Source of the DNA: a virus
Reading direction: 5' to 3' (one strand)
Virus record (IMG/VR): IMGVR_UViG_3300045988_149625
DNA: 64,000 nt
In this document: positions 1 to 64,000 of the stretch, piece by piece
How the letters are laid out: every line of letters begins with the position of its first letter
How positions within the stretch are numbered: position 1 is the stretch's first letter
The notes under the pieces: generated by a model
Told to the model about the DNA's origin: nothing
The model's database searches: none
The model's input: the letters and a program-made list of their open reading frames with translations, nothing else
Program-made: the position numbers and the translations under genes

Positions 1-4
1 ATAA

Positions 5-271
5 ATGCGAACAGTCGTAGTTAATAAAGTGCATGCTTATGATGTTGCTTTCGATGTATCTTTAATAGCACTTAATATCTTTTATGGTATTGACGGAAAG
101 GTAAAATTAATGTACGTTATTGGAGATAAAATTATAGGGTACATTACTACACAGAAGCTCCATTATACAAACAAGGGAGCGTATATTAAATACTTCAGTA
201 GACGCATTTATATGTATGAGTTTGCGCCCGTCGACTTTTACGGCATGGAATTTAGAGGGAGTAGCAGATGA
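5..271 (+). CDS. hypothetical protein
   Basis: 88 aa ORF from track; no recognisable motif. Confidence 0.3.
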   Translation: MRTVVVNKVHAYDVAFDVSLIALNIFYGIDGKVKLMYVIGDKIIGYITTQKLHYTNKGAYIKYFSRRIYMYEFAPVDFYGMEFRGSSR

Positions 272-483
272 GAAGGATTCCTATTAAGCAAGGCTACGCA
301 GGCTGTGGCGTAGTCTTGTATTATAGCGGTGAATATATGATAATTAATAATAATTATCATTTATTCTTCATTGCTAACAGCGATGGAATTATATATGATA
401 CCTTATTACTTGATGGTGAATCAGTAACTATTACTAATAAGGAAGTTAGAACAGTTAAGGGAGAGGTCTTTAATAGGATTTAA
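268..483 (+). CDS. hypothetical protein
   Basis: 71 aa ORF, ATGA overlap with upstream ORF, followed by hairpin terminator. Confidence 0.3.
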   Translation: MRRIPIKQGYAGCGVVLYYSGEYMIINNNYHLFFIANSDGIIYDTLLLDGESVTITNKEVRTVKGEVFNRI

Positions 484-492
484 TCCTATTTA

Positions 493-510
493 GGGAGGCT
501 TCTCCCTTTT
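493..510 (+). terminator. rho-independent terminator (gggag-gctt-ctccc + TTTT)
   Basis: GC stem-loop followed by T run directly after ORF end at 483. Confidence 0.5.
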
Positions 511-595
511 CCCTTGCCTGCCCTGGGACGTTTCATGTCCCACACAGGGATACACCCACCTTCAGAATTTTCTGACTATTCCACCCTGGCAACTT

Positions 596-740
596 GATTA
601 CAAAATTTTCCAAAAAATTTTACTGATTTTTCTAGTACAAAATTTTCGGCATTTTTTAGCATTTTTTCTAGTACAGAATCCTTATTGCATTACAAAATTT
701 TCGGAAATTTTTAGCCGATTTTTCTAGTACAAAAAGGGAC
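596..740. repeat. interleaved direct repeats (TACAAAATTTTCGG x3 and TTTTTCTAGTACA x3), iteron-like
   Basis: three copies of each motif read directly in convergent intergenic region 484-744. Confidence 0.5.
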
Positions 741-744
741 TCCA

Positions 745-1404
745 TTAAGAAGCCCCTAACATATATTCTATGCCCTCTAATTTAAATACCCCTTCTAGGT
801 ACGGCGATACTTTTACCCCCACCCTCTTAGCATTTGTAAAATCTTTGCAGTTAGCAAGGTAAGAATCTGGATATAAAGACTTCTCTATTAAAGGAAGTAG
901 TAATAAATTATCTGTATCAACCTTTTCCGCAATTTCTACACCCATTTTCCGCGCGAGTAGTTCCACACTTAACTTCTTATTAAGCATGTATAAGTCTTTA
1001 TGCACGTGCATCCAATGCTGATAAAGCAGCCTAAAAGGAATAGACAGTTGTGCAAAGTTATCATCTATCACATGCCCTAAATGTTTTACAGGTGAATAGA
1101 TTACATTAAAGAAATAATCTATGAACATACCATCTATGTATTGATGCAGACTTTCTGGGCAATCTACCTGCTTAATGAAGTCAATAGTATACCAAATTAC
1201 TATTGCTTCTATATACTTATCAAATACCCTTTTCACCCTTTTGGGCGTATTTTTAGTATCATAAGGTAGCGATACCAAAGCAGTATATAATTCCTTGCTT
1301 ATAGGATACATACAATGTTCTTTAGAGTATTCTTTGATAGCTAAATAAATATTATATTTAAGCTGTTCATTCTTCTTTAACTTCATATATCTTAACCTTT
1401 CCAC
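745..1404 (-). CDS. hypothetical protein
   Basis: 219 aa ORF, start of leftward block. Confidence 0.5.
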   Translation of the reverse strand: MERLRYMKLKKNEQLKYNIYLAIKEYSKEHCMYPISKELYTALVSLPYDTKNTPKRVKRVFDKYIEAIVIWYTIDFIKQVDCPESLHQYIDGMFIDYFFNVIYSPVKHLGHVIDDNFAQLSIPFRLLYQHWMHVHKDLYMLNKKLSVELLARKMGVEIAEKVDTDNLLLLPLIEKSLYPDSYLANCKDFTNAKRVGVKVSPYLEGVFKLEGIEYMLGAS

Positions 1405-2239
1405 TGTAATTAGGATTCTTTATTCTCCACTTTACCGCGCCCCAAGTTACCCCTAGATACCTTGCTGCATCTTGTATAGATTTTAAATATACTTTTTTGT
1501 CGCCATCCACTACTATTACAGGTTTACTATTAGTCCGCTGTCTTTCAGAGTTTATCTTTATTTCACGCTCCACCTTTATCGGCGTATTTCCTCTGACAGT
1601 TTCTCCTTGTATTTTTGCCCATAAAGTACCGACTGAGTAAAAGGAATTTAATTTTGCATCTGTAATGTTTTCATACGTCTTTTTATTACCGAACTCATCG
1701 GTAATGGTAACTTTCATACCTTCTTTTTCGCAGTCATAACAGATACTTCTATACTTGTTTTCTCTGATTCTTTTAAGCTCAAACTCTTTACCACATTTTG
1801 TACATTTTTGAAATACTCCAGAATGTTTGTTACGATAACGCTCTTTACATTTCCTACTGCAAAACTTTGTCTGCTTAGAAAATACATCTAGGGGAGCACC
1901 ACATTCAATGCAATATTTGTTCCGCTTCTTGTTTAACCGTTCCTGTGCTTTCTGACGCTTTTTATGATAATACCCTTTGTTCCAAGCATTTAAAATCCTA
2001 ACCTTTACCATATCACTATACCAAAGACTGCTTTTCAGCTTGCATGAGGGGCAATAGATATTGTAGTAATGAAGCCCATTATACACAGTAGTTTCTATGG
2101 TACAAGCTGCATGACACTCTGGACAAGTAACTTCTACACCTTTCAAAGAAAGACTGTCAAGAAATTTTTCTTTTTCTTTCTTATCCATAGGTGCAATAGC
2201 TACGCTAGTAGTATCATAAAGCTGTTCAGTTACAAACAT
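1367..2239 (-). CDS. zinc-finger / HTH DNA-binding protein (Ogr/Delta-like CPxC...C..C fingers plus two NUMOD-like HTH repeats)
   Basis: CPECHAAC...CPSCK, CIECG...CSRKC, CTKCG...CYDC pairs; C-terminal repeats ITDAKLNSFYSVGTLWAKIQ and IQDAARYLGVTWGAVKWRIKN resemble homing-endonuclease-associated HTH. Confidence 0.45.
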   Translation of the reverse strand: MFVTEQLYDTTSVAIAPMDKKEKEKFLDSLSLKGVEVTCPECHAACTIETTVYNGLHYYNIYCPSCKLKSSLWYSDMVKVRILNAWNKGYYHKKRQKAQERLNKKRNKYCIECGAPLDVFSKQTKFCSRKCKERYRNKHSGVFQKCTKCGKEFELKRIRENKYRSICYDCEKEGMKVTITDEFGNKKTYENITDAKLNSFYSVGTLWAKIQGETVRGNTPIKVEREIKINSERQRTNSKPVIVVDGDKKVYLKSIQDAARYLGVTWGAVKWRIKNPNYSGKVKIYEVKEE

Positions 2240-2408
2240 TTAAAATCCCCCTTAATAAAAATACCTTGTGTATATTATAACACACAAGGTATGATTTGTA
2301 AAGCACTTAATAAGAAACTCCTATAAAATCCAATACTTTTGCCAACCCTAGCCACCGTTTTCCTTTTAAATGCTTTCTTTAAGCGCACTTTCCTGCATTT
2401 TAAACTGT

Positions 2409-2684
2409 CTAAGTTCTTTCCAAAAATGGCATTTTTTCTCCGTTTTGTACACGTTTAAGAAAATCTTTATGCCCCTTTTCCCCTTCTTCAATAGTTTTAT
2501 ACTTACAACAATATGAAACCACCCAATCAACCTCATTGTTGTCATTAATCCGAAATAATGCAGTTTCAAATGGATACTCTAATGCGCCCATAATCGGATA
2601 TGCGTTAAGTTGAACAGATACATCAATGGTAGATAAGAGATACTTTTTATTATTTATAGTAACTACATCCTTTAAATCTAACAC
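2409..2684 (-). CDS. hypothetical protein
   Basis: 91 aa ORF. Confidence 0.35.
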   Translation of the reverse strand: MLDLKDVVTINNKKYLLSTIDVSVQLNAYPIMGALEYPFETALFRINDNNEVDWVVSYCCKYKTIEEGEKGHKDFLKRVQNGEKMPFLERT

Positions 2685-2726
2685 ATTCCTTTCCCTTTCA
2701 AGAATAAATTTGCTTAAAAATACTTC

Positions 2727-3128
2727 CTACGCCCACAAGACACCATTGTTTTTACGTCTGCCTAAGCCAAAAACCTCTATAAATGCTTTGTGCAGGTCGT
2801 ATGTAATGCCATATGCAGTAATTACAGGATTATAATTCTCTGGCAATGTAATATCTTTCAACGCATGATAAATTACGCTAGACTGTTTTTGGTTAAATTC
2901 AGCACCGCAATCGCAAGCAAAGAGAAAGTCAGCTACTTCATCTGGTACTTTTTCCTCAACTTCCTCTATAAATACGTTATCCATATCTGAAAATGGTGGC
3001 ATAATAGCGGCTAAAAGTGATTCTTTAACGCCGTATGCTTCCGCAACTGCCAACCGATAGCGTAGTAATGCACCATAACCAAAAACACATTCAACAGTTC
3101 TACGTTTATCACTTAATACTACACACAT
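2727..3128 (-). CDS. hypothetical protein
   Basis: 133 aa ORF. Confidence 0.45.
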   Translation of the reverse strand: MCVVLSDKRRTVECVFGYGALLRYRLAVAEAYGVKESLLAAIMPPFSDMDNVFIEEVEEKVPDEVADFLFACDCGAEFNQKQSSVIYHALKDITLPENYNPVITAYGITYDLHKAFIEVFGLGRRKNNGVLWA

Positions 3129-3187
3129 CTGTTATCTCCTTTTTATCTCTGAATAACTACATGATTGATAACCGTTTTGTAAAGTAA

Positions 3188-3442
3188 TCATCTGCTTAAC
3201 CAGACAGCTATTTTATTGAAATCTTGCAATTTATCTTTTTCAACTAAAAGAATATTTTCACTATTGGATATGATAAATTTATATCTATCTAATATAGCTT
3301 CATAAACATCAAGTTCAGTCATAGTAGCGACTTTCTCCACAGGTACAGTATTCATTTTAACTAGCAAGTTTCTAGCAGCTCGTTCTTGACCTATATAATT
3401 GATTTTATCTGCTAAATCTCTAGCAGCATACAAATTAGTCAT
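3188..3442 (-). CDS. hypothetical protein
   Basis: 84 aa ORF. Confidence 0.4.
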   Translation of the reverse strand: MTNLYAARDLADKINYIGQERAARNLLVKMNTVPVEKVATMTELDVYEAILDRYKFIISNSENILLVEKDKLQDFNKIAVWLSR

Positions 3443-3480
3443 TTGCTATCCCTCCGTAACCACAACCGATATATATACTC

Positions 3481-3831
3481 TCACTTCTTTTCCTTAGGTT
3501 CTGACCATTCATCAATGACTTTAATACCGTAAGCAAGCGCACACATACGTTCAATCAAACAGCCCCTAGCATCATGCCAGCCCTTTACAAAGTAAGCAAT
3601 ATCAGCATCAGCCAATAAAGCAATGCTTGCAGCTAAATACTTTAAAGGTTTGTCAAAAGTAGGATGGTCTTGAAAGAAACTGTCAATTACTTCGACATCT
3701 TCCCCGATACGTTCTTGCACTTGTTTAACAGCAAGCTTGCGTACCGCTAATATTTCTTCATCTGTTTTGCCACGCATAGGCTGAGATATAAATAACTTTT
3801 TCATTAATTTTCCTCTCTCTTTCTTACCCAC
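3481..3831 (-). CDS. DUF4406 / nucleoside 2-deoxyribosyltransferase-like protein
   Basis: 116 aa; pattern FISQPMRGKT...DADIAYFVKGWHDARGCLIE typical of phage DUF4406 (N-deoxyribosyltransferase-like fold); from memory, not searched. Confidence 0.4.
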   Translation of the reverse strand: MGKKERGKLMKKLFISQPMRGKTDEEILAVRKLAVKQVQERIGEDVEVIDSFFQDHPTFDKPLKYLAASIALLADADIAYFVKGWHDARGCLIERMCALAYGIKVIDEWSEPKEKK

Positions 3832-4010
3832 TTCTTAATACTTCTTTTTCGCCACTGATGCTGACTTCAAAAACACAATGTTTAAATTCTTGTAGCATTA
3901 CATAACTATTGTGCCACTTGTCACCTATGGGAATATTGTGGTTCATCATATCACCTTCTAAACTTTTATAGGAGATTTTTGCAACATGTTGCATTTTTCT
4001 CTTATAAAGC

Positions 4011-4415
4011 TTATATAAACTTAACCCCCATTTCCGTAGCTACCTTAGGCAGCGCAGCTTCTGCTTCTTCCTTTGTGTGATATACCCAGCCTTTGTCAAG
4101 TAAAGCATACTCATTCGGAAAGCCGTCCCAGTGCAACGAGCCTACACACCATTTGTCGCCCCTGATTAAAAAGGTAAAATAGTGTTCGCCTTTCTTCGGC
4201 TTCCACGGAAGTTTGACGATTTCTTCTTCACCATTTATTAACCACAGAAAATGAGCAAGACAGTTTTCATAAGGCAATACACTACCATCAGTTCTGTAAG
4301 CTATTAATCCGTTGTCGACGAAGTGAAAAATATATTCACGTCCTTTGACTTTAAACTCTTCGCCCAGCTCCACGCCGAGCATTTTACAGATTTCTGGAAT
4401 AAGATTTTTAGCCAT
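4011..4415 (-). CDS. hypothetical protein
   Basis: 134 aa ORF. Confidence 0.45.
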   Translation of the reverse strand: MAKNLIPEICKMLGVELGEEFKVKGREYIFHFVDNGLIAYRTDGSVLPYENCLAHFLWLINGEEEIVKLPWKPKKGEHYFTFLIRGDKWCVGSLHWDGFPNEYALLDKGWVYHTKEEAEAALPKVATEMGVKFI

Positions 4416-4748
4416 TATTTTTCCTCCTTTGGCTCTATACAGCCATTACTATACCTAATGCCTTATATCCTTTTTGAAAAAATCAAGCTGGTTGCGATGC
4501 CCATTAATACGCATCTTGTAATTGATACGGTATGTAAAACAAATTCGTCTGCTTCTAACCAGCTGAGCACTTCTGTTGCTAACAGCAAGAGCATAACGGT
4601 TCTTAATACCATTATTACTTCCACTCCTTAATCTTTCTGCCACAACTTGGACAATAATCATGCCAGTATATTGTGTGGTATACGTCCGATTGACAATGGG
4701 AGCAGCGATATACTACAAATCCTTCCTCAATGCCCGCGTAATTCATCG

Positions 4749-4961
4749 TTACTTTTTTGACATTTCATCAGCTAATGCCTTTAACGCATCTTCTGAAAAC
4801 AGCATTGTTACTTCTTCTGCATCGTATTCAAAATCTGCAAAATCAAAATCATGCGGACGGAAAACACCGTCATCATCAACATATCCATAGCGGAACGGCA
4901 GATTTTCAAAGCCATTAACCTTAGCATATTCATAAAGCTCTTTGATTGTCATTCTGTCCAC
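4749..4961 (-). CDS. hypothetical protein
   Basis: 70 aa acidic ORF. Confidence 0.35.
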   Translation of the reverse strand: MDRMTIKELYEYAKVNGFENLPFRYGYVDDDGVFRPHDFDFADFEYDAEEVTMLFSEDALKALADEMSKK

Positions 4962-4964
4962 CCT

Positions 4965-5189
4965 TTACGTCCATAGCCACAACTTACCAAGTTCTTTAGC
5001 AACCTTTGTCGTTAGCCGAACTTTTGTGCAAGTAGGCTCATGTGGTTCACAATTAGGGCAATAACGCACTAATTCAACGTGTTCACTACCGTGACACTCA
5101 CAAGGGAAGCCATAATAGTAATACTTTCTATTTAAGCTCTTAGATTCTTTGTGACAAATATCACAAATGCCACTTTCACAATCATCCAT
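4965..5189 (-). CDS. Cys-rich zinc-finger protein
   Basis: 74 aa with CDICH, CECH, CPNC, CTK cysteine pairs. Confidence 0.4.
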   Translation of the reverse strand: MDDCESGICDICHKESKSLNRKYYYYGFPCECHGSEHVELVRYCPNCEPHEPTCTKVRLTTKVAKELGKLWLWT

Positions 5190-5205
5190 GTTACTACTCC
5201 TTTAT

Positions 5206-5436
5206 TTATTTAACCTCTTCTACTTCTACATATTCAAGTTCACTGTCAGCATAAATACTTGCTGTTGCTTCATCAGTACCACAAACGCCTATAAGCTTAT
5301 TTGTCCCACCGTTACCACAATAGTTATCAATACTAACATTATCATAAGCCTTTTCAATGGCTTCTTCTTCGTTTTCTGCTTCTACCGTCACTTCAACAAC
5401 TACATTAGCATACCCTGTTACAGTATATTTTTTCAT
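5206..5436 (-). CDS. hypothetical protein
   Basis: 76 aa ORF. Confidence 0.4.
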   Translation of the reverse strand: MKKYTVTGYANVVVEVTVEAENEEEAIEKAYDNVSIDNYCGNGGTNKLIGVCGTDEATASIYADSELEYVEVEEVK

Positions 5437-5442
5437 CAGTTT

Positions 5443-5640
5443 TCATTCCTTTTCTTTATTGATTCTTTCAACAAGGTCATTTACAGCGTTTACAGCTTCC
5501 CTATAGGTGTCATAAGTGTGGCATTTATAAGACACATCACTATTTATAATAAACACGCGAACCTCATTGTTGGCTGAAATACATATAGATTCAATGTATT
5601 GTGTGTTTATCCAATGTTGTTTACCAAACTTAATAAACAT
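5443..5640 (-). CDS. hypothetical protein
   Basis: 65 aa ORF, ATGA-type overlap with downstream gene. Confidence 0.35.
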   Translation of the reverse strand: MFIKFGKQHWINTQYIESICISANNEVRVFIINSDVSYKCHTYDTYREAVNAVNDLVERINKEKE

Positions 5641-6005
5641 TACTTTCCCTCCATAGCCTTACTTGCTTTTAAAATCTTCTCAATCAGCGTGTCTACTGTC
5701 TTTCCAGTAAATTCGCCTGTAGCCTTGATGTTGGCTGGTGTTATACGCTCAGCAGCATACATGGCGTATATTTCCGTTTTTGTTGGGAGGAATACTGCCA
5801 GCGTATCCAAAACAAAAGCCGCACAAACAAGTATTTTGAGTGCCTTGACGGATTCGTCATGCTCATAATCATCTGTCAAGACTGCTATTGCAACCGACAC
5901 GGCAAGCGCAGTTACTACAAGACCTACTACACAGCAGATTATTTGTATAAACTCAATTCTTCCTGCCCAGTATATCAGCCACGGTGAAATAATCGGTTCA
6001 TTCAT
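5640..6005 (-). CDS. membrane protein (2-3 TM helices)
   Basis: 121 aa with hydrophobic stretches IICCVVGLVVTALAVSVAIAVL and ILVCAAFVLDTLAVFL. Confidence 0.45.
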   Translation of the reverse strand: MNEPIISPWLIYWAGRIEFIQIICCVVGLVVTALAVSVAIAVLTDDYEHDESVKALKILVCAAFVLDTLAVFLPTKTEIYAMYAAERITPANIKATGEFTGKTVDTLIEKILKASKAMEGK

Positions 6006-6449
6006 TTATTTTCCCCTTTCTATATAAAGCAACAGCAAGGGATTTCTTGGATTTTACGCAGACCTGTTTCATCAGTTCATAACAATAATGAGCCTACCGT
6101 TGCCAAGTCCGCAACCTACTGCTATTCAGCAACCCTGCCATTGCACCCTAGGGCTTAATTATTATCTACCCCGACAATTACAACGTCATTGCTTACCACT
6201 TCCCAATGTAATTTGGAAAGGCGTATGGCAACACTTGTATCATATGTGTTCCTGCCTATAGCAATATACACTTTAGCATCATCATCATAGTTTTTTAAAA
6301 CGTCAATCAATTCACTTACTGTCATTTTACTTACTCCTTTGTTACACCTTAAGGCTTAATCTTTATTGACGATTTTTACGATTCGTCTACTACCTTTCAT
6401 CCCCTTAACTTTTTCAAAGGGCTTTGAGCTGTTGCGTTTTTTGCAACAG

Positions 6450-6818
6450 TTACAAGAGATTTCGCAACCTGTTGCGGTTCTCTATTCCACTTTCTACCCA
6501 CTCATTAAAACATTTCTTACAGCAATATCCTCTGCTATTGACATGGAAGTCTTTTATATCATCTATCTCTGCGCCGCAGGTATCGCAAATAAAATACCAA
6601 CCGTGGTTTAACCATTCCTCAACAGGAATACTGTCAACATCACCGTATTTATCTGCCCAAGGAGCACGCTGCACTCTGATGTCCTTGTAATGGATTCCGT
6701 TCTCCATGCTAAAATCTTGTTTTGCTTTTCCCGCTGTTTCAGCGAATGTTATTTCTTCCGATATGTCATCCATATCGTAGTCTGAAGCGTTGGCAAAAAT
6801 ATACGCTTTACATTTCAT
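6450..6818 (-). CDS. zinc-ribbon protein
   Basis: 122 aa; CDTCG...CCKKC motif. Confidence 0.4.
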   Translation of the reverse strand: MKCKAYIFANASDYDMDDISEEITFAETAGKAKQDFSMENGIHYKDIRVQRAPWADKYGDVDSIPVEEWLNHGWYFICDTCGAEIDDIKDFHVNSRGYCCKKCFNEWVESGIENRNRLRNLL

Positions 6819-6848
6819 TCTTATCTGCCTTTCAAAATCATACTTTAA

Positions 6849-7088
6849 TCATAAAGCACTTCCTATAATATTAACGCATCCACATCTAGTACATTTGTAA
6901 ATTGGATGCCCACTAAAAGATGCTTCCAATTCTGTGCTGCCACAGCTTGCACAACAATTAGAGTTACTGATTAAAGGACTTAAAATGTATAAAAAGATAA
7001 TCAATAAGACTAATAATAATACGCTATTCATTATTAACCTCCAAATATTGCATCCAACATACTTCCTATAATAAAGGAAATTATACAA
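6849..7088 (-). CDS. small membrane protein with C-terminal Cys cluster
   Basis: 79 aa; TM LLLVLLIIFLYIL then CCASCG...CTRCGC. Confidence 0.3.
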   Translation of the reverse strand: MYNFLYYRKYVGCNIWRLIMNSVLLLVLLIIFLYILSPLISNSNCCASCGSTELEASFSGHPIYKCTRCGCVNIIGSAL

Positions 7089-7315
7089 AGTGCATAGAAA
7101 TCACTTTCTTGATAAATATTAGTATGTTTATCTCTAGGACTGCTCATCATCGTTCTATATGTAGGGTGTCCTAAAATTCTGGACATAACATACAGATTGG
7201 AATGTTTGCTTTTCATAAGAATGTACCTCCATTTCTTGTATCTATTATAATACGTTGGAGGCACATTGTCAAGCACTATTTTAACTTTTTCCGCGAAAAT
7301 CTGGGAATAATTCAT
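7034..7315 (-). CDS. hypothetical protein
   Basis: 93 aa ORF. Confidence 0.3.
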   Translation of the reverse strand: MNYSQIFAEKVKIVLDNVPPTYYNRYKKWRYILMKSKHSNLYVMSRILGHPTYRTMMSSPRDKHTNIYQESDFYALCIISFIIGSMLDAIFGG

Positions 7316-7472
7316 GGGTATTTAGCCATTCAAGCGCTGGTATTCCATTAATTGTAATACCTCCACTCCCTTCTTTAAGAGGCATCCCCATATCTTCAAG
7401 AACCTTTTTAAATAATTCTACATCTTTATCCGTTATTGATTCTTTTCTCTGCTGTTTCATAATAATCCCCAT
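7281..7472 (-). CDS. hypothetical protein
   Basis: 63 aa ORF. Confidence 0.3.
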   Translation of the reverse strand: MGIIMKQQRKESITDKDVELFKKVLEDMGMPLKEGSGGITINGIPALEWLNTHELFPDFRGKS

Positions 7473-8180
7473 TTAATTCTATTCCTATAAAGTTGCGGTT
7501 TGTGTTAAGGCAAGCAACACCTGTACTTCCGCTGCCCATACAATTATCTAAAACTGTATCTCCTTCATGTGTATAGGTTTTGATAAGGTATTCCAATAAA
7601 GGTACAGGCTTTTCAGTAGGGTGGAAACCATTTGTAGGTTTATCAAAATATAAGATATTTCCTGGAAGTCTTTCTGTCACAGTCTTTGGTGCAAAATTTT
7701 CTTTAGGATGAAAATTAGAGACGACAACAGCACTAATGCCACCCTTTCGGTTAGAGCACCATGTATTTTTATAAGGTGCGCCCTTTTCCATAATTGGAAA
7801 GTAATTCATACTTCCCTTTTTAGAATGAGCACTTGCCATTTTAGAGAAAACCATAATATCTTCGTTTAATTTAAACGGTTGAAATTTTGCGTTTAAAAAG
7901 TTGCTTCCTTTATTCTTAACCCATTTCCAATCATACTTGTACGTAAGGGGGGGGGACAAGATAAGCGTAGGTGACTAGAGAATGGTTCATTTCCAAAGAG
8001 TACCACTGCTCCAGATGGCTTGATTAAACGAATATATTCCTGCCAAAGACGTTCAAAGTTTAGTACAGTATCCCATTTACACGCGCTTGTTCCATATGGT
8101 AAATCGCAGAGAATCATGTCAATACTTTCATCTTCTAAAATAGGAAATACTTTAAAACAATCTTCATTAAAAATTTTCAT
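7426..8180 (-). pseudogene. beta-class N6-adenine/N4-cytosine DNA methyltransferase, frame broken at a G9 homopolymer (candidate phase-variable gene)
   Basis: N-part (7893-8180) carries DPPY-like motif ILCDLPYGTS; C-part (7426-7959) carries SAM motif VLDNCMGSGSTGVA; the two frames overlap at GGGGGGGGG 7947-7955; a 10-G tract would give a continuous protein aligning with the paralog at 8794-9558. Confidence 0.75.
7947..7955. repeat. poly-G tract (9 G)
   Basis: homopolymer inside MTase coding sequence at the frame junction. Confidence 0.9.
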
Positions 8181-8479
8181 TGTGCCACACCGCCGTTCAA
8201 AAATGATTCAAAGTCGAAATTTAGATACTTTTTAACACCCCTCAAAGAATTAAAGCAGTCACTAAAATACTGATTTAAAATAAAGGTAGGACTGCCCTTA
8301 AATCTTTCAAGCTCTAAAAGGCTTACCAATCTAGAAACGTATTGGCAGCCATCATCGGTAGCATAATAAAGACGTATCAAGTAAGCAGTATAATCTGCAT
8401 CTAATTCAAAATCTAAATATACTATACTATCGTCAATTTTCCCTATGGGAAGTTTTCTACAATTTGGATAATAAAACAT
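8177..8479 (-). CDS. hypothetical protein
   Basis: 100 aa ORF between the two paralogous MTase genes. Confidence 0.4.
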   Translation of the reverse strand: MFYYPNCRKLPIGKIDDSIVYLDFELDADYTAYLIRLYYATDDGCQYVSRLVSLLELERFKGSPTFILNQYFSDCFNSLRGVKKYLNFDFESFLNGGVAQ

Positions 8480-8636
8480 TATAACAGCTCACTTTCTCAA
8501 ATAAGTTCCCAATCTTCAATGGTTCTAACTACTTTACGGACTTCACCGATAGAACAACCAGCATAATCATTATCACAATATTCTGTTAAACCTACCTCAT
8601 AACTAACACTATAAAGCTTCTCTTTGTAAGGGAAAA

Positions 8637-8876
8637 TTATAATGCAAAGTCCAATCCAACCCCTACATTACCCTCTACTTCATCAATCTCTTTATCCTCA
8701 GCATAGCTAACAACCTTTTTCCATTCTTGCTCGGTAAGTTTTTCGCCATTAATAGCTTTATCAAGTAATTCTTCAATAGTTAATTCAATTTTATCAAAAT
8801 TGTTCATATGTGAGTATCTCCTTTTCAATCCCTTTCTTTGCAGCATTAAAGTATGTTTCATTAAGCTCAAATCCAA
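8637..8876 (-). CDS. hypothetical protein
   Basis: 79 aa ORF. Confidence 0.35.
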   Translation of the reverse strand: MDLSLMKHTLMLQRKGLKRRYSHMNNFDKIELTIEELLDKAINGEKLTEQEWKKVVSYAEDKEIDEVEGNVGVGLDFAL

Positions 8877-9558
8877 TGTAGTTTCTATTAGTATGTAGAC
8901 ATGCTACACCTGTTGACCCACTACCCATACAGTTATCTAGGACTGTTTCTCCCTCATTGGTGTAGGTCTTAATTAGATACTCTAGCAAGGGTATAGGTTT
9001 TTGGGTGGGATGTATTGGTTTGGGAACACAATCAAACTGTAATGTATCCCAAGGATAATTAGTATATTCAGAAATGGTAACATCTTTATGCGAAGGTCTT
9101 TTCCCAGCCATAGTGCCAAATTTTGCTCCGCTTTTACCCCTGCGAATCGTCTTTTTTGCAATCAGTCCTTGGGGAAAGTATTTCATCTTGTTTTTGCCAC
9201 CATTTGCCGTTACACCTTTTGAAAAAACCGCAATTTCTTCATAGGAAGTCATAGGGCGATTTTTAGCATTTACGAAGTTTCCTCGTTTGTTTTTTAACCA
9301 TACCCATTTATATCTATATAACTTTTCGTTGCTGTTAATCAATTTGTGCGTAAACTGTCCACTGCAAAACAACACAATAGCTCCATTATTTTTAATTATT
9401 CGCTCATATTCTCCCCATAATTGGGAGAAGTCAATTACTTTATCCCAACCGCTTGCCGTAGTTCCATATGGCAAGTCACACAAAATCATGTCAACGCTTT
9501 TGTCAGGTATAGCCTTCATTAACTCTAAGCAATTACCTTGTTTAATATAACTCTGCAT
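8794..9558 (-). CDS. beta-class N6-adenine/N4-cytosine DNA methyltransferase (intact paralog)
   Basis: 254 aa; motif IV ILCDLPYGTT near N-term, motif I VLDNCMGSGSTGVAC near C-term (order IV...I, hence beta class). Confidence 0.8.
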   Translation of the reverse strand: MQSYIKQGNCLELMKAIPDKSVDMILCDLPYGTTASGWDKVIDFSQLWGEYERIIKNNGAIVLFCSGQFTHKLINSNEKLYRYKWVWLKNKRGNFVNAKNRPMTSYEEIAVFSKGVTANGGKNKMKYFPQGLIAKKTIRRGKSGAKFGTMAGKRPSHKDVTISEYTNYPWDTLQFDCVPKPIHPTQKPIPLLEYLIKTYTNEGETVLDNCMGSGSTGVACLHTNRNYIGFELNETYFNAAKKGIEKEILTYEQF

Positions 9559-9623
9559 TTATTTCTCCTTATGTTATATAGTGAAGCACTAATCAGCTGA
9601 CTAATGCTCCACCATAAACTTAA

Positions 9624-9923
9624 TTATTTAAAACATACATCTTCGTAAACCATACCACCATTAAGAGGATTAATGGAGATAATTTTCACGTTTTTATTGT
9701 CTAGAAATTTTAAAAATTTATGTTGCAAACATTTGGCATCATTTAAACTAATAGGTGTAATGTTCATTGGAATAGGTTTGTCTACACCAGTTAAAGCAAT
9801 AAAAACAATATAGTTAAATGAACCTGTCGAACTAACTTTTTTATCAAGACGAATACTTGAAAATAACTTTAAGTTAAAATACCAAGATTTTCCACCTAAT
9901 TCAACCAATTCAATATATCTCAT
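9624..9923 (-). CDS. hypothetical protein
   Basis: 99 aa ORF immediately downstream of C5-MTase. Confidence 0.4.
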   Translation of the reverse strand: MRYIELVELGGKSWYFNLKLFSSIRLDKKVSSTGSFNYIVFIALTGVDKPIPMNITPISLNDAKCLQHKFLKFLDNKNVKIISINPLNGGMVYEDVCFK

Positions 9924-9933
9924 ATAAAACTCC

Positions 9934-11013
9934 TTAATTTAGATTACGCACTTGGAAAGCATCCCCAAGTTCAATAATATCTGGGTAGTTGTTCTTAGCA
10001 ACTTTAATTGCAAAGTTGTCTATTTCATACGCTAAATAATGTACATTTGTAAAGCCTAGCTTATCTAAACAGTATCTGCCTGTGGCAATGCCGTCGTATA
10101 AAGAAACAACTTGTAATTCTTCATTTCGTGGAACGTCTTTTAATAAATGTGATAATAAATGAATTATTACCTCAGCCGTCCAACCATTACCTAAACACTT
10201 ATATCTTTGTGAATTACTGATTCCTGCTGTAAAATTATCTGGCAGTGTCTGCAATCTTTCACACTCCACAGGAGTAAGTTTGCGAATTTCATAAATGCCA
10301 TTATCAAGTTTAACATCGTACCATTTATCTCTGATAAGCATTTGCCCATTTTGTACGATGTATCCTTTAGAGGACGGAATGGCATATAATCCTGTCTTTG
10401 CACCAATACCGCCACCGTTAGCGGTTAAATTTACACTCTTACCGTCAATGCTATAAACACGGTAAGCTTGCGAAGTAGAAATTGTTCCATCAGATTTTGG
10501 TAAATTTCCTATTCTAATTGCCACCATATTACGTTGTTTACGCTCTAAAGTATTCCAAGCAACGCAATTACCATAACGTGCTGTTAAACAGTAGGCTTTG
10601 TCATTACAAGTTAAATCAACGCCATTTTCCAAAATATCTCTGAGAACAATCCCTCTATCTTCTGGAATAGGTGCAATTCCATTCAACCAATAATAGCGTT
10701 TACGCATTTGCGCCGAAACAAGTGCGCTGTCAATAGGAATTGGCGAAGTTCTCAATTCATTTGAAATTTGCTCTTTAATTGCGGATGACATAGATTGATT
10801 ATTTTCATATAAGAAAAAGTCTGGTTTGAATTGTTCTTTTGCAATTAAAAAATTCTTAAATAATTCCCAACCTTGCCCCGCAGCTACAACCTCTCTGCCT
10901 TCACGCTTAGCAATGCTCCAATATGTACAGGGAGAAGCGCCTAGAAGTAATTTAATCATAAAATCTGTCCTTTCCGTATAACTTATGCCAATTTTCTCTA
11001 ATTGATTTTGCAA
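9934..11013 (-). CDS. DNA cytosine-5 methyltransferase with permuted motif order (IV,VI,VIII,TRD,IX,X then I,II,III)
   Basis: 359 aa; GASPCTYWS (PC motif) at residues ~25-33, LYENNQS (ENV-like), LTPVECERLQTLPDNF (IX), GNGWTAEV (X), then C-terminal VVSLYDGIATGRYCL (motif I FxGxG), YLAYEIDNFA (II), LGDAFQV (III) just before the stop. Confidence 0.8.
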   Translation of the reverse strand: MQNQLEKIGISYTERTDFMIKLLLGASPCTYWSIAKREGREVVAAGQGWELFKNFLIAKEQFKPDFFLYENNQSMSSAIKEQISNELRTSPIPIDSALVSAQMRKRYYWLNGIAPIPEDRGIVLRDILENGVDLTCNDKAYCLTARYGNCVAWNTLERKQRNMVAIRIGNLPKSDGTISTSQAYRVYSIDGKSVNLTANGGGIGAKTGLYAIPSSKGYIVQNGQMLIRDKWYDVKLDNGIYEIRKLTPVECERLQTLPDNFTAGISNSQRYKCLGNGWTAEVIIHLLSHLLKDVPRNEELQVVSLYDGIATGRYCLDKLGFTNVHYLAYEIDNFAIKVAKNNYPDIIELGDAFQVRNLN

Positions 11014-11024
11014 CTTCTGTAAGT

Positions 11025-11222
11025 ATGAACACTGTAACTATAGCTACTACTAAAATAAGTGACACTAGCACTACCATAAGCATCAGAACGAATGACTGCT
11101 CTAGTAAAGGTGTGCCAACTGTAATCATAGTAATAATCTCCTTTCTTTTAATAAGAGTATATCACATAGCTTTGTGGGTGTCAATAGTCTTTAAAGAAAA
11201 AAGTCCCCCAAAAGGGACTTAA
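11025..11222 (+). CDS. small hydrophobic ORF (doubtful)
   Basis: 65 aa, lone plus-strand ORF inside leftward block. Confidence 0.2.
   Translation: MNTVTIATTKISDTSTTISIRTNDCSSKGVPTVIIVIISFLLIRVYHIALWVSIVFKEKSPPKGT
11194..11219 (-). terminator. rho-independent terminator (AGTCCC-TTTTGG-GGGACT + T6) on minus strand; bidirectional hairpin
   Basis: read on minus strand: aagtcccttttgggggacttttttcttt. Confidence 0.5.
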
Positions 11223-11223
11223 A

Positions 11224-11484
11224 TTATTTTACGTGTGTTTTATTCACAGCATTTATCAAATCATTATCAAGTAAGAAATTTGCATTAGCGAAGCAGCTAC
11301 CAAGCTGTTCCAATACGCGAAATTCTGCAAGTAGTGTACTATAAGCATTTCCATCTGGGAAAGATTCATTCATTTCTAAAAGTTTTTGTACCTTTTTTAC
11401 CTGCGCTCCCCAAAGGTTTAAAACCTCATTTAAACTAATGCTTGCTTGTGATTTTTTCATACAATCCACCTTATTCATCCCCAT
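11224..11484 (-). CDS. hypothetical protein
   Basis: 86 aa ORF. Confidence 0.4.
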   Translation of the reverse strand: MGMNKVDCMKKSQASISLNEVLNLWGAQVKKVQKLLEMNESFPDGNAYSTLLAEFRVLEQLGSCFANANFLLDNDLINAVNKTHVK

Positions 11485-11671
11485 TTAAATAATCTCTCAA
11501 TTTTTTAAAGCTATCTTCTTCTGCACGTTTGTTTTTAAAAATACGGTTTTCCTTGCAATAAGCACAATCTCCGTGATTACGACAGGTTATATCTACGGCT
11601 TTTGCCCCATGAAAGGGCTTTCTATGTTCTTTTCCGTGTAAAATAGCTTTATCAAGACTCATTTTGCTCAC
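11471..11671 (-). CDS. hypothetical protein (CxxC-containing)
   Basis: 66 aa; CRNHGDCAYC. Confidence 0.35.
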   Translation of the reverse strand: MSKMSLDKAILHGKEHRKPFHGAKAVDITCRNHGDCAYCKENRIFKNKRAEEDSFKKLRDYLNGDE

Positions 11672-11891
11672 CTACACACTGTTCTACGTATTTATCAATC
11701 AAGCTCTTAATATATTCTTTATCAATTTTGCCTTTTGATATTTTAATAGCATCTGCACTTGCAAAAAGGGCGGTGTGCAAAAGTAAAGATATGTCACCTT
11801 CAAAAGATGTCATAAGACTTCCATCATCTGCAATTTCAACTTTATAGAAACTATTTTTTTGATGCTCTAGTTTTTTTAATGCAGTCCCCAT
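11652..11891 (-). CDS. hypothetical protein
   Basis: 79 aa ORF. Confidence 0.35.
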   Translation of the reverse strand: MGTALKKLEHQKNSFYKVEIADDGSLMTSFEGDISLLLHTALFASADAIKISKGKIDKEYIKSLIDKYVEQCVGEQNES

Positions 11892-12111
11892 CTATAAATT
11901 CCTCCGAACAAATTTCAAAGCGTTTTGCATCTACAATGTCAATAAGGTCTTTGTAGGAATAGCAGCTGTCCGTCCAAGTACCTACAAAGCGTTGTACATC
12001 CCCTGTTTTAGTAATTCTGTAAGGGCTATGTTCCCCTTTGATAAGAAACGTATCAGAGGCACTAATCCCCATTCCTTCAAGAATGAGCTTTACAATTTTA
12101 GGTTTTAGCAT
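11851..12111 (-). CDS. hypothetical protein
   Basis: 86 aa ORF. Confidence 0.35.
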   Translation of the reverse strand: MLKPKIVKLILEGMGISASDTFLIKGEHSPYRITKTGDVQRFVGTWTDSCYSYKDLIDIVDAKRFEICSEEFIDGDCIKKTRASKK

Positions 12112-12356
12112 AAGATTAAATCCTCTTTACTTAATTCTTGTTTAAGTGGTTCAGATATACGTTGAACCCACACATCATCTTTATCTTTTGGAGCGTCTAA
12201 AACGCGTACAACCTCTCCTACGACTAAGAAGTGATAATTACGAGGTTGTTTAACAATGCCTAAAGTATGCACTGGTTGAAAATAACGATATGTTATTCCC
12301 CAAGGATGTAGGTATCCCCACTTATTCTTTCCAAAATTCTTTCGTGAAAGTAACAT
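12105..12356 (-). CDS. hypothetical protein
   Basis: 83 aa ORF. Confidence 0.35.
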   Translation of the reverse strand: MLLSRKNFGKNKWGYLHPWGITYRYFQPVHTLGIVKQPRNYHFLVVGEVVRVLDAPKDKDDVWVQRISEPLKQELSKEDLILC

Positions 12357-12654
12357 TTTCTAAATCTCCCTCTTTTTCTCTAAGAAACTTTCCATACATA
12401 TAGTCCCACGTGGCTTTATGCTTTATAGAAACCTTTTTGTTTTCGTCCCAAACTATAACGTCCCCTTTCAATGCAGGTAAAACGCCGTTTACAGTGTTTA
12501 CGTATACTGCGCTTTTAACCTCTAGATAGAGGGGGTACTTTTCCCAAGATGTTTCAATCGCAGGTACTGCAACTAAAGTTGGTTCAAGAATTTGTAGCAC
12601 TGGAAAGCTTTGCGCTATTAAATTGGGCTTTAAATTTTCAGACATAAGAATCAC
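12322..12654 (-). CDS. hypothetical protein (first gene of leftward operon)
   Basis: 110 aa ORF, ~100 nt downstream of leftward consensus promoter. Confidence 0.45.
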   Translation of the reverse strand: MILMSENLKPNLIAQSFPVLQILEPTLVAVPAIETSWEKYPLYLEVKSAVYVNTVNGVLPALKGDVIVWDENKKVSIKHKATWDYMYGKFLREKEGDLENVTFTKEFWKE

Positions 12655-12760
12655 CTACTAAACCCCACAATAAAGGCTTACGATAAATTTTAAATGGGAA
12701 TTTAGCCTTTATTAATGGGATTTCAACACTTTTACACTTAATTTTTCACACGATAAATTT

Positions 12761-12789
12761 CCATAATCTTATTATACCACAGGTTTTTA
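12761..12789 (-). promoter_or_regulatory. sigma70-type promoter, leftward (TTGACA-17-TATAAT with TGn)
   Basis: minus-strand read: ggtattgacagatataaaaacctgtggtataat. Confidence 0.7.
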
Positions 12790-12974
12790 TATCTGTCAAT
12801 ACCCTTTACCAAAAATTTTTAAAATATTTTAGCATGAGATTTTCAAAAAGAAATCCTTGAAATTCTTACCAGGTACTTTTCCATTTTAAGACACATTTTT
12901 GTCACATAAAATGGTAAAATCCTTGAAACCCTTGTAAAATGGGGATTTATTTTGTCAAAAGTGTGAAATCCTTA

Positions 12975-13225
12975 AAGAAAAAAGAGAAAAAAGAAAGAAA
13001 AGAAAAGTAACCAAAAGAAAAGAAATAAAAAAGAGATTAAAAGAAACAAAATAATAAATCCTTTTCTAATTAATCTTTATAGATACTTTTAGTCTAAAAT
13101 TCCTTATATATATAATATAATAATATAATATAATAATTTTTATTTTTATTTTTGTTTTTCTTTTGTTTTCTTTTTCTCTTTTCTTTTTGGTTCTTTTTCT
13201 TTTCTCGTTTTCTTTTAAGGATTTT
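12975..13225. repeat. imperfect ~85 bp inverted repeat of polypurine (AAAG-rich) and polypyrimidine (CTTTT-rich) arms flanking an AT-only core (TATATATATAATATAATAATATAAT)
   Basis: left arm tccttaaagaaaaaagagaaaaaagaaagaaaag...; right arm is its approximate reverse complement ...cttttctcgttttcttttaagga. Confidence 0.7.
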
Positions 13226-13237
13226 TGCCTAGGGGTA

Positions 13238-13266
13238 TTGACAAAACTCAAAAAGTGTGGTATAAT
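13238..13266 (+). promoter_or_regulatory. sigma70-type promoter, rightward (TTGACA-17-TATAAT, TGn extended -10)
   Basis: ggtattgacaaaactcaaaaagtgtggtataat. Confidence 0.7.
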
Positions 13267-13304
13267 AGGATTACACGATAAATTTTCACGAAAACAAGCA
13301 AATC

Positions 13305-13649
13305 TTGGAGGGAACGATTTTGATAGATAAGCAATACACACGAGCAGAAATCGTCGATATGGAGCTTTACGAATTTTTTGATTTGATAGCAAAAGCAAGT
13401 ATAAGCCAAGTCCTTGTAATCAAGCAATCTCTTGAAAAAAGCAAGATAGAAACGCTGCATATAGCAGAGCAGTATAAGAAAAAGATGTTTGATTTTACAT
13501 CCGATTCTTTTGACGGTGCAAAATTTGATGAGTATTTCACTCATACCATTAGATGTTTTGCGTTGGCAATGTATATTGACAAGAAGATAACGCTTTGCAA
13601 GCGTCGCGAAGAGGATTTAACTCCCAAAGTTTTTAAAAAAGGCTCTTGA
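13305..13649 (+). CDS. hypothetical protein (first rightward gene)
   Basis: 114 aa ORF downstream of rightward promoter. Confidence 0.45.
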   Translation: MEGTILIDKQYTRAEIVDMELYEFFDLIAKASISQVLVIKQSLEKSKIETLHIAEQYKKKMFDFTSDSFDGAKFDEYFTHTIRCFALAMYIDKKITLCKRREEDLTPKVFKKGS

Positions 13650-13674
13650 CAATCCATAATATCTGTGCTAAAAT
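13646..13674 (+). promoter_or_regulatory. sigma70-type promoter (TTGACA-17-TAAAAT)
   Basis: ctcttgacaatccataatatctgtgctaaaat. Confidence 0.5.
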
Positions 13675-13686
13675 GTTTTTAAAAGA

Positions 13687-14013
13687 TTGGAGGTACAGAT
13701 AATGGACGAAGCAAAAGCAAGACTTTTGATACAGCGTATAGATGCTAGTATTGAAATGTTGAATCAAACTAAACAGGACATTCTTGATTTTCTAGGAAAT
13801 GATTCTTTAGCACAGATTAAAGAATTGGAGGAAAATGAAAAATATACTGTTGAGCCTACTTTTATTGGCGACGACGGCAAAGAGTATAAATGTGGTACAG
13901 CATATTTAAAAGCTAAGACATGGTACTGTTGCGGTTATCCGCTTCAAAAGGAGGTAAAAAATGGTAAGCAAGTATATCATTGTAGCAAGTGCGGCACTGA
14001 TTACAGCGCTTAA
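13687..14013 (+). CDS. hypothetical protein with C-terminal zinc ribbon
   Basis: 108 aa; CGYPLQ...CSKCG. Confidence 0.45.
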   Translation: MEVQIMDEAKARLLIQRIDASIEMLNQTKQDILDFLGNDSLAQIKELEENEKYTVEPTFIGDDGKEYKCGTAYLKAKTWYCCGYPLQKEVKNGKQVYHCSKCGTDYSA

Positions 14014-14479
14014 TTTTAATGTTATTTTTCCAGCTTATTATTTATATGACAGCCTTAGTTCACAAAATAATACCACAATAATTAAGCAGCCCACAATTAA
14101 GCAGACCACGCCTGTGATAGAGCCTTATCAAAAAGCTTCTGCGCATGAAGAAGAGATTGCAGGACTTCATTTTGTAGCTACTGCATATACAGCAGCAGAA
14201 GATGAATGTGGTAAGCCTATGGGGCATCCAGATTATGGTAGAACCGCTAGTGGTGAAATGGTGCGGCGTGGTATTGTAGCCGTAGATACTGATGTTATTC
14301 CAATGCACTCTTTGATTAGAATTGAGGGTGCAGGTGATTTAAGTGGTGTTTACGAGGTGAAAGATACAGGCGGTGCTATAAAAGGGAATAGAGTTGATAT
14401 TTATGTTCCGACTAAACATGAAGCATATAAATTCGGTAAACGAGATATTAAAGTTTTTATTTTAAGAGAGGGTAAGTAA
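13961..14479 (+). CDS. 3D-domain protein (MltA/YuiC-like cell-wall-binding/lytic domain) with N-terminal signal/TM
   Basis: 172 aa; conserved Asp-containing block GIVAVDTDVIPMHSLIRIEGAG...VKDTGGAIKGNRVDIY. Confidence 0.65.
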   Translation: MVSKYIIVASAALITALNFNVIFPAYYLYDSLSSQNNTTIIKQPTIKQTTPVIEPYQKASAHEEEIAGLHFVATAYTAAEDECGKPMGHPDYGRTASGEMVRRGIVAVDTDVIPMHSLIRIEGAGDLSGVYEVKDTGGAIKGNRVDIYVPTKHEAYKFGKRDIKVFILREGK

Positions 14480-14926
14480 TTGGGATACTTTTTTAACGAT
14501 TTATCTAAACGCAGTTTTCATAAAGTGGAAAATGATTCTAGTGGTAATGCAAGGCTGCCAGAGAGAAAGACAGCATTATCAGCAGGATATGACTTCTATC
14601 TAGCACAGGATATTACTATTGCACCTAGAAGCTTAGGAATGGCGCATAGCGGTATTGCTGTTGATATGTATGATACAGATGTTTTGATTATTACGCCTAG
14701 AAGCTCTACCTGCAAACGAGGTTTAATCTTAATGAACTCACCATCAATTATTGATGCAGATTATCACGGAGAGATTATGTTTCCCCTCTATAACTTAAAT
14801 GATTACCCTATTACGTTAAAAGCGGGTGAAAGAGTTACACAAGGAATTTTCCTAAAATACAATACTTTGGGTGACGTTGTAACGCAGCAACGTGTAGGTG
14901 GTTTCGGAAGTACAAAAAATTTTTAA
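14480..14926 (+). CDS. dut: dUTP diphosphatase
   Basis: 148 aa; dUTPase motifs AGYDF, PRSSTCKRG, IDADYHGEIM, RVGGFGSTKN. Confidence 0.9.
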   Translation: MGYFFNDLSKRSFHKVENDSSGNARLPERKTALSAGYDFYLAQDITIAPRSLGMAHSGIAVDMYDTDVLIITPRSSTCKRGLILMNSPSIIDADYHGEIMFPLYNLNDYPITLKAGERVTQGIFLKYNTLGDVVTQQRVGGFGSTKNF

Positions 14927-14934
14927 AAAAGGTA

Positions 14935-14963
14935 TTGACAAACAACAAGACTTGTGATATACT
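14935..14963 (+). promoter_or_regulatory. sigma70-type promoter ahead of tRNA island (TTGACA-17-TATACT)
   Basis: ggtattgacaaacaacaagacttgtgatatact. Confidence 0.6.
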
Positions 14964-15051
14964 ATAATTACAGCAAAGGTAGTACAGCAATGCAGATGAT
15001 ATGTTTGACTGTGAATGTTTGATTTATAGTTTTTGGCACTACCTTGTAAAT

Positions 15052-15123
15052 GCCTCGGTAGTTTAATTGGTAGAACGGTGGACTCCAAATCCATTGGTCT
15101 GGGTTCAAGTCCTAGCCGAGTGT
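15052..15123 (+). tRNA. tRNA-Trp (anticodon CCA)
   Basis: cloverleaf folded by hand; anticodon loop cuCCAaa; top two acceptor pairs mismatched. Confidence 0.55.
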
Positions 15124-15164
15124 GCCAATTTTAAATAATTTTTGTTTTAAAAGGAGAAATAATT

Positions 15165-15551
15165 ATGAGATTACGTTACATTGTAGACAAAGAACATGGC
15201 GTAGTAGTTTGTATTGGTGAGTGCGGTGAATTTGACCTTATGAAAGACCTCGGTATTCTTGATAAAGATTGTTCTAATATTGACGATATTCCTTTACAAG
15301 AACTGCTTGCATATTCTTTAAGCTCTTCATTTAAGGGCGTTGCAAAACTCGCAGATGGGGATGTTTGGGATGAGCAGCTTGGTAAAGATATTGCGCGTGA
15401 GAAATGCTTTGCAAAATATAATTCTGCAAAGAAACATAAAGTTGAGAAACTGATTGAGCAAGCTAAGTCAGTATTGGAAGTTTTAAATGCACATAAAGAA
15501 GCTTACGAAACTCTCGGTACTATCGAGAATTATTACAAAAGACTTAATTAA
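15165..15551 (+). CDS. hypothetical protein inside tRNA island
   Basis: 128 aa ORF with RBS-like aaaggagaaataatt. Confidence 0.5.
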   Translation: MRLRYIVDKEHGVVVCIGECGEFDLMKDLGILDKDCSNIDDIPLQELLAYSLSSSFKGVAKLADGDVWDEQLGKDIAREKCFAKYNSAKKHKVEKLIEQAKSVLEVLNAHKEAYETLGTIENYYKRLN

Positions 15552-15623
15552 TAGTGACTCCTAGATACTTACATTAATTACACATTGCTACAAAATATAC
15601 TCCTATAAGTATCTAGGGTATAT

Positions 15624-15701
15624 GCTCCCTTATCCCAATTCGGCAGAGGAAACTGTCTTAGAAACAGTTTAGTGTGGGTTCAAATCCCACAGGGAGTACC
15701 A
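15624..15701 (+). tRNA. tRNA with anticodon TAG (nominally Leu-CUA) but class I (short variable arm); identity uncertain
   Basis: acceptor gctccct/agggagt, perfect anticodon stem actgt/acagt with loop cuUAGaa, T-arm gtggg-ttcaaat-cccac, encoded CCA. Confidence 0.6.
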
Positions 15702-15708
15702 ATATTAT

Positions 15709-15798
15709 GGAGTGGTGGCAGAGTCTGGTTTATTGCACCTGTCTTGAAAACAGACGAACTGAGAAGTTCCGTGGGTTCAAATCCCACCCACTCCCCCA
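15709..15798 (+). tRNA. tRNA-Ser (anticodon TGA)
   Basis: acceptor ggagtgg/ccactcc, loop cuUGAaa, long variable arm, CCA encoded. Confidence 0.7.
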
Positions 15799-15946
15799 TG
15801 CTTACTAAGTTTATCAGCAGATGGTTACAGTTGGTTGTGTCTTAGTAAGCCTTGCCCAGCAAGAAGGGCATTGTAAAGAATATTTTTGCAGGGGTAGCAT
15901 CCTCTAATCAAAATGTAGAGGGACTGCCTAGGCTTTCCCTCAAAAT

Positions 15947-16033
15947 GGCTTACGTCGCCTAGAGGTCAATGGCAGGGGACTGTAAATCCCCCGCGTTTAC
16001 GCTGCGTGGGTTCAAATCCCACCTAAGCCACCA
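15947..16033 (+). tRNA. tRNA-Tyr (anticodon GTA)
   Basis: anticodon stem gggga/tcccc, loop cuGUAaa, long variable arm, T-arm gtggg-ttcaaat-cccac, CCA. Confidence 0.65.
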
Positions 16034-16169
16034 TAAGCTAAGTGCTCCCAAATCACATGGCTTAATATTCCTTAGTAGTGCGGGGAAAAGAACAGCATTA
16101 CAGTTTGACTTACTTACAAGTGTTTCTGTAAATAGGTAGTCTTTGCAGAGCACTACCTATTTTACACAT

Positions 16170-16263
16170 GGAAAGTTAAGCCTAATGGTAAGGCAGAAGT
16201 TTGCTAAACTTCCAGTAGTCACTTATTAGTGATGTATGGGTTCAAGTCCCATACTTTCCCCCA
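16170..16263 (+). tRNA. tRNA-Ser (anticodon GCT)
   Basis: acceptor ggaaagt/actttcc, loop uuGCUaa, long variable arm, CCA. Confidence 0.7.
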
Positions 16264-16281
16264 AAATTTTCAAATTTAGTA

Positions 16282-16310
16282 TTGACAAATTGGGAAATCC
16301 ATGATATACT
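16282..16310 (+). promoter_or_regulatory. sigma70-type promoter within tRNA island (TTGACA-17-TATACT)
   Basis: gtattgacaaattgggaaatccatgatatact. Confidence 0.55.
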
Positions 16311-16328
16311 AATTACAGTAAAGGAAAT

Positions 16329-16404
16329 GCTCTTTTCATCCAATAGGTAAGGATGCACGACTTATAATCGTGTCATAGAGGTTCAAGTCCCCTAGAGAGC
16401 ACCA
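16329..16404 (+). tRNA. tRNA-Ile (anticodon TAT, reads AUA)
   Basis: acceptor gctcttt/agagagc, D-stem atcc/ggat, anticodon stem cacga/tcgtg loop cuUAUaa, CCA. Confidence 0.7.
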
Positions 16405-16483
16405 TAAAAACTTTTGCTACGGAGTTTGAATAAGGTTTGTTTTTGTTAGCTCCTTTCTGTACCTTATTTTTCAAGTAGCCTAT

Positions 16484-16559
16484 GATGTGTTGGTCTAATG
16501 GTTAGGACAATAGCCTTTCAAGCTGTTAATGCAGAGTTCGATTCTCGCACATATCACCA
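16484..16559 (+). tRNA. tRNA-Glu (anticodon TTC)
   Basis: acceptor gatgtgt/acatatc, loop cuUUCaa, T-stem with one bulged A, CCA. Confidence 0.6.
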
Positions 16560-16614
16560 TGCTCAGTCGAGGGTTCGATTACCTCACTCCCTACTATTAA
16601 TCTTTAATTAAAGA

Positions 16615-16691
16615 GAGCTGTTAGCCAAGTTGGGGAAGGCATTGGTCTGCAAAACCAACATTCAAGGGTTCGATTCCCTTACAGCTCTCCA
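16615..16691 (+). tRNA. tRNA-Cys (anticodon GCA)
   Basis: acceptor gagctgt/acagctc, anticodon stem ttggt/accaa loop cuGCAaa, T-arm aaggg-ttcgatt-ccctt, CCA. Confidence 0.7.
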
Positions 16692-16775
16692 AATTGAGGT
16701 ATCTTCTAAAGGTAGGAAACAAGACTTTGACTCTTGGAATAGTGGTTCGAGTACATTTACCCCAGCCAGGTTTTA

Positions 16776-16852
16776 CGGCATATAGCGCAGTTTGGTAGCG
16801 CACCTGCCTTGGGAGCAGGGGGTCGCAGGTTAAAATCCTGCTATGCCGACCA
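16776..16852 (+). tRNA. tRNA-Pro (anticodon TGG)
   Basis: acceptor cggcata/tatgccg, D-stem gcgc/gcgc, anticodon stem cctgc/gcagg loop cuUGGga, CCA. Confidence 0.7.
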
Positions 16853-16989
16853 TAAGATGCTACAGCAAATTTGAACAAAAATGTTTATGGAAGAAAATAT
16901 TTTAATAGCATCTTGTTTTAAAGTGCCTCAGCAATCTTTTTAAGAACAACATTTCGGAAAACATGTAACTATTAAGGCACTTTGTAAAT

Positions 16990-17060
16990 GCGGGTGTAGT
17001 TTAGTGGTAAAATTACAGCCTTCCAAGCTGATGTTGTGAGTTCGATTCTCATCGCCCGCT
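16990..17060 (+). tRNA. tRNA-Gly (anticodon TCC), CCA not encoded
   Basis: close resemblance to Bacillus-type tRNA-Gly(TCC) (gcgggtgtagtttagtggtaaaa...ccttccaagctgatg...gagttcgattctcatcgcccgct). Confidence 0.75.
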
Positions 17061-17118
17061 CGCCTTGCTAAGTAAGCAACCTTCTCGTGGTGCAAGGTGT
17101 TTTAAACTAATAGCTTAC
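17059..17118 (+). repeat. 60 bp direct repeat copy 1 (ctcgccttgctaagtaagcaaccttctcgtggtgcaaggtgttttaaactaatagcttac)
   Basis: identical copy at 18480-18539; each starts at the 3' end of a tRNA (Gly, Thr). Confidence 0.9.
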
Positions 17119-17179
17119 GTAAACTAAGGAATTAGGGGATAACAACACCTCCCCTTAACAATAGTTAAGGAGGGATTTT

Positions 17180-17815
17180 ATGGCATTTATTTATAAAATT
17201 ACTAATGATATAAATGCTAAGGTGTATATTGGTAAAACTTTAGGTAGTATCAAGAAAAGGTGGAAAGAGCATTTAAAAGACTGTAAGAAGAGGAAAAATG
17301 AAAAACGACCTCTCTACGCTGCTATGAGAAAATATGGCACAGAGCATTTTAAGATTGCCTTAATAGAAGAGTGTCCTGAAGATATTGTTTCTGATAGGGA
17401 AATTTATTGGATTGAATACTTTGGTTCTTTCAAAAGTGGTTATAATGCTACAACAGGTGGGGATGGGAAGTCTTACTTAGACCGCAACATTGTAGGCGTA
17501 TTTTGGATATTTAATAAAAACATACATGAGATACAACAGCTTACAGGTTACTCCTCCTCTACAATTAGAAATGCACTACACCAATTTGGTATAGACCCCT
17601 TTTATATTAAAAAGAGGGGTAGCGAGGGTACTTATAAATCTGTTAGTATGCTCACAAAAGATGGTAAGTTTATTAGGAGCTTCCATTCTATTACCGAAGC
17701 TAATGCTTATATTGAATCTATTTATCATTGTAAAATTAATGGTGGAGGGCATATACCTTGCGTTTGCTCTGGAAAAAGAGTAACAGCTTATGGTTATAAA
17801 TGGGTATATAATTAA
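17180..17815 (+). CDS. GIY-YIG homing endonuclease (SegB/I-TevI-like) with C-terminal HTH
   Basis: 211 aa; FIYKITN...KVYIGKT (GIY...YIG), R/E/N catalytic block KKRWKEH...EIYWIEYF...YNATTGGDG; embedded in tRNA cluster. Confidence 0.85.
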   Translation: MAFIYKITNDINAKVYIGKTLGSIKKRWKEHLKDCKKRKNEKRPLYAAMRKYGTEHFKIALIEECPEDIVSDREIYWIEYFGSFKSGYNATTGGDGKSYLDRNIVGVFWIFNKNIHEIQQLTGYSSSTIRNALHQFGIDPFYIKKRGSEGTYKSVSMLTKDGKFIRSFHSITEANAYIESIYHCKINGGGHIPCVCSGKRVTAYGYKWVYN

Positions 17816-17832
17816 TTCTCATCGCCCGCTCC
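17815..17832 (+). repeat. duplicated 3' fragment of tRNA-Gly (ttctcatcgcccgct + CCA) abutting HEG stop codon
   Basis: 16 nt identical to 17045-17060. Confidence 0.7.
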
Positions 17833-17934
17833 ATATGTTGAGGGTAGAAAGGCGGCTACCGTCTAATAAGAATAGCTTAGATTGAAAATTTCTTATTGGA
17901 AGATGTGGAAAATGTCGTTCCACCAACATTAAAC

Positions 17935-18008
17935 TTCCCCATAGGTTATGGATAAACTAAGGGACTTCTAATCCTTTGCTCTGTGTTCGACTCACAGTGG
18001 GGAAGCCA
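17935..18008 (+). tRNA. tRNA-Arg (anticodon TCT)
   Basis: acceptor ttcccca/tggggaa, loop cuUCUaa, T-arm ctgtg-ttcgact-cacag, CCA. Confidence 0.65.
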
Positions 18009-18012
18009 AAAT

Positions 18013-18088
18013 GCGCACATAACTCAGTTGGTAGAGTAACCGACTTTTAATCGGTATGTCCTAGGTTCAATTCCTAGTGTGCGCACCA
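18013..18088 (+). tRNA. tRNA-Lys (anticodon TTT)
   Basis: acceptor gcgcaca/tgtgcgc, D-arm actc-agttggtag-agta, loop cuUUUaa, CCA. Confidence 0.75.
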
Positions 18089-18094
18089 TTTTAT

Positions 18095-18179
18095 GTGCCT
18101 GTGGCGTAATTGGCAGCCGCAAGGGACTTAAAATCCCTCGGATTTATCCGTACCAGTTCGAGTCTGGTCAGGCACACCA
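18095..18179 (+). tRNA. tRNA-Leu (anticodon TAA)
   Basis: acceptor gtgcctg/caggcac, anticodon stem aggga/tccct loop cuUAAaa, long variable arm, CCA. Confidence 0.75.
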
Positions 18180-18331
18180 AATGCGGCAAAGCACAAGTGT
18201 GTAGTTGAGGAAGCAAGGACTCAAAAGGGTGTGTGCAACTCCTACTTGCCGCGCCATATGGGTTGATAATGTAACAGTTAATACTTTGAACTATAACAAG
18301 GAATTATATTCAAGTATTTCAGCCCAATCTT

Positions 18332-18407
18332 GCTTCTCTAGCTCAGTTGGTAGAGCAAAGGATTGAAAATCATTGTGTGAGTGGTTCGATTCCATTGGGA
18401 AGCACCA
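18332..18407 (+). tRNA. tRNA-Phe (anticodon GAA)
   Basis: D-arm gctc-agttggta-gagc, loop uuGAAaa, T-arm agtgg-ttcgatt-ccatt, CCA. Confidence 0.65.
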
Positions 18408-18410
18408 AAT

Positions 18411-18481
18411 GCTGGCATAGTTTAATGGTAAAACGCTAGTTTTGTAAACTAGCTTTGCGGGTTCGATTCCTGCTGCCAGCT
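18411..18481 (+). tRNA. tRNA-Thr (anticodon TGT), CCA not encoded
   Basis: acceptor gctggca/tgccagc, anticodon stem ctagt/actag loop uuUGUaa. Confidence 0.7.
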
Positions 18482-18539
18482 CGCCTTGCTAAGTAAGCAA
18501 CCTTCTCGTGGTGCAAGGTGTTTTAAACTAATAGCTTAC
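18480..18539 (+). repeat. 60 bp direct repeat copy 2
   Basis: identical to 17059-17118. Confidence 0.9.
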
Positions 18540-18569
18540 AAGAGATTAATTGAGGAAGCCCCCAAAAAT

Positions 18570-18644
18570 TGGCATATAGCTCAATGGTAGAGTAGATGAC
18601 CGTTAATCATTTGGCTGTAGGTTCGAGTCCTACTATGCCAGCCA
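18570..18644 (+). tRNA. tRNA-Asn (anticodon GTT)
   Basis: acceptor tggcata/tatgcca, D-arm gctc-aatggta-gagt, loop ccGUUaa (C33 unusual), CCA. Confidence 0.6.
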
Positions 18645-18670
18645 TTTATTTTAAGAAAGGACTAATTATT

Positions 18671-20206
18671 ATGAGTGTTACTTTTATGACAGCACTACAA
18701 AACGAAGCAAATAAGAGTGTTACAGAAAACGGCGCAGTAGGGTACAACACCACCTACAATGAGCTGTTGGATTTTAATTATAAAGTACCTTCATTGCGTA
18801 AGGCAGATGATGCAAACTTGCAAAAAGAGGTAGCACTACTTGTTAGTAGCATTGTTGACCCCGAACTTTTGCTACGTTACATGTTCTTTTTGCGGGACGC
18901 GCGTGGAGGAATGGGTGAAAGACGTATCTTTCGTGCTATTTTAAAGGAACTTGCAAACAGGAACTTTGAATATGTTCCTAGGATGCTGCCTTTAATAGTT
19001 GAGTATGGAAGATATGACGACCTATTTGTTTTAAAGGATACACCATTTCAAGAGGAAATGGAAGGCTATATTATAGGAACTTTATTGTCAGATGAATATT
19101 CAATGGCTAATAATGAACCTTGTTCCTTACTTGCAAAATGGATGCCATCGGTTAATGCAAGTAGTAAAGAAACCATCAAACTTGCAAATTACTTTGCTAG
19201 AGATGTTTTTAATACTACACCTGCAAAATACCGCAAGCGTCTTTCTGCATTACGCAAGCACTTAAAGGTTGTTGAAGCACAGATTAGTCGCGGAGAGTTT
19301 TCTGAGATTAATTATGAAGGAGTACCTTCAAGAGCAAATCTGCGTTACTCTAATCTTTTCCTAGATAGAGATAATGAACGCAGAAGGCAGTATTTGAAGA
19401 GCTTAGCAAGTGGGAAAGTAAAGATTAATGCAGGAGTTCTTTACCCACAAGATATTGTGGCGAAGCTAAGAGGATTATCCGATTCTGTTTATAGCTTTAG
19501 ATTCTCCAAGCAGATTCCGCAGCTTTATAAGAACCAATATAATGCAATGTGGAAAGGACTCAAAGACTTTGGTGAGCTTAAAAATACTATTGTTGTAGTT
19601 GATACTAGCGGTTCAATGTTTGAACCTGTTAGTTCTTCTATTGCGGCAATAGATGCTTCTGTTGGTTTAGGTCTTTATTTTGCCGAAAGAAATGCGGGTG
19701 TCTTTAAAGATAAAATTATTACGTTTAGTGATAATCCTACATTTGTTGATGTATCTAAATATAACAATATTTTAGATAAATTAATAGCAGTTTCAAAAGC
19801 AGAGTGGGGATTTTCTACAAATGTTGAAGCAGTATTTGATTTAGTTCTAAGAACTGCGGTAGCAAATCACTGTGAACAGTCTGAGATTCCTAGAATCTTA
19901 ATCATTAGTGATATGGAATTTAATTACTGTGTTTCAGATTCAGAGCACTTTTTGATGAAGGATATAGAATCTGACTTTAAGGCAGCAGGTTATGAGCTTC
20001 CAAAGCTTTCATTCTGGAATGTAAATTCAAGAACGAATACTCTGCCTATCACACAGAATAAACAAGGGGTTGCACTTGTTAGTGGCTATTCCACTGCTTC
20101 AATAAAAGCTGTAATGAGCAATGAGGTAGACCCATATAAAGCTTTCCTAGAGTGTTTTTACACTCCTAGGTATGACTTTATAAAAGAAGTGTTGGACATT
20201 AAATGA
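18671..20206 (+). CDS. von Willebrand factor A domain protein (MIDAS DxSxS), possibly DUF2828-like
   Basis: track ORF begins inside tRNA-Asn; likelier start ATG 18671 (MSVTFMTALQ); vWA core IVVVDTSGSMF...ILIISDMEF. Confidence 0.55.
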   Translation: MSVTFMTALQNEANKSVTENGAVGYNTTYNELLDFNYKVPSLRKADDANLQKEVALLVSSIVDPELLLRYMFFLRDARGGMGERRIFRAILKELANRNFEYVPRMLPLIVEYGRYDDLFVLKDTPFQEEMEGYIIGTLLSDEYSMANNEPCSLLAKWMPSVNASSKETIKLANYFARDVFNTTPAKYRKRLSALRKHLKVVEAQISRGEFSEINYEGVPSRANLRYSNLFLDRDNERRRQYLKSLASGKVKINAGVLYPQDIVAKLRGLSDSVYSFRFSKQIPQLYKNQYNAMWKGLKDFGELKNTIVVVDTSGSMFEPVSSSIAAIDASVGLGLYFAERNAGVFKDKIITFSDNPTFVDVSKYNNILDKLIAVSKAEWGFSTNVEAVFDLVLRTAVANHCEQSEIPRILIISDMEFNYCVSDSEHFLMKDIESDFKAAGYELPKLSFWNVNSRTNTLPITQNKQGVALVSGYSTASIKAVMSNEVDPYKAFLECFYTPRYDFIKEVLDIK

Positions 20207-21496
20207 ATAAAAGACTACTCAAATGGGTAGTCTTTTTCCATAAGGAGGTAACAATGGTAAAATTTGTTAAAAAGCGGGATGGAAGTATAGTACCTTTTGA
20301 GAAGCAAAAGATTATAAATGCTATTGGTAAAGCGGGTTTTGTAAAAGAAGATATTAAAGAAAAAATTGCAGATGAAATTCTGCATCAAAAACAAGAAGAA
20401 CTTTCGGTAGAGGCTATACAAGATTTAGTGGAAAATAAGTTAATGGCTTCTTCTTGTAAAGAAACCGCTAAGGAATATATACGTTATCGTTATAAGAGAA
20501 AATTGATTAGAGAAACAAAAGATTCTTTAAGTGAAGTCTTAGATATTGTTAATCTCAGTAATCAAGAAGTGAATGAGGAAAATAGTAATAAAAACCCTGT
20601 TATTAACTCTACGCAGCGTGATTATATGGCTGGTATGGTGTCAAAAGAATTATCTGAGAAATTGTTATTCCCACCAGATGTAATGGAGGCACACAAAGCA
20701 GGTATTATTCATGTACATGACATGGATTATGCTATTCAAAAAATGTATAATTGTGCACTATTAGATATGGAAGATATGCTACAAAATGGTACAGTTATTA
20801 ACGGAACACTGATTGAGAAACCACATAGTTTTGCTACTGCTTGTAATATTGCCACACAGATTATGGCACAAGTTGCTTCTAATCAGTATGGTGGGCAGAG
20901 TGTTTCTATAACACATTTAGCACCATTTGTCAATACTTCAAGACAGAGATTGAGAAAAAAAGTTAGAGAAGAACTTGCTCCTTATTATGAAATCTGTGAG
21001 AGTGTGGTCTTTGATATTGCTGAAAAGCGATTGAAAGAGGAAATCACTAGAGGGGTTCAAACCATGCAGTATCAAATTAACACCCTTATGACTTCCAATG
21101 GTCAGACACCTTTTGTTACCTTATTCCTATATCTCAATGAAGCTAAGAATGAGCAGGAAAAGAAAGACCTTGCTATGGTAATTGAGGAAATCATTCGTCA
21201 GCGTTATCAAGGAGTCAAGAATGAAAAGGGTGCATGGATAACCCCTGCTTTTCCTAAGCTGATATATGTCTTAGAGGAAGATAATGTTAAGGAAGGAACT
21301 CCCTATTTTTACTTAACAAAGATGGCTGCAAAATGTACGGCTAAGAGGATGGTTCCAGATTATGTTTCTGAAAAGATTATGTTAGAGAATAAGAAAACGT
21401 CCGATGGTGTTGGACATTGTTATCCTCCTATGGGATGCAGAAGCTTCTTAACACCATATCTTGATGAAAATGGAAAAGCTAAATTCTATGGACGGT
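20203..21496 (+). CDS. nrdD: anaerobic ribonucleoside-triphosphate reductase NrdD, exon 1 (ATP-cone + catalytic core N-part)
   Basis: ATP-cone VKFVKKRDGSIVPFEKQKIINAI; core GIIHVHDMDY...; ORF ends abruptly without glycyl-radical motif; splices to 22316. Confidence 0.8.
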
Positions 21497-22315
21497 TGAC
21501 CATCTGTTGAGCCGTCCTTAAACTGTGTGAACGCATGATAAAGCGGTGTGGGGAATGAACCCTGCTAACGGTGAAACTCCTAATGGACAATACCGTGCCA
21601 ACTTATATTAATAATTATTCTATAATTGGAGGAAATTATTATGACATCAATATATTTAGAGAATAAAGAATTTAAAGAACTTGATATTAACCCTAACTAT
21701 TTTATCAGTGCCGATGGTGCTGTATTTTCACAATTTGCTAAAAAGTTATTGAAGCCTCTTTATAGAGGTGTACAAGGTAAGCTATATCCTTATGTATGTA
21801 TTTACTATCAAGGCAAGCAAAGAAAATTTGCTGTCCACCGCCTTGTATATCATACATGGGTACATCCTTTAAGTAAAGGGCAGCAAGTAAATCATAAGGA
21901 TGATAATGTGAATAATTGCCACTATACGAATCTTTATGTAGGCACTAAAAAAGATAATATTGGTGATTGTGTTGCTAATGAGCATAGAGTAGGTAACGTA
22001 TTTTATTTAACCTTATTTGATAAGCTCCTTAATAAAGTAATTTCTTTTTGTCCTGCTAGAAACTTCATTGCATATAGTGGGCATATAAATAAGAGTGGTT
22101 CTTTAAATAAATTCTTTTCTAAGCACTGGTTTAAAAAACGTTATGAAATTCTTGAATTTAAACGTATTAAAAATCTTGATGAATTAAAAGGTGTAACGAC
22201 TAATGGTGATGAGTGTAACCATGTAGGATAGAGTTTATCACTATCCGAAGCGCACAGCACTTACTTAGTAAGTGAAGATATAGTCTAATCTTTATAGTAA
22301 TATAAAGTATTTATG
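21497..22315 (+). mobile_element. group I intron in nrdD carrying an HNH homing endonuclease ORF
   Basis: 5' exon ends in U of gacggU; internal guide gccgtc (21513-21518) pairs with it via G.U; intron ends in G (22315); joining gives in-frame cgg-ttc-aac-caa-ggg (GRFNQGVVTINL). Confidence 0.75.
21626..22231 (+). CDS. HNH homing endonuclease (intron-encoded)
   Basis: 201 aa; FAVHRLVYHTWVHPLSKGQQVNHKDDNVNNCHYTNL (H-N-H-like). Confidence 0.8.
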   Translation: MEEIIMTSIYLENKEFKELDINPNYFISADGAVFSQFAKKLLKPLYRGVQGKLYPYVCIYYQGKQRKFAVHRLVYHTWVHPLSKGQQVNHKDDNVNNCHYTNLYVGTKKDNIGDCVANEHRVGNVFYLTLFDKLLNKVISFCPARNFIAYSGHINKSGSLNKFFSKHWFKKRYEILEFKRIKNLDELKGVTTNGDECNHVG

Positions 22316-23241
22316 TCAACCAAGGGGTTGTCACAATAAATCTTGTTGATGTAGGATTATCTGCAAATGGCGATAAAGAAAAATTCTGGAAGATTTTAGA
22401 TGAGCGGTTAGAATTATGCCATAAAGCATTAAGGGTAAGACACCAAAATCTTAAAGGTACAATTTCTAATGTTTCACCTATTCACTGGCAGTATGGGGCT
22501 ATTGCAAGACTTCAAAAGGGAGAGAAGATTGATAAGTTATTGGAGAATGGTTACTCCACAATTTCTTTAGGGTATGCAGGTTTATATGAATGTGTTTTGG
22601 CTATGACAGGTAAATCGCATACTGACCCAGAGGCAAAGCCTTTTGCTTTAGCTATTATGCAGAGATTAAATGATAAATGTGCAGAGTGGAAAGAATTAGA
22701 GGGGTTAGGATATTCTGTATATGGTACTCCTATTGAATCAACAACTTATAAATTTGCAAAATGTTTAAAGAGCCGTTTTGGTGAGATTAAAGGCATTACA
22801 GACCACGATTATATTACTAATAGTTATCATGTTCATGTGAGAGAGCCAATAGATGCTTTTACAAAATTGAAATTTGAATCTGAATTTCAATTACTTAGTC
22901 CAGGTGGGGCTATTAGCTATATTGAATGTGCTGATATGACTAAGAATTTAGATGCTGTTATCACAGTTATTCAGTTTATTTATGATAATATTATGTATGC
23001 TGAATTAAATACTAAGAGTGATTATTGTCAAGTCTGTGGATATGATGGTGAGATTAAGATTGTTACTGACCACGGCAGACTAGAGTGGGAGTGTCCGAAT
23101 TGTGGAAATAAAGACAAGACAAAAATGAATGTCGCGCGTAGGACGTGCGGCTACATTGGAAGTCAGTTTTGGAATCAAGGACGTACCGAAGAAATTCGTG
23201 ACAGATTCGTACATTTAGGTGGGGATTTTAGCGTATTATGA
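22316..23241 (+). CDS. nrdD: NrdD exon 2 (C-terminal Zn-ribbon and glycyl-radical motif)
   Basis: open frame from 22316 reads ...NQGVVTINLVDVGLSANGDKEKFWKILDERLELCHKAL...; CQVCGYDGE...CPNCG; radical motif RRTCGYIGS. Confidence 0.8.
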
Positions 23242-23654
23242 AACTTTTAAATGATTCAATGGTAATAAGTCCTAAACGTGGTGATATGTTACTTACAAAA
23301 CCTGTGGGACGTTTTTATAGTGACGAAACAACTTTAATAGTGAAATGCCCTTTTAAAGAAGTTAATGATTCGCTAGATTATATTCGTATTAACGGTGACT
23401 TAAATATCCCTCTAGGAGTATTAGTTATGACTTCTAGGGGGTTTAAGCCTAGTGCAGATTTAGATGTTGGGGATGTATTAATAAGGTATTTCCTAGATGA
23501 TTTACCCTATGATGCACCACAGAAGCCTTTAAGAATGTCAGAGGAATCAGTCAAGACTATTAAGCAGCTAAAGGCTACAAATTCAATAGAAGTACCCTTC
23601 AAGACATGTATCATAAATGGGCTTTTTCTTAAAGGGGTATTGACAAATACTTAA
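23238..23654 (+). CDS. hypothetical protein
   Basis: 138 aa ORF overlapping nrdD stop (ATGA). Confidence 0.45.
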   Translation: MKLLNDSMVISPKRGDMLLTKPVGRFYSDETTLIVKCPFKEVNDSLDYIRINGDLNIPLGVLVMTSRGFKPSADLDVGDVLIRYFLDDLPYDAPQKPLRMSEESVKTIKQLKATNSIEVPFKTCIINGLFLKGVLTNT

Positions 23655-23668
23655 TTTTGTGTTATAAT
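23640..23668 (+). promoter_or_regulatory. sigma70-type promoter (TTGACA-17-TATAAT)
   Basis: ggtattgacaaatacttaattttgtgttataat. Confidence 0.6.
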
Positions 23669-23684
23669 ATTATTAGGTGATATT

Positions 23685-24257
23685 ATGAAGAAAATGATAA
23701 TTTTAATTAGTGGTAAAGCTGAAAGCGGAAAAGATACCGTAGCAAATATTATATTAGGTAAGCAAGCAAAATTTGGAAACGCATATAATTGGCACTTTGC
23801 AAGTCCTGTAAAGTTTATCGCTACACATTCTTTTGGTTGGGATGGTAAAAAGGATAAAGCAGGAAGAGCATTATTACAAATGATTGGGGATGGCGGCAGG
23901 AATTATAACCCAAACATTTGGGTAAATGAAATGCTGCGCAGTCTAAGAAGTGCTTGTAATCATTCTCTTAAAAGTGAAACAGATGGCTTATTAATAGTCA
24001 TTCCCGATACTCGCTATAAAAATGAGATTGAGCAGGTCTTAAAATTTGGTGAAGAAAACGATGTTTCAGTTGTTACAATACGAGTTGAACGTCCTAATCA
24101 TAAAAATCACCTAACTTCAAAACAGCGTTCTAATTCTAGTGAAACAGATTTAGATGATTGGAAGCTTTGGGATTTTAAAATAGTAAATGATTCTACAAAA
24201 GAAGCTCTTGAAAACGTGGTATTAAATGTTTTGGAGGTAATGCGAATTGCTAAATAA
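23685..24257 (+). CDS. deoxynucleoside monophosphate kinase (T4 gp1-like P-loop kinase)
   Basis: 190 aa; N-term MKKMIILISGKAESGKDTVANII resembles T4 dNMP kinase MKLIFLSGVKRSGKDT. Confidence 0.6.
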   Translation: MKKMIILISGKAESGKDTVANIILGKQAKFGNAYNWHFASPVKFIATHSFGWDGKKDKAGRALLQMIGDGGRNYNPNIWVNEMLRSLRSACNHSLKSETDGLLIVIPDTRYKNEIEQVLKFGEENDVSVVTIRVERPNHKNHLTSKQRSNSSETDLDDWKLWDFKIVNDSTKEALENVVLNVLEVMRIAK

Positions 24258-25356
24258 TTGTGTTAATCCAAATATTTCGCCTATGCTTTGTGCTGAGGGG
24301 GATATGGATGCTTTAGAGAATCCTAACTTTTTAGCACAGGAAAAATTTGATGGGCATAGAGCAATAATGTATGTTGACCAACAAGGTTCTGTCCATTTTT
24401 ACAGTAGGCGTACAAGTAAAGTCACTGGTGAAAAAGAGGATAATACAGACAGGCTTAAAAAGATGTGTGCATTTCCATTCTCAGACTTTAAAGATAGCAT
24501 CTTTGATGGTGAGCTTGTAATGCAAGGCGGTAACACAAATTCTTCAAAGGTGCAGCAGTTACTTGGTTCTACTCCAGAAAGGGCAGAAGAATTATGGGAG
24601 CAAGGTATTAGATTACAATACAAGATTTTTGATGTAATTAAGTTCCAAGGGCTTGACCTAGAGAAAGAACCTTTATTAACGCGCATTTCATTTCTTATGC
24701 TCTTAGAAGATTATCTTACTAAAATGGGGGATTGTGTATTAAGTAATTGTTACGAGGTTACAAGATTCTATTTTAAGAAAGAATTGTATAATCTTTTGGA
24801 CAATAGATTGGCTACAAAGATTGGGAAAAACTTAATATTGGTAGATTCGTTTAAAGACTGCTTTGACAGCATAAGACGTTGTGGTGGTGAGGGGCTTATC
24901 TTAAAGTCCCCTACATCTATTTATAAGCAGGATAAGCGTTCTAAGGAATGGTTAAAGTTTAAAGCAAAGAAAACTGCGGACTTAGTTGTAATGGGTTTTG
25001 AACCGCCAATAAAGAAGTACACTGGAAAATTCACAGTTGATGAGCTGCGTGTTCGTGGTTGGCAGTATTGGGAAGGGGATGAACCTGTAACTAAAACCTA
25101 TGCAAAAGGTTGGGTAGCAGGTTTGAAGTTAGGTGCTTATAAGAATGGAGAACTTATTTACGTAACCACTGCTAAGGGCTTTAGTGATGCAGACCAAGAG
25201 TTTATTAAGACACATACTTCTAAAATGTTCGACATTGTTGTAGAGGTAGAGTATCAAGAGGTTATAAATCAAGATACTAAGAGTTTGCGGCATCCAAGGG
25301 TTAAGGAATTTAGATTTAATAAAGACACTAAAGAGTGCTTATGGGAGAATATATGA
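24247..25356 (+). CDS. ATP-dependent DNA (or RNA) ligase
   Basis: 369 aa; nucleotidyltransferase motifs I KFDGHR, III FDGELV, IV/V EGLILK, KWLKFK. Confidence 0.7.
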   Translation: MLNNCVNPNISPMLCAEGDMDALENPNFLAQEKFDGHRAIMYVDQQGSVHFYSRRTSKVTGEKEDNTDRLKKMCAFPFSDFKDSIFDGELVMQGGNTNSSKVQQLLGSTPERAEELWEQGIRLQYKIFDVIKFQGLDLEKEPLLTRISFLMLLEDYLTKMGDCVLSNCYEVTRFYFKKELYNLLDNRLATKIGKNLILVDSFKDCFDSIRRCGGEGLILKSPTSIYKQDKRSKEWLKFKAKKTADLVVMGFEPPIKKYTGKFTVDELRVRGWQYWEGDEPVTKTYAKGWVAGLKLGAYKNGELIYVTTAKGFSDADQEFIKTHTSKMFDIVVEVEYQEVINQDTKSLRHPRVKEFRFNKDTKECLWENI

Positions 25357-26144
25357 AAGCAAAAGAAGATTATATTTACCAAGATTTAAAAAAGCATATA
25401 GTGCGTTTCAGAACAGAAGCTGATGTTGCCTATTTTGTAAACTTAGGCGACATACATTGGGGTTTATGCGATAAAGAACTTTTTGAGAAAACTTTTCAAT
25501 ATTTAATGAGTATTCCCAATTTATACGTAGGAATTGGTGGTGACGCAGGTAACGGCGCAACTAAATTAAGTAAGAGTGACCTACATGAAGAGTGGAGTGT
25601 TGGCGATGACCAAGTATATCAATTAGCTGAGATTTTAAAGCCCTATGCAGATAGAATCCTTTATATTATAGAGGGTAATCATTGGGCGGGAAGATTGAAG
25701 CATGATGTTTATTTTACTCCAGAGAAGATGTTAGCTACTTTAATAGGCAAGCCTGACATTTATAAAGAAGAATTTTGCTTTCTTTATTTTAATGTAGGCA
25801 AGAATTGTTTCGTACATTTTATTCAGCATTTATCCCCTAAACGTGATGGTGTTTGGGATTGGGTAAATGCGGATGTTACGTGGAGAGAGCATCATCATCA
25901 ACGCTATAAAAAGGAAAAAGTTATTATAGAGCATAACAAGTTTGAAAAAACGCCCTGCCCTAGAATTGTTTATGAGGTATGGAGCGGTACTTTTCAAGTT
26001 TACCCTAATTATGCAAAATATCATGGTATGCGTGTTGGTGTACCTGGCTGCTTTATAGCACAGATGAACAAAGGGAATAAACATAAAAGTACAGATTTGT
26101 TTTTGTGGACAGATGACGAATTTATGCAGATAATGAAATCTTAA
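25335..26144 (+). CDS. calcineurin-like metallophosphoesterase
   Basis: 269 aa; GDxxxG (GIGGDAGNG) and GNHW motifs. Confidence 0.6.
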   Translation: MLMGEYMKAKEDYIYQDLKKHIVRFRTEADVAYFVNLGDIHWGLCDKELFEKTFQYLMSIPNLYVGIGGDAGNGATKLSKSDLHEEWSVGDDQVYQLAEILKPYADRILYIIEGNHWAGRLKHDVYFTPEKMLATLIGKPDIYKEEFCFLYFNVGKNCFVHFIQHLSPKRDGVWDWVNADVTWREHHHQRYKKEKVIIEHNKFEKTPCPRIVYEVWSGTFQVYPNYAKYHGMRVGVPGCFIAQMNKGNKHKSTDLFLWTDDEFMQIMKS

Positions 26145-26161
26145 TAATAAATTAACATCTA

Positions 26162-26190
26162 TTGACAAACTGTTAATTTTATGATATAAT
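26162..26190 (+). promoter_or_regulatory. sigma70-type promoter ahead of packaging genes (TTGACA-17-TATAAT)
   Basis: attgacaaactgttaattttatgatataat. Confidence 0.6.
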
Positions 26191-26353
26191 GTAAATATAA
26201 AGTAAGGAGTTATTCTAATGAGAAGAATTACAAAGAATGAGTATAATAATTATTTGAAAATTCCAAAATATAAAAATAGATTAATTAGAGTAAAATACGG
26301 ATTCTATTTTGTAGAATAATTAAATAGCCTGTTAAGGGCTATTTTCCGTTGTA

Positions 26354-27982
26354 TTGGAGGATAAAATGAGCTGTATAGGTGAGCGACTTTCTACGACTAA
26401 ATTAGTCAGAAAAATAACAATTTTCGCAGAAACATTATGCGGTAAAAGATTTTATGCTTATCAAGTAGAATTTGCACAACGCATCTTTAGGGCTATTTTA
26501 GAGAACGACCAAGATACTATTACAGGTCTTATGGCGCGTCAGTGTGGTAAGAGTTATACAGTATCTTTAACAACGGCAGCAGTAATGATAATACTTCCCA
26601 TATTGGCAAATATGCCAATGTTCTTAGACGACCCTCGGTTGAGGTTGTTTAGGGACGGTATGAAGGTAGGTATTTTCGCCCCATGTAAAGACCAGTCACA
26701 GATTATCTTTGATAATGTTAAGGATTTCTTTTCAAGTGCAAGAGCACGTGAGATACTAGAAAGCCCAGAATTTAATATTAGTTTTGGTACTTTTAATGGA
26801 AATAAGATTACCTTGATATTTAATAATTTAGATATAAAATCTTCAATCGTTTGTAAGTCTGCTAGTGATGGAGCAAATGTCGAAGGTGGTACATATCATT
26901 TATGTATTTGTGATGAATCCCAAGATATAAGTAATTATAAGTATAGGAAATCAATCTTTCCTACCACTTCCCATTTTAACGGAACAAAGATTTTAATTGG
27001 TACGCCGACTATAAAGAAGAATTTCTTTTACGATGCTATTCAATTAAACAAGGCAAAATGGAAAGAAAGAAAAATTGCGTTCAGAAATCATTTAGAGTAT
27101 GATAGTGATACTATTATAAAGTACAATCCTTATTATGCTAAAACTGTCCAAGCAGCTATTGAATTGATGGGTGAGGGCAGTGAGGAATTTTTAATGAACT
27201 ATAAACTAAAATGGCTATTTAATTATGGTATGTTTATTAATAGTGAGAAATTCTTAGCAGAACCTATTGCAATGAGTAAGGTAGGTAGGCAACATTCTTG
27301 CGACCAACCCTGCTATGTAGGAATAGATGTTGGTAAGGCAAATGATAGCACTGTTGTTACTGTGGGTATAGCAGATAAGAGTCACCCAATAATTATAGAG
27401 AAGTCTAAAGAAGTTGGGGCAGAGGATTATGTTATATATGATGTAAAGATAATAGATTGGCTTGAAATTGTTGGCGATAACTATGAACAGCAATTTTATG
27501 AGATAATGGATTATCTAAAGAATTTTAATGTAAAAGTGTGTATCATAGATGGCACTGGTGTTGGAAGTCCTGTTGCAGATAGGTTAGCAGCCAACGTAAG
27601 TTTCCCTGTAATACCTTTTGTTTTCACACCTCCAAGTAAATCTATGTTAATGAAATACTTTAATGCCTACATTAATGCAAAATGTTTTCACTATCCTTCT
27701 AATGAGGAAACACAAAGCACGATTGAATATAGGAAATTCCAAGAGCAGTGTGTAGAACTTACAAAGGATTATAGAGGAAATAATTTAGTGGTTGCTGCCC
27801 CGAAGGAGCGGAATAAACATGATGATTACCCATTTAGTGCAGCTTTAATGGTATGGAGCATGAAACACCAAGTAGGCGATGTGGAAGAAATTTCTACGAA
27901 TAAGTTTATAGAATCATCTTCTAATACTCTTATGAGTGCAAGAAGAGGAAGGACAAGGCGTTATATGCGCAGTAGGTGGTGA
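26354..27982 (+). CDS. terL: terminase large subunit
   Basis: 542 aa; Walker A-like ARQCGKSYT, Walker B HLCICDESQD, nuclease block VGIDVGKANDSTVVTV. Confidence 0.8.
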   Translation: MEDKMSCIGERLSTTKLVRKITIFAETLCGKRFYAYQVEFAQRIFRAILENDQDTITGLMARQCGKSYTVSLTTAAVMIILPILANMPMFLDDPRLRLFRDGMKVGIFAPCKDQSQIIFDNVKDFFSSARAREILESPEFNISFGTFNGNKITLIFNNLDIKSSIVCKSASDGANVEGGTYHLCICDESQDISNYKYRKSIFPTTSHFNGTKILIGTPTIKKNFFYDAIQLNKAKWKERKIAFRNHLEYDSDTIIKYNPYYAKTVQAAIELMGEGSEEFLMNYKLKWLFNYGMFINSEKFLAEPIAMSKVGRQHSCDQPCYVGIDVGKANDSTVVTVGIADKSHPIIIEKSKEVGAEDYVIYDVKIIDWLEIVGDNYEQQFYEIMDYLKNFNVKVCIIDGTGVGSPVADRLAANVSFPVIPFVFTPPSKSMLMKYFNAYINAKCFHYPSNEETQSTIEYRKFQEQCVELTKDYRGNNLVVAAPKERNKHDDYPFSAALMVWSMKHQVGDVEEISTNKFIESSSNTLMSARRGRTRRYMRSRW

Positions 27983-29571
27983 GTAATATTAGTAGTTTAG
28001 GAAAATTGGTCATGCAGAAGTTATTTGCGCCTTTTGCAGTAGCAGATAGGATGAGCCTTTATATGAATGAGGAAGATAAGCAACGACTTAGGGACTATTC
28101 AGACTATTGGAACTTTTATAATGGATACCACTGGGAAGGCATAGTATCAGATGATAGACCAGAAGTAACAACAAACTGGTGCGGACGCTTTGTAGATAAA
28201 TATGTTGCAACAGAATTTAATAGTGGCTTTCTTTTCAAGTTTGATAAGAAGGTAGAAGAAATTGTGTTACCATTCTTGAATAATGTTTGGGACGATAACA
28301 ATGGTTCTGATTTAATGTCTAAGGTTGGGCAGATAAAATCTGTAACTGGGGATGCTTATGTACATGTAGCTTTTGAGGAAGCCGAAGATATGAATGACCC
28401 ATTTGGTATGTATCCAAAAGGACGTATACGTCTTTATGCAATTCCTTCAAGCCTTGTATTCCCAAAATATAAGGATGGTTATAATGATGGTTTTGATGCT
28501 TTAGAATCTGTTACAGTTATGTACGCTGTGGATGATACAGGACTTTTAGGCAAGAATAAGCAGAAGATAATGCGCTATGTTTATACAAATTCATCAATAA
28601 CGATTTTTGAAAATAGCAATGAGGTTGCAGTTTATCCGAATAAGTATGGTGTAATTCCCATTGTACCTTTCAGAAACTTAGTACAGTCTGGTTCAATGTT
28701 TGGTCGTTCGGATTTAAAGGATTTAATTTATCTGAATACTGAATATAATCTGAAAACAAGTGATATTTCGCAAATTCTGGATTATAATGCTGCCCCTACA
28801 ACGATTGTACAGGGTGCAAAGCCGCATAATTTGGAGCGTGGTGCTAATAAGATGTGGTGCGTTCCAGAGAAAGCAAAGGTATATAATTTAGGTTTAGATG
28901 GTGATTTAGTAGCTTCTAATAACTACATTGATAGGGTAATGAATACTATTTATAATGTAGGTAGTATGCCAAAACTTGCAATAGGTGGTGAAAATGCACC
29001 AAGCAATTTAAGTGGTGTAGCTTTAGAGATTGCTTTTATGCCTCTAACAGACTTAATAAATCAGAAGCGCGTTCAAAGCGCAAAATCAATAATACAGATA
29101 AATAAAGTTATTATGAAAATAGGTATTACAGAGGGAATGATTAAAGTTCCAAAGAGAGCAGATAACTTTATTTTCTATAACCATAGAGTTTGGTGGGGGG
29201 ACATTCTACCAAGAGATAGGGCAAAAGAATTGGAAATGATACAGTCTGAATTAAAGGCAGGTCTAACAACAAGGGAAGATGCTATGACAAGGCTTTATAA
29301 AGATGATGTTTCTAATTTAATCTCCAACATTAAACAAGATGTTGCAGATAATCCGCAATTCTATGGAATACAGCCAGTAAGTTTGCCTAGTGGTAACAGG
29401 CTTGTTAGCACTTTTGATGGCAAAGTTATTGTAAAAGAAAAAGAGCAGTCACAAACAACGTCGACTGCTAGTCCACAGGTAGACTTAAAAGGCACTGTTG
29501 GAAGAACACGTGAGGGTAAAGATTCTAAGATAAACAATGGACTTGGAAACATTAATCCCCCAAAGGAATAG
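27976..29571 (+). CDS. portal protein (putative)
   Basis: 531 aa immediately after terL, size and position typical. Confidence 0.55.
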   Translation: MVSNISSLGKLVMQKLFAPFAVADRMSLYMNEEDKQRLRDYSDYWNFYNGYHWEGIVSDDRPEVTTNWCGRFVDKYVATEFNSGFLFKFDKKVEEIVLPFLNNVWDDNNGSDLMSKVGQIKSVTGDAYVHVAFEEAEDMNDPFGMYPKGRIRLYAIPSSLVFPKYKDGYNDGFDALESVTVMYAVDDTGLLGKNKQKIMRYVYTNSSITIFENSNEVAVYPNKYGVIPIVPFRNLVQSGSMFGRSDLKDLIYLNTEYNLKTSDISQILDYNAAPTTIVQGAKPHNLERGANKMWCVPEKAKVYNLGLDGDLVASNNYIDRVMNTIYNVGSMPKLAIGGENAPSNLSGVALEIAFMPLTDLINQKRVQSAKSIIQINKVIMKIGITEGMIKVPKRADNFIFYNHRVWWGDILPRDRAKELEMIQSELKAGLTTREDAMTRLYKDDVSNLISNIKQDVADNPQFYGIQPVSLPSGNRLVSTFDGKVIVKEKEQSQTTSTASPQVDLKGTVGRTREGKDSKINNGLGNINPPKE

Positions 29572-29723
29572 GAGGTTTTTTAATGAGTTATACTAAAGTG
29601 AAGGGTTCTAGTGAGAAAGTATCTGCGCCTAAAGTGCAGTCTTTTAAGAAAAACTCACCTGTACCACCAGCAGAGAAGAAACTGAAATATTCTAAATAAT
29701 TAGTTTAAAGGAGATTAGAAAAA

Positions 29724-30368
29724 ATGGCAGAACCAAATACGAATCCAAATGTAGACCCAAGTATTGATATTCAAGCGGAAATCGAGAAAGCGCGTAAACA
29801 AGAGCGCGATAAGTTACATGCTAACCTAGAAGATTTAAAGTCACAGTTAGCTGAAAAGGTTAAGGCTTGCAATGAAAACTTCTTAACTATAAGCAATTTG
29901 CAAAAAGATGTTGCAAAGCGTGATAAAGATTTACAAGAAGTAGAAGCTAGAATTAATAAAGCTAAGGAGGATGGAAGATTGGAAGGTAGCAAAGACATTG
30001 AAGCATTGCAAAAAGAATTAGAAGAGTATAAAGCAAAGCTTGCAAAATCTGAAAAAGATTTTTCTGCATACAAGGCTGCGGAAGAATTGAATAAATATTT
30101 AATAGGTAAAATCAAAGACATTGATGAAGATTTTAGACCTCTTGTAAAGGGAAACACACAAGAAGAAATTGATGCTTCCTATGAACAGGTAAAGGCTTTA
30201 CAAAATACGGTTAAGGAGAAGTATTCTAAACAGACTGCTAAACCGCCGTTGCCCACACCAAAATCTAGCCCTAAAGCACCTGAAAAAACAGAGAGCCTAA
30301 TTGAAAAGCTTAATAATATGTCTTTTGATGAATATAAAGCAATAAGAGCTAAAGGCTTTAAGCAATAA
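29724..30368 (+). CDS. scaffolding protein (putative)
   Basis: 214 aa, K/E-rich coiled-coil, between portal and capsid genes. Confidence 0.55.
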   Translation: MAEPNTNPNVDPSIDIQAEIEKARKQERDKLHANLEDLKSQLAEKVKACNENFLTISNLQKDVAKRDKDLQEVEARINKAKEDGRLEGSKDIEALQKELEEYKAKLAKSEKDFSAYKAAEELNKYLIGKIKDIDEDFRPLVKGNTQEEIDASYEQVKALQNTVKEKYSKQTAKPPLPTPKSSPKAPEKTESLIEKLNNMSFDEYKAIRAKGFKQ

Positions 30369-30384
30369 TAGGAGTGATGAATAA

Positions 30385-31401
30385 ATGGCAACAAGATGGC
30401 CGCTAGGAAATGAAATTAATACTATCATTAAAACTACTGAAACTGAATTAGATAGTGGTACTGCTGTTCAACTGGTTAATTCTTTAATCCCAGTATTAAG
30501 CAAAGAAATTCTGTTTATGGCAGAACCTGTATATACCTTCTATGAGTTTGCAGCACGTAAAACCGAGCTGACTACAAACCCAGGTAACGAAATTAAGATG
30601 TTGACCTACAACAACTTAAAACTTTCTGAACCATTGGAAGAGGGTAAACACATTAAGACACAAACTTTAAGCTCTAGCACAAAGAGTATTAAAGTTGTTG
30701 AACATGGTACTGCTGTAATGATTACCGAAGCAGCAATTCGTTTCTCTTTTGTAGACGAATTAGAAGTAGCTATGCGCCAACTGTCACGTAACTATGTGCA
30801 GACCATTGAAAAAGAACTGTGCAGTGCTGCTGTAAAAGGTGGTACTGGAACATCTAAAATTTTCGGTAGAGCAAAAGGTGCTGCTAAAATTAGTGCTATT
30901 GGCGAAATTGAAGCAGGTAAGAATGATTTTTCAGTAACAACTGTTAAAGATGCAGTAGAAATACTGACTACTAACAATGTTCCGAAAATCAACGGATACT
31001 ATATAGCAATAATCCATCCGCACCAGGCACGTGCTCTAAGAGAAGACCCAGCATGGATTAATGCTAGTAATTATGGTGCACCAGAACAACTGTTCAATGG
31101 TGAATGTGGACGTATTGATGATGTACGTTTTATCACAACAACCATGATGCCTAATGGTGCAGCAGCAGAGAGTGAATTAGGATATGATGCTAACTTAAAA
31201 GCAAAAGGTAAGAATCGAGAAAATGTATATGATGCAATTATTTTCGGTGAAGATTACTACTGCATTGCAGAAAACTTAGCACCAGAAATCAGAACAGATG
31301 CTACCGCAGATTTCGGACGTGAAATGAAAATTGCATGGTATGGAATTTGGGGTACAGATGTACTGAATCCGACTCACGGAGTAGTTATTCAAACTGCTTA
31401 A
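30385..31401 (+). CDS. major capsid protein (putative, HK97-fold)
   Basis: 338 aa directly after scaffold gene. Confidence 0.6.
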   Translation: MATRWPLGNEINTIIKTTETELDSGTAVQLVNSLIPVLSKEILFMAEPVYTFYEFAARKTELTTNPGNEIKMLTYNNLKLSEPLEEGKHIKTQTLSSSTKSIKVVEHGTAVMITEAAIRFSFVDELEVAMRQLSRNYVQTIEKELCSAAVKGGTGTSKIFGRAKGAAKISAIGEIEAGKNDFSVTTVKDAVEILTTNNVPKINGYYIAIIHPHQARALREDPAWINASNYGAPEQLFNGECGRIDDVRFITTTMMPNGAAAESELGYDANLKAKGKNRENVYDAIIFGEDYYCIAENLAPEIRTDATADFGREMKIAWYGIWGTDVLNPTHGVVIQTA

Positions 31402-31407
31402 TGGGAG

Positions 31408-31683
31408 GTGTCACTAATGGCTATTACCGCTAGTGATGCTTTATACACACAGCAAGCCCCTGCCAAGTTAGCAAGTCTGATTGGCAAGGGTGTAACTGCG
31501 GATGATGTATTCTACATGAAGCAAAATCCGCAAGCTGTTGCTAATAAAGTAGGAATAAGTAAAGACATTGTGTTTAACTCAGAGGCAGGAAGTGTTGAAT
31601 TTGCCAATGCAGTAAATGCAGCATTAGCTACACCACCTGTTAGTGGTAATACACAGTCTGGTGAAAAAGAGAGTCAAAAATAA
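31408..31683 (+). CDS. head-associated small protein
   Basis: 91 aa after capsid gene. Confidence 0.4.
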   Translation: MSLMAITASDALYTQQAPAKLASLIGKGVTADDVFYMKQNPQAVANKVGISKDIVFNSEAGSVEFANAVNAALATPPVSGNTQSGEKESQK

Positions 31684-31709
31684 GGGAGATTTTATTCTCC
31701 CTTTTTCTT
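31684..31709 (+). terminator. rho-independent terminator (gggaga-ttttat-tctccc + T5)
   Basis: read directly after capsid operon. Confidence 0.6.
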
Positions 31710-31724
31710 AAATGGAGGTTACAA

Positions 31725-31961
31725 ATGGCAGTAACAAAGAAAACAGAAGTTACACCCGAAGTAAGTGTAAGTGTAACTATCCCAGAAGCTAAAAAAGAAG
31801 TTGAAAAAGCTATCAATAAAAAAGTAAAAATAGTTCCTAATCAAACCTTTAAAATGGTTTATGGGAATAAATGGTACTATTTTTCTGAGGGAATTGAATT
31901 GGAAGTATCCGAGGAATTAAAAGCATATCTGAAAGCGCAAGGAGCGTTGGCAGTAGTTTAA
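31725..31961 (+). CDS. hypothetical structural protein
   Basis: 78 aa. Confidence 0.4.
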   Translation: MAVTKKTEVTPEVSVSVTIPEAKKEVEKAINKKVKIVPNQTFKMVYGNKWYYFSEGIELEVSEELKAYLKAQGALAVV

Positions 31962-31979
31962 ATTTAGGAGGGTGAGCGC

Positions 31980-32732
31980 ATGGAAGATAAACTACAAGAC
32001 CTAATTAAATATTTAGAAGATAGTTTAGTTCTTTCTACGCCTTTAATTGAGAACGACCCCTCGTATCAGCAGATAAAGGATAATATTCCATCCATCATAG
32101 AAATGTCTTTGATGGGTATGGGAAAGTCAGTTGATGATGAACTAACTCCAAAAGAAAAGTATCTAGTTGTGTTAAAAAGCCTTTATGTATTATACATGAG
32201 GCTTGCAACAGCATCTGCCCCAGAATTTGATGTAAGTGCGGAGCAAGTAAGCTTTAAGAAAGGCGATAGGTTCTTCCATTACACTTCCTTAGCTGAAAAA
32301 GCACAAGCGGATATTGAGAAAGCAGAGCAGAGTGATATAGAATGTGCAGATATTACTATAAGCATACGTAATGGAACTATTCGTAACTATAACTTATCTA
32401 AAGGACAGAAAGTAAACTTACAAGTTGGTACAGTAAGTTCAACATCTGCGGAGTTAAGTTGGAATATGTTTAATCTAGGCTATGGAGAGTTTTGTAAATA
32501 TGCTTTAATGTATAGCACTAAGTCTATCTATGATGAATACTCTGTGCCAATCTTACGGCAGGGGAATGATGTAGATGCAATTTCTTTTTGGGACATTAAG
32601 AGGACTAAATATCGTTTAATGAATTTAAGTCCAAATACAACATACTATATAGTAATGGTATTTTATAATAGGGATGGTCATAAATCTATTGAGCAGGTTG
32701 AGTTAATGACTGGGGATGCTGAAAATGGATAG
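31980..32732 (+). CDS. head-tail connector/decoration-like protein with FN3/Ig-like C-terminal domain
   Basis: 250 aa; C-terminal NLQVGTVSSTSAELSWNM...YYIVMVFYNRDG resembles fibronectin type III. Confidence 0.45.
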   Translation: MEDKLQDLIKYLEDSLVLSTPLIENDPSYQQIKDNIPSIIEMSLMGMGKSVDDELTPKEKYLVVLKSLYVLYMRLATASAPEFDVSAEQVSFKKGDRFFHYTSLAEKAQADIEKAEQSDIECADITISIRNGTIRNYNLSKGQKVNLQVGTVSSTSAELSWNMFNLGYGEFCKYALMYSTKSIYDEYSVPILRQGNDVDAISFWDIKRTKYRLMNLSPNTTYYIVMVFYNRDGHKSIEQVELMTGDAENG

Positions 32733-33204
32733 TATTAGTAGGTATTTAAGTAATTCAATCGACCAAGTTTATGGTATTATAGGGAATAGGGAAATGAAAT
32801 TTTATTATGTCCCTGTTCTTGAAAGAAAATACCTTGAAAGTAAGGACTTTATAGATTATGATTTTGAAAATAAAATACGCATAAATGCAACTTTAAATTC
32901 TGATTTAGCCAGCGATATAGATTTAGAGCGGGCTAAGGATTATTTAACAGTTACACAGGAGTCAGCAACAATACAGTTTGCTTTAACAAGTATTAGACCA
33001 CATATTCCTAATAAATTAGACCGCATTTATATAGAGTATCCAAATGGAAAGACAGCCAATTATTTAATTGTGGGCATAGATGATGGCGTTTTACTACAAG
33101 GTATTTATGTAAGTGTGCGTGTTTTTAAGATGGATGGTGTAATTACAAATTTTCAGTGGGCTAATAATGGGGTAATGCCAAATGGTTATGAGTTACAACT
33201 CTAA
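32716..33204 (+). CDS. head-tail joining protein (putative)
   Basis: 162 aa, position. Confidence 0.4.
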   Translation: MLKMDSISRYLSNSIDQVYGIIGNREMKFYYVPVLERKYLESKDFIDYDFENKIRINATLNSDLASDIDLERAKDYLTVTQESATIQFALTSIRPHIPNKLDRIYIEYPNGKTANYLIVGIDDGVLLQGIYVSVRVFKMDGVITNFQWANNGVMPNGYELQL

Positions 33205-33697
33205 TGTATTTCAGCGGATTAGTAGCGAACTTATAGATAAATCTCTCCGAATGGAGGGGGCTTTAAGGGAAGCTGCTAAGCTGTGTGCAGAGGATTTATT
33301 GAGGGAGTCAGAAGTGCAAGTACCTGTTGATACAGGCGCATTGATTTTAAGTGGTGAGGTCGTAGATAATGGTAATTCCTTTGATGTTGTCTATTCTGCA
33401 ACACAGAGAGATAGGCATTTATTAGACCCCTCAAAGCCTTTGGGGAGTAACCCAGATTATAATTATGCGCTTATTCAGCATGAAGCCACATGGTTTAAAC
33501 ACCCAAATGGGGGTAAAGACCATTACTTAAGTGACCCATATAATGCAAATAAGCAGACATATATGGAGATTATGAAAGCGTCTGTAAGAGAAGCAATTCT
33601 TGAAGATGTTCCTATAAATGCTGGAAGTAGTAAATCTGTTAGGGGAAAGAAAAGCAGGCGTAAAGCTAAGCAGCGCGCGCGTAAGCATATGAAGTAG
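33182..33697 (+). CDS. head-tail joining protein (putative)
   Basis: 171 aa, position. Confidence 0.4.
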   Translation: MVMSYNSNVFQRISSELIDKSLRMEGALREAAKLCAEDLLRESEVQVPVDTGALILSGEVVDNGNSFDVVYSATQRDRHLLDPSKPLGSNPDYNYALIQHEATWFKHPNGGKDHYLSDPYNANKQTYMEIMKASVREAILEDVPINAGSSKSVRGKKSRRKAKQRARKHMK

Positions 33698-33707
33698 GTG
33701 AGGGAAA

Positions 33708-34094
33708 ATGTTCGCGGAAAGTATGGCAGGTTTTTTGGAAACAAATGAATATGGCATAGTGGATAAGAATATTTTTGTAAACCTTTTTCCTCAAAGGACA
33801 GAAATACCTGACGCAATATGTGTAACAGAAATGCAGCCTTTTAGCATTAAAGGGCGCGCTAGAAATAGTGTAAACTTTAATTGCCAGATAAGGGTAAGGA
33901 ATAGGTTTAGTTCTAAAGCGCAAGAAATTGCACTAAATATATATAATCTTTTAAATAAAGATGGTTTTATGATTGACACTAATGGAAAGCGTTTTACAGT
34001 AAGACCAATGAACCCGCCAATGTATCTTACAACGGATACTGGGGGCAGGGCGAATTGGGTACTCAATGTAACAGGGCTTTCATTGAATTATTAG
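33708..34094 (+). CDS. tail completion protein (putative)
   Basis: 128 aa, position. Confidence 0.4.
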   Translation: MFAESMAGFLETNEYGIVDKNIFVNLFPQRTEIPDAICVTEMQPFSIKGRARNSVNFNCQIRVRNRFSSKAQEIALNIYNLLNKDGFMIDTNGKRFTVRPMNPPMYLTTDTGGRANWVLNVTGLSLNY

Positions 34095-34110
34095 AAAGGA
34101 TTGAAAGCAT

Positions 34111-34695
34111 ATGGCAGGAAAGATTCTTGACACAAGAGTAGTTTTAATGGAGCTGAGTGACGTAAAAGTTGCACCTCTATTAACCGACCCAACCGAGGGC
34201 GAAACTACTTACGGTGCATTTGTAGATTTAGCAGGTGTCCTTTCTTTACAGGTTTCACCAGAAATGGTTTCTAAGACACTTTATGGTGACTCAACTGTAA
34301 TGGATAACTATGCACGTACCACAAGTATTAACTTTACTGTTACAAACAGTGTAATAAGTTATAGTGGACTAAAGTGTATCTTAGGTGGTAATGTAAGTAC
34401 CGAGGGTACAGATGGGACTGAAAAAGTTACTTATAGCATAACAGCAGCAAATGCTACCCCAGGTTACTTTAAGCTAGAGGGTAAATGGGATTATGCAAGT
34501 ACAGATGACACTGTAAAAGATGCCCATGTAGTGCTTTATAAATGTAGATTAAGTGAAGCCCCAGATTTCACCATTAACGATTCTAGTGGCGATTTTGGCG
34601 ACTGTTCTTTCAGCGGTGTAGCAATGCCTACAAACAGTGATGGAAAGTGGATGGATATGACACTTAACGCTACTGCAGCAGCTATTGGTGGTTGA
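34111..34695 (+). CDS. major tail protein (putative)
   Basis: 194 aa directly upstream of chaperone pair and tape measure; followed by terminator. Confidence 0.5.
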   Translation: MAGKILDTRVVLMELSDVKVAPLLTDPTEGETTYGAFVDLAGVLSLQVSPEMVSKTLYGDSTVMDNYARTTSINFTVTNSVISYSGLKCILGGNVSTEGTDGTEKVTYSITAANATPGYFKLEGKWDYASTDDTVKDAHVVLYKCRLSEAPDFTINDSSGDFGDCSFSGVAMPTNSDGKWMDMTLNATAAAIGG

Positions 34696-34706
34696 TAATG
34701 AATTTT

Positions 34707-34739
34707 AAGGGTGTTTTATACACCCTTATTTTATTTTTT
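34707..34739 (+). terminator. rho-independent terminator (aagggtg-ttttata-caccctt + T-rich)
   Basis: read directly. Confidence 0.6.
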
Positions 34740-34746
34740 AAGGGTA

Positions 34747-34775
34747 TTGACAAAATCTTAATTATATGATATAAT
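34747..34775 (+). promoter_or_regulatory. sigma70-type promoter (TTGACA-17-TATAAT)
   Basis: ggtattgacaaaatcttaattatatgatataat. Confidence 0.6.
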
Positions 34776-34813
34776 ATAGTTAAGATATTAATACATAAAG
34801 GAGAGTAATAAAT

Positions 34814-35149
34814 ATGTCAAAATTAAGCTTATTAAAACCACAAGGAACGGTTCTTCAAATTGGAGAAAAAGATTATGAATTAGTTTATGATTTCAACGCA
34901 TTTGCAATGTTAGAGGATAAATTCGGAAGTGTGCAAAAAGCCTTTGATGCACTCACTGGAACACCTAGATTTGCTGACGTTTTAGCTATTTTACAGGCAG
35001 GGTTTGCGTCAAGTAAGGATAAAATGACGGATAAAGAATTAGGAAGTTATTTAACACCTAAAAATATTCCAGATGTAATTAGTTTGGTTAATGAAGCTTT
35101 AACTAAGGTAATGCCAGAAGTTAAAGAAACTAAGAGTTCAAAAAACTAA
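34814..35149 (+). CDS. tail assembly chaperone (G-like)
   Basis: 111 aa between major tail and tape measure genes. Confidence 0.55.
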   Translation: MSKLSLLKPQGTVLQIGEKDYELVYDFNAFAMLEDKFGSVQKAFDALTGTPRFADVLAILQAGFASSKDKMTDKELGSYLTPKNIPDVISLVNEALTKVMPEVKETKSSKN

Positions 35150-35388
35150 AGAAAGCCCTTTCCCATGAAGAAGATGATTCGTGGGATTGGGTAGCTTTTT
35201 ACTATTTTGCAAAGAGAGTTTTAAAAATGTCAGATACAGAATTTTGGGAAAGCTCTCCTGCAAAAATATTTGCTTTATTGGACTATCATGTAAAGGTGGA
35301 GAACCCAGATAAGGCAAAGAATGATGTCAAGAATATGCCGAAAATGACACCAGATTTATTTAAACAGTGGGGCGGTGGTATAAAATAG
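34814..35388 (+). CDS. tail assembly chaperone G-T fusion via -1 programmed frameshift at A AAA AAC (35140-35146)
   Basis: slippery heptamer AAAAAAC 3 nt before stop; the -1 frame is open from 35134 to 35388 (adds ~80 aa ...MSDTEFWESSPAKIFALLDYH...). Confidence 0.5.
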
Positions 35389-35399
35389 CCCCAAATTGA

Positions 35400-38300
35400 T
35401 TGGAGGGAGAAAAGATGGCTAATGCAGATGTAGGTAAACTAACAGCTAGTATAGCTTTAGATGTTAGTAATCTTACAAAAGGCGTGGCAAAGGCAGACCA
35501 GCAATTAGAGCAGCTTTCTACTTCATTCCAAAAATCGCAGAAAAAAGTAAATTCATCATTAAATAGTATAGATACAAAAGTGGCAATGACTGCCAAAAAT
35601 GTTATTGCTACAATTAGGGCGCAGACTAATCAGATAAATGCGCAGATGGCAACGCAAAGAAATTTGCTGACTAAGAGCTTAAACGCACAAACAAAAACTC
35701 TTGAATCTTCTATGCAACAGCAGATAAGGGCGACACAGAAGTTATCAACTGCTGTTGGGGTAAACACTTCTCTAGTATCTGCTAGTATAATGTCAATGAA
35801 TAAGAATGTTTCAGAGGCACTTAGTCAACTGACAAGTGCTTTTGAAAGAATGTCTACACGTTCTGGACAGAGTATGACAAATGCTAGAAAAACATTATCA
35901 CAGCAAGCTGTACAGATGGCAGGGGATTTAGAGAAGTTAAAAGTAAAAGCTGAACAAACACAAGTTACTCTGAATAATAGACAGACACAAAAATTAAATT
36001 ATAAAGCTACTAAAACGGACACTGCAAAACTTGATAGTAAGCTCTCTAGAATGGATACTGTTTCATTCACACCCACCATGAACACCTCTGGGGCAGTTTC
36101 ACAAGTTAATGGCTTGGAAAGTGCTTTAGCAAAAGCAAATACGCAAGCAGTTACTTTGAGCGGAAGTTTAAGTAAGGCTTGGGAAATTTATGAAACAATA
36201 TCTTTTAGTGCTTTTAAATTAGTCTATGGTATTGACGCTATTGGACAGGCAGTAACAGCATTGGTTTCACCTGGGTGGCAACTTGCAAATTTATTGGAAA
36301 CAGAACAAATAGGTATGGCAGGTATCCTAAGCTCCATGACTTCTTTACATGGTGAGAGCTTAAAGTGGAATAGCGCAATGTCCATGTCGAAATCTATTAT
36401 GAAAGACCTTACAGTTGAGGCAGCAAAAACTGCGGCAACAAGTGAGGAATTGATTACTACTTTTAGAGCACTGCTTGGTCCAGGTTTAGGGGCAGGAATG
36501 AGCGTTGAGGAGATTAAGCAAGCCACTGTTACAGGTGTAAATGCTGTTAAATCAATGGGACTTGATGGTAGACAGCTAGTACAGGAATTAAGGGATTTAG
36601 TTCAAGGTGGTATTCAAGCTTCAAGCTCAACTTTAGCAACAGCTTTAGGTTTAACTGATAAGGATATTAAGGCAGCTAAACAAAGTAGCGAAGGTTTATT
36701 TAAATTCTTAATGAAACGCCTAGAAGGTTTTAAACAATCTTCCACAGAGTATGGCAATACTTTAAGTGGTATGCTTGCACAGGTTAAGGAAGGTTATGCA
36801 CTTGCACAGGCACAAGCTGTTGAACCTTTACGTGATGCTGCTAAGGGCATCTTAAAAGATATAAGGGATGTTCTCTATACAAAAGATATGCAAATAAATC
36901 CTGCTTTTGTGGAAGGATTTAAGGAAGTTGGAAATTACGTTTTAAAAATTTGGGAAGCTTTAAAAGAGGTAGGCAGTAGTTTTATGCCTGCTATTGAAGC
37001 AGCTTTAAATATTGCAGTTCCTTTAGTTAAGTTAATAGTAGACAATCTTAAAGAGCTTACTATAATGTTCTTGACTTGGAACATTGCTAAAAAGGTAAAC
37101 ACTTTATTTCAGATTAAAGAAGCCACTGATAGTGTAACTAGCAGTCAGATAGCACAAAATAAAGCCATTGAGGAAGCAGAAGCAAAATACAAAAAGGCAC
37201 AGAACGCTGCAATGGATTATGCTAATAGTTCTGCTTTAAAGTTTAATGCGCATGTCGAAGCAAATAATCAGAGAATAAATACAAATGCTATAGCAGGGCA
37301 GGTTAAGATGCTAGGCTCTATGTCTAATGATAAGTCCTTACAACTTTGGGGAGAGGAACTAACTAAGTTGGAAGGTAAGTATCAAAAGCTTGGAGCATCT
37401 GCAAATGAAGCCGCTAAGTATGCAAATCTTGTAGCAGAAATTACTATAAAAGGCAGTAAAGAATCTGCAAAGGAACTTGATAGAGAAATAGAAAAACGTC
37501 TAGAAGTAGCACGTGCCGCTGAAAAAGAATATCAAGGACAAATTAAGCTTGAAGGCGAAAAGAAGAAAAACTTAGAATCTACAAACAAGCTAATGGGCAA
37601 ATTTAGTGTCTTTGCTAATGTGACAGGTGGCGTTGGAGATGCTTTAATGAGCCTAGGTTTAATTTTAGGACTAACCGCAGATAAAAACGATGAATCTGCT
37701 AGACAGACCGCCGCTAATATTGAGCAATTTGGCTTTTTAATGGCAATGGCAGGAAATTTAGCATCTACACTTACAAATACCCTAGTTCCTGCGATAATGA
37801 AAGCTGTTGAATGGTTTGCAAAGCTAAAACTTGTAGCTGCAATGGGTGGTGTGGGTGCTGCCTTAGGTAAAGGTGCTTTAGTGCTTTCACCTGCTTTAAT
37901 AGCCGCAGGTGCTGCAAACTACTTTAAAAAAGACGACGACCCTACCAAGATAAAATTTGACAGTTTTGAAAGTGTTGGCGCAGGGCTTTGGCGCAATTAT
38001 ATTTATAACCCAAAAGCTGAAAAAGAAAAATTGGAGGCAGCTGCTAAAGCGGCTGCGGATAAAAAAGCTGCTGATGAAAAAGAAATGCAAGAGCAGGCAG
38101 AAAAGATTAGGCAACAATTAGCAGGTTTAGAGCTTAAATTCCCTAAGAGTCCTACTGGCGGTGGTACTAAAGGAAGCGCCGCCGCAGGTAGGGCAGCAGA
38201 TAAGGCAGCTAGAAATCAAGCTAAAAACGCCTATAAAGTTTTAGAAACTGCTTTAAAAGCGGAAAAAGAAGCAATTAAACAACAGCAGTTACAACTTGAA

Positions 38301-40304
38301 AGTGCTTATAAATTTGACTTAACTTCTACACAAGATTATATGCAGACTAAGTTTAAATACGATTCTGATATAATAGAAGCAGAAATTAAGAATTATGAAA
38401 AGCGCAGGGAGATTGCAAAATCTTTAGGACAAGATTCTGACGTAGAATCATTCACGAATAAGATAGGTGAACTTAAAGAATCTGCTATTACAAAATACAT
38501 AGAATATGTAAATGATTTAAAAGATAAGTATAAAGAATTATATGATAGATTAGATGATATAAAAGGCAAGTATGAAGATATAGTTGGTGTATCAGAAGAA
38601 GCTTTTAAAACAAATTTAGTTAAAGAGTATGCAGCAGATTTTTCAAGGGTATATGCAGAGCTTGAAACTGCGCAAAAAGGTTTAGCAAAAGCGCAAGAAG
38701 ATGGTAACACAAGTGATATAAAAGCTTGGAGTACCTTGATAAGCAAAATGCAGGTTGCTAAACAGCAATTAGAGCAGATAGTATACTTACGAAAACTAGA
38801 GCGTGATGCACAAGAGTCTATCGCTCGTGCTCAGAATGTAGGATTACAAGCACAGTCTGCAAACCTTGACTATCAGCTTTCAACAGGTGTTCATAGTGAC
38901 TTTCAGAAAGAAAGTGACTTATGGATTAGAAGCCATTCTGATATGCAGTCTGTAATAGACCAGTATAGAACTGCGATTGCTAATTACACTGCTCAACTGA
39001 GTATGGCAAATAGTGAAGAGAGAAAGAGCCAAATACTACAAAATATTGTAGACGCTAAACAAGCTATTAAAGATTTGATGGACGAAGTACATCCATTAGA
39101 ATCTTTAATTAAGGATAATTTAGTTAGTGGTTTATCAGATGCTTTTCAAAGTATTTACTGGGGAGAAAAATCAGCGAAAGAAGCCTTACAAGATTTTGCA
39201 AATACTTTCTTACAGACCTTTACTAAGAAGATGTTTGATACAGCTTTTGATGAGTTGTTTGGTAATATCTTTGACAGTATTTCTGGAAGAAATACTTTGG
39301 ATACAGATGTTGTAACAAATGTTGAATCACGTGTTACAGTTGATATGACAAAGTTTCAGCAAGATGTTACAGATGCAGGACTTACTTTACAGCAGGAGCT
39401 TAATGGTCAGTTAATACCTTCTTTCCAAGCTTTAAATTCTGTTATACAGGAAATTTTGACAAAAGCAGGTGTAACAAGCGTTGGTGTTAGCGGTGCAACA
39501 GGTATCAGCGGTGTCACAGGAAGTGTCACAGGAAGTGTCACAGGAAGTGTCACAGGACAGCCTAACACTGAAAGCACAACTATTGGAAGTGGCATAGCAA
39601 TGCCAGACTTATCTAGCTCCGTTAAGGGTTTAGAAAGATTTGACAAAGGTGTTATTTCTGCAACAGGTGCTATCGCAGAAGATACAGCGGCTACTAAGAT
39701 AAGCACTGGTGCTACTGATAATTTAAGCAGTGTTACTAAATCCACAGGAAATAGCGCAATGCCTGCTTTAATGGCAGCCGTAACCGCTGTAAGTGGTAGT
39801 TTAGGAAAATTTGGTACTGTATTACAGACTGTAATGATGATATTGCAGATTGCGCAAGCAACCCACATTCTTGGACTTGCAGATGGTGGTGCTGTTAGTG
39901 GGGCAGGTACAGGTACTAGCGATAGTATTCCTGCTAGATTGTCTAATGGGGAGTATGTAATAAAGGCAAGTTCTGCAAAGGCTTTAGGTACAAATTTCCT
40001 TGACCGCTTAAACAGTGTTGGTGATGGAAGAACAATTCGTAGTGGTAGACTTCCACGTTTTAAATACGCAGATGGTGGCGAAGTAAGAACAGAGGATAGT
40101 CAGCTAGGAAATACAATGCCTATGCAACAGGCAAATGAATTGCCCTCAACAGTAGGCGTTACTATGAATATGACATTCCAGTCACTTGACCCAGAGGCTA
40201 ATATGAAGCTGTTTAATAAGCAATATGAGAACTTTAAGAGTAAGTTAATAAATGATATTCAGAAAAATACAAGTATGCGAACAGCAATTAGAGGTGTTAC
40301 ATAA
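35400..40304 (+). CDS. tail tape measure protein
   Basis: 1634 aa, coiled-coil rich, follows the chaperones; contains 12-bp tandem repeat at 39511-39558. Confidence 0.8.
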   Translation: MEGEKMANADVGKLTASIALDVSNLTKGVAKADQQLEQLSTSFQKSQKKVNSSLNSIDTKVAMTAKNVIATIRAQTNQINAQMATQRNLLTKSLNAQTKTLESSMQQQIRATQKLSTAVGVNTSLVSASIMSMNKNVSEALSQLTSAFERMSTRSGQSMTNARKTLSQQAVQMAGDLEKLKVKAEQTQVTLNNRQTQKLNYKATKTDTAKLDSKLSRMDTVSFTPTMNTSGAVSQVNGLESALAKANTQAVTLSGSLSKAWEIYETISFSAFKLVYGIDAIGQAVTALVSPGWQLANLLETEQIGMAGILSSMTSLHGESLKWNSAMSMSKSIMKDLTVEAAKTAATSEELITTFRALLGPGLGAGMSVEEIKQATVTGVNAVKSMGLDGRQLVQELRDLVQGGIQASSSTLATALGLTDKDIKAAKQSSEGLFKFLMKRLEGFKQSSTEYGNTLSGMLAQVKEGYALAQAQAVEPLRDAAKGILKDIRDVLYTKDMQINPAFVEGFKEVGNYVLKIWEALKEVGSSFMPAIEAALNIAVPLVKLIVDNLKELTIMFLTWNIAKKVNTLFQIKEATDSVTSSQIAQNKAIEEAEAKYKKAQNAAMDYANSSALKFNAHVEANNQRINTNAIAGQVKMLGSMSNDKSLQLWGEELTKLEGKYQKLGASANEAAKYANLVAEITIKGSKESAKELDREIEKRLEVARAAEKEYQGQIKLEGEKKKNLESTNKLMGKFSVFANVTGGVGDALMSLGLILGLTADKNDESARQTAANIEQFGFLMAMAGNLASTLTNTLVPAIMKAVEWFAKLKLVAAMGGVGAALGKGALVLSPALIAAGAANYFKKDDDPTKIKFDSFESVGAGLWRNYIYNPKAEKEKLEAAAKAAADKKAADEKEMQEQAEKIRQQLAGLELKFPKSPTGGGTKGSAAAGRAADKAARNQAKNAYKVLETALKAEKEAIKQQQLQLESAYKFDLTSTQDYMQTKFKYDSDIIEAEIKNYEKRREIAKSLGQDSDVESFTNKIGELKESAITKYIEYVNDLKDKYKELYDRLDDIKGKYEDIVGVSEEAFKTNLVKEYAADFSRVYAELETAQKGLAKAQEDGNTSDIKAWSTLISKMQVAKQQLEQIVYLRKLERDAQESIARAQNVGLQAQSANLDYQLSTGVHSDFQKESDLWIRSHSDMQSVIDQYRTAIANYTAQLSMANSEERKSQILQNIVDAKQAIKDLMDEVHPLESLIKDNLVSGLSDAFQSIYWGEKSAKEALQDFANTFLQTFTKKMFDTAFDELFGNIFDSISGRNTLDTDVVTNVESRVTVDMTKFQQDVTDAGLTLQQELNGQLIPSFQALNSVIQEILTKAGVTSVGVSGATGISGVTGSVTGSVTGSVTGQPNTESTTIGSGIAMPDLSSSVKGLERFDKGVISATGAIAEDTAATKISTGATDNLSSVTKSTGNSAMPALMAAVTAVSGSLGKFGTVLQTVMMILQIAQATHILGLADGGAVSGAGTGTSDSIPARLSNGEYVIKASSAKALGTNFLDRLNSVGDGRTIRSGRLPRFKYADGGEVRTEDSQLGNTMPMQQANELPSTVGVTMNMTFQSLDPEANMKLFNKQYENFKSKLINDIQKNTSMRTAIRGVT
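39511..39558 (+). repeat. 12-bp tandem repeat (gtgtcacaggaa x3.9) encoding (GSVT)n
   Basis: read directly in TMP coding sequence. Confidence 0.9.
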
Positions 40305-40732
40305 TGTTAGGTTTAGATATAACTACAAATACTGATTATAAAGCTGCTGGCAATTTAGAAGTTTGGGGTATAACTGCTTTACAGTTATACTCCTACACCC
40401 TTGAATTTAATACACTTGTTGATGAAAAGTGGACAGGTAATGAACAGCGTAGGGCGCAGTGGTCAGAACCTAGAAGAACTTGGACACTCAAATTCCAAAA
40501 GACACCTGCGGGCGGCAGGAAGTTAGAGGAATTTTTTAAGCAAGTGAAAGGTAAATATAGAGCTTTTAAATTTAAGTGGGCAAGGATTTATGCAGATGAT
40601 GGCACTGATAATGGCGGCGACGATAATTGGTATTATGTTAGATTTGACAGTGACTCCATGCAGTTTACCATGAATTATATGGGGTACAGAGAAGTTTCTA
40701 TAAATTTAATAGAAGTAAGGAATGGTTCATAA
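40304..40732 (+). CDS. distal/minor tail protein (lambda gpM-like position)
   Basis: 142 aa, ATGA overlap with TMP stop. Confidence 0.45.
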   Translation: MLGLDITTNTDYKAAGNLEVWGITALQLYSYTLEFNTLVDEKWTGNEQRRAQWSEPRRTWTLKFQKTPAGGRKLEEFFKQVKGKYRAFKFKWARIYADDGTDNGGDDNWYYVRFDSDSMQFTMNYMGYREVSINLIEVRNGS

Positions 40733-41349
40733 TGACAGTAGGTATTAAACAAGACATTGCTCAATACTTAGCACAAAGCGAGATTGAAACGCGCCTATTA
40801 GTAGTTATTGAGTATGATAAAGATAACATATATAGATTTATAGCAGATGAAAGTTTAGAATCTTTTGAAATTTGTGGAAATACTTACTTATCTACACAAA
40901 TTGAGAGAGGTAGTAGGCAGGAGAACGCAGATAACTCTATTGATAGTGTTTCTTTGACACTCTCTAATCATTGGCAAGAATGGGCAGCGATTGTAGCGAA
41001 TCATGGCAACGAATTTCTGGGAAAAAGGTGTACGCTTTATGAGTGGTTTCCAGAATATCCAGAGGATGAGCCAGTACCTATGTATAGTGGCGTTTTAGAT
41101 GAAATTAAAATGTCAGCCACAAGTTTTGAAATGGAGGTTGTTAGGGTATTAGGTGACTACGACCAAGAAGCACCTTTAATGACCTACGACCCGAACTGTC
41201 AGTTTATTTATAAGGATGCTAGATGTAAGGCAAAAAATACAATTTACTATTCATGTGGTAAAACGCTGAATGACTGCATACAGCGTGGTAACGTATTAAA
41301 TTTCGGTGGGTATGTCGCCGTACCGAGAGAATATTTAGTTAAACATTAA
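40732..41349 (+). CDS. minor tail protein (lambda gpL-like position)
   Basis: 205 aa. Confidence 0.45.
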   Translation: MTVGIKQDIAQYLAQSEIETRLLVVIEYDKDNIYRFIADESLESFEICGNTYLSTQIERGSRQENADNSIDSVSLTLSNHWQEWAAIVANHGNEFLGKRCTLYEWFPEYPEDEPVPMYSGVLDEIKMSATSFEMEVVRVLGDYDQEAPLMTYDPNCQFIYKDARCKAKNTIYYSCGKTLNDCIQRGNVLNFGGYVAVPREYLVKH

Positions 41350-41350
41350 A

Positions 41351-41361
41351 GGGGGGGGGGG
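41351..41361. repeat. poly-G tract (11 G) forming the spacer/RBS of the next gene
   Basis: taa-a-GGGGGGGGGGG-caggATG. Confidence 0.9.
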
Positions 41362-41365
41362 CAGG

Positions 41366-41755
41366 ATGATTCCCAGAGAAGATGTAAAAGATTACATAGG
41401 ATTACCTTTTGTACAGGAAAAGGACGGATACGCTTGGGGATGTCTTGCTCCTTTTTATCAAATTCACCCAGAATTTGAGCATATTAAAGCATATAGGTAT
41501 CCTGTAAGTGAGGATGCTAATATGCTAAAGCATTTTAAAAGCCATTTTAAAGAAGTTGATTTAGAAGATGCCGTTTATGGGGATGTTTTGGTTATAAAAT
41601 TACCTATGAATCAATGGCATTTAGCAGTGTATTTAGGGGACGGCAAGTTAATGCACTGTACATTACATATAGACACAGAAATTACAAGACTTGAAAATTT
41701 TTCACAAGGCAGGATAAAGGGGGTATTTAGGTGTCAGGTGCAGCAGCAGCATTAG
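41366..41755 (+). CDS. NlpC/P60-like tail protein (lambda gpK-like position)
   Basis: 129 aa; Cys...His...His pattern (GYAWGCL, HLAVYLGDGKLMHC). Confidence 0.5.
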   Translation: MIPREDVKDYIGLPFVQEKDGYAWGCLAPFYQIHPEFEHIKAYRYPVSEDANMLKHFKSHFKEVDLEDAVYGDVLVIKLPMNQWHLAVYLGDGKLMHCTLHIDTEITRLENFSQGRIKGVFRCQVQQQH

Positions 41756-44742
41756 GTTGGGTAGGTATTGGTATTGCCCTTGTCAGTATGTTTGTAAGCC
41801 TTAGACAACAAAAGAAATTGTCTAAAAAAAAGGCTTCCTATACATACGGTGAGGGCGCACTGACTACCAACGTGAGCACCACAGACCCAGTACCTATTAT
41901 ATATGGTACTGTAAAAACTGCGGGAAACATGATTTATTCTAGATTAAGTAATGATAAAAAAGTGCTCTATAAATTAGTATCTGTTGCGGATGGTAAGATT
42001 AAGGGCATAAGGGATTTGCAATTTGATGATTTAGATGCAAATAGCAGTAAGTATGAGGGCGTTAGCTATAACTATTACTATGGTGATGGCGTACAAGAAA
42101 TAGATAGCCGTGTAATCGGAGATACACAAGAAGATAAAGCAATGCTAGTTGGCGGTTTAAAGTATTTGGCATACATAGCTTTACAGGCAAAGGCGAATGA
42201 AAATTTAAGCAGTAGTTTTAATGTTACTTGTTTAGTAGACGGTTCTATTGTAAAGATATATGAGAACGCAAACGATTTGACGCAGTATCGAGAGGAATGG
42301 ACGGATAATCCTGCATGGTGTGTTTTAGATTTTATGACACGTTATAATGGATGCGGAATGAGCCTTGATGAAATTGATGTTCAAAGTTTTATAGACGGAG
42401 CTAAATTCTTTAAAGAAAAGAATTATACATTAAATTTAGCTTTAGATGAACAAAGAAGCCGTTTAGAGTGGATACAGTATATGTTAAACTGTTGCCGTTC
42501 ACTGCTTATATATAGAGCAGGTAAATATAGTTTATTCGTGGAAAAGGCAGATGAGGTAGTTCAATCATATACTCCGAATGACATACACGATTTGAGTATA
42601 TGGTTCAGTCCTTTATCAGAAGTCCCAGATATTTATAGAATTACTTATATTGACCCTAAAAATGAGTGGGTAAAAGTAAATGCAGAAGCTTCTTTAAGCC
42701 CAGATAGCTATTTAAGAAAACAGCCAATGGTTGAAACTTTGGAGCTAATGGGTGTAACAACTTTTGACCAAGCAAGTAGATTAGCATGGTTCTACTTAAA
42801 TCAAGCACTGACTTGTCAAACCTACATTTCTTTTAAAACAGATAGACGCGCTTTAAATAGAACTGTTGGCGATGTAATAGAGGTTACAGACTATGTAACA
42901 GAGTTTCAAAAGAAAAAATTTAGAATAATAAAAATTGAAGATGAGCAAAATGAAAGTATAAAGCTTACATGTAGAGAGTACAACGAATCTATTTATAGTG
43001 AGCAACGTGGAGCGAGTGACCCTGTAATAAATGTTACAGAACTCACTGACCCGCAACAAACGCCGCCAGAAATAGTATATGTAGGAAATGAGCAAGACTA
43101 TTATATACTACCAGATAAAACGGTAGTAAGTAATATAATGTTAGATGTAATTTATACAGATTGGACTTATAATAAGAGTTTCAATGTTTCGTACCGTAAG
43201 AAGGATTCAGATAAGTGGCTTTTTGGTGGAACATTTGATGATGGTACTTACAGGGCTGTTATAGAGAATATGGAAATATACGAAACCTACATTTTCAGAT
43301 TTCAGAATATGAGTAAGTACGGCAAATTTTCAGCATATACTTATTCCCCAGAGATTTACATTACAGGTAAAAATGTAGCTCCTAATATGCCTTCTAATTT
43401 TCACGGTGAAGAGGTGGTAGGAGGTTTTAAACTTTATTGGGACGCTGGTGAAAAGGATGTAGATTATTATTTGTTATATTTAGGTTCTGTATCAGAAGAA
43501 GCTAAAATAGCACAAGTATATGGAACATCTTATTACTATCCTGCAGATGTTGGTGAATATACTTTTTATTTAGTAGCTGTTGATACAGCAGGTAATCGTT
43601 CCACTCCTGCAAGACTACTTTTAGAAATTTTATGCCCCTCAGACGTAAACGGCTTTGACTGTGTACAGAATGAACGCAACATAGAGTTTCATTGGAATTT
43701 AGTGGAAGGAGCTTCTTACTATGTACTTAAAGAGGGTGAGAACTGGGAATATGGTAATACCTTAGCAACAAGTTCTGGACATTTCTTTAGTTACCCATAT
43801 GCACAAGCAACAAGCACTACTTTTTGGATGAAAGCGTATACTGAATATGGCGTGCCTAGTGTAAACCCTGCATACTGTCAATTAAGTGTAGCATCTATAC
43901 CTAATAGGAACATGATTTTAGAATATGATGCAGTAGAAGATGGTTGGAGTGGTAAGAAATATAACATGCACGTAAATGCAGGTGGTATACAATTAGATGC
44001 AGGCAAGGTTTATGGGGACTATATATATCCTATGGAGTTAGACCAAGAGTATTGCGCAAGAAACTGGACAGAGAAAACTATCAAGCCAGTAAACGCGGAG
44101 TTAGAGCTTATGTGGAAGGATGCTCATTTTACATGGGCGAGTGCGAACGCTAAACGAAGAACTTGGTTTCCATTAGGCATAGATGATATATACAATTCAT
44201 GGACGGAAATTGCAATATATAATGAAGCAAGTAAAGAGGATATAGTCGAAAGAATGTCATTGAATGAAACACTTGTTTCAGATAGTGGTAAAAAGCCTGT
44301 AGGAAATGTTGGTACACCCACATATGGTGCAGGAAGATTTGAAAAAGGTCTTGTGTTAGATGGAAAGTGCCGTCCAAAATGGAAAAATTTGCCCATTGAT
44401 GATGCTTTCTCATTCAGTTTTAATCTTTACGTGCCTTTTGACAGTGTAAATAATTACTCGATTCTTACTTTAAGGAATGATTTAGGTGATTATTTATGGC
44501 TTCATTATAGAGAAGATGATGATATGTTTGTATGTACCTTTTCAGATGGTAGAGAGTATGAGTTAAAAGATTTTTCTGGAAAGGGCGATTATCTACATTT
44601 TATAATTTCACAAGGCGCAGGATATTTTACATTTGTTATATATGACGTAGGTTATGATTCCTATGTTATAAATAGAAAGAAAATTTCTACAATGAAGCGA
44701 TACACGCAGGTAGCTTTGTACGGTGATTTCAATAGGGAATAG
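41731..44742 (+). CDS. tail tip / host specificity protein (gpI-J-like) with N-terminal TM segment
   Basis: 1003 aa; N-term AAALGWVGIGIALVSMFVSL; large size after gpK-like gene. Confidence 0.55.
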   Translation: MSGAAAALGWVGIGIALVSMFVSLRQQKKLSKKKASYTYGEGALTTNVSTTDPVPIIYGTVKTAGNMIYSRLSNDKKVLYKLVSVADGKIKGIRDLQFDDLDANSSKYEGVSYNYYYGDGVQEIDSRVIGDTQEDKAMLVGGLKYLAYIALQAKANENLSSSFNVTCLVDGSIVKIYENANDLTQYREEWTDNPAWCVLDFMTRYNGCGMSLDEIDVQSFIDGAKFFKEKNYTLNLALDEQRSRLEWIQYMLNCCRSLLIYRAGKYSLFVEKADEVVQSYTPNDIHDLSIWFSPLSEVPDIYRITYIDPKNEWVKVNAEASLSPDSYLRKQPMVETLELMGVTTFDQASRLAWFYLNQALTCQTYISFKTDRRALNRTVGDVIEVTDYVTEFQKKKFRIIKIEDEQNESIKLTCREYNESIYSEQRGASDPVINVTELTDPQQTPPEIVYVGNEQDYYILPDKTVVSNIMLDVIYTDWTYNKSFNVSYRKKDSDKWLFGGTFDDGTYRAVIENMEIYETYIFRFQNMSKYGKFSAYTYSPEIYITGKNVAPNMPSNFHGEEVVGGFKLYWDAGEKDVDYYLLYLGSVSEEAKIAQVYGTSYYYPADVGEYTFYLVAVDTAGNRSTPARLLLEILCPSDVNGFDCVQNERNIEFHWNLVEGASYYVLKEGENWEYGNTLATSSGHFFSYPYAQATSTTFWMKAYTEYGVPSVNPAYCQLSVASIPNRNMILEYDAVEDGWSGKKYNMHVNAGGIQLDAGKVYGDYIYPMELDQEYCARNWTEKTIKPVNAELELMWKDAHFTWASANAKRRTWFPLGIDDIYNSWTEIAIYNEASKEDIVERMSLNETLVSDSGKKPVGNVGTPTYGAGRFEKGLVLDGKCRPKWKNLPIDDAFSFSFNLYVPFDSVNNYSILTLRNDLGDYLWLHYREDDDMFVCTFSDGREYELKDFSGKGDYLHFIISQGAGYFTFVIYDVGYDSYVINRKKISTMKRYTQVALYGDFNRE

Positions 44743-44753
44743 GAGAGGATTAA

Positions 44754-45200
44754 ATGAATACAGAAATGTCAGTTGTTGTTACAGGAATACTGTATGACGA
44801 GAATAATAATATTAAACAAAAGTTTGTAAAGCATAATTTGATTACAAGTGTAGGTTTTGATTTTGTAAGTAATTGCTTGGGTTCAACAACAAGACCAAAA
44901 CCTATTAGTCAAATTGGTGTAGGAACTAATAATACTGCCCCCGCTCTAGGGGATACAAACTTGAAAGCACTTAAACTTAAAAAGGCTTGTACCTACACTC
45001 ATACAGCAGGAACTACTTCCCTTGTATTCCAGACAGTTTTTGGTGCTGGGGAGGCAACGGGCGCTTTGGTGGAAGCGGGTATTTTTACAGGGGATGGTAT
45101 TTTATTTGATAGAGTTGTATACCCAGTAATTAATAAAGAAGATGTAGATACTTATGCAATGACTTTTGAAATTATTTTGAAGGAAGTATCAGTAGTATGA
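44754..45200 (+). CDS. tail/baseplate protein
   Basis: 148 aa. Confidence 0.4.
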   Translation: MNTEMSVVVTGILYDENNNIKQKFVKHNLITSVGFDFVSNCLGSTTRPKPISQIGVGTNNTAPALGDTNLKALKLKKACTYTHTAGTTSLVFQTVFGAGEATGALVEAGIFTGDGILFDRVVYPVINKEDVDTYAMTFEIILKEVSVV

Positions 45201-45937
45201 GTTTTACGATTAGAGAGGAAATTCGTGGCATAAAATTAAAAGAAGTCGCATTTCCTATCAGCCATTTTAAAGGGAAACGCTTAAAAGATTTTCGAGGAAC
45301 AGCTTACATTGCAGACTGGAAAGATTTACTAAGCTTCGACCTAGATGCTACAACTGTAAATGCTTATTCTAGAAAATTTAGTACAGCATTGGGGATACAA
45401 GAGGCACATAATAAGAAAACTATAAAGCATATTAAAGAGATATTTGGAATTGGTGTATTAAAAATAAATAATGCACAACAAGTATTAAGTGATTTACGCT
45501 TCTATGATAAGGTTCTAAATGAAACAAATTTTGATGAAACATTTACACCTTTTGGTTATAGTAAGTGGAAGAAAATGATTACAGGCGATTATATATATCA
45601 AAAAGCATTATGTAAATATGTAATGCAAGCTAGTCTTAATGCAGATAGACCTAATGCAAGGGCGTATACGCATAAAGTAGATGTGCCAGACCTTTTGGCT
45701 CAAGGTACGGTAGAATTAACAGTGAGTAATCAACCACGGGAGGTACACTTTCCTAAGGATAGGACTTTCCATATTGTACCAGAAATGAATATATCTATTA
45801 AGAGTTACAGTGGCACAGGTGCAACACCTTTAGTGTTGGCTTACAATGTTACTACAAAAGGTTTTATGGTGTCTATGAAAAACGAAGATGGCGGCTATGT
45901 TGAGGGGACAATAACTTATGCAGCCCGCGGATATTGA
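45197..45937 (+). CDS. tail/baseplate protein
   Basis: 246 aa. Confidence 0.4.
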   Translation: MSFTIREEIRGIKLKEVAFPISHFKGKRLKDFRGTAYIADWKDLLSFDLDATTVNAYSRKFSTALGIQEAHNKKTIKHIKEIFGIGVLKINNAQQVLSDLRFYDKVLNETNFDETFTPFGYSKWKKMITGDYIYQKALCKYVMQASLNADRPNARAYTHKVDVPDLLAQGTVELTVSNQPREVHFPKDRTFHIVPEMNISIKSYSGTGATPLVLAYNVTTKGFMVSMKNEDGGYVEGTITYAARGY

Positions 45938-45946
45938 GGTGAGATA

Positions 45947-46552
45947 ATGCAGAGATTAAGAAGAATAGAAGAAACTGAAACACTTGCAAACTCCTTAGAC
46001 CCTATAAATAAGAATTTTGAAAGTGTACAATCACAACATAGTGGTACAAGTTTCCCCCAAGATAATTTAGTTTTGGGACAACCTTGTTTTAGAACAGATA
46101 CAATGAGTCTTTATATCCTATCTAATGTGGAGTATAACTTATGGATAAAGGTAGCAGATTTAACATTAACACTTGTTAATAAGGAGTATGTGGATACATT
46201 CCATATCCCTCTTAGCAGGGTGGATGATATAATAGATGCTGCTACAAATAAGATTAAAATGAGCCTTATGTATACAGGCACACAAAATGGACAATTAGTA
46301 ATGGTAGGAAATAATAATAAGATAGCAACAAGCCTTATTGATACAGGGGTTAAGGCAGGACAGGTTGTGATGGTAAATGCAGATGGTAAAATACCTAATG
46401 GTATTTTAAATATAGGTTATGGTAGGGAAGAGATACCTATATTGAATGATAAAGCACTTATTCCAGATACCATTTTACCGAGTAATTTAGCGCGTTTTAA
46501 TGAGAGCGGACAAATAGTATTTCCTAATGGTACGAAAATGTGGGTGAAATAG
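45947..46552 (+). CDS. tail fibre-associated protein
   Basis: 201 aa. Confidence 0.4.
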   Translation: MQRLRRIEETETLANSLDPINKNFESVQSQHSGTSFPQDNLVLGQPCFRTDTMSLYILSNVEYNLWIKVADLTLTLVNKEYVDTFHIPLSRVDDIIDAATNKIKMSLMYTGTQNGQLVMVGNNNKIATSLIDTGVKAGQVVMVNADGKIPNGILNIGYGREEIPILNDKALIPDTILPSNLARFNESGQIVFPNGTKMWVK

Positions 46553-46553
46553 T

Positions 46554-47357
46554 ATGGGTGTAACAGAGCATGTTTTAAACATACAAAGTAGTAATAATAA
46601 AAAAGTAGTTCCTTTATATGATACACCTACTTGTAGCTATACAGGAAGGTCTTTACCAATTAAATTAGCTAATGGTTCAACTGTGTATGCACCTCTAGGT
46701 GTTACAGATGATTTGTATGGAACACAGCTTTGGGTAGAAATTGATGGAGCGTCTTATAGAGTGGTTGAGCAAAGTGTGCAAGGTATTCAAGGTGTAAACT
46801 TTGATAAGACTGTAAAAATAGAATTTAGTGGTAGCGGTGAGCGCACAGCTAAATATGATACTTTTTATTTTGTAGCACCAAGAAGAACCAAGTTTCATTA
46901 TAAAAGTATGGTTAATTACGGACAAACTGGTTGGGGATACAGCTCTGATAGGTGGCAACGTAGTGATATATGGATAAACTTAGATGGAAATCTACTTGTT
47001 AAGAAAACTTTTAGACGCAGTGCAGGCATTAATTGGAAAACTCTATATGATGGGGACATTGAATTAGATGCAGGAACACATCGAATGGAACTTTGGCTTT
47101 TGGGGCAAGGCTCTAGTAAAGATAGTCATTTAACTGTTTGTTATGCTTGGAACAATGATTTGTTAATGTCTGGACAACAATTTGTCCAATATTCAAGTCC
47201 AGGTACGTATGACTTCACAGTTCCTAAGGGTGTGGAAAGCATTACCATCGTGACTGTTGGTGGTGGCGGTGGTGGAGCAGGGTATGGATACACCCCCCAA
47301 GAAGATAGTGGTAGCGGCCCCAGTCAAGGTGAAGGTAGTGGAGGCGAAGGAGCATGA
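46554..47357 (+). CDS. tail fibre protein with Gly-rich C-terminus
   Basis: 267 aa ending TVGGGGGGAGYGYTPQEDSGSGPSQGEGSGGEGA. Confidence 0.45.
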   Translation: MGVTEHVLNIQSSNNKKVVPLYDTPTCSYTGRSLPIKLANGSTVYAPLGVTDDLYGTQLWVEIDGASYRVVEQSVQGIQGVNFDKTVKIEFSGSGERTAKYDTFYFVAPRRTKFHYKSMVNYGQTGWGYSSDRWQRSDIWINLDGNLLVKKTFRRSAGINWKTLYDGDIELDAGTHRMELWLLGQGSSKDSHLTVCYAWNNDLLMSGQQFVQYSSPGTYDFTVPKGVESITIVTVGGGGGGAGYGYTPQEDSGSGPSQGEGSGGEGA

Positions 47358-47836
47358 GTAGTTATCCTTATACACAAGTTATTGTAGATGCTAAAGGCAC
47401 AGATGGTGGAAATTCTAAGGCTTCTTTAAATGGAGCAGATATAATTCTTGCAACTGGGGGCAGTGGTGCAAAATATAAAAGAACTCGTACCCATGTTAAT
47501 TGGCACAGCTCTACTGAGTCCGAAGAAAAGCAGGTAGGTAGGGGTGGTACACCAAATGGCATAGATGGCACTTATTCAGTATCTGGCACAAAGGGGTATG
47601 ATATTCGTCCAGAGGTTACTAGAGGTTCTTATGGTAGCGGGGGAGGTTGTTCAAATACTAATACAGTTGTATATCCTGTATCTGGGGGCAGTGGTGGTAT
47701 TAATATTGTCACCATTCCTGTTAAGGAAGGGGATAGATTACAAATCACTGTTGGAAGCGCGGGTGCAGGTGGTGGAATTGGTTTAGCAGGAAATGCAGGA
47801 GCGGTAGCATTATGGTATTACAAATTGGGAAACTAA
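47354..47836 (+). CDS. Gly-rich tail fibre-associated protein
   Basis: 160 aa; SYGSGGGCSNT, VSGGSGGINIV, GSAGAGGGIGLAGNAGAVALWYY; 3' end overlaps radical-SAM gene start by 25 nt. Confidence 0.45.
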   Translation: MSSYPYTQVIVDAKGTDGGNSKASLNGADIILATGGSGAKYKRTRTHVNWHSSTESEEKQVGRGGTPNGIDGTYSVSGTKGYDIRPEVTRGSYGSGGGCSNTNTVVYPVSGGSGGINIVTIPVKEGDRLQITVGSAGAGGGIGLAGNAGAVALWYYKLGN

Positions 47837-49035
47837 TAGATAATATATTAGTGGCAAAATTTATAACAAATAATACATTAAAAGAGTTTAAAGATTTAGT
47901 TGGGGAAGGAGATTATGTGGATATTACAGGGGTCGACATTCAAGAGGGTGACAAATTTGTTAATGGGGATGCTATTCATTGTGAGGGCGATTCATTATCC
48001 AAGGAAGGTGTAAAAGCACTTTATCTGATGCTAGGCAGTGCGTGTAATATGTCTTGCAGACATTGTACACAAACTCCTATTAAAGGTAATGTTGCTTTTC
48101 CTACTACTGAGTTAAGTAAGGATGTACTAGATTTTATAGTAAATTGGGATAAAAATGGCGGTGGAAGGTTATATTTTTGGGGCGGTGAACCTTTACTTTA
48201 TTGGAATACAATAAAGAAACTTATAGAAGAGTTTGAAAAAATGGGAATGAGAAATACTTCTTATCGCATTTTCACCAATGGTCTATTACTTTCAAATTCC
48301 ATTGTAGACTTTTGTAACAAACATAATATATGGGTAATTATGAGTTATGATGCACCTAACCCCTTAGCTGCAAGAAACGCCATGCCGTCAGAGAGAAATA
48401 TAGAAGCTTTCTTGTTGGCAGAAAAAAGAACAGTAAATGGTGTATACAATGCCTTAAACTGTGATATGGTAGCTGCTTTTAAATACTTGGAGTCAAAATT
48501 TCCTAATACTGAGGTAACTCTAGGGTTTATAAATGTATTATGGGATATACCAAAAGACTTATACGCTTTTGGAAAAGGCGAAGTAAGAAAGGCGGTAAAA
48601 GATTTATTTGAATATTATAAAGAAACAAGGGATTCAAATGTACACAGGTGGTTTGAAACTAAACTTAGAAGAGGGAATTACTTTTCCATTGAAGAATTTA
48701 TGCTTTCCCCATTTCCTCCCTGTGCACCTGGGCGTATCTCTTTATCTATAGATTTTGCAGGTAATATAATAAGATGCCACAATGACGATAAAGTGGTTGC
48801 AAATATTAAAGATGATTATTCAGATATATTAAAAGCACATGAAATGGAGTGGCTAAAGTTATTGCCAAGAAATTGTGCAGAATGTGAATGTCTACCTTTG
48901 TGCAGGTCAATTTGTCCAATAGCCTATAAGAAAGAAAACAAAGAAGAATTTGTACAATGTGATTATATAAGGGAGTTTTTTAGCGCGGTGCAGGAATGTG
49001 CCGATGATTTTTGGAGAATGGAAGGTGAGATGTAA
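47812..49035 (+). CDS. radical SAM enzyme with C-terminal SPASM domain (anSME/peptide-maturase clade)
   Basis: 407 aa; CNMSCRHC (CxxxCxxC), WGGEPLL, C-terminal seven-Cys cluster CAPGRIS...RCHNDD...NCAECECLPLCRSICP; stop abuts ATG of DGR target gene. Confidence 0.85.
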   Translation: MVLQIGKLIDNILVAKFITNNTLKEFKDLVGEGDYVDITGVDIQEGDKFVNGDAIHCEGDSLSKEGVKALYLMLGSACNMSCRHCTQTPIKGNVAFPTTELSKDVLDFIVNWDKNGGGRLYFWGGEPLLYWNTIKKLIEEFEKMGMRNTSYRIFTNGLLLSNSIVDFCNKHNIWVIMSYDAPNPLAARNAMPSERNIEAFLLAEKRTVNGVYNALNCDMVAAFKYLESKFPNTEVTLGFINVLWDIPKDLYAFGKGEVRKAVKDLFEYYKETRDSNVHRWFETKLRRGNYFSIEEFMLSPFPPCAPGRISLSIDFAGNIIRCHNDDKVVANIKDDYSDILKAHEMEWLKLLPRNCAECECLPLCRSICPIAYKKENKEEFVQCDYIREFFSAVQECADDFWRMEGEM

Positions 49036-50970
49036 ATGGCAAGCTTTCATAACTGGACAGGTGATGAATTAATTGATACACAAGTCCCACAGTTTTTAAA
49101 TGAAGATAATGCAGCAACACAGGAGAAATTAGACACTAAATTTAATAAATCCTTAGATATAGCAGAAGCCTCAGACTTAAACAATTTTAAGGATGAGGGG
49201 TTCTACTGCTGTAATTCTAATTCTCGTGCTGAAACTATTTTAAATTGTCCTACTAATTATGCTTTCGGTTTAATGGTATGGGGTAAAGGCGAAATAGTCT
49301 ATCAAGAAGTGCGCGAATTTAACAGAGGCTCTAACCAAGATTACAATAACTGTTGGAGAAGAAGTTATTCTGGGGGCGGACAAGGTGTGTGGTCTAACTG
49401 GCAGAAAGTGGCTTATGCAGCTACTACTTTAGCAGAATACGGAATAACAGACGGTATGGGCAAGAACGCCACAAACAGTGTGGGTGTGACAGATATTATT
49501 AAAAGAAGTATTAATACGTCGTACTTGCGTTTAACAGGTGGCAATACATTTGATAAAAGTGCAACTCTTCAACTCTGCGGAGGTACTTATGCAACAAACG
49601 CAGGACAGTTTTTATTAAAAGCAGCAGATTCAGCACACTCAGCAACTCTTTCAGGTAATCCTTCTGGGCTACTTAAATGGAATGATAAAAATATAGTACG
49701 TTCAGTAAATAATTCTGTTGCAGATGAACATGGTAATGTAACTTTACTGTTCCCCGACTCAGATGTAACGCAGGAAGGCGCGGGGTACTGGAAGCCTAAT
49801 GAATCAGTACAAGAAGGGGATATACGTTATGTGTATGGTAGAGGAAACACAGGTGTTGTTTTAAAATGTGTGAAAGCAGGAATAACAGGAGCAGAATTAC
49901 CAGATTTAGAGGCTGCTTCAAATGCTGTGCAATTAGTAACAGAAACTACTACTGAGGTAAAACCTTTTGATATATTGGATTATGTATCACAAGTACCAGA
50001 ATATTACACACGCCCTAGTTTGTATACAGTTTCAAAAAAATCTATAACTATACCTAAGGGGTTACGTGTAAGAATTGGTGATAAAGGTTATGAGAGTGTT
50101 AGTACAACTACATTAAGCACTACATCTTTGGGAAGTTTGGCAGCAAAAGATGTTTATATATATGCTTGTGCTCCTATTACTTTATCTACTGAGCCAATAT
50201 TTGTACTTTCATTAAATAGTACAGTACCTAGTGGGTATACCGCAGAAAACAGTCGCAAGATTGGCGGTTTTCATTGCTTATGTGCAGATGTTGGTACAAT
50301 AAGTGGACATACTTTAAGTGGTTATGTAGCAGGTGACATACTTCCTGCTTCTGCATGGGATTTAATTCATCGTCCACGATGTTCCCCCGAAGCAATGGTG
50401 TATTGTGATACGGTGGACTTTTGGGTCGATATATATTTGGATAGTTGGGATGGTAACAAATTAGTATCTGTATACAAAGGTGTTACAGCAGACGGAACTT
50501 CCACTAAAAAGTTTCATGGTGAGCTTTTTGTAGATGAGCTTGCAAAATTGAATAAAAGACTACCTCCAAGAAGAGTATTTCAAGCAATAATGAAAGGCTC
50601 AAATGAACGCACCAATGTTAAAGGTTCGAAAGACGTAAATACTACTGGTGGTAATGTAGATACAGCAGGTCGAAGAATGATAAGTAATTATGGTTGTGAA
50701 GATGGCTGCGGTTTCTTGTGGCAATGGTCTGATGAACTAGGTTTTGCAGGTGGTAGTGCATGGACAGATTCAGTATATAATTCAAGTGTCGATTCTGAAA
50801 GAATTGGACAAACTTATGGAACTTTGTATAGAGCTGCGCTGGGCGGTTGCTGGGTTCACGGCGGTTCTTGTGGTTCGCGGTCGGTGTTTTGCAGCCATTC
50901 CTCGGCTCTTGTCAGTGCTTATTTTGGCGGTCGCGGCGCTTGCGAGCCGAAGGTCGCAAAGTTCTATTAG
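49036..50970 (+). CDS. DGR target protein: tail fibre/receptor-binding protein with C-terminal variable (C-type-lectin-like) region
   Basis: 644 aa; 3' 115 nt form VR matching TR except at TR adenines. Confidence 0.85.
   Translation: MASFHNWTGDELIDTQVPQFLNEDNAATQEKLDTKFNKSLDIAEASDLNNFKDEGFYCCNSNSRAETILNCPTNYAFGLMVWGKGEIVYQEVREFNRGSNQDYNNCWRRSYSGGGQGVWSNWQKVAYAATTLAEYGITDGMGKNATNSVGVTDIIKRSINTSYLRLTGGNTFDKSATLQLCGGTYATNAGQFLLKAADSAHSATLSGNPSGLLKWNDKNIVRSVNNSVADEHGNVTLLFPDSDVTQEGAGYWKPNESVQEGDIRYVYGRGNTGVVLKCVKAGITGAELPDLEAASNAVQLVTETTTEVKPFDILDYVSQVPEYYTRPSLYTVSKKSITIPKGLRVRIGDKGYESVSTTTLSTTSLGSLAAKDVYIYACAPITLSTEPIFVLSLNSTVPSGYTAENSRKIGGFHCLCADVGTISGHTLSGYVAGDILPASAWDLIHRPRCSPEAMVYCDTVDFWVDIYLDSWDGNKLVSVYKGVTADGTSTKKFHGELFVDELAKLNKRLPPRRVFQAIMKGSNERTNVKGSKDVNTTGGNVDTAGRRMISNYGCEDGCGFLWQWSDELGFAGGSAWTDSVYNSSVDSERIGQTYGTLYRAALGGCWVHGGSCGSRSVFCSHSSALVSAYFGGRGACEPKVAKFY
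50831..50945 (+). repeat. DGR variable repeat (VR)
   Basis: 115 nt aligned to TR: 26 mismatches, all at TR A positions; GC-rich 3' end ggcggtcgcggcgcttgcga (IMH-like). Confidence 0.9.
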
Positions 50971-51046
50971 AACTAGGTATACGGCTACATGAAGTTGTTA
51001 AGGAACACGAAGTAGTCTTGAATATACTGGGTTGTGGTTGTTAAAA

Positions 51047-51161
51047 GAGCTAAACTAGGCGGTAACTGGGATAACAGCAGTTCTTGTAGTTCGCAGTCAG
51101 TGAATTGCAACAATTCCTCAGCTAATGTCAATGCTAATTATGGCGGTCGCGGCGCTTGCGA
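51047..51161 (+). repeat. DGR template repeat (TR)
   Basis: AAC/AAT-rich (LGGNWDNSSSCSSQSVNCNNSSANVNANYGGRGACD in VR frame), non-coding copy. Confidence 0.9.
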
Positions 51162-51416
51162 TACGGAGAGAGCTATTCCTTCGGCTGAACCACAATCCAT
51201 TCTAGCAGAGAAATACTGTATAGAAAAACACACAACAGGAGTATAGAAGGGCTAGTAGTGTAAACGAACGTCATTCTATAAAACTCCGTATCTTTAAATA
51301 AAGGAGAAATAAACTTGAAAAGAATTGGGAATTTATGAACTAAAATTATAGATAAAGAAAATATTAAGGAGAGTATTTTAAGCGCTGCAAAACATAAGAA
51401 AAAGCGCCCTGCGGTA

Positions 51417-52709
51417 ATGAAGGTACTCAATAATATAGACGAATATGTAGAAAAGATTCACAAATTGTTAGTAAACAAGGAGTATAAAGTTTCGGAATAT
51501 TATATAAAAGCAATTTATGAGCCTAAGCTAAGGCTTATTTACATATTACCCTTTTATCCAGATAATATAATATTTCACTGCATAATGAGGGTATTAGAGC
51601 CTATATGGGACAGTAGGTTTATTTATGATACTTATTCATGCAGGAAGGGTAAGGGGCAACATAAAGGAATGTTAAAGAGCACTATATACGTAAAGAATTA
51701 CAAATACTGCTTAAAATGTGATATAAGTCAGTTTTACCCAAGCCTTAATCATAGAATACTAAAGGAAAGTTTCCGTTGGAAAATCAAAGATAAGGACGTA
51801 TTGGAGCTACTTGACTTAATAGTAGATAGTGTTTCTGTGCGGGAAAGGAATCTAGATTTTTTAAAGTGCTGCAAGGCAAGTGATAAACATATGATGGAAC
51901 AGAAGCTTCAAACATTAAAAGAAGAGTTCCCAGAAGGAGATTTCGGTGTGCCTATTGGTAATTATCCTTCACAATGGTTCGGAAACCTTTATATGAACCC
52001 TTTAGATAACCTTATTAAGTACTGTTTCCATGCAAAAGCATATGTAAGATACTGCGACGATTTTGTTGTTTACAGTAATGATAAAAAGTGGTTACATAGT
52101 GTAGCTGCGGAGATAGAGAACTTTTGTAAGGAAAGATTAAAATTAAAGATGAGTAAGTGTCGGGTATTTCCTACGAAGTGTGGAGTAGATTTCTTAGGGT
52201 ATAAAGCATTTCCCAGTGGTAAGATTCTTTTGCGTAAAAGGACAGCAAAAAGAGTCCATAAACAAATAAAAGCATTATGGAAAGAGCTATCTTATGGGAA
52301 CTATGAACAAATGCTTTCTAAAGTGGGAAGCAGAATGGGGTATTTAAGGTACGCTAAAAGTTATAATTTTAGATTACAAATAAAGATTAAAGAGTTGGAA
52401 AGGGAACTAAAAAGGAGGATTAGTATGGTAGGTTATCCAAAAAATTTAAGCACAAAAGAAGATTATGAGTACGTGAGAACACATTTCCCTAAAAGTGATT
52501 GGCAGAAAGACTTTGAAAGTCTTTTACCTCGCAAGGAATGGTTCTTCATTGAAGAAACTAAGGTTAATAAAAAAGAAGATGCTACTCATAAAACAGAACC
52601 CTCTGACGATGAAGGGGTATTCTATCGTTATGAATTGAGGGGGGTAAGTAAGGCAGCAGAAATTGGATATACGGTAGAAGAAGTAGAGAAGATTCTAAGG
52701 AGTGAATAA
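51417..52709 (+). CDS. DGR reverse transcriptase
   Basis: 430 aa; RT motifs LKCDISQFYPS, GVPIGNYPSQ, YVRYCDDFVV (YxDD); the frame is open upstream to 51339 with RT-like residues but no ATG. Confidence 0.9.
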   Translation: MKVLNNIDEYVEKIHKLLVNKEYKVSEYYIKAIYEPKLRLIYILPFYPDNIIFHCIMRVLEPIWDSRFIYDTYSCRKGKGQHKGMLKSTIYVKNYKYCLKCDISQFYPSLNHRILKESFRWKIKDKDVLELLDLIVDSVSVRERNLDFLKCCKASDKHMMEQKLQTLKEEFPEGDFGVPIGNYPSQWFGNLYMNPLDNLIKYCFHAKAYVRYCDDFVVYSNDKKWLHSVAAEIENFCKERLKLKMSKCRVFPTKCGVDFLGYKAFPSGKILLRKRTAKRVHKQIKALWKELSYGNYEQMLSKVGSRMGYLRYAKSYNFRLQIKIKELERELKRRISMVGYPKNLSTKEDYEYVRTHFPKSDWQKDFESLLPRKEWFFIEETKVNKKEDATHKTEPSDDEGVFYRYELRGVSKAAEIGYTVEEVEKILRSE

Positions 52710-52711
52710 TA

Positions 52712-53719
52712 ATGGTAGTAGATAATACAGTACAGTGGTTACAGCTTAATTTAAAAGAAACAGGTTTGCCAGTAGGGTTTGAATACTTTACAATGAACCC
52801 AAACATACCCGCAGGAAGTTTGCCGCTACAAGGTGGTCTTTATAGCAGATTAGCATATTCAGACCTTTGGGAATGGGTACAGAAACAGACAGGATATTTA
52901 AAGGCTGAGTCAGAGTGGCAGGAACTTGCGGTCAGTAATAGTGGAAATGTGCCGTTTTACAGTAGCGGTGATGGTAGCACTACATTTAGAGTTCCTGCGC
53001 TGAAATGCTGGGTGCGGGGTGCTAGTAGCATTAGTGAGGTTGGTGGCTATTTGACTGCTGGATTGCCGAATATTACAGGAAGTATGGGACTAGCTGGTGC
53101 TCCTATATCAAATGCTAATAATAGAAACTTATATCCAAGCATTCTAAATGGTGTGTTTGAGATACAAGAAGGGCAAGAAGAACATTGGGCGGGTGAGCAT
53201 AAGGCAAATACTTTTTCAAAAGATGCGATTATATTTAACGCTTTTCTTTCTAATCCCATCTACGGTGCATCCGATACTGTACAACCACCATCCATCGTAG
53301 GCTTATGGTGTGTAAAGGCTTATGGCACTGTTACAAATGTTGGTAGCACGGATGTGGCTAATTTAGCACAAGGACTAACACAAACTGAAACACGTATAAG
53401 TGCATTGGAAACAAACAAGGTTGACAAGGCTGGTAATGCATGGGTGGTAGAATCTTACCGCAACGGCACTGAATGGTATAGAGTATGGTCAGATGGTTGG
53501 GTAGAACAAGGTGGATATTTTGAAAAGAAAAGAGACACGGCTTTAACTGTTACATTTTTGAAGCCTTACGTAGATAATGAATATACGTTTGCTTGTATGC
53601 TAGCTAGAGAAAATGGTTCTACACCAAAACTAACCACAAAGACTACAACAGGTTTTTCTATGTACACTGCCTCATGGGACTATGATATGTATTGGCGCAC
53701 AGAAGGTAAGGGGGCTTAA
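52712..53719 (+). CDS. tail fibre protein (putative)
   Basis: 335 aa downstream of DGR. Confidence 0.4.
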   Translation: MVVDNTVQWLQLNLKETGLPVGFEYFTMNPNIPAGSLPLQGGLYSRLAYSDLWEWVQKQTGYLKAESEWQELAVSNSGNVPFYSSGDGSTTFRVPALKCWVRGASSISEVGGYLTAGLPNITGSMGLAGAPISNANNRNLYPSILNGVFEIQEGQEEHWAGEHKANTFSKDAIIFNAFLSNPIYGASDTVQPPSIVGLWCVKAYGTVTNVGSTDVANLAQGLTQTETRISALETNKVDKAGNAWVVESYRNGTEWYRVWSDGWVEQGGYFEKKRDTALTVTFLKPYVDNEYTFACMLARENGSTPKLTTKTTTGFSMYTASWDYDMYWRTEGKGA

Positions 53720-53725
53720 TTTATT

Positions 53726-54205
53726 ATGTTAGGCACAAAAATCTATAAAACTGATATGAGCAATTACACTGATTGTGCTATTTGGTGTAATCAAAACAAA
53801 GCAACTATTGAGGATAGGGGCACTTATTACGAAGTGGTAACTTTACCACTCCCGACGCTGCAAGAAATTAAGGTTGCCAAAATCGCAGAGCTTAAAGCCG
53901 AGAGGGATGCAAAAGAGGTTGAGCCGATTACCTACAACGGCAACAGCTATGATTACGATGACAAGGCACGTGACCGCATTAATGCAGCTATTGTTGCCCT
54001 GTCTGTACAAGGCACTGGTGCTGACTTAATGTGGACTACCGCTGACAACAAAGAAGTCCCTGTGACTGCCGACGATTTACGTATGGTAATCGCTGCTGTG
54101 GCGGTACGTAGCAATGCTTTGCATACTGCCTACCGTATAGCGAAAGAAAAAGTTGAAGCAGCGCAGAATAAAGAAGAAGTTGAAGCTATAATATTAAATG
54201 TGTAA
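53726..54205 (+). CDS. tail fibre assembly/accessory protein (putative)
   Basis: 159 aa. Confidence 0.35.
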   Translation: MLGTKIYKTDMSNYTDCAIWCNQNKATIEDRGTYYEVVTLPLPTLQEIKVAKIAELKAERDAKEVEPITYNGNSYDYDDKARDRINAAIVALSVQGTGADLMWTTADNKEVPVTADDLRMVIAAVAVRSNALHTAYRIAKEKVEAAQNKEEVEAIILNV

Positions 54206-54223
54206 TATTGAGAGGGTGGACTA

Positions 54224-54514
54224 ATGGATGGAAGAAATTTTGCAAATAGATTAAATAAAATGTCAAAGAATGTACTTAAACCTTTAATACCTGCACTTGG
54301 TTTACACAAGCGGGTTGAAAGGGTATTATATTTGAGGTACATTGAAGAGCAAAGTATTTATGATATAGCAGAGGATGCAGGAATGTCCTTTGATTCTCTT
54401 AATAATTATCTTAGTTTTGCAAGACATGAAATGCTTTCTACAATGCAACGAGATTTTGAGATATTACCAGATGATATTAAAAAGTTGATTAACATTGTAT
54501 TATCAGACTGTTAA
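54224..54514 (+). CDS. sigma-70 region 4-like HTH protein (putative late transcription regulator)
   Basis: 96 aa; LHKRVERVLYLRYIEEQSIYDIAEDAGMSFDSLNNYL resembles sigma region 4.2. Confidence 0.45.
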   Translation: MDGRNFANRLNKMSKNVLKPLIPALGLHKRVERVLYLRYIEEQSIYDIAEDAGMSFDSLNNYLSFARHEMLSTMQRDFEILPDDIKKLINIVLSDC

Positions 54515-54579
54515 AAGTTAGTTATTCACCCTTTAAAATATATGCTATAATTAAAATGTAAGTTGAGGAGGGGTGTGAA

Positions 54580-54990
54580 ATGTATCCTAATAATAATTAC
54601 TTTGGGCAAGGTTATATGAATTACCCATATTTTAATATGAATCAATCTGGGCAGCAAGGTTTTCAGCAGGGACAACAAGTAATGCCCCCAAATAAACCTC
54701 AAATGCCAAAAACCGCATTTGTAGCAAGTTTTGATGAGGTTAAATCTGCCGCTGTAGATTATGATGGAAGCCTTAAGGTTTTTGTAGATACGCAGCAGGA
54801 CAGAATTTATACAAAACAGTTTACAAATGAGGGTAAAGTTGATTATAAAGTATTTATTTTAAGTAAGGATGAACCGAGGGAAATAAGCCCTGCAAATTTT
54901 GCAACTAAAGACGACTTAGAGGTGTTGCTAAGTGAAGTTGCAGAATTAAAGGATAGTTTGAATAGGTTGGAAGGGGGAGCTACTAAATGA
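54580..54990 (+). CDS. Q/N/Y-rich (prion-like, spore-coat-like) protein
   Basis: 136 aa; N-term YPNNNYFGQGYMNYPYFNMNQSGQQGFQQGQQ. Confidence 0.45.
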   Translation: MYPNNNYFGQGYMNYPYFNMNQSGQQGFQQGQQVMPPNKPQMPKTAFVASFDEVKSAAVDYDGSLKVFVDTQQDRIYTKQFTNEGKVDYKVFILSKDEPREISPANFATKDDLEVLLSEVAELKDSLNRLEGGATK

Positions 54991-55214
54991 TGAATCCGAT
55001 GCAGTTAATGGGAATGGTACAGGGGTCACAAAATCCCATGCAGTTAATGCAACAAATGTTTGGTGGCAATCCCCTATTTAACCAAGCTATGCAAATGGGA
55101 CGGGGGAAAAGCCCTGAACAGTTGCAACAAATAGTTAGAAATATTGCGCATACAAAAGGTATGAGTGATAATGATTTAAATAATTTTCTTTCACAATTTA
55201 ACCTAAGATTTTAG
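54987..55214 (+). CDS. Met/Gln-rich small protein
   Basis: 75 aa; MMNPMQLMGMVQGSQNPMQLMQQMFGG. Confidence 0.4.
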   Translation: MMNPMQLMGMVQGSQNPMQLMQQMFGGNPLFNQAMQMGRGKSPEQLQQIVRNIAHTKGMSDNDLNNFLSQFNLRF

Positions 55215-55271
55215 CAGACGCGCGGGCTAGAAGATTGGGCTGAAAATAAATCAATATAGGAGGTACTTACT

Positions 55272-55946
55272 ATGGAAGGTACTGGTGTTGTTCCTGTAAT
55301 GAATATGAACCGTGGATATGACAACGATTGGAGTAATGGTTGTGGTATGTGGTTCATGTGGATTATTGTTATCTTTGCCTTAATGGGCGGATGGGGAAAT
55401 GGTTTCGGTAATAACAGGGGTTTAAACGAAGCCTTAACTAGAAGCGACCTGCAAGCAGGTTTTGATAACCAATCTGTTCAAAGAGGTATAGCAGGTATTC
55501 AAAATGGTCTGTGTGACGGCTTTTATGCACAGAACACAACTATGTTAAACGGTTTCAATGGAGTACAGCGTGATTTAATGGCGAATGGTTATCAGTTAGG
55601 TAATCAAATCGCAGAAAACCGCTTTGCTGCACAAGATTGTTGCTGCACCACAAATCGCAACATAGATTCTGTAAGAGCTGAAAACTATAAGAATACTTGT
55701 GAAATTGTGAACGCAATTAATGCGGATGGTGAAAAGACACGTGCAGTAATGGTAGCTAATACCATTCAAGAACTTCGTGATAAACTTGCTGACAGAGATA
55801 GAGATTTGCAGACTGCTAATTTCCAGCTTAGTCAACAAGCGCAAAGTGCAGCCTTAATTGGTGCGCTTAGACCCTTCCCGCAGCCTGCATTTTTAACCTG
55901 CTCTCCTTATCAGAGCGCAGCAAATAATGTTTGTGGTTGTGTTTAA
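55272..55946 (+). CDS. membrane protein with Gly/Asn-rich region and CCC motif
   Basis: 224 aa; TM MWFMWIIVIFALMGGW. Confidence 0.4.
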   Translation: MEGTGVVPVMNMNRGYDNDWSNGCGMWFMWIIVIFALMGGWGNGFGNNRGLNEALTRSDLQAGFDNQSVQRGIAGIQNGLCDGFYAQNTTMLNGFNGVQRDLMANGYQLGNQIAENRFAAQDCCCTTNRNIDSVRAENYKNTCEIVNAINADGEKTRAVMVANTIQELRDKLADRDRDLQTANFQLSQQAQSAALIGALRPFPQPAFLTCSPYQSAANNVCGCV

Positions 55947-55953
55947 ATAACTT

Positions 55954-55978
55954 GGGGTGTTAGTTCACCCCTTTATTT
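55954..55978 (+). terminator. rho-independent terminator (ggggtg-ttagtt-cacccc + TTTATTT)
   Basis: read directly. Confidence 0.55.
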
Positions 55979-55994
55979 AAAGGAGGGATAAGGA

Positions 55995-56420
55995 ATGGCT
56001 TACTTAAATGCTATTAACTCTGTCACTCAGACAGTGGTAGCTGATGGGTATTTAGTATACGACACAAAAGCTGTAAGCGGTTGCAATAGTTGTTGCAATC
56101 AAGGAATTTTATTTACAGCAGGTAGTAATACAATTACTTTACGTAAAGCAGGAACTTACTTAGTCACTGTTAATGCGAATGTTACACCTACTGCGGCGGG
56201 GGATATTTCCCTACGCTTGGTTAAGAACGGTGTAGCAGTCCCTGGTGCTAGTGCTACTGCGACAGGTGTGGTAGCTACTACATTCCCTGCAAGTTTTACC
56301 ACTTTGATTACGGTTCTACCTTCTTGCAAAGCTATCAATAATGTAGCTTCACTGCAAGTACAGTTGACAGCTGCGGGAACGGTAACAAGCACTTCTTTCA
56401 CCGCTGTAAAAATTGCGTAG
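55995..56420 (+). CDS. BclA-C-terminal/C1q-like beta-sandwich protein (putative)
   Basis: 141 aa; Thr/Ala/Val-rich beta pattern TLITVLPS...VQLTAAGTVTSTSFTAVKIA. Confidence 0.35.
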   Translation: MAYLNAINSVTQTVVADGYLVYDTKAVSGCNSCCNQGILFTAGSNTITLRKAGTYLVTVNANVTPTAAGDISLRLVKNGVAVPGASATATGVVATTFPASFTTLITVLPSCKAINNVASLQVQLTAAGTVTSTSFTAVKIA

Positions 56421-56432
56421 AAGGGTGATTGA

Positions 56433-56762
56433 ATGGATAAAGAGGATAAATTACTAGAAGCTTTATTGAAGTCCACTAGCGATTGTGCTGAAATCAAGCA
56501 TAGTCAAGAAAGAGATATGAAAGAGATAGATGCAGTTAGAGAAAAGCTTGAACTGCAAGGCAAAAATATTGCCTTTCTTGAAGCCTCTTTGAAAGGTTTA
56601 GGGGAGTCCTTAGACCAAGAACGTAAACTTAATAGAGATAGACAGTTGGATTTTTCAAAATTATTGGAAGATAAGATAGGCACTCTGTATAAAGGAGTGT
56701 CTATTCTTACTGCTATAATATCTTTAGTTATAAGTTTAATTCATAATTTCTTTTCAAAGTAA
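56433..56762 (+). CDS. putative holin/lysis accessory protein (coiled coil + C-terminal TM)
   Basis: 109 aa; C-term GVSILTAIISLVISLIHNFF. Confidence 0.4.
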   Translation: MDKEDKLLEALLKSTSDCAEIKHSQERDMKEIDAVREKLELQGKNIAFLEASLKGLGESLDQERKLNRDRQLDFSKLLEDKIGTLYKGVSILTAIISLVISLIHNFFSK

Positions 56763-56765
56763 GGA

Positions 56766-57029
56766 GTGCATTATATGAAAAGTTGGCTAGAAGTTTTTAA
56801 AGAGGGTGGAATCCTCAGTTTAACAAGGATATTAATAACACTTGGTTATGTAACATTTTTAGTGCTTTCTTGTATTCTTGCATTAACAGGACATTTTTGG
56901 GGCAATTATGCAGAATTTGCGTTTGCTACTGGTGGTGCGGTACTCGTACAGCTTGGTAATAAATACATTAATTCTCGTTATAATACGCCAGAAGGTTGTT
57001 TAGGCAAGGAAGTGAAACGTGATGTATAA
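56766..57029 (+). CDS. holin (two TM helices)
   Basis: 87 aa; ILITLGYVTFLVLSCILAL and FAFATGGAVLVQL; immediately upstream of endolysin. Confidence 0.55.
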   Translation: MHYMKSWLEVFKEGGILSLTRILITLGYVTFLVLSCILALTGHFWGNYAEFAFATGGAVLVQLGNKYINSRYNTPEGCLGKEVKRDV

Positions 57030-57447
57030 AAGTAAACATTGGACAGTAAATGAATGGGACTGCTTACAACGCAGCGAAAATCCATTTGCTTGGACAGAAG
57101 GTGGTAGACTTTGTACAGATGATGAGAGAACTGCAAATCTCTTTAAGATATTGGATATGCTAAGGGATTGGAATCCAAACTGGGTAGTTAATACTACAAA
57201 TGCAGGATATAAAAGCGGTTATCGTACAGAGTATATTAACGCCCTAGTTGGTGGTACAGGGGGAAGCTTGCATACACAAGGCTGTGCTGCTGACATACAT
57301 ATAGCAGGGCAAGACGATACAGATACAGCATTAGCAGATACAGTGTTGGTAGCTGCGGATGCTTGGGGCTTAAAAGATAAGCTAGGTATTGGATACTATG
57401 GTGATTGGATTCACATAGACTGCCGTGGGTATACATCAAGATGGTAA
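57019..57447 (+). CDS. endolysin, peptidase M15 (VanY/L-Ala-D-Glu peptidase-like)
   Basis: 142 aa; zinc ligand pattern SLHTQGCAADIHI ... WIHIDCR. Confidence 0.7.
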   Translation: MMYKSKHWTVNEWDCLQRSENPFAWTEGGRLCTDDERTANLFKILDMLRDWNPNWVVNTTNAGYKSGYRTEYINALVGGTGGSLHTQGCAADIHIAGQDDTDTALADTVLVAADAWGLKDKLGIGYYGDWIHIDCRGYTSRW

Positions 57448-57450
57448 TTT

Positions 57451-57478
57451 AGGGGTACAAAAGTACCCCTTATTTTTT
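57451..57478 (+). terminator. rho-independent terminator (aggggtac-aaaa-gtacccct + T6)
   Basis: read directly after endolysin. Confidence 0.65.
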
Positions 57479-57482
57479 ATTC

Positions 57483-57511
57483 TTGACAGATGTTGTGTAA
57501 TATGTTATACT
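57483..57511 (+). promoter_or_regulatory. sigma70-type promoter (TTGACA-17-TATACT)
   Basis: cttgacagatgttgtgtaatatgttatact. Confidence 0.55.
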
Positions 57512-57544
57512 AACCATAGTTTAAAAATGAAAGGAGTCTTAGAG

Positions 57545-57880
57545 ATGAAAGTAGTAGATTTGATTAAAATATTGCAGGGGCATCCAATGGACGCTTCTGT
57601 TTCTATTGAAGGTGATATGCTTAGAGTAGCAGGTTACGATAGCTGCATCTGTTCCACCGCTTACATATCTTTAAAAGATATTGTAAGCAAAAAGTTTCCT
57701 TTATCTAAAGAAAAAAGAGATGCAGTTTTAGAAGCATTGAATTTATTACATAATACATGCAAAGGTACAGACTGCTCGGACTGTGTTTTAGCTAGTGATT
57801 CTGGTGATTGTATCCTACTATTAAATTCGCCTGATAGGTGGGGTTTGAAAATAGTGGAACAGAATTGTAAGGAGGAATAA
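57545..57880 (+). CDS. hypothetical protein
   Basis: track ORF 57425-57880 runs through terminator/promoter; likelier start ATG 57545 with RBS aaggag. Confidence 0.45.
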   Translation: MKVVDLIKILQGHPMDASVSIEGDMLRVAGYDSCICSTAYISLKDIVSKKFPLSKEKRDAVLEALNLLHNTCKGTDCSDCVLASDSGDCILLLNSPDRWGLKIVEQNCKEE

Positions 57881-58063
57881 ATGAAAGTATCAGAGTTTTG
57901 TGAAAGATTGTTAAGGCTCAGTGATGCGGACGGTGAATTGGTGTTTGTAACAGATACAGGTAGATTATATCATGCAGAGGATTGTGACATTTACCTAAAA
58001 GTTTTCGGAGCAAATACAGATAGGCTAATAATTGCCTTAGATGGTGATTTGGAGGGACATTAA
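57881..58063 (+). CDS. hypothetical protein
   Basis: 60 aa. Confidence 0.35.
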   Translation: MKVSEFCERLLRLSDADGELVFVTDTGRLYHAEDCDIYLKVFGANTDRLIIALDGDLEGH

Positions 58064-58065
58064 AA

Positions 58066-58254
58066 ATGTTAGTAGGCGTTAATTCAGATGAGAGAATTGT
58101 CATTAAGAAGGATAATCATATTGAAATTGCTTATTTAGATGATGCAGGAATCCCACACATTACATTAAATTTTTTTAAGTTAAACAGTAAAGAAGTGCAG
58201 GCGTTTTGGGAGTTGGTTAATAAATTTAGGGGAGATATAAATGATAACTTATGA
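58066..58254 (+). CDS. hypothetical protein
   Basis: 62 aa. Confidence 0.35.
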   Translation: MLVGVNSDERIVIKKDNHIEIAYLDDAGIPHITLNFFKLNSKEVQAFWELVNKFRGDINDNL

Positions 58255-59728
58255 AGAAAAACAGGGGCAGAAGTTGTTTAAAGGATTAACTCTTGAACAG
58301 CTTTCTAAGATTAAAGAAGATTTAACTTTTGATAACCCACAATATCAGAGTGCTATCCATTACAGTAAGTGGGGAAGTGTGCGTATTCCTTCAAAATTAA
58401 GATACTATAAACTAATTTCAAATGATATTTTAGTTCCTTTGGGGTACGAGGCACGTCCTTGTGCGGTTTTTGTTAAGAGCGACGCAAAGGATGATGTTGT
58501 CGAATACCCCCCTTTTCAATTAGAATTACGTGATATTCAAAAGAAAGCAGTTTCTACTTTTAGGGGCTTAGGAACACTTGTTTTACCAACAGGTACTGGA
58601 AAGAGTATTTGCGGTCTTTATTTGGCAGGTAAATTAGGTAAGAAAACTTTAATCGTGGTAAATAAAGATGATTTAGTAGATGGCTGGATTCAAGATGCAA
58701 AACTAGCCTATAATGATGCTTTGGATATTGGTTTGGTTAAAGGTAAGGTATTCAAAATTGGTGAACATATTACACTTACTACAATACAAACACTTTCTCG
58801 TTTAGGTGCGGATAAGCTTAAAAAATTGCATAATGAAATTTCCATGCTGATTGTAGATGAGGTACATCGTGCAGGTGCAGTTAGTTATCAAGTTCTTAAT
58901 GAGTTCCCTGCATACATTAGGTTAGGTCTGACAGCTACTAAAATGCGTAATGATGGCTTAGTAGATGTTATTGACTTACTCTGCGGCAGAACCTTATTTG
59001 ATGGGACAATGTGTGAAACAGATGCAATAATTCCTGCTGAGAACATTCATGTCATAAGCAGGAAAAGCAATATTTTTTGGCGGCCTAAAAAGGCGTATTA
59101 TAGTGTACACACAAAGAGAACTATAGAAGATTATGTCTGCAATCACAAAACTTATAAACGTGGTACTATTGAATGGGTATTAAAAATGGAAGAGCTTGTA
59201 TCAGAAGGTCTTGTGAAGCCATATCCATTACGTTTGCATGATGCTTATGATAAAATTGCAACAGATGAGGAATTTAATAACTTAGTTTGTGAGGATATTA
59301 AAAATGCTTATATGCAGAACAAGTCTTGCATAGTTTTCTGTAAAACTATTGAGCAGCTAGAACTTCTTTATAATAAGTTAATTCCTACCTGCCCTAAAAT
59401 TCAGAAATTTTATGGGAATATGTCTGATTCAAAGGCAGATATTAAAGCACGTGCTGAAAGTAAGGAAGTTCTTGTAACATTAGCAACGCTTTCCATTGCG
59501 TGTGAGGGTACAAATGTTAAAGCTTGGGAATATGGGTTTTTGGTAGCAGATATTGCAAATGACAAAGACTTGATACAAGCACTTGGAAGGTTGCGGAGAA
59601 CAGTTGAGGGAAAGACTGATGTTTATATTTTTGACTACCAACATCCTTTAATGGTAGCCATTAAAAACCATTGGTCTAAGCGTGTAGAATGTTATAAATC
59701 TCTTGGAATACCTATTGACAACTTTTAA
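58241..59728 (+). CDS. superfamily 2 DNA helicase (DEAD/DEAH-box, DEVH)
   Basis: 495 aa; Walker A LPTGTGKS, motif II LIVDEVHRAG, C-terminal helicase domain. Confidence 0.7.
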   Translation: MITYEEKQGQKLFKGLTLEQLSKIKEDLTFDNPQYQSAIHYSKWGSVRIPSKLRYYKLISNDILVPLGYEARPCAVFVKSDAKDDVVEYPPFQLELRDIQKKAVSTFRGLGTLVLPTGTGKSICGLYLAGKLGKKTLIVVNKDDLVDGWIQDAKLAYNDALDIGLVKGKVFKIGEHITLTTIQTLSRLGADKLKKLHNEISMLIVDEVHRAGAVSYQVLNEFPAYIRLGLTATKMRNDGLVDVIDLLCGRTLFDGTMCETDAIIPAENIHVISRKSNIFWRPKKAYYSVHTKRTIEDYVCNHKTYKRGTIEWVLKMEELVSEGLVKPYPLRLHDAYDKIATDEEFNNLVCEDIKNAYMQNKSCIVFCKTIEQLELLYNKLIPTCPKIQKFYGNMSDSKADIKARAESKEVLVTLATLSIACEGTNVKAWEYGFLVADIANDKDLIQALGRLRRTVEGKTDVYIFDYQHPLMVAIKNHWSKRVECYKSLGIPIDNF

Positions 59729-59743
59729 AGTGTGTGGTATAAT
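59715..59743 (+). promoter_or_regulatory. sigma70-type promoter (TTGACA-17-TATAAT, TGn)
   Basis: attgacaacttttaaagtgtgtggtataat overlapping helicase 3' end. Confidence 0.5.
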
Positions 59744-59920
59744 TAGTTACAGACATTGAGAAATGTTTATTTAAAGATTATTTGGAGGTTTTAAGAATGG
59801 ACGAAAAACAATTTAAGGATTTTAAAAGACGTATTCCAATGTGCACAAAGAGCCGTAAATGGTTGCCCAATAATGCAGTAGAACGCCGTTTGTGGACAAA
59901 AATGCGCAAGGAGAATAAGA

Positions 59921-60391
59921 ATGAAAATTAATATTCCAACCAAAGAGAAGCAAATTGTTGATTTAAATGAAGCACCAAAAGAAACAACATTGACTGAGCT
60001 TTATGATGCGTATGCCTTATTCAGTAAAGTAGAAAATGATGCTAAAAAGAAAAAGGCAGAGATTAAGAAGCAGTTAGATGAATATTTTGACACGCAAGGT
60101 GTTAAAGATACTATGGGTAATGTTTGGCTTAACACACCGAACGGAAGCTTTAAAAAGCAGCAAAGGGTATCTCTTGGAATTAATGAAGAACTTGCAACAC
60201 AGGTATTAAGACGCTTAGATTTATTTGATAAGGTTGTTTCCTATGAACCAGTCTTTGATGTAGATGCGATTCAAGGATTTATTGCAGACGGCGTTATTTC
60301 CGATGAAGATATGAATAAGATATTTGAAAGGAAGATTACATATGCCCTTACCACGCAAAAAGGGAAGAAAGCGGAAGAAGTTTCCGAATAA
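59921..60391 (+). CDS. hypothetical protein
   Basis: 156 aa. Confidence 0.45.
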   Translation: MKINIPTKEKQIVDLNEAPKETTLTELYDAYALFSKVENDAKKKKAEIKKQLDEYFDTQGVKDTMGNVWLNTPNGSFKKQQRVSLGINEELATQVLRRLDLFDKVVSYEPVFDVDAIQGFIADGVISDEDMNKIFERKITYALTTQKGKKAEEVSE

Positions 60392-60440
60392 GCGCAGATG
60401 TTCTGCCCACTTTAAAGAGTGGGCGACAAATGGCAGGAAG

Positions 60441-60737
60441 ATGATTATAAACGGAAAAGAAATGACTGTTTATACAAGTGGTAAATTGGTAGAAGCATTT
60501 GCCAATGTAGGAATACCCAGAACTTATATGTGCTTTCATTTGTGGATTAAAAATGGTTATATGCCAGAGTCCCCAATTAAAACAAAGAATAGGTCATGGT
60601 ACACTAGAGGTATGATTGAGTGTCTTGCAATGACGGCACTCGAATGTGGTATGACAAAGACTACACCTAACATGGAATTTATGAAAGTACGTTGGTTTGA
60701 GGAATTTGATAAAGTAGTTAGAAAGGAGTTAATGTAA
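60441..60737 (+). CDS. hypothetical protein
   Basis: track ORF 60324-60737 overlaps upstream gene by 68 nt; internal ATG 60441 with RBS ggcaggaag is the likelier start. Confidence 0.35.
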   Translation: MIINGKEMTVYTSGKLVEAFANVGIPRTYMCFHLWIKNGYMPESPIKTKNRSWYTRGMIECLAMTALECGMTKTTPNMEFMKVRWFEEFDKVVRKELM

Positions 60738-60940
60738 TGGAAAAGGGTGAAACTTTAGTTAGAGTTGTTAAAAGCTTTACAAAAAATTTAGGTAACTATG
60801 AGAGTGCTAGGATTGAGCTTGGCATGGAGAGAATTGTAGAGGACTCTAAAATTGAGTTTACTAAACAACAATTAAGCGCAGAAATTGATGAATTTATCAA
60901 CGCTGAAATTACAGATTTGGTTTCTGATAATGCACATTAA
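60737..60940 (+). CDS. hypothetical protein
   Basis: 67 aa. Confidence 0.35.
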   Translation: MEKGETLVRVVKSFTKNLGNYESARIELGMERIVEDSKIEFTKQQLSAEIDEFINAEITDLVSDNAH

Positions 60941-61376
60941 TAAAGCAATGAGTGCTGCCCTCTTTGGTAGGGCAGTAGTCACACCGAAAGCAAGTGGCAT
61001 TATTAAATCAGATGTAGATGTTTCTGTCTTTACTCCTACTGATTTTCTGCGTTATTGGAAGGATAAAGCGAAACAGCGTGACATAAAGTATGTCACAGTT
61101 CAATATAAGGATAATGCCATTTTGAAGTCAGTAATGAAGTCCTATACTAATACAGAGGTTAAATTAATGATAGACTATCTTTGGGATAGTGGAGAGCGCA
61201 TTTCTAGTAATGATAAAGAAATCCCCTATACAGATTACGGTATTTACTTACTTTCGTCTGGTTGGGCAAATTCCATTTATAATCGTGCTAACTTTTGGAA
61301 GAAGCACTTTAAGGATAAGGAATTGCGCGGTTGGGAAAATACAAGAGGTGAGAATGTTGCCGAAATTGAGTTCTAG
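60885..61376 (+). CDS. hypothetical protein (replication-associated?)
   Basis: 163 aa. Confidence 0.4.
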   Translation: MMNLSTLKLQIWFLIMHINKAMSAALFGRAVVTPKASGIIKSDVDVSVFTPTDFLRYWKDKAKQRDIKYVTVQYKDNAILKSVMKSYTNTEVKLMIDYLWDSGERISSNDKEIPYTDYGIYLLSSGWANSIYNRANFWKKHFKDKELRGWENTRGENVAEIEF

Positions 61377-61965
61377 GAGAACATTTTTAAGCAGAGAAGC
61401 CTTATCTTTAATGGGCATCCCTATTATGTACCAAGGTCTTTCTTGGAAAGATTATCGGTTTCCCAACGAACAAATGGAACATCTGTTACGTGGTTATACA
61501 ACGCATTGTGATGAAATGTTGCGGGACTGTGTTGGACTTCTTTTTATAGGGCAGAATGGTTGTGGTAAATCATTCGTATCTAGTATTATACTGCAATATT
61601 GTTATTCTTATTACCATACATGCAGAATGACAACTTTTAAAGAACTTATTTCCAAGGCTTTCAGTAAGGATGATTCTTATAACGAGTTTCTTGGGGCAGA
61701 GTTCTTAGTAATTGATGAACTTGGTGCAGAAGTAAGTTTGAAGTCAGATGCTGAAAAGTCGCTCTTAGAGGATATTCTAAAGCAGAGATTTACGAAAGGA
61801 TACCCAACGATTATTTGTAGTAATTTAGATACTGTGCAGTTAAAAGAGCGTTATGGAAATACTTTCTATTCTATGCTTTCAGAATTTGTTAAGGTTAAGC
61901 TTTTAGGTGAGGATGGCAGAAAGCAGGCTTTTCGTAATAAAAAAGCCTTGGAGTTTTTAAAGTAA
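61354..61965 (+). CDS. DnaC/IstB-like AAA+ helicase loader
   Basis: Walker A GQNGCGKS, Walker B FLVIDELG; track ORF starts 61189 but ATG 61354 with RBS agaggtg is the likelier start. Confidence 0.65.
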   Translation: MLPKLSSRRTFLSREALSLMGIPIMYQGLSWKDYRFPNEQMEHLLRGYTTHCDEMLRDCVGLLFIGQNGCGKSFVSSIILQYCYSYYHTCRMTTFKELISKAFSKDDSYNEFLGAEFLVIDELGAEVSLKSDAEKSLLEDILKQRFTKGYPTIICSNLDTVQLKERYGNTFYSMLSEFVKVKLLGEDGRKQAFRNKKALEFLK

Positions 61966-61977
61966 GGAAGTGATTAT

Positions 61978-62139
61978 ATGATTAAAAAAGATGAGTGCTT
62001 TAATTGCGGAAGCAAAGATGTTACAGGTTTTGCAGGAAAACAAGAATTTCCTTTATGCACAGCTTGCTGGCAAAAGCTTTTGGCTAAAGAATTGACCTTA
62101 GAATCTTTGGAGAATAAGCTAAATGAACAGAAAAGGTGA
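61978..62139 (+). CDS. small zinc-ribbon protein
   Basis: 53 aa; CFNCGS...CTACW. Confidence 0.3.
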   Translation: MIKKDECFNCGSKDVTGFAGKQEFPLCTACWQKLLAKELTLESLENKLNEQKR

Positions 62140-62518
62140 ACTTTCTAATAGAGTAGCGGCCATCGTAGCTATCGATTACGATACAATTTTTAGTAAAAAA
62201 CCTTCTTTAAAGGATTTTTTTACGAAAAGTAAGTTACAACGCACCTTTAAGCAGGAATATAGGGATTTAACCCTAAAGTTGTATTCTGCTGGGTTTAGTA
62301 TTTATATTATAAGTAAGGATTTAAAAAAGACAAAATCAGAGCTTGACGACTTGTATTTTGGTAGGTATATATTCTATACAGACTTTATACAGTATGAGAA
62401 TCTTAATGATTTAGCAGTAGATTGTAGGTCACTTTTTAAATATTTTATTTGCGAAACCCCAAAAGGTGCGTTTTTAGATAATGTGTATTCCTTAGAGTCT
62501 TTCAAGGAGTTGTTATAA
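62123..62518 (+). CDS. hypothetical protein
   Basis: 131 aa. Confidence 0.4.
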   Translation: MNRKGELSNRVAAIVAIDYDTIFSKKPSLKDFFTKSKLQRTFKQEYRDLTLKLYSAGFSIYIISKDLKKTKSELDDLYFGRYIFYTDFIQYENLNDLAVDCRSLFKYFICETPKGAFLDNVYSLESFKELL

Positions 62519-63774
62519 TGTCAGTAGAAAATAAGTTAATTTTAAAACTCCTAGAGAGTAAGGATTGGGACGTTGTAGTTGATAAAGGTATTACACAGAA
62601 CTACTTTACAGGCTCTAACAAACGTGCCTTTAAGTGGATAAGTAACTTCAAACTTAACTATGGTACATTACCAGACCTAGATACTTTTAAGAAACACTTC
62701 CCTGAAGTAAATCTTCTAGTAGATGCTAGAGAATGTACTGCTTACTATTGCGACGAGGTTCGTAAGAAGATTAGGCAGAATAAGTTGGTGTCTGTACTAG
62801 AGGGGGCTGCGGATAAAATAAATGCAGGTAATGTAGATTCTGTCTATACAGATTTAACGAAGTTACTCATGGAAGTCAACACAGAGTTCACTTTTGCCGA
62901 GAAAGTGGATATTGGTAGACAGACTGAGGAACGCTTTAAAGAGTACGAGCTTAATAAGATAACAGGCGGTATGACAGGTATTCCATTAGGTATTTTACCA
63001 ATAGATAAGCAAACTGGCGGTGTAAAGGATATGGACTTGTACACTTTCCTCGGAAAATCTGGTTCTGGCAAGAGTTGGATGCTTTGTATTTTAGCTGCCA
63101 ATCTTATTAAGGCAGGGTATAAAGTAATGCTACTTACTAAAGAAATGTCCCCTAAACAGCTCTTAAAGCGTATGGATGCTATCATGGCGTGTGTTAGTTA
63201 TAATGCTTTGAAGAATGGTAAATTACCTGCAAATGAAGAAGCACAGTACAAAACATACTTAGAACAATACGCTCCTAAATACAAGGACAAACTTAGTATT
63301 GAGCTTGTTACAAATGGTGTTGATGAAGCTATCAGTAAAATAGATAACTTTCAACCAGACATTGCTTTGGTAGATGGCGGTTATCTGTTGAGTGAGGGCG
63401 CAGACCCAGAAGATTGGAAAGCAGTTATTGGTGTATGGAAAGCTTTCAAAGTATTTGCTTTAAGCAGAAAAATACCAGTCATTCTTACATCACAATTAAC
63501 TGATAAGAATACTGTTGCATACTCAACTGGTTTAAAGCAATATTGTGACGGTATTTGGGCTATGAAGCAGGACGATGTACAAAGGGCAGCCAAAGAGATT
63601 CAAATAGAGAACATTAAGATTCGTGACGGTGAACATTTATTACCCTTTACAATGTCTTGGGACTTTTCAAGCTCACCAATGAATTATGAAGTAGTGCATC
63701 AAGCATATAACTCTGAAACAAATAAAGGCTTTTTAGTGAAAGATGAGCCAATAAGCTTAAAGAAGGTAGAATAG
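62518..63774 (+). CDS. replicative DNA helicase (DnaB-like)
   Basis: 418 aa; Walker A LGKSGSGKS, KEMS, ALVDGGYLL (RecA-like C-domain). Confidence 0.75.
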   Translation: MSVENKLILKLLESKDWDVVVDKGITQNYFTGSNKRAFKWISNFKLNYGTLPDLDTFKKHFPEVNLLVDARECTAYYCDEVRKKIRQNKLVSVLEGAADKINAGNVDSVYTDLTKLLMEVNTEFTFAEKVDIGRQTEERFKEYELNKITGGMTGIPLGILPIDKQTGGVKDMDLYTFLGKSGSGKSWMLCILAANLIKAGYKVMLLTKEMSPKQLLKRMDAIMACVSYNALKNGKLPANEEAQYKTYLEQYAPKYKDKLSIELVTNGVDEAISKIDNFQPDIALVDGGYLLSEGADPEDWKAVIGVWKAFKVFALSRKIPVILTSQLTDKNTVAYSTGLKQYCDGIWAMKQDDVQRAAKEIQIENIKIRDGEHLLPFTMSWDFSSSPMNYEVVHQAYNSETNKGFLVKDEPISLKKVE

Positions 63775-63939
63775 ATGAATTGTGATAAATGTAAATATTC
63801 TCAAAAGTTTAATGGTATGTGTATGTGCCATAAGTTTAAAAAGATAGTCGCTAATGAAACAGGTGACAAACCTTGTTTTGAACCTAGAAATTCTGGTGAG
63901 TTTTTAAAAGATTTTTTTAATTTAGTAGGTGGGTATTGA
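63775..63939 (+). CDS. small Cys-rich protein
   Basis: 54 aa; MNCDKCKYSQKFNGMCMCHKF. Confidence 0.3.
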   Translation: MNCDKCKYSQKFNGMCMCHKFKKIVANETGDKPCFEPRNSGEFLKDFFNLVGGY

Positions 63940-63964
63940 CACGCTTATAAAAGTGTGTTATAAT
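63936..63964 (+). promoter_or_regulatory. sigma70-type promoter (TTGACA-17-TATAAT)
   Basis: ggtattgacacgcttataaaagtgtgttataat. Confidence 0.55.
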
Positions 63965-64000
63965 AGATACATGAGGTGTTAAGAAATGTTAGCAGACGAA

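Follow-up and report, generated by a model that had tools for sequence, protein, structure and literature searches.

A radical-SAM/SPASM enzyme of phage tail-fibre modules and the C-terminal tag that accompanies it

Results

The window (the whole 64,000-nt stretch of viral DNA analysed here, IMG/VR record IMGVR_UViG_3300045988_149625) contains a tail-fibre operon in which five consecutive forward-strand genes are of interest. A 201-aa fibre protein (45947..46552), ending in IVFPNGTKMWVK directly before its stop codon, is followed by a 267-aa protein (46554..47357; a gene called in loci L001-L003), a 160-aa Gly-rich protein (47354..47836) whose gene overlaps the preceding one by ATGA, a 407-aa radical-SAM (rSAM)/SPASM enzyme (47812..49035) and a 644-aa Mtd-like protein (49036..50970). 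The rSAM start codon lies 25 nt inside the 3' end of the 160-aa gene, with AGGAG 10 nt upstream, and its TAA stop abuts the ATG of the 644-aa gene. This agrees with the two-sided coupling proposed in a preliminary description of the region, which had also placed the last three genes correctly; the 267-aa gene, sitting just upstream of the coordinates given there, was absent from it. Megablast of the region against GenBank phages returned no match, and a scan for promoters and terminators found sites no more numerous than in shuffled sequence.

The 407-aa protein carries the CxxxCxxC cluster as CNMSCRHC (48043-48066), a GGEP motif (48181-48192) and a seven-Cys SPASM region (~48721-48960), all on the forward strand; no other ORF in the window has a CxxxCxxC motif. 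Among 32 homologues, CNMSCRHC (C78/C82/C85) and WGGEPLLY are invariant and seven C-terminal Cys are conserved (C304, C322, C355, C358, C364, C368, and C383). Scores of 37.2 bits against Pfam Radical_SAM (PF04055, cut-off 29.5) and 31.5 bits against NCBIfam SPASM (TIGR04085, cut-off 27) place it in the rSAM superfamily and among SPASM proteins, and the best solved-structure neighbours of its AF2 model (pLDDT 91.5) are anSME, CteB, ChlB, TigE, and SuiB. From profiles, alignment, and model we conclude that this is a genuine rSAM-SPASM enzyme of the peptide- or protein-modifying type, an identity first suggested by the three motifs. Its relatives are nearly all 330–410 aa long and lack an RRE, as the profile alignment starts at ~residue 87-97 of CteB/TigE. 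Residues 1-55 (47812..47976, forward strand) are predicted by AF2 and alignment to form a lineage-specific beta/alpha domain, unlike an RRE in size and in order of secondary structure, with a disordered linker after it (residues 57-63); no match in the homologue census covers query residues 1-62.

Comparison with rSAM/SPASM subfamily models, a check that the preliminary description had called for, left each of the specific equivalogs named here far below its cut-off. The best NCBIfam matches were PapB (NF047865; 67.3 bits vs 340), an assignment that the missing RRE and the Cys-free tag of the window (below) also speak against, and the SCIFF maturase (TIGR03974; 64.4 vs 425), where the rSAM core alone aligned and the neighbours are fibre proteins. 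Scores for anSME (TIGR03942; 42.3 vs 349), QhpD (49.9 vs 453), HxsB (43.7 vs 370), and HxsC (31.5 vs 268) were similarly low. Sequence profiles rank the solved relatives as TigE (5e-34), CteB (2e-30), and anSME (2e-18). The cyclopropylglycine synthases TigE and TvgB are marked by a GYW motif, the Tyr of which ligates auxiliary cluster I (PMC10878394), whereas the window enzyme has H-R-W-F and its family [R/A/Q/H]-W-F.

The 267-aa protein is predicted to be all-beta over its N-terminal ~205 aa, followed by the opening part of a Gly-rich domain (first strand and Gly loop), a variable linker and, at its very end, the tag S257-Q-G-E260-G-S262-G-G-E265-G-A267 (47322..47354, forward strand), which we propose as the substrate of the rSAM enzyme. 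An AF2 model of this carrier, built from three sequences, is of low confidence (pLDDT 47). The tag consists of two tandem [S/C]-x-x-E units with the stop codon directly after them and contains no Cys; the [S/C]xx[E/D] unit was defined on the very sequences it describes, which makes its statistics descriptive only. Scans of tagged carriers against NCBIfam and PHROGs gave generic tail-fibre matches and no further family. The C-terminal motif of the 201-aa protein recurs, at other loci of the family, in the gene before the tag carrier. Homologues of this protein (34–42% identity) occur at distant loci (L035/36/39/40/74/77/80/102/109), and some of them have a (Cys-Xaa)n tail of their own, with a distant rSAM gene alongside.

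Between the tag gene and the rSAM gene lies the 160-aa gene, which in the window's lineage is present only where tag and enzyme are present and probably encodes the remainder of a split Gly-rich domain. Residues 215-255 of the carrier weakly match positions 2-38 of the Gly_rich_2 profile, and the concatenated 267- and 160-aa sequences align weakly to positions 2-141. In loci whose motif lies within a Gly-rich domain, the gene is interrupted at that point; at locus L006 the profile is clearly divided, with positions 3-40 before the rSAM gene and 43 onward after it. As tblastn of GenBank phages found no unsplit homologue and PHROG matches were weak, the split is solid for L006 and only suggestive for the window. 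A frameshift or read-through joining the carrier to the following gene or to the rSAM gene was considered and rejected, as there is no slippery sequence and the frame relations differ among loci.

Wherever the upstream sequence of a family locus is intact, a tag stands beside the rSAM gene. A strict version of the motif was found at 25 loci. Each copy is on the same strand as the rSAM gene, no more than ~500 nt away from it, and 0–7 aa from the stop codon; the rest of the ~2.3 Mb searched in six frames has no copy. Gly/Glu/Ser-rich ends occurred in 0/2,159 background ORFs. Selection on the tag demonstrably acts at the peptide level: the tag DNA exists in 12 nucleotide versions, in which all Gly codons vary and Ser is written both as AGY and as TCC. 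This synonymous variation, together with the 455 nt that separate the window's tag from the rSAM start, also led us to reject a Shine-Dalgarno or RNA signal. A reverse search of 2.9 million IMG/VR viral contigs, started from the tag-coding DNA, recovered rSAM-linked loci only. All 12 genuine in-frame C-terminal tags were on contigs carrying an rSAM gene, which lay within the fetched stretch in 10 cases, the other two being truncated stretches of known rSAM contigs. Hits without an rSAM gene were artefacts (out-of-frame (AAEKA)n repeats in GC-rich DNA, internal linkers, and non-ORFs).

The family spans tail modules of siphovirus type (the window and L279), a P2-like myovirus (L004), another myovirus (L006), and a T7-like podovirus (L280), and occurs as a prophage in the cultured Succiniclasticum ruminis DSM 9236 (L092). 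The tag carriers, 62–593 aa long, are unrelated to each other, and those at L004, L014, L091, L279, and L280 have no Gly-rich domain; the carriers have in common only the tag, which is found without exception at the extreme C-terminus. The position of the rSAM gene in the fibre operon is, by this synteny, conserved and not accidental. A related locus lacking the enzyme (L282) has the same tail module (42–72% identity), in which the carrier homologue P0098 ends at ~residue 205 and is untagged, a comparison that cannot on its own separate the tag from other genes since the whole distal cassette is swapped.

Tag class demonstrably co-diversifies with enzyme clade. Cys-free tags accompany the closer enzymes (45–100% identical; 33/33 loci), tags of Cys with Gly/Glu accompany a sister group (31–40% identical; 9/9 loci), and (Cys-Xaa)n tails belong to distant enzyme clusters, including those of the cultured phages JWF and RSP15. 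In the sister-clade tag C-G-A-E-G-C-G-G-E, the Cys residues stand exactly at the Ser positions of the window tag. The Cys-rich tails of the sister and distant clades resemble classic rSAM core peptides, and in phage JWF the (Cys-Xaa)n motif of gp028 precedes a self-cleaving Hint domain.

Discussion

These associations support the view that the conserved partner of the enzyme is the C-terminal tag of the upstream protein and not the tail of the downstream DGR target. We suggest, with a probability of roughly 0.6, that the 407-aa protein, which has no RRE, matures a fibre-module protein in a leader-independent way by modifying its free C-terminal tail; here that substrate would be the 267-aa protein. 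This gut phage would then probably be chemically maturing its own tail fibre. Post-translational modification of a tail-fibre component, already proposed in the preliminary description, remains the best reading, given the conserved position in fibre modules and the association with the tag.

In the proposed mechanism the enzyme would cleave SAM, abstract a hydrogen from the tag and install a modification. By analogy, the product would most likely be two small i-to-i+3 rings joining Ser or Cys to Glu, through a thioether in the Cys-containing clades and, where the tag is Cys-free, through an ether or a different bond. The idea of rings comes from the sister-clade Cys at the Ser positions and from the nearest characterised relatives, CteB, PapB, and QhpD, which make Cys-to-acceptor thioethers. 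The thioether precedent does not apply literally to the window, whose tag has no Cys, and we know of no rSAM-made Ser-to-Glu ether. As for purpose, our guess is a rigid, protease-resistant C-terminal knot serving fibre assembly or stability. The pairing of enzyme and tag is what the sequences support; chemistry and purpose are guesses.

Known systems offer partial parallels. Like the phage enzyme, CteB (PDB 5WGG) and PapB combine rSAM and SPASM domains with seven conserved Cys. Their targets are short motifs at the C-terminus, in which a donor residue has an acceptor, acidic or otherwise, only a few positions away, and the sister-clade tags (C-x-x-E/D, twice) look similar to such cores. CteB and PapB differ in having an RRE, in acting on small secreted peptides rather than on fibre-module proteins, and in their accompanying protease or transporter genes, of which we saw none among the annotated neighbours; the window's Cys-free tag is a further difference. 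Measured against RiPP systems in general, a core-like C-terminal tag is present, but the RRE is absent and carrier length runs from 62 aa (peptide-like ORFs) to 593 aa. QhpD is an rSAM-SPASM enzyme that forms Cys-to-Asp/Glu thioethers within a protein subunit, and Cys with Glu/Asp is the exact make-up of the sister-clade tags, although its genomic context is another one and, again, the window tag has no Cys. TigE (PDB 8VPO) is the best solved relative by profile, and TigE/TvgB modify short tandem repeats (TIGSVS, TVGG); unlike these substrates the tag has no Val/Ile, and the phage family lacks the GYW motif as well as the N-terminal extension of TigE. Phage-host conflict is also the setting of the HXS antiphage system, in which HxsA is matured by the rSAM enzymes HxsB/HxsC (PMC13128918). 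There, too, a full-size protein with short repeats is functional only after rSAM maturation; the differences are that HXS is a host-encoded defence, has a His-Xaa-Ser repeat and uses two enzymes plus HxsD.

Among alternatives, the one that survives best, though we consider it unlikely, is that the tag Ser (Cys in sister clades) is oxidised in the manner of anSME to C-alpha-formylglycine, a reactive aldehyde, with no ring formed. An anSME (anSMEcpe; PDB 4K36-4K39) is the top structural neighbour of the phage enzyme (Foldseek E 3e-14, TM up to ~0.6–0.67), is RRE-less too and modifies a full-size protein rather than a leader-containing peptide. Moreover, anSMEs accept Ser or Cys at the same substrate position, which parallels the equivalence of Ser and Cys in the tags. 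Membership of the anSME family, which the preliminary description had entertained along with this chemistry, falls with the equivalog score and with the profiles, which stand nearer to TigE/CteB. In addition, the phage family has seven SPASM Cys, as does CteB, while anSME has eight; the sulfatase motif C/S-x-P/A-x-R is in 0/23 tags; and the surroundings are those of a phage fibre operon, where no annotated neighbour at the family loci is a sulfatase.

Somewhat less probable still is that the tag is a flexible acidic tail acting as a docking or assembly signal, with the modification placed at another site or on another fibre protein, for example the Gly-rich halves. The evidence for our reading is co-occurrence of tag and enzyme, with which a modified site elsewhere would also be compatible, and several loci do have Gly-rich partner proteins. 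Against a docking role, many carriers have no Gly-rich domain and share nothing apart from the tag, and the Cys-rich tails of the sister and distant clades look like rSAM cores.

The preliminary description drew attention to the Cys/Ser-rich variable tail of the DGR target; that this tail is the substrate, modified by a thioether or formylglycine, we now find very improbable. The 644-aa protein is indeed a DGR target, with a Pfam Mtd second domain (7e-22), a VR (50830-50952) and a TR (51046-51168) that mismatch only at TR adenines, and an RT nearby (51417-52709, from profile searches). The abutting stop and start codons, the Cys and Ser in the VR, and the joint presence of enzyme and target in the cassette that distinguishes the window from L282 would fit such a substrate. 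However, at locus L010, which does separate enzyme and tag from the DGR, a 95% identical enzyme is kept together with the tag and the 160-aa protein, the downstream protein has only residues 1-237 in common with the window's target, and no VR, TR, or RT was found. The synteny check upheld the expectation of rSAM genes in fibre modules of unrelated phages but not that of DGR targets beside them: Mtd-like neighbours occur at only 5/37 family loci, all of the window's own lineage, and homologues at 34–55% identity sit in the four tail architectures (P2-like, other myovirus, siphovirus, and T7-like) with no DGR. A hypervariable sequence would also serve badly as a fixed recognition motif; the tag, by contrast, does not vary. 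From this distribution we conclude that the DGR is a neighbour and not the conserved partner of the enzyme.

Least probable of all is an auxiliary metabolic or otherwise unrelated late-operon gene (host sulfatase maturation, cofactor or nucleotide chemistry) or an NrdD activase: the names 'arylsulfatase regulator' and 'Fe-S oxidoreductase' given to such phage genes in public records, and the presence of nrdD with this one CxxxCxxC ORF and no NrdG seen in the window, point that way, but NrdG-type activases are small and single-cluster, whereas this protein, as the preliminary description argued, is too large at 407 aa and carries a SPASM domain that brings two auxiliary clusters, is encoded 24 kb away from the split nrdD and within the fibre operon, a position conserved in unrelated phages and strictly associated with the tag, and has no NrdG model among its best 25 NCBIfam matches, while an NrdG may come from the host or, as the window is part of a ~100-kb genome, lie outside it.

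Conclusions

Maturation of tail fibres by an rSAM enzyme is undescribed in the open-access papers and bioRxiv preprints covered, though work in subscription journals is possible, and none of the curated families searched describes an rSAM enzyme paired with a tail-fibre tag. We tentatively propose, at somewhat less than even odds, that tail-fibre proteins are an unrecognised class of rSAM-matured proteins, in which a portable C-terminal tag and an RRE-less rSAM/SPASM enzyme encoded next to it have spread through the fibre modules of sipho-, myo-, and podoviruses, with (Cys-Xaa)n tails in phages of Proteobacteria (JWF and RSP15 among them) and C-x-x-E/S-x-x-E tags in phages of gut anaerobes. 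On this view the tag of the window's clade would have lost every Cys. If the Cys-free tag is modified as well, this would be, as far as we know, unprecedented chemistry on a Ser/Glu/Gly peptide in a putative virion component, with a Ser-O-to-Glu ether ring, a C-C link, and an aldehyde as candidates; GEGSGGEG would be a small, well-defined substrate in which to look for it. If enzyme and tag are truly paired, many phage genes that at present go under "Fe-S oxidoreductase", "arylsulfatase regulator" or auxiliary metabolic gene would be accounted for, and RiPP-type chemistry would extend to virion proteins. The host-recognition apparatus of many phages would then bear enzymatic cross-links or other rSAM modifications that are invisible to sequence and structure prediction, with effects on fibre stability, assembly, and engineering, as a fibre made without its maturase might be inactive.

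The enzyme and its operon

The 160-aa Gly-rich protein (47354–47836), the 407-aa radical-SAM/SPASM enzyme (47812–49035) and the 644-aa target of the diversity-generating retroelement (DGR; 49036–50970) lie where the preliminary description placed them, and its account of their coupling was borne out: the enzyme ORF begins inside the 160-aa gene with a 25-nt overlap, has AGGAG 10 nt upstream of its start, and its TAA stop abuts the ATG of the next gene. The CNMSCRHC and GGEP (as WGGEPLLY) motifs are invariant in 32 homologues, in which the seven C-terminal Cys are also conserved. The enzyme passes the Pfam Radical_SAM (37.2 bits vs 29.5) and NCBIfam SPASM-domain (31.5 bits vs 27) cut-offs, and AlphaFold2, run on the family alignment, gave a high-confidence model (pLDDT 91.5) whose nearest solved structures are anSMEcpe, CteB, ChlB, TigE and SuiB. 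The neighbouring DGR is genuine, with VR (50830–50952) and TR (51046–51168) mismatched only at TR adenines, an Mtd second domain in the target (7e-22) and the RT downstream (51417–52709). As ORFs, motifs, domain scores, model and DGR all check out, the original observation is confirmed. A GC-rich hairpin (TTGCGA...TCGCAA, 50940–50959), just within the 3' end of the VR-containing repeat copy, resembles the hairpins found downstream of DGR variable regions.

Family membership

HMM comparison with radical-SAM/SPASM subfamily models, suggested in the preliminary description, was run against the NCBIfam equivalogs, and none of the curated ones was reached: PapB (67 bits, cut-off 340), SCIFF maturase (64, 425), QhpD (50, 453), HxsB (44, 370) and anSME (42, 349). 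By family profile the closest solved proteins are TigE (8VPO, E 5e-34) and CteB (5WGG, 2e-30), with anSME well behind (2e-18). The methyl-cyclopropylglycine synthase TigE works on repeats of TIGSVS, and members of its family share a defining GYW motif in which Tyr is a ligand of auxiliary cluster I (PMC10878394); membership of that family was rejected because our enzyme family reads (R/A/Q/H)-W-F at the aligned position. The profile alignment starts only at about residue 87–97 of CteB and TigE, so the family is without an N-terminal RiPP-recognition element (RRE), as is anSME. Its seven conserved SPASM Cys, rather than eight, match those of CteB, whose auxiliary cluster I has an open, substrate-binding site.

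The window's enzyme has 55 extra N-terminal residues (47812–47976), modelled as a small beta/alpha domain joined through a disordered linker and seen only in its own lineage (and in P0010, P0013 and P0014); no relative covers this domain in an exhaustive HMMER census of 1.84 billion cluster representatives. That census returned 74 relatives at E≤1e-30. Nearly all are 330–410 aa long, and only some five reach 45% identity. In PHROGs the enzyme matches phrog_1802 (1e-32), a family without assigned function, and viral structure databases hold only generic names for such proteins. Four longer relatives (P0080, P0084, P0103 and P0109; 663–800 aa) have a second region N-terminal to the match, which in P0080 and P0084 is another radical-SAM/SPASM module.

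Conservation in the fibre module without the DGR

Synteny, also suggested at the outset, was followed through metagenome assemblies, IMG/VR and GTDB genomes. The placement in the fibre module proved to be conserved: homologues of 34–55% identity occur after the baseplate or central fibre, among fibre genes, in four unrelated tail types, namely the window's siphovirus-like module (DUF2460/Phage-tail_3; also locus L279, with GpJ), a P2-like myovirus (L004), another myovirus (L006) and a T7-like podovirus with a PF03906 tail fibre (L280). DGRs are absent from these contexts, and a tblastn comparison finds an Mtd-like neighbour for only 5 of the 37 family loci, each a near-identical relative of the window. 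In one locus, L010, an enzyme 95% identical to the window's keeps both the tag described below and the 160-aa protein, and there is no VR, TR or RT; the enzyme is therefore retained without the DGR. The downstream protein of L010 matches the window target over residues 1–237 only and then differs. We conclude that the DGR target is not the conserved partner of the enzyme. Both L010 and the fact that most loci have no DGR contradict the earlier proposal of the DGR variable tail as the enzyme's substrate. As the C-terminal part of the L010 receptor-binding protein has been swapped (9225–11526, breakpoint near target residue 237) and no DGR is present, the DGR cassette has been gained or lost within the window's phage lineage.

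A C-terminal tag strictly coupled to the enzyme

Inspection of the first three contexts showed near-identical peptides at the end of the ORF upstream of the enzyme: SQGEGSGGEGA in the window's 267-aa protein (46554–47357, + strand), GSGGEGSGGEGG in L004 and HGEGSGGEGSASGGEA in L006. A six-frame search of 166 sequences (~2.3 Mb) with the regular expression G[ED]G.GG[ED]G gave matches in 25 loci, each reading GEGSGGEG, all on the enzyme's strand, 0–7 residues from a stop and within ~500 nt of the enzyme gene, with none elsewhere in these sequences. Variant tags, among them GESSGGEGN, SQGEGSFSEGEGGGF and SSGSGGEGSGGEGGA, occur in the other family loci, and a Gly/Glu/Ser-rich end was found in 0 of 2,159 background ORFs of the same loci. 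The eight-residue core is written in 12 nucleotide versions, with every Gly codon varying and Ser encoded by both AGY and TCC, which points to selection on the peptide and rules out a ribosome-binding or RNA signal as the cause of conservation. The carriers themselves are unrelated and include 62–69-aa ORFs in which Gly_rich_2 is represented by its first strand and loop alone, beta-rich proteins of ~200 and 441–593 aa, and the window's 267-aa protein; none is recognised in curated libraries.

The reciprocal test, a scan of 2.9 million viral contigs for potential tag-coding DNA, gave 141 matches, of which 12 are in-frame C-terminal ends of credible ORFs. Every one of the 12 lies on an enzyme-bearing contig (ten with the enzyme gene within the fetched stretch, two on truncated stretches of contigs already known to bear it). 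Apparent tags without an enzyme were discarded as out-of-frame (AAEKA)n repeats in GC-rich DNA, internal linkers or non-ORFs. In four GC-rich IMG/VR contigs (L213, L227, L229 and L232), one frame of the 15-nt tandem repeats gives (GEGSG)n, but the ORFs themselves run in a different frame that gives (AAEKA)n; no radical-SAM gene lies near these repeats, and they are a source of false matches. Locus L282 is a natural loss control: its tail module corresponds to the window's gene for gene up to the carrier (42–72% identity), its carrier homologue (P0098) lacks both the Gly-rich segment and the tag, ending at about residue 205, and neither the 160-aa protein nor the enzyme is present.

The fibre gene directly before the carriers ends in a common motif, (T)DG.(I/L).FP.G...W(V/I)x (window 46510–46552; L279 4590–4640; L280 5430–5476; also L014 and L034), which suggests a conserved junction between the preceding fibre protein and the carrier. 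A complete carrier ending in GEGSGGEGSGGE lies with a radical-SAM gene in Succiniclasticum ruminis DSM 9236 (NZ_FONL01000010.1, ~6665–9023), presumably as a prophage; as this rumen anaerobe is in culture, the locus would offer a tractable experimental system.

Tag class follows enzyme clade

Clustering of 118 enzyme sequences reveals that tag class tracks enzyme clade. At 45–100% identity to the window's enzyme all 33 of 33 tags are Cys-free and made of Ser/Gly/Glu; at 31–40%, 9 of 9 combine Cys with Gly/Glu (DDSSCGSEGGCGGGEA, SCSVDSSGCGGEGG, GCGAEGCGGESSS); and most of the distant clusters (20–28%) have (Cys-Xaa)n tags (NCNCNCNCDCNCACGDG, CACACACACGK, CSYCSYCSYC…). The distant group includes Bradyrhizobium, Variovorax and Magnetospirillum prophages together with phage RSP15, in which NTNCQCGN is the end of the side tail fibre. 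Enzyme and tag have been lost together and have diversified together. Aligning the window's S-Q-G-E-G-S-G-G-E with C-G-A-E-G-C-G-G-E of L281 puts the two Ser of one opposite the two Cys of the other, in every case three residues ahead of a Glu; at least two such units occur in 20 of 23 tags vs 1 of 425 background ORFs, a descriptive count only, as the unit was derived from the same data. In L281 (4186–10297), a tandem array of four radical-SAM genes comes after the carrier, a 593-aa protein ending in GSGCGAEGCGGESSS. Distant homologues (20–31% identity; Achromobacter phage JWF, L276 2664–6185; Ralstonia phage RSP15, L277 2251–6161; L035–L111) lie in many phages and prophages downstream of tail-fibre proteins with (Cys-Xaa)n repeat ends, usually with a conserved ~240–295-aa protein of no known function between the fibre and radical-SAM genes.

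Every locus has the tag at the very C-terminal end. In L006-type phages a single Pfam Gly_rich_2 domain is divided exactly at the tag, a 69-aa ORF (profile positions 3–40) being followed by the enzyme gene and then by an ORF that resumes at position 43. The window shows a weaker version, residues 215–255 of the 267-aa protein matching profile positions 2–38 and the 160-aa protein presumed to be the remainder. In the cultured phage JWF, tail-fibre gp028, two genes ahead of the radical-SAM gene, carries NCNCDCNCNCSC immediately before a Hint (intein-like) domain that begins CFPAGTMVLMADG; were this domain to cleave itself off, the protein would newly end in the Cys repeat. Gene split and Hint domain are two independent genetic routes to a free tail, which suggests that the enzyme needs one.

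Proposed mechanism and alternatives

A three-cluster-type radical-SAM/SPASM enzyme without an RRE is strictly coupled to a peptide-conserved and obligatorily C-terminal tag on fibre-module proteins, and we consider it probable (about 0.6) that the tag is its substrate. The upstream GEGSGGEGA tag should take the place of the DGR tail as the proposed substrate. The enzyme would bind the free tail directly, abstract a hydrogen through 5'-deoxyadenosyl radical chemistry and install a modification. Since sister tags combine Cys with Glu/Asp like thioether substrates, and thioether-forming enzymes are among the closest characterised relatives, the simplest guess would be two small i-to-i+3 rings, linked by thioethers in the Cys clades and by an ether or other link where Ser replaces Cys; ring formation specifically is a less secure proposition than the choice of substrate. 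The same tag could alternatively undergo anSME-like oxidation of Ser/Cys to formylglycine, epimerisation or C-C coupling.

A role as NrdD activase deserves mention, as the window has nrdD and the enzyme is its only CxxxCxxC ORF, with no NrdG-like one anywhere in the 64 kb. However, the enzyme's SPASM domain, its size of more than twice that of NrdG, its place in the fibre operon 24 kb from nrdD and its membership of a tag-linked family uphold the earlier view that it is not NrdG. The nrdD gene itself is split (20203–23241) into an N-terminal half (20203–21510; ATP-cone and NRDD profile 1–276) and a C-terminal half with the glycyl-radical domain (22540–23241; profile 355–562), with an HNH endonuclease ORF between them (21626–22231), and looks like an intron or homing-endonuclease interruption. 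An auxiliary-metabolic role in sulfatase maturation fails both on the anSME score and on a context without a sulfatase.

No description of radical-SAM maturation of tail fibres was found in the open-access literature and bioRxiv, where phage radical-SAM genes are treated as metabolic or of unknown role (PMC2853527) and a pelagimyophage host-recognition cluster with radical-SAM cassettes is noted without interpretation (PMC7029224). The closest concept is the HXS system, in which a repeat-bearing protein effector is matured by radical-SAM enzymes (PMC13128918), although HXS is a host-encoded defence. The finding is real and more interesting than first stated; what is new is a substrate class and recognition logic for a radical-SAM/SPASM peptide or protein maturase, and possibly new chemistry as well. 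For the phage, we speculate that the modified tag could form a stable C-terminal knot serving assembly or resistance to gut proteases.

What the first reader, a model, noticed from the sequence alone, without database searches (positions are those of the whole stretch)
49036..52709. Complete diversity-generating retroelement targeting the C-terminus of a tail-fibre protein
VR (50831-50945) and TR (51047-51161) align over 115 nt with 26 mismatches. Every mismatch falls at an adenine in TR (TR A -> VR G/T/C), and the 3' 24 nt are an identical GC-rich IMH-like stretch. TR read in the VR frame is AAC/AAT-rich (N W D N S S S C S S Q S V N C N N S S A N V N A N Y). A reverse transcriptase with the YxDD box (YCDDF) follows at 51417-52709. 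This is the hallmark of mutagenic retrohoming diversifying a receptor-binding domain. No avd-like accessory ORF is apparent between the target and TR.
Basis: seen in the sequence. Interest (0 to 1): 0.75.

Follow-up and report, generated by a model that had tools for sequence, protein, structure and literature searches.

The report
Phage tail-fibre diversifier with interrupted RT
A ~100 kb gut phage carries a working diversity-generating retroelement that rewrites the receptor-binding tip of a tail protein; this kind of system is well known, but here its reverse transcriptase has a conserved in-frame stop codon and an unusual fused extra domain.

Summary
VR 50831-50945 and TR 51047-51161 differ at 23 positions (not 26), and all 23 are TR adenines. 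The identical GC-rich 3' run is 21 nt, not 24. The repeat extends to 50827/51043.

The target (49036-50970) is a homologue of Bordetella phage Mtd. The RT is closest to the Bordetella DGR RT. Sixteen related metagenome contigs carry 14 different VRs, and these differ almost only at TR-adenine positions, even between contigs with identical RT protein. The element is therefore active.

- The RT gene really starts at TTG 51315, behind a strong ribosome-binding site. It has an in-frame TGA (51336-51338) where homologues have an almost invariant Trp. The TGA is fixed in every relative seen, and the 26 codons after it evolve like coding sequence. I infer leaky UGA decoding.
- The last 94 residues of the RT (52425-52706) are a separate ~100 aa gene in other Mtd-type cassettes. 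This makes them a candidate accessory factor. No Avd was found.
- A covarying hairpin lies in the TR-RT spacer.

The element is a known kind of system with variant features. Interest is moderate.

The parts
49036..50970 (+). Target gene: 644 aa Mtd-like tail receptor-binding protein. It has an N-terminal ~330 aa extension and an Mtd-homologous C-terminal ~300 aa.
   Evidence: ORF. Pfam mtd_2nd E 7e-22. PHROG 11262 tail protein E 1e-57. PDB Mtd 1yu0 E 4e-18 over residues 338-638. BPP-1 mtd at 30% identity, including VR1. Foldseek top five hits are all Mtd.
50827..50945 (+). Variable region (VR), 119 nt, encoding the last ~40 residues before the C-terminal tail.
   Evidence: 25 mismatches to TR, all at TR adenines. 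14 distinct VRs in 16 relatives; 26 polymorphic columns lie at TR-A positions.
50925..50945 (+). IMH-like GC-rich 3' end of VR, identical to the 3' end of TR (21 nt, 76% GC).
   Evidence: In relatives whose TR differs here, their own VR carries the same differences.
50940..50959 (+). Inverted repeat (TTGCGA..TCGCAA) at the IMH / VR boundary, as found downstream of VR in phage DGR targets.
   Evidence: DNA fold of 50920-50985: -13.7 kcal/mol, z -2.4; also listed. One relative group has a G>A that breaks one pair, so support is moderate.
51043..51161 (+). Template region (TR), 119 nt, rich in AAY codons. 34 adenines, 28 of them at codon positions 1-2.
   Evidence: Theoretical diversity about 2e16 peptides.
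51162..51314 (+). TR-RT spacer, presumably the 3' part of the DGR RNA. Motifs GAUACG, CCUUCGGCUGA and AAACACA are conserved in distant cassettes.
   Evidence: Alignment of six spacers. Sub-threshold Rfam hits RT-14 (24 bits, E 0.24) and Phage_DGR RF03022 (14 bits).
51238..51287 (+). Conserved spacer hairpin with UAGUAG ... CGAA internal motifs.
   Evidence: In seven lineages 82.9% of cells are paired against 64% in shuffles (0 of 500 reach it) and 39-45% when slid. 11 of 12 pairs have compensatory changes.
51300..51317 (+). Shine-Dalgarno AAAGGAG followed by the TTG start codon (51315) of the RT gene.
   Evidence: Read from the sequence. TTG aligns with the Met of MKRxGNLW in homologues. The PHROG RT profile aligns from residue 2 of this start.
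51336..51338 (+). In-frame TGA at RT codon 8, at the position of the near-invariant Trp of the GNLW motif.
   Evidence: Present in all 16 relatives. All 15 listed members of the 52-member cluster are called at 430 aa.
51315..52424 (+). Reverse transcriptase proper. IGNYPSQ is at 51954-51974 and YCDDF at 52050-52064.
   Evidence: Pfam RVT_1. PHROG 1423. Best PDB hit is the Bordetella DGR RT 8ub7, E 3.7e-34.
52425..52709 (+). C-terminal 94 aa 'X' domain fused to the RT, plus the stop codon. It is preceded by AAAGGAGG and a conserved Met (possible internal start).
   Evidence: AlphaFold pLDDT 89.7. No fold match. Stand-alone homologues in L021, L024 and L027 are 39-52% identical. 341 family representatives, mostly ~100 aa.

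Best explanation
This is a functional diversity-generating retroelement of the Bordetella-phage (Mtd) type in a ~100 kb siphovirus-like gut phage.

Proposed mechanism:
1. An RNA covering TR (51043-51161) and the structured spacer (51162-51314) is copied by the RT into cDNA, with random bases opposite template adenines.
2. The cDNA replaces VR (50827-50945), guided by the shared GC-rich 3' end and the adjacent inverted repeat.
3. This rewrites about 17 codons in the ligand-binding C-terminal domain of the Mtd-like tail protein and so alters receptor specificity.

Two features are particular to this element.
- The RT gene starts at TTG 51315 and carries a TGA at codon 8. I propose that full-length RT is made only when this UGA is decoded, most likely as Trp by a tRNA-Trp(CCA). 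This would keep RT and retrohoming at a low level.
- There is no Avd. Instead the RT is fused to a 94 aa domain (X) that is a separate cassette gene elsewhere, and I propose that X is the accessory factor.

Shown: the anatomy, the homologies, adenine-restricted VR diversity in the population, fixation of the TGA, a coding-type substitution pattern after the TGA, and the fusion/separate-gene relationship of X. Inferred: readthrough as the decoding route, its regulatory role, and any function of X.
For: DGR anatomy.
- All 23-25 VR/TR mismatches are at TR adenines.
- There is only one VR in the window.
- The target is an Mtd homologue, VR included.
- The RT is closest to the Bordetella DGR RT.
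- The spacer hairpin covaries across seven lineages.

Activity.
- 16 relatives carry 14 VRs and 7 TRs.
- 26 polymorphic VR columns lie at TR-A positions. 8 follow non-A changes in the contig's own TR. 1 is unexplained.
- Ten contigs encoding the identical RT protein P0123 carry nine different VRs.

TGA.
- It is in frame and sits at the Trp of the consensus MKRHGNLW.
- It is fixed in all relatives, including ones with pS about 0.3 in the RT.
- The window uses TGA as an ordinary stop elsewhere, including ATGA gene overlaps.
- In codons 9-34, 8 of 14 substitution events are synonymous in the RT frame (p 0.0045 against 22% expected). The other two frames give 1 of 14 and 3 of 13.
- pN/pS for codons 1-34 is 0.17-0.18, against 0.23-0.27 for the rest of the RT.
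- ATG 51417 has no Shine-Dalgarno sequence, whereas TTG 51315 has AAAGGAG.
- In the Bordetella RT the N-terminal subdomain contacts the template:primer duplex, with a conserved Lys29 (bioRxiv 10.1101/2023.10.23.563531).

X domain.
- X is a stand-alone gene in the order target-TR-RT-Y-X in a Mu-like and in two siphovirus-like backgrounds.
- No Avd Pfam hit in 30 small ORFs of the window, nor within 10 kb of the RT in L001.
Against: - There is no direct evidence that the UGA is read, nor of which residue is inserted.
- The substitution counts behind the coding-signature test are small: 14 events in 5 haplotypes.
- No tRNA with anticodon UCA is present in the 64 kb window. The remaining ~36 kb of the genome was not seen.
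- Termination followed by reinitiation at AUU/AUA (codons 11-12) would fit the same substitution data.
- The role of X rests only on gene fusion and gene order. Its fold matches nothing known.
- The AlphaFold model of the VR-bearing part of the target was of low confidence.
- One relative group has a base change that weakens the inverted repeat after VR.
Confidence: 0.85

Rival explanations
1. The RT is translated from a start downstream of the TGA. This would be either ATG 51417 (as gene callers assume) or reinitiation at AUU/AUA codons 11-12 just after termination. TTG-to-TGA would then be only a 7-codon leader, and no stop-codon decoding would be needed.
For: - All database entries of this RT are called from ATG 51417 at 430 aa.
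- Two related RT lineages have ATA where the start codon should be (L018, L019), so weak non-AUG starts seem to be used in this family.
- Reinitiation at codons 11-12 would still translate most of codons 9-34 and would fit.
Against: - ATG 51417 has no ribosome-binding site, whereas TTG 51315 has a strong one.
- If translation began at Met35, codons 9-34 should evolve neutrally. Instead they show a synonymous excess specific to the RT frame.
- Residues 1-7 (LKRIGNL) are unchanged in all relatives, with one synonymous change, and match the family-wide KRxGNLW motif.
- An RT starting at Met35 would lack most of the N-terminal subdomain that contacts template and primer in the Bordetella enzyme.
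Confidence: 0.25
2. The element is a decaying DGR. The TGA would be a nonsense mutation that killed the RT, and the VR/TR differences would be fossils of past activity.
For: An in-frame stop at a conserved residue is what a pseudogene looks like. A single unrelated contig (L020) has a TGA at RT codon 3, which may be such a case.
Against: - The TGA is shared by relatives whose RTs differ at about 30% of synonymous sites, yet the rest of the 464-codon frame has no further stop or frameshift in any of them, and pN/pS is 0.08-0.27.
- Contigs with identical RT protein carry nine different VRs that differ at TR-adenine positions. Diversification is therefore much younger than the TGA.
- Non-adenine changes in a lineage's TR are mirrored in its own VR.
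Confidence: 0.04
3. The phage or its host reads TGA as Trp throughout (genetic code 4, or a recoded late-gene set), so the TGA is simply a Trp codon.
For: The TGA replaces a conserved Trp. Gut phages with recoded stop codons are known (literature listed).
Against: - Coding density is normal under code 11, and about a quarter of genes end in TGA, several as ATGA overlaps with the next gene.
- Reading TGA as sense extends ORFs only marginally.
- This is the only TGA that interrupts a recognisable gene.
- The other seven Trp codons of the RT are TGG.
- No UCA-anticodon tRNA is found among the 17 tRNA genes.
Confidence: 0.05
4. The repeat is an ordinary duplication or gene-conversion tract that has nothing to do with the neighbouring RT.
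For: None beyond the existence of two similar copies.
Against: Mismatches are exclusively at adenines of one copy. The same asymmetry holds in every relative. The RT is of the DGR clade.
Confidence: 0.01

Closest known systems
Bordetella phage BPP-1 DGR (mtd-avd-TR-brt), the prototype
   Same: - The target is a true Mtd homologue, with the VR at the same C-terminal position.
- TR lies just upstream of the RT.
- Variation is restricted to adenines, and TR is rich in AAY codons.
- VR ends in a GC-rich identical stretch followed by an inverted repeat.
- The RT's best solved relative is the Bordetella DGR RT.
- A structured spacer RNA lies between TR and RT.
   Different: - No avd gene.
- The target has a ~330 aa N-terminal extension.
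- The RT has a fused 94 aa C-terminal domain and an in-frame UGA at codon 8.
- The host phage is a ~100 kb siphovirus-like phage with 17 tRNA genes, whose capsid protein is 51% identical to that of Bacillus phage BCD7. It is not a 42 kb podovirus.
- Mtd identity is only ~30%.
Avd-less DGRs and DGR RTs with C-terminal extensions, catalogued by Wu et al. 2018 (PMC5758913)
   Same: That survey found 26% of DGRs without avd. About 20% of RTs had an extension of up to ~150 aa with no recognisable motif. About 3% of targets were of the Mtd type, one of them with an N-terminal extension. This element fits all three categories.
   Different: The survey did not assign the extensions to a family. Here the extension is shown to be a distinct ~100 aa protein family that also occurs as a separate cassette gene.
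Mtd-type DGRs of gut Bacillota phages, e.g. Faecalibacterium phage Lagaffe (PMC11792537)
   Same: Gut phage, target similar to BPP-1 Mtd with aligned variable regions. Faecalibacterium phage records are among the tblastn matches of this RT.
   Different: No close DNA relative exists among 50,697 deposited phage genomes. RT matches there are at most 41% identical.
Programmed or leaky UGA readthrough (e.g. the phage Q-beta A1 protein; low-level UGA-to-Trp decoding in Bacillus subtilis; both from my own knowledge), and tRNA-Trp(CCA) variants that read UGA (PMC13092985)
   Same: A single conserved in-frame UGA early in a gene, a coding signature downstream of it, and Trp as the expected residue. 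UGA followed by A is a comparatively weak terminator (my recollection, not tested).
   Different: No protein-level evidence here. No stimulatory element was identified. I found no paper describing such a stop in a DGR RT.
Rfam RT-14 RNA (RF02921) and Phage_DGR RNA (RF03022)
   Same: Both hits fall in the TR-RT spacer on the coding strand and span the whole model. The UAGUAG...CGAA hairpin matches the 3' hairpin of the RT-14 consensus. A related cassette scores higher (L019, 31.6 bits).
   Different: All scores are below the gathering thresholds (24 and 14 bits against 48 and 50), so this is not a member by Rfam's criterion.

Membership tests
Diversity-generating retroelement (DGR) | TR/VR repeat pair whose differences are confined to adenines of the template copy | tested here: met
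   23 of 23 mismatches (25 of 25 in the extended repeat) are at TR adenines. The same holds in all 16 relatives, apart from 1-2 isolated sites.
Diversity-generating retroelement (DGR) | Reverse transcriptase of the DGR clade (YxDD catalytic box; (I/L)GxxxSQ motif in domain 4) | tested here: met
   YCDDF and IGNYPSQ read from the sequence. Pfam RVT_1. PHROG 1423 E 1e-99. Best PDB hit is the Bordetella DGR RT at E 3.7e-34, 19 orders of magnitude better than group II intron RTs.
Diversity-generating retroelement (DGR) | VR at the 3' end of a target ORF, in a C-type-lectin-fold ligand-binding domain | tested here: met
   VR ends 25 nt before the stop. A residue-by-residue alignment to Mtd covers the VR. 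The independent fold prediction of the last ~80 residues was inconclusive (pLDDT ~30), though the whole model retrieves only Mtd structures.
Diversity-generating retroelement (DGR) | IMH-type 3' boundary (GC-rich stretch shared by VR and TR, then divergence) and a nearby inverted repeat | tested here: met
   21 nt identical, 76% GC; divergence starts at 50946. Hairpin at 50940-50959, z -2.4. Function was not tested.
Diversity-generating retroelement (DGR) | Accessory protein Avd (present in 74% of DGRs; essential in BPP-1) | tested here: not met
   No Avd-family Pfam hit in 30 small ORFs of the window, in the ORFs next to the cassette, or within 10 kb of the RT in L001. About 36 kb of the genome was not seen. 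Avd-less DGRs are recognised, so this does not exclude membership.
Diversity-generating retroelement (DGR) | Evidence of ongoing mutagenic retrohoming | tested here: met
   14 VRs in 16 relatives, variable at TR-A columns. Nine VRs occur among ten contigs with identical RT protein. VRs track non-A changes in their own TR. Read-level data were not available.
Diversity-generating retroelement (DGR) | Structured RNA flanking TR that supports cDNA priming | tested here: inconclusive
   A covarying hairpin and conserved motifs exist in the spacer, but the Rfam DGR-associated models score below threshold. The priming site cannot be identified computationally.
BPP-1-type cassette (mtd-avd-TR-brt) | Mtd-family target | tested here: met
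   Pfam mtd_2nd E 7e-22. PDB 1yu0 E 4e-18.
BPP-1-type cassette (mtd-avd-TR-brt) | avd between target and TR | tested here: not met
   Only 72-76 nt separate the target stop from TR, and they hold no ORF.
Programmed stop-codon readthrough | In-frame stop conserved across diverged relatives, with a protein-coding substitution pattern downstream | tested here: met
   TGA is present in all 16 relatives and in the IMG/VR contig. In codons 9-34, 8 of 14 events are synonymous (p 0.0045), a signal specific to the RT frame.
Programmed stop-codon readthrough | Readthrough protein product demonstrated | not testable with these tools
   Needs a reporter assay or proteomics.
Stop-codon reassignment (code 4) | TGA not used as a terminator and used widely for Trp | tested here: not met
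   Many genes end in TGA, including ATGA overlaps. There is a single interrupting TGA. No tRNA(UCA) was found.

The most novel reading that the evidence does not exclude
In this phage lineage, mutagenic retrohoming is gated at translation. The RT can be made only when a UGA at the invariant Trp8 codon is misread, possibly helped by the phage's own unusual tRNA-Trp(CCA) at 15052-15123. Related lineages reach the same end with ATA start codons.

In addition, Avd is replaced by a previously undescribed ~100 aa acidic protein family (X). X is a separate gene in most Mtd-type cassettes, often with a small basic partner Y, and is fused to the RT here. Together these would define an Avd-independent DGR subtype with built-in control of RT dosage.
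Probability: 0.35. Interest if true: 0.7.

Novelty: new variant of a known kind. Interest (0 to 1): 0.5.

Why it matters
DGRs in gut phages are common, so the element itself is not news. Three points are useful to specialists.

1. Avd is indispensable in the only biochemically dissected DGR, and how the quarter of DGRs that lack it work is an open question raised in the 2018 survey. A protein family that is fused to the RT in some cassettes and encoded next to it in others is a concrete, testable candidate.

2. A stop codon fixed at an invariant residue of an RT that is demonstrably still diversifying its target suggests that RT dosage is deliberately kept very low. It also shows that gene callers systematically mis-annotate this RT as N-terminally truncated, which could make automated surveys score such elements as defective.

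3. The set of 16 near-identical phages with different VRs, and with TRs that have lost adenines at scaffold positions, is a natural data set on how templates evolve.

Tried and rejected
- Megablast of 47800-53800 against 50,697 phage genomes found no match.
- The VR-flank pattern found nothing in IMG/VR. The only IMG/VR relative begins 42 nt after the VR.
- The RT found no relative in 185,579 species genomes, so there is no host clue from prophages.
- Code 4 or general TGA recoding was considered and rejected.
- A suppressor tRNA was looked for and not found in the window.
- A second VR elsewhere in the window was looked for and not found.
- Avd was looked for and not found.
- The MFE fold of the whole spacer is no better than shuffles (z -0.16). 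Only the comparative analysis shows structure.
- The promoter/terminator scan gave nothing above chance.
- Literature searches for stop codons or readthrough in DGR RTs found nothing relevant.
- The supplementary sequences of Wu et al. were not held, so X could not be compared with their CH1 class.

Full report
**1. The observation**

An independent repeat search returns the same pair as its longest family in 44000-56000. In the stated 115 nt there are 23 mismatches, not 26. Every one is an adenine in the downstream copy (12 A>G, 7 A>T, 4 A>C), and 23 of the 30 adenines are changed.

The homology runs 4 nt further upstream, to 50827/51043, which adds two more A>T changes. It is bounded on both sides by non-adenine mismatches (50826 and 50946). 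The identical 3' run is 21 nt (50925-50945, 76% GC), not 24. TR patterns with every adenine degenerated hit only these two places in the window, with none expected by chance. There is therefore one VR and one TR.

**2. The target**

ORF 49036-50970 (644 aa) hits the Pfam family 'Mtd second domain' (E 7e-22) and a PHROG tail-protein family. Residues 338-638 align with the crystallised Bordetella phage Mtd (1yu0, E 4e-18). The alignment includes the VR-encoded segment, with GG.W...GSR....G.RG.C lining up. tblastn finds the BPP-1 mtd gene and its annotated VR1.

An AlphaFold model of the last 315 residues is confident for the beta-sandwich part. It is poor (pLDDT ~30) for the last ~80 residues, which are the hypervariable part. 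Even so, the only significant PDB matches of the model are the five Mtd structures (E ~1e-9). The lectin fold of the VR region therefore rests on the sequence alignment.

In 25 homologues the most variable columns are those coded by AAY in TR. Over 1,400 proteins share this C-terminal module behind different N-terminal parts.

**3. The reverse transcriptase**

- Pfam RVT_1.
- PHROG 1423, E 1e-99.
- Best solved relative is the Bordetella DGR RT (8ub7, E 3.7e-34, against 4e-15 for group II intron RTs).
- YCDDF is at 52050-52064, and the DGR-typical IGNYPSQ at 51954-51974.

The ORF from ATG 51417 is not the whole gene. In the same frame, 102 nt upstream, TTG 51315 follows AAAGGAG at the right distance. 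The intervening 34 codons read LKRIGNL*TKIIDKENIKESILSAAKHKKKRPAV. Homologues begin MKRxGNLW.KI...NL, and the PHROG profile aligns from residue 2. The TGA at 51336-51338 therefore sits exactly where the family has a near-invariant Trp.

**4. Is the TGA real, and is the RT dead?**

The window uses TGA as a normal terminator, often as an ATGA overlap with the next gene. Reading TGA as sense barely lengthens the ORFs. This is the only TGA that interrupts a recognisable gene. Of 17 tRNA genes none has anticodon UCA. General recoding is therefore rejected.

I collected 16 related loci from independent human-gut assemblies, with contigs of up to ~100-106 kb. All of them have the TGA. All 15 listed members of the 52-member protein cluster are called at 430 aa. 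The most distant relatives differ from the window at about 30-35% of synonymous sites in the RT. None has a further stop or frameshift in the 464-codon frame, and pN/pS is 0.08-0.27.

For codons 1-34, pN/pS is 0.17-0.18 in the two most informative comparisons, similar to the rest of the gene. Counting substitution events in codons 9-34, the stretch between the TGA and the ATG, 8 of 14 are synonymous in the RT frame (binomial p 0.0045 against a 22% neutral expectation). The other two frames give 1 of 14 and 3 of 13. This stretch is therefore being translated in the RT frame.

In the Bordetella enzyme this N-terminal subdomain contacts the template:primer duplex and carries a conserved Lys that touches the template phosphate (bioRxiv 10.1101/2023.10.23.563531). 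A protein starting at Met35 would lack it.

**5. Activity**

The 16 relatives carry 14 different VRs and 7 different TRs. The polymorphic VR columns break down as follows:

| Number of columns | Explanation |
|---|---|
| 26 | TR-adenine positions |
| 8 | follow a non-adenine change in that contig's own TR, including five in the GC-rich 3' end |
| 1 | unexplained |

Ten contigs that encode exactly the same RT protein (P0123) carry nine different VRs. VR diversification is thus far younger than the TGA, which is ancestral to the whole group. The RT works despite the TGA.

I take leaky decoding of UGA as the most likely route. Trp is the probable residue, because tRNA-Trp(CCA) is the near-cognate reader; variants of it that read UGA are described in PMC13092985. 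Termination followed by reinitiation at AUU/AUA codons 11-12 remains possible.

Two related RT lineages have ATA in place of the start codon behind a good ribosome-binding site (L018, whose cluster has 251 members, and L019). This suggests that weak RT translation is a recurring feature of this family. A single contig (L020) has a TGA at codon 3.

**6. The accessory question**

No Avd-family hit was found:
- in the ORFs around the cassette;
- in 30 Avd-sized ORFs across the window;
- within 10 kb of the RT in L001.

The RT is about 95 residues longer than typical relatives. The extension begins at a conserved Met (ATG 52425), preceded by AAAGGAGG. It folds confidently on its own (pLDDT 89.7; two helices, three strands, two helices). 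It matches no solved or viral predicted structure and no Pfam, PHROG or NCBIfam family.

In other Mtd-type cassettes the same sequence is a separate ~95-100 aa gene, 39-52% identical, with tblastn E values of 1e-18 to 1e-22. In L021, L024 (a Mu-like prophage background) and L027 (a siphovirus-like background) the order is target, TR, RT (337-356 aa), a ~100 aa basic protein (Y), then X.

A profile search finds 341 cluster representatives. Nearly all are stand-alone proteins of ~95-110 aa, and a few are fused to the C-terminus of RT-sized proteins. A gene that travels with the RT across phage types and is sometimes fused to it is very likely part of the machinery. Its function is unknown. Y has no homologue in the window.

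The 2018 survey reported 26% of DGRs without avd, and ~20% of RTs with unexplained C-terminal extensions (PMC5758913). This element falls in that space and gives the extension an identity.

**7. The RNA**

The 153 nt between TR and the RT start is highly conserved among close relatives (12 of 149 columns polymorphic). It shares the motifs GAUACG, CCUUCGGCUGA and AAACACA with distant cassettes.

A hairpin at 51238-51287 with UAGUAG and CGAA internal motifs covaries in seven lineages:
- 82.9% of cells are paired, against 64% in shuffles (0 of 500 reach the observed value) and 39-45% when the partner is slid;
- 11 of 12 pairs have compensatory changes.

Rfam's RT-14 and Phage_DGR models match the spacer only below threshold. 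Single-sequence folding of the whole spacer is uninformative.

**8. Context**

The window is a phage. Its features include:
- a major capsid protein of the N4-gp56 family, 51% identical to that of Bacillus phage BCD7;
- an SPP1-type portal and a tail terminator;
- Phage-tail_3 on the homologue of the window's 1003 aa ORF in L001;
- lysis genes and 17 tRNA genes.

There is no close relative among deposited phages or in species genomes. The host is unknown; a Bacillota host is plausible from the capsid relationship only.

**9. Verdict**

The element is a DGR of the Mtd type, and membership is met on all defining features except Avd, which a recognised minority of DGRs lack.

It is a variant in three ways: it has no Avd, its RT is fused to a member of an uncharacterised cassette protein family, and its RT frame carries a fixed UGA that must be decoded or bypassed.

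My confidence in each claim:

| Claim | Confidence |
|---|---|
| Active DGR | ~0.9 or higher |
| UGA readthrough specifically | ~0.5 |
| X as an accessory factor | ~0.5-0.6 |

Noticed in passing
window 47812-49035 (+): A radical SAM/SPASM enzyme resembling peptide maturases sits here. Its best NCBIfam matches are the PapB ranthipeptide and SCIFF thioether maturases, all below cutoff. Its stop codon abuts the start of the DGR target gene (TAA ATG). The arrangement is conserved in all close relatives but not in distant cassettes. The target's C-terminus is Cys-rich, and the two preceding ORFs are Gly-rich. Whether a tail protein is its substrate is unknown.
   Followed up: partly
window 15052-15127 (+), and the tRNA array 15624-18644: The phage carries 17 tRNA genes. 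The tRNA-Trp(CCA) lies apart from the main array. Rfam aligns it only over model positions 3-68, because the top two acceptor pairs do not form unless a U is bulged. It has U11:A24 and a G27.U43 pair, and CCA is encoded. It is a candidate UGA reader for the RT, but this was not tested.
   Followed up: partly
L005, L007, L010, L012, L013 (TR at ~2626-2744) and L016/L017: In these relatives the TR itself has lost 7-11 adenines relative to the window's TR. This includes the two adenines that code Ser and Gln where every VR, and every homologue, has the scaffold residues Gly and Arg (GSR). The template appears to be 'hardened' at positions where variation is not tolerated, either by VR-to-TR conversion or by selection.
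   Followed up: partly
L018 3303 and L019 334 (RT starts); L020 316-324: Two other RT lineages of this family have ATA where the start codon should be, behind a good ribosome-binding site, so gene callers truncate them by 40-70 residues. One contig has a TGA at RT codon 3 (MK*HSNLW).
   Followed up: partly
L021 5018-5296, L024 4683-4985, L027 4691-4999, L020 1325-1591: A second conserved small protein (Y, ~90-100 aa, pI 8-9.4) lies immediately after the RT in cassettes where X is a separate gene. It is absent from the window and from the other cassettes with a fused RT-X.
   Followed up: partly
window 52712-53719 (+) and 53726-54205 (+): The tail-fibre gene right after the RT differs in length and domain content among otherwise near-identical relatives (288, 331, 335, 340, 386 and 428 aa; Collar or Gp53-like_C domains). 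This looks like a swapped module. It is followed by a DUF4376 tail-fibre-assembly-like gene.
   Followed up: no
L002/L003 (IMG/VR contig, 99 kb), position 1: This contig starts 42 nt after the VR-equivalent position. The assembly seems to have broken at the hypervariable repeat, which is a practical hazard when counting DGRs in assemblies.
   Followed up: no
window 46554-47836 (+): Two adjacent ORFs (267 and 160 aa) have Gly-rich tracts (GGGGGAGYGY..., GSGGG...) and an internal 33 nt repeat (47436/47664). There are only weak PHROG tail hits, and the function is unknown.
   Followed up: no
L001 3978-4634, against window 45937/45947: An HNH endonuclease gene is inserted in L001 between the homologues of two tail-region genes that are adjacent in the window.
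   Followed up: no
window 7426-8488 (-): A DNA methylase domain (N6_N4_Mtase) matches only from profile position 79 onward in ORF 7429-7974. Overlapping ORFs lie upstream, so the gene may be split or frameshifted.
   Followed up: no
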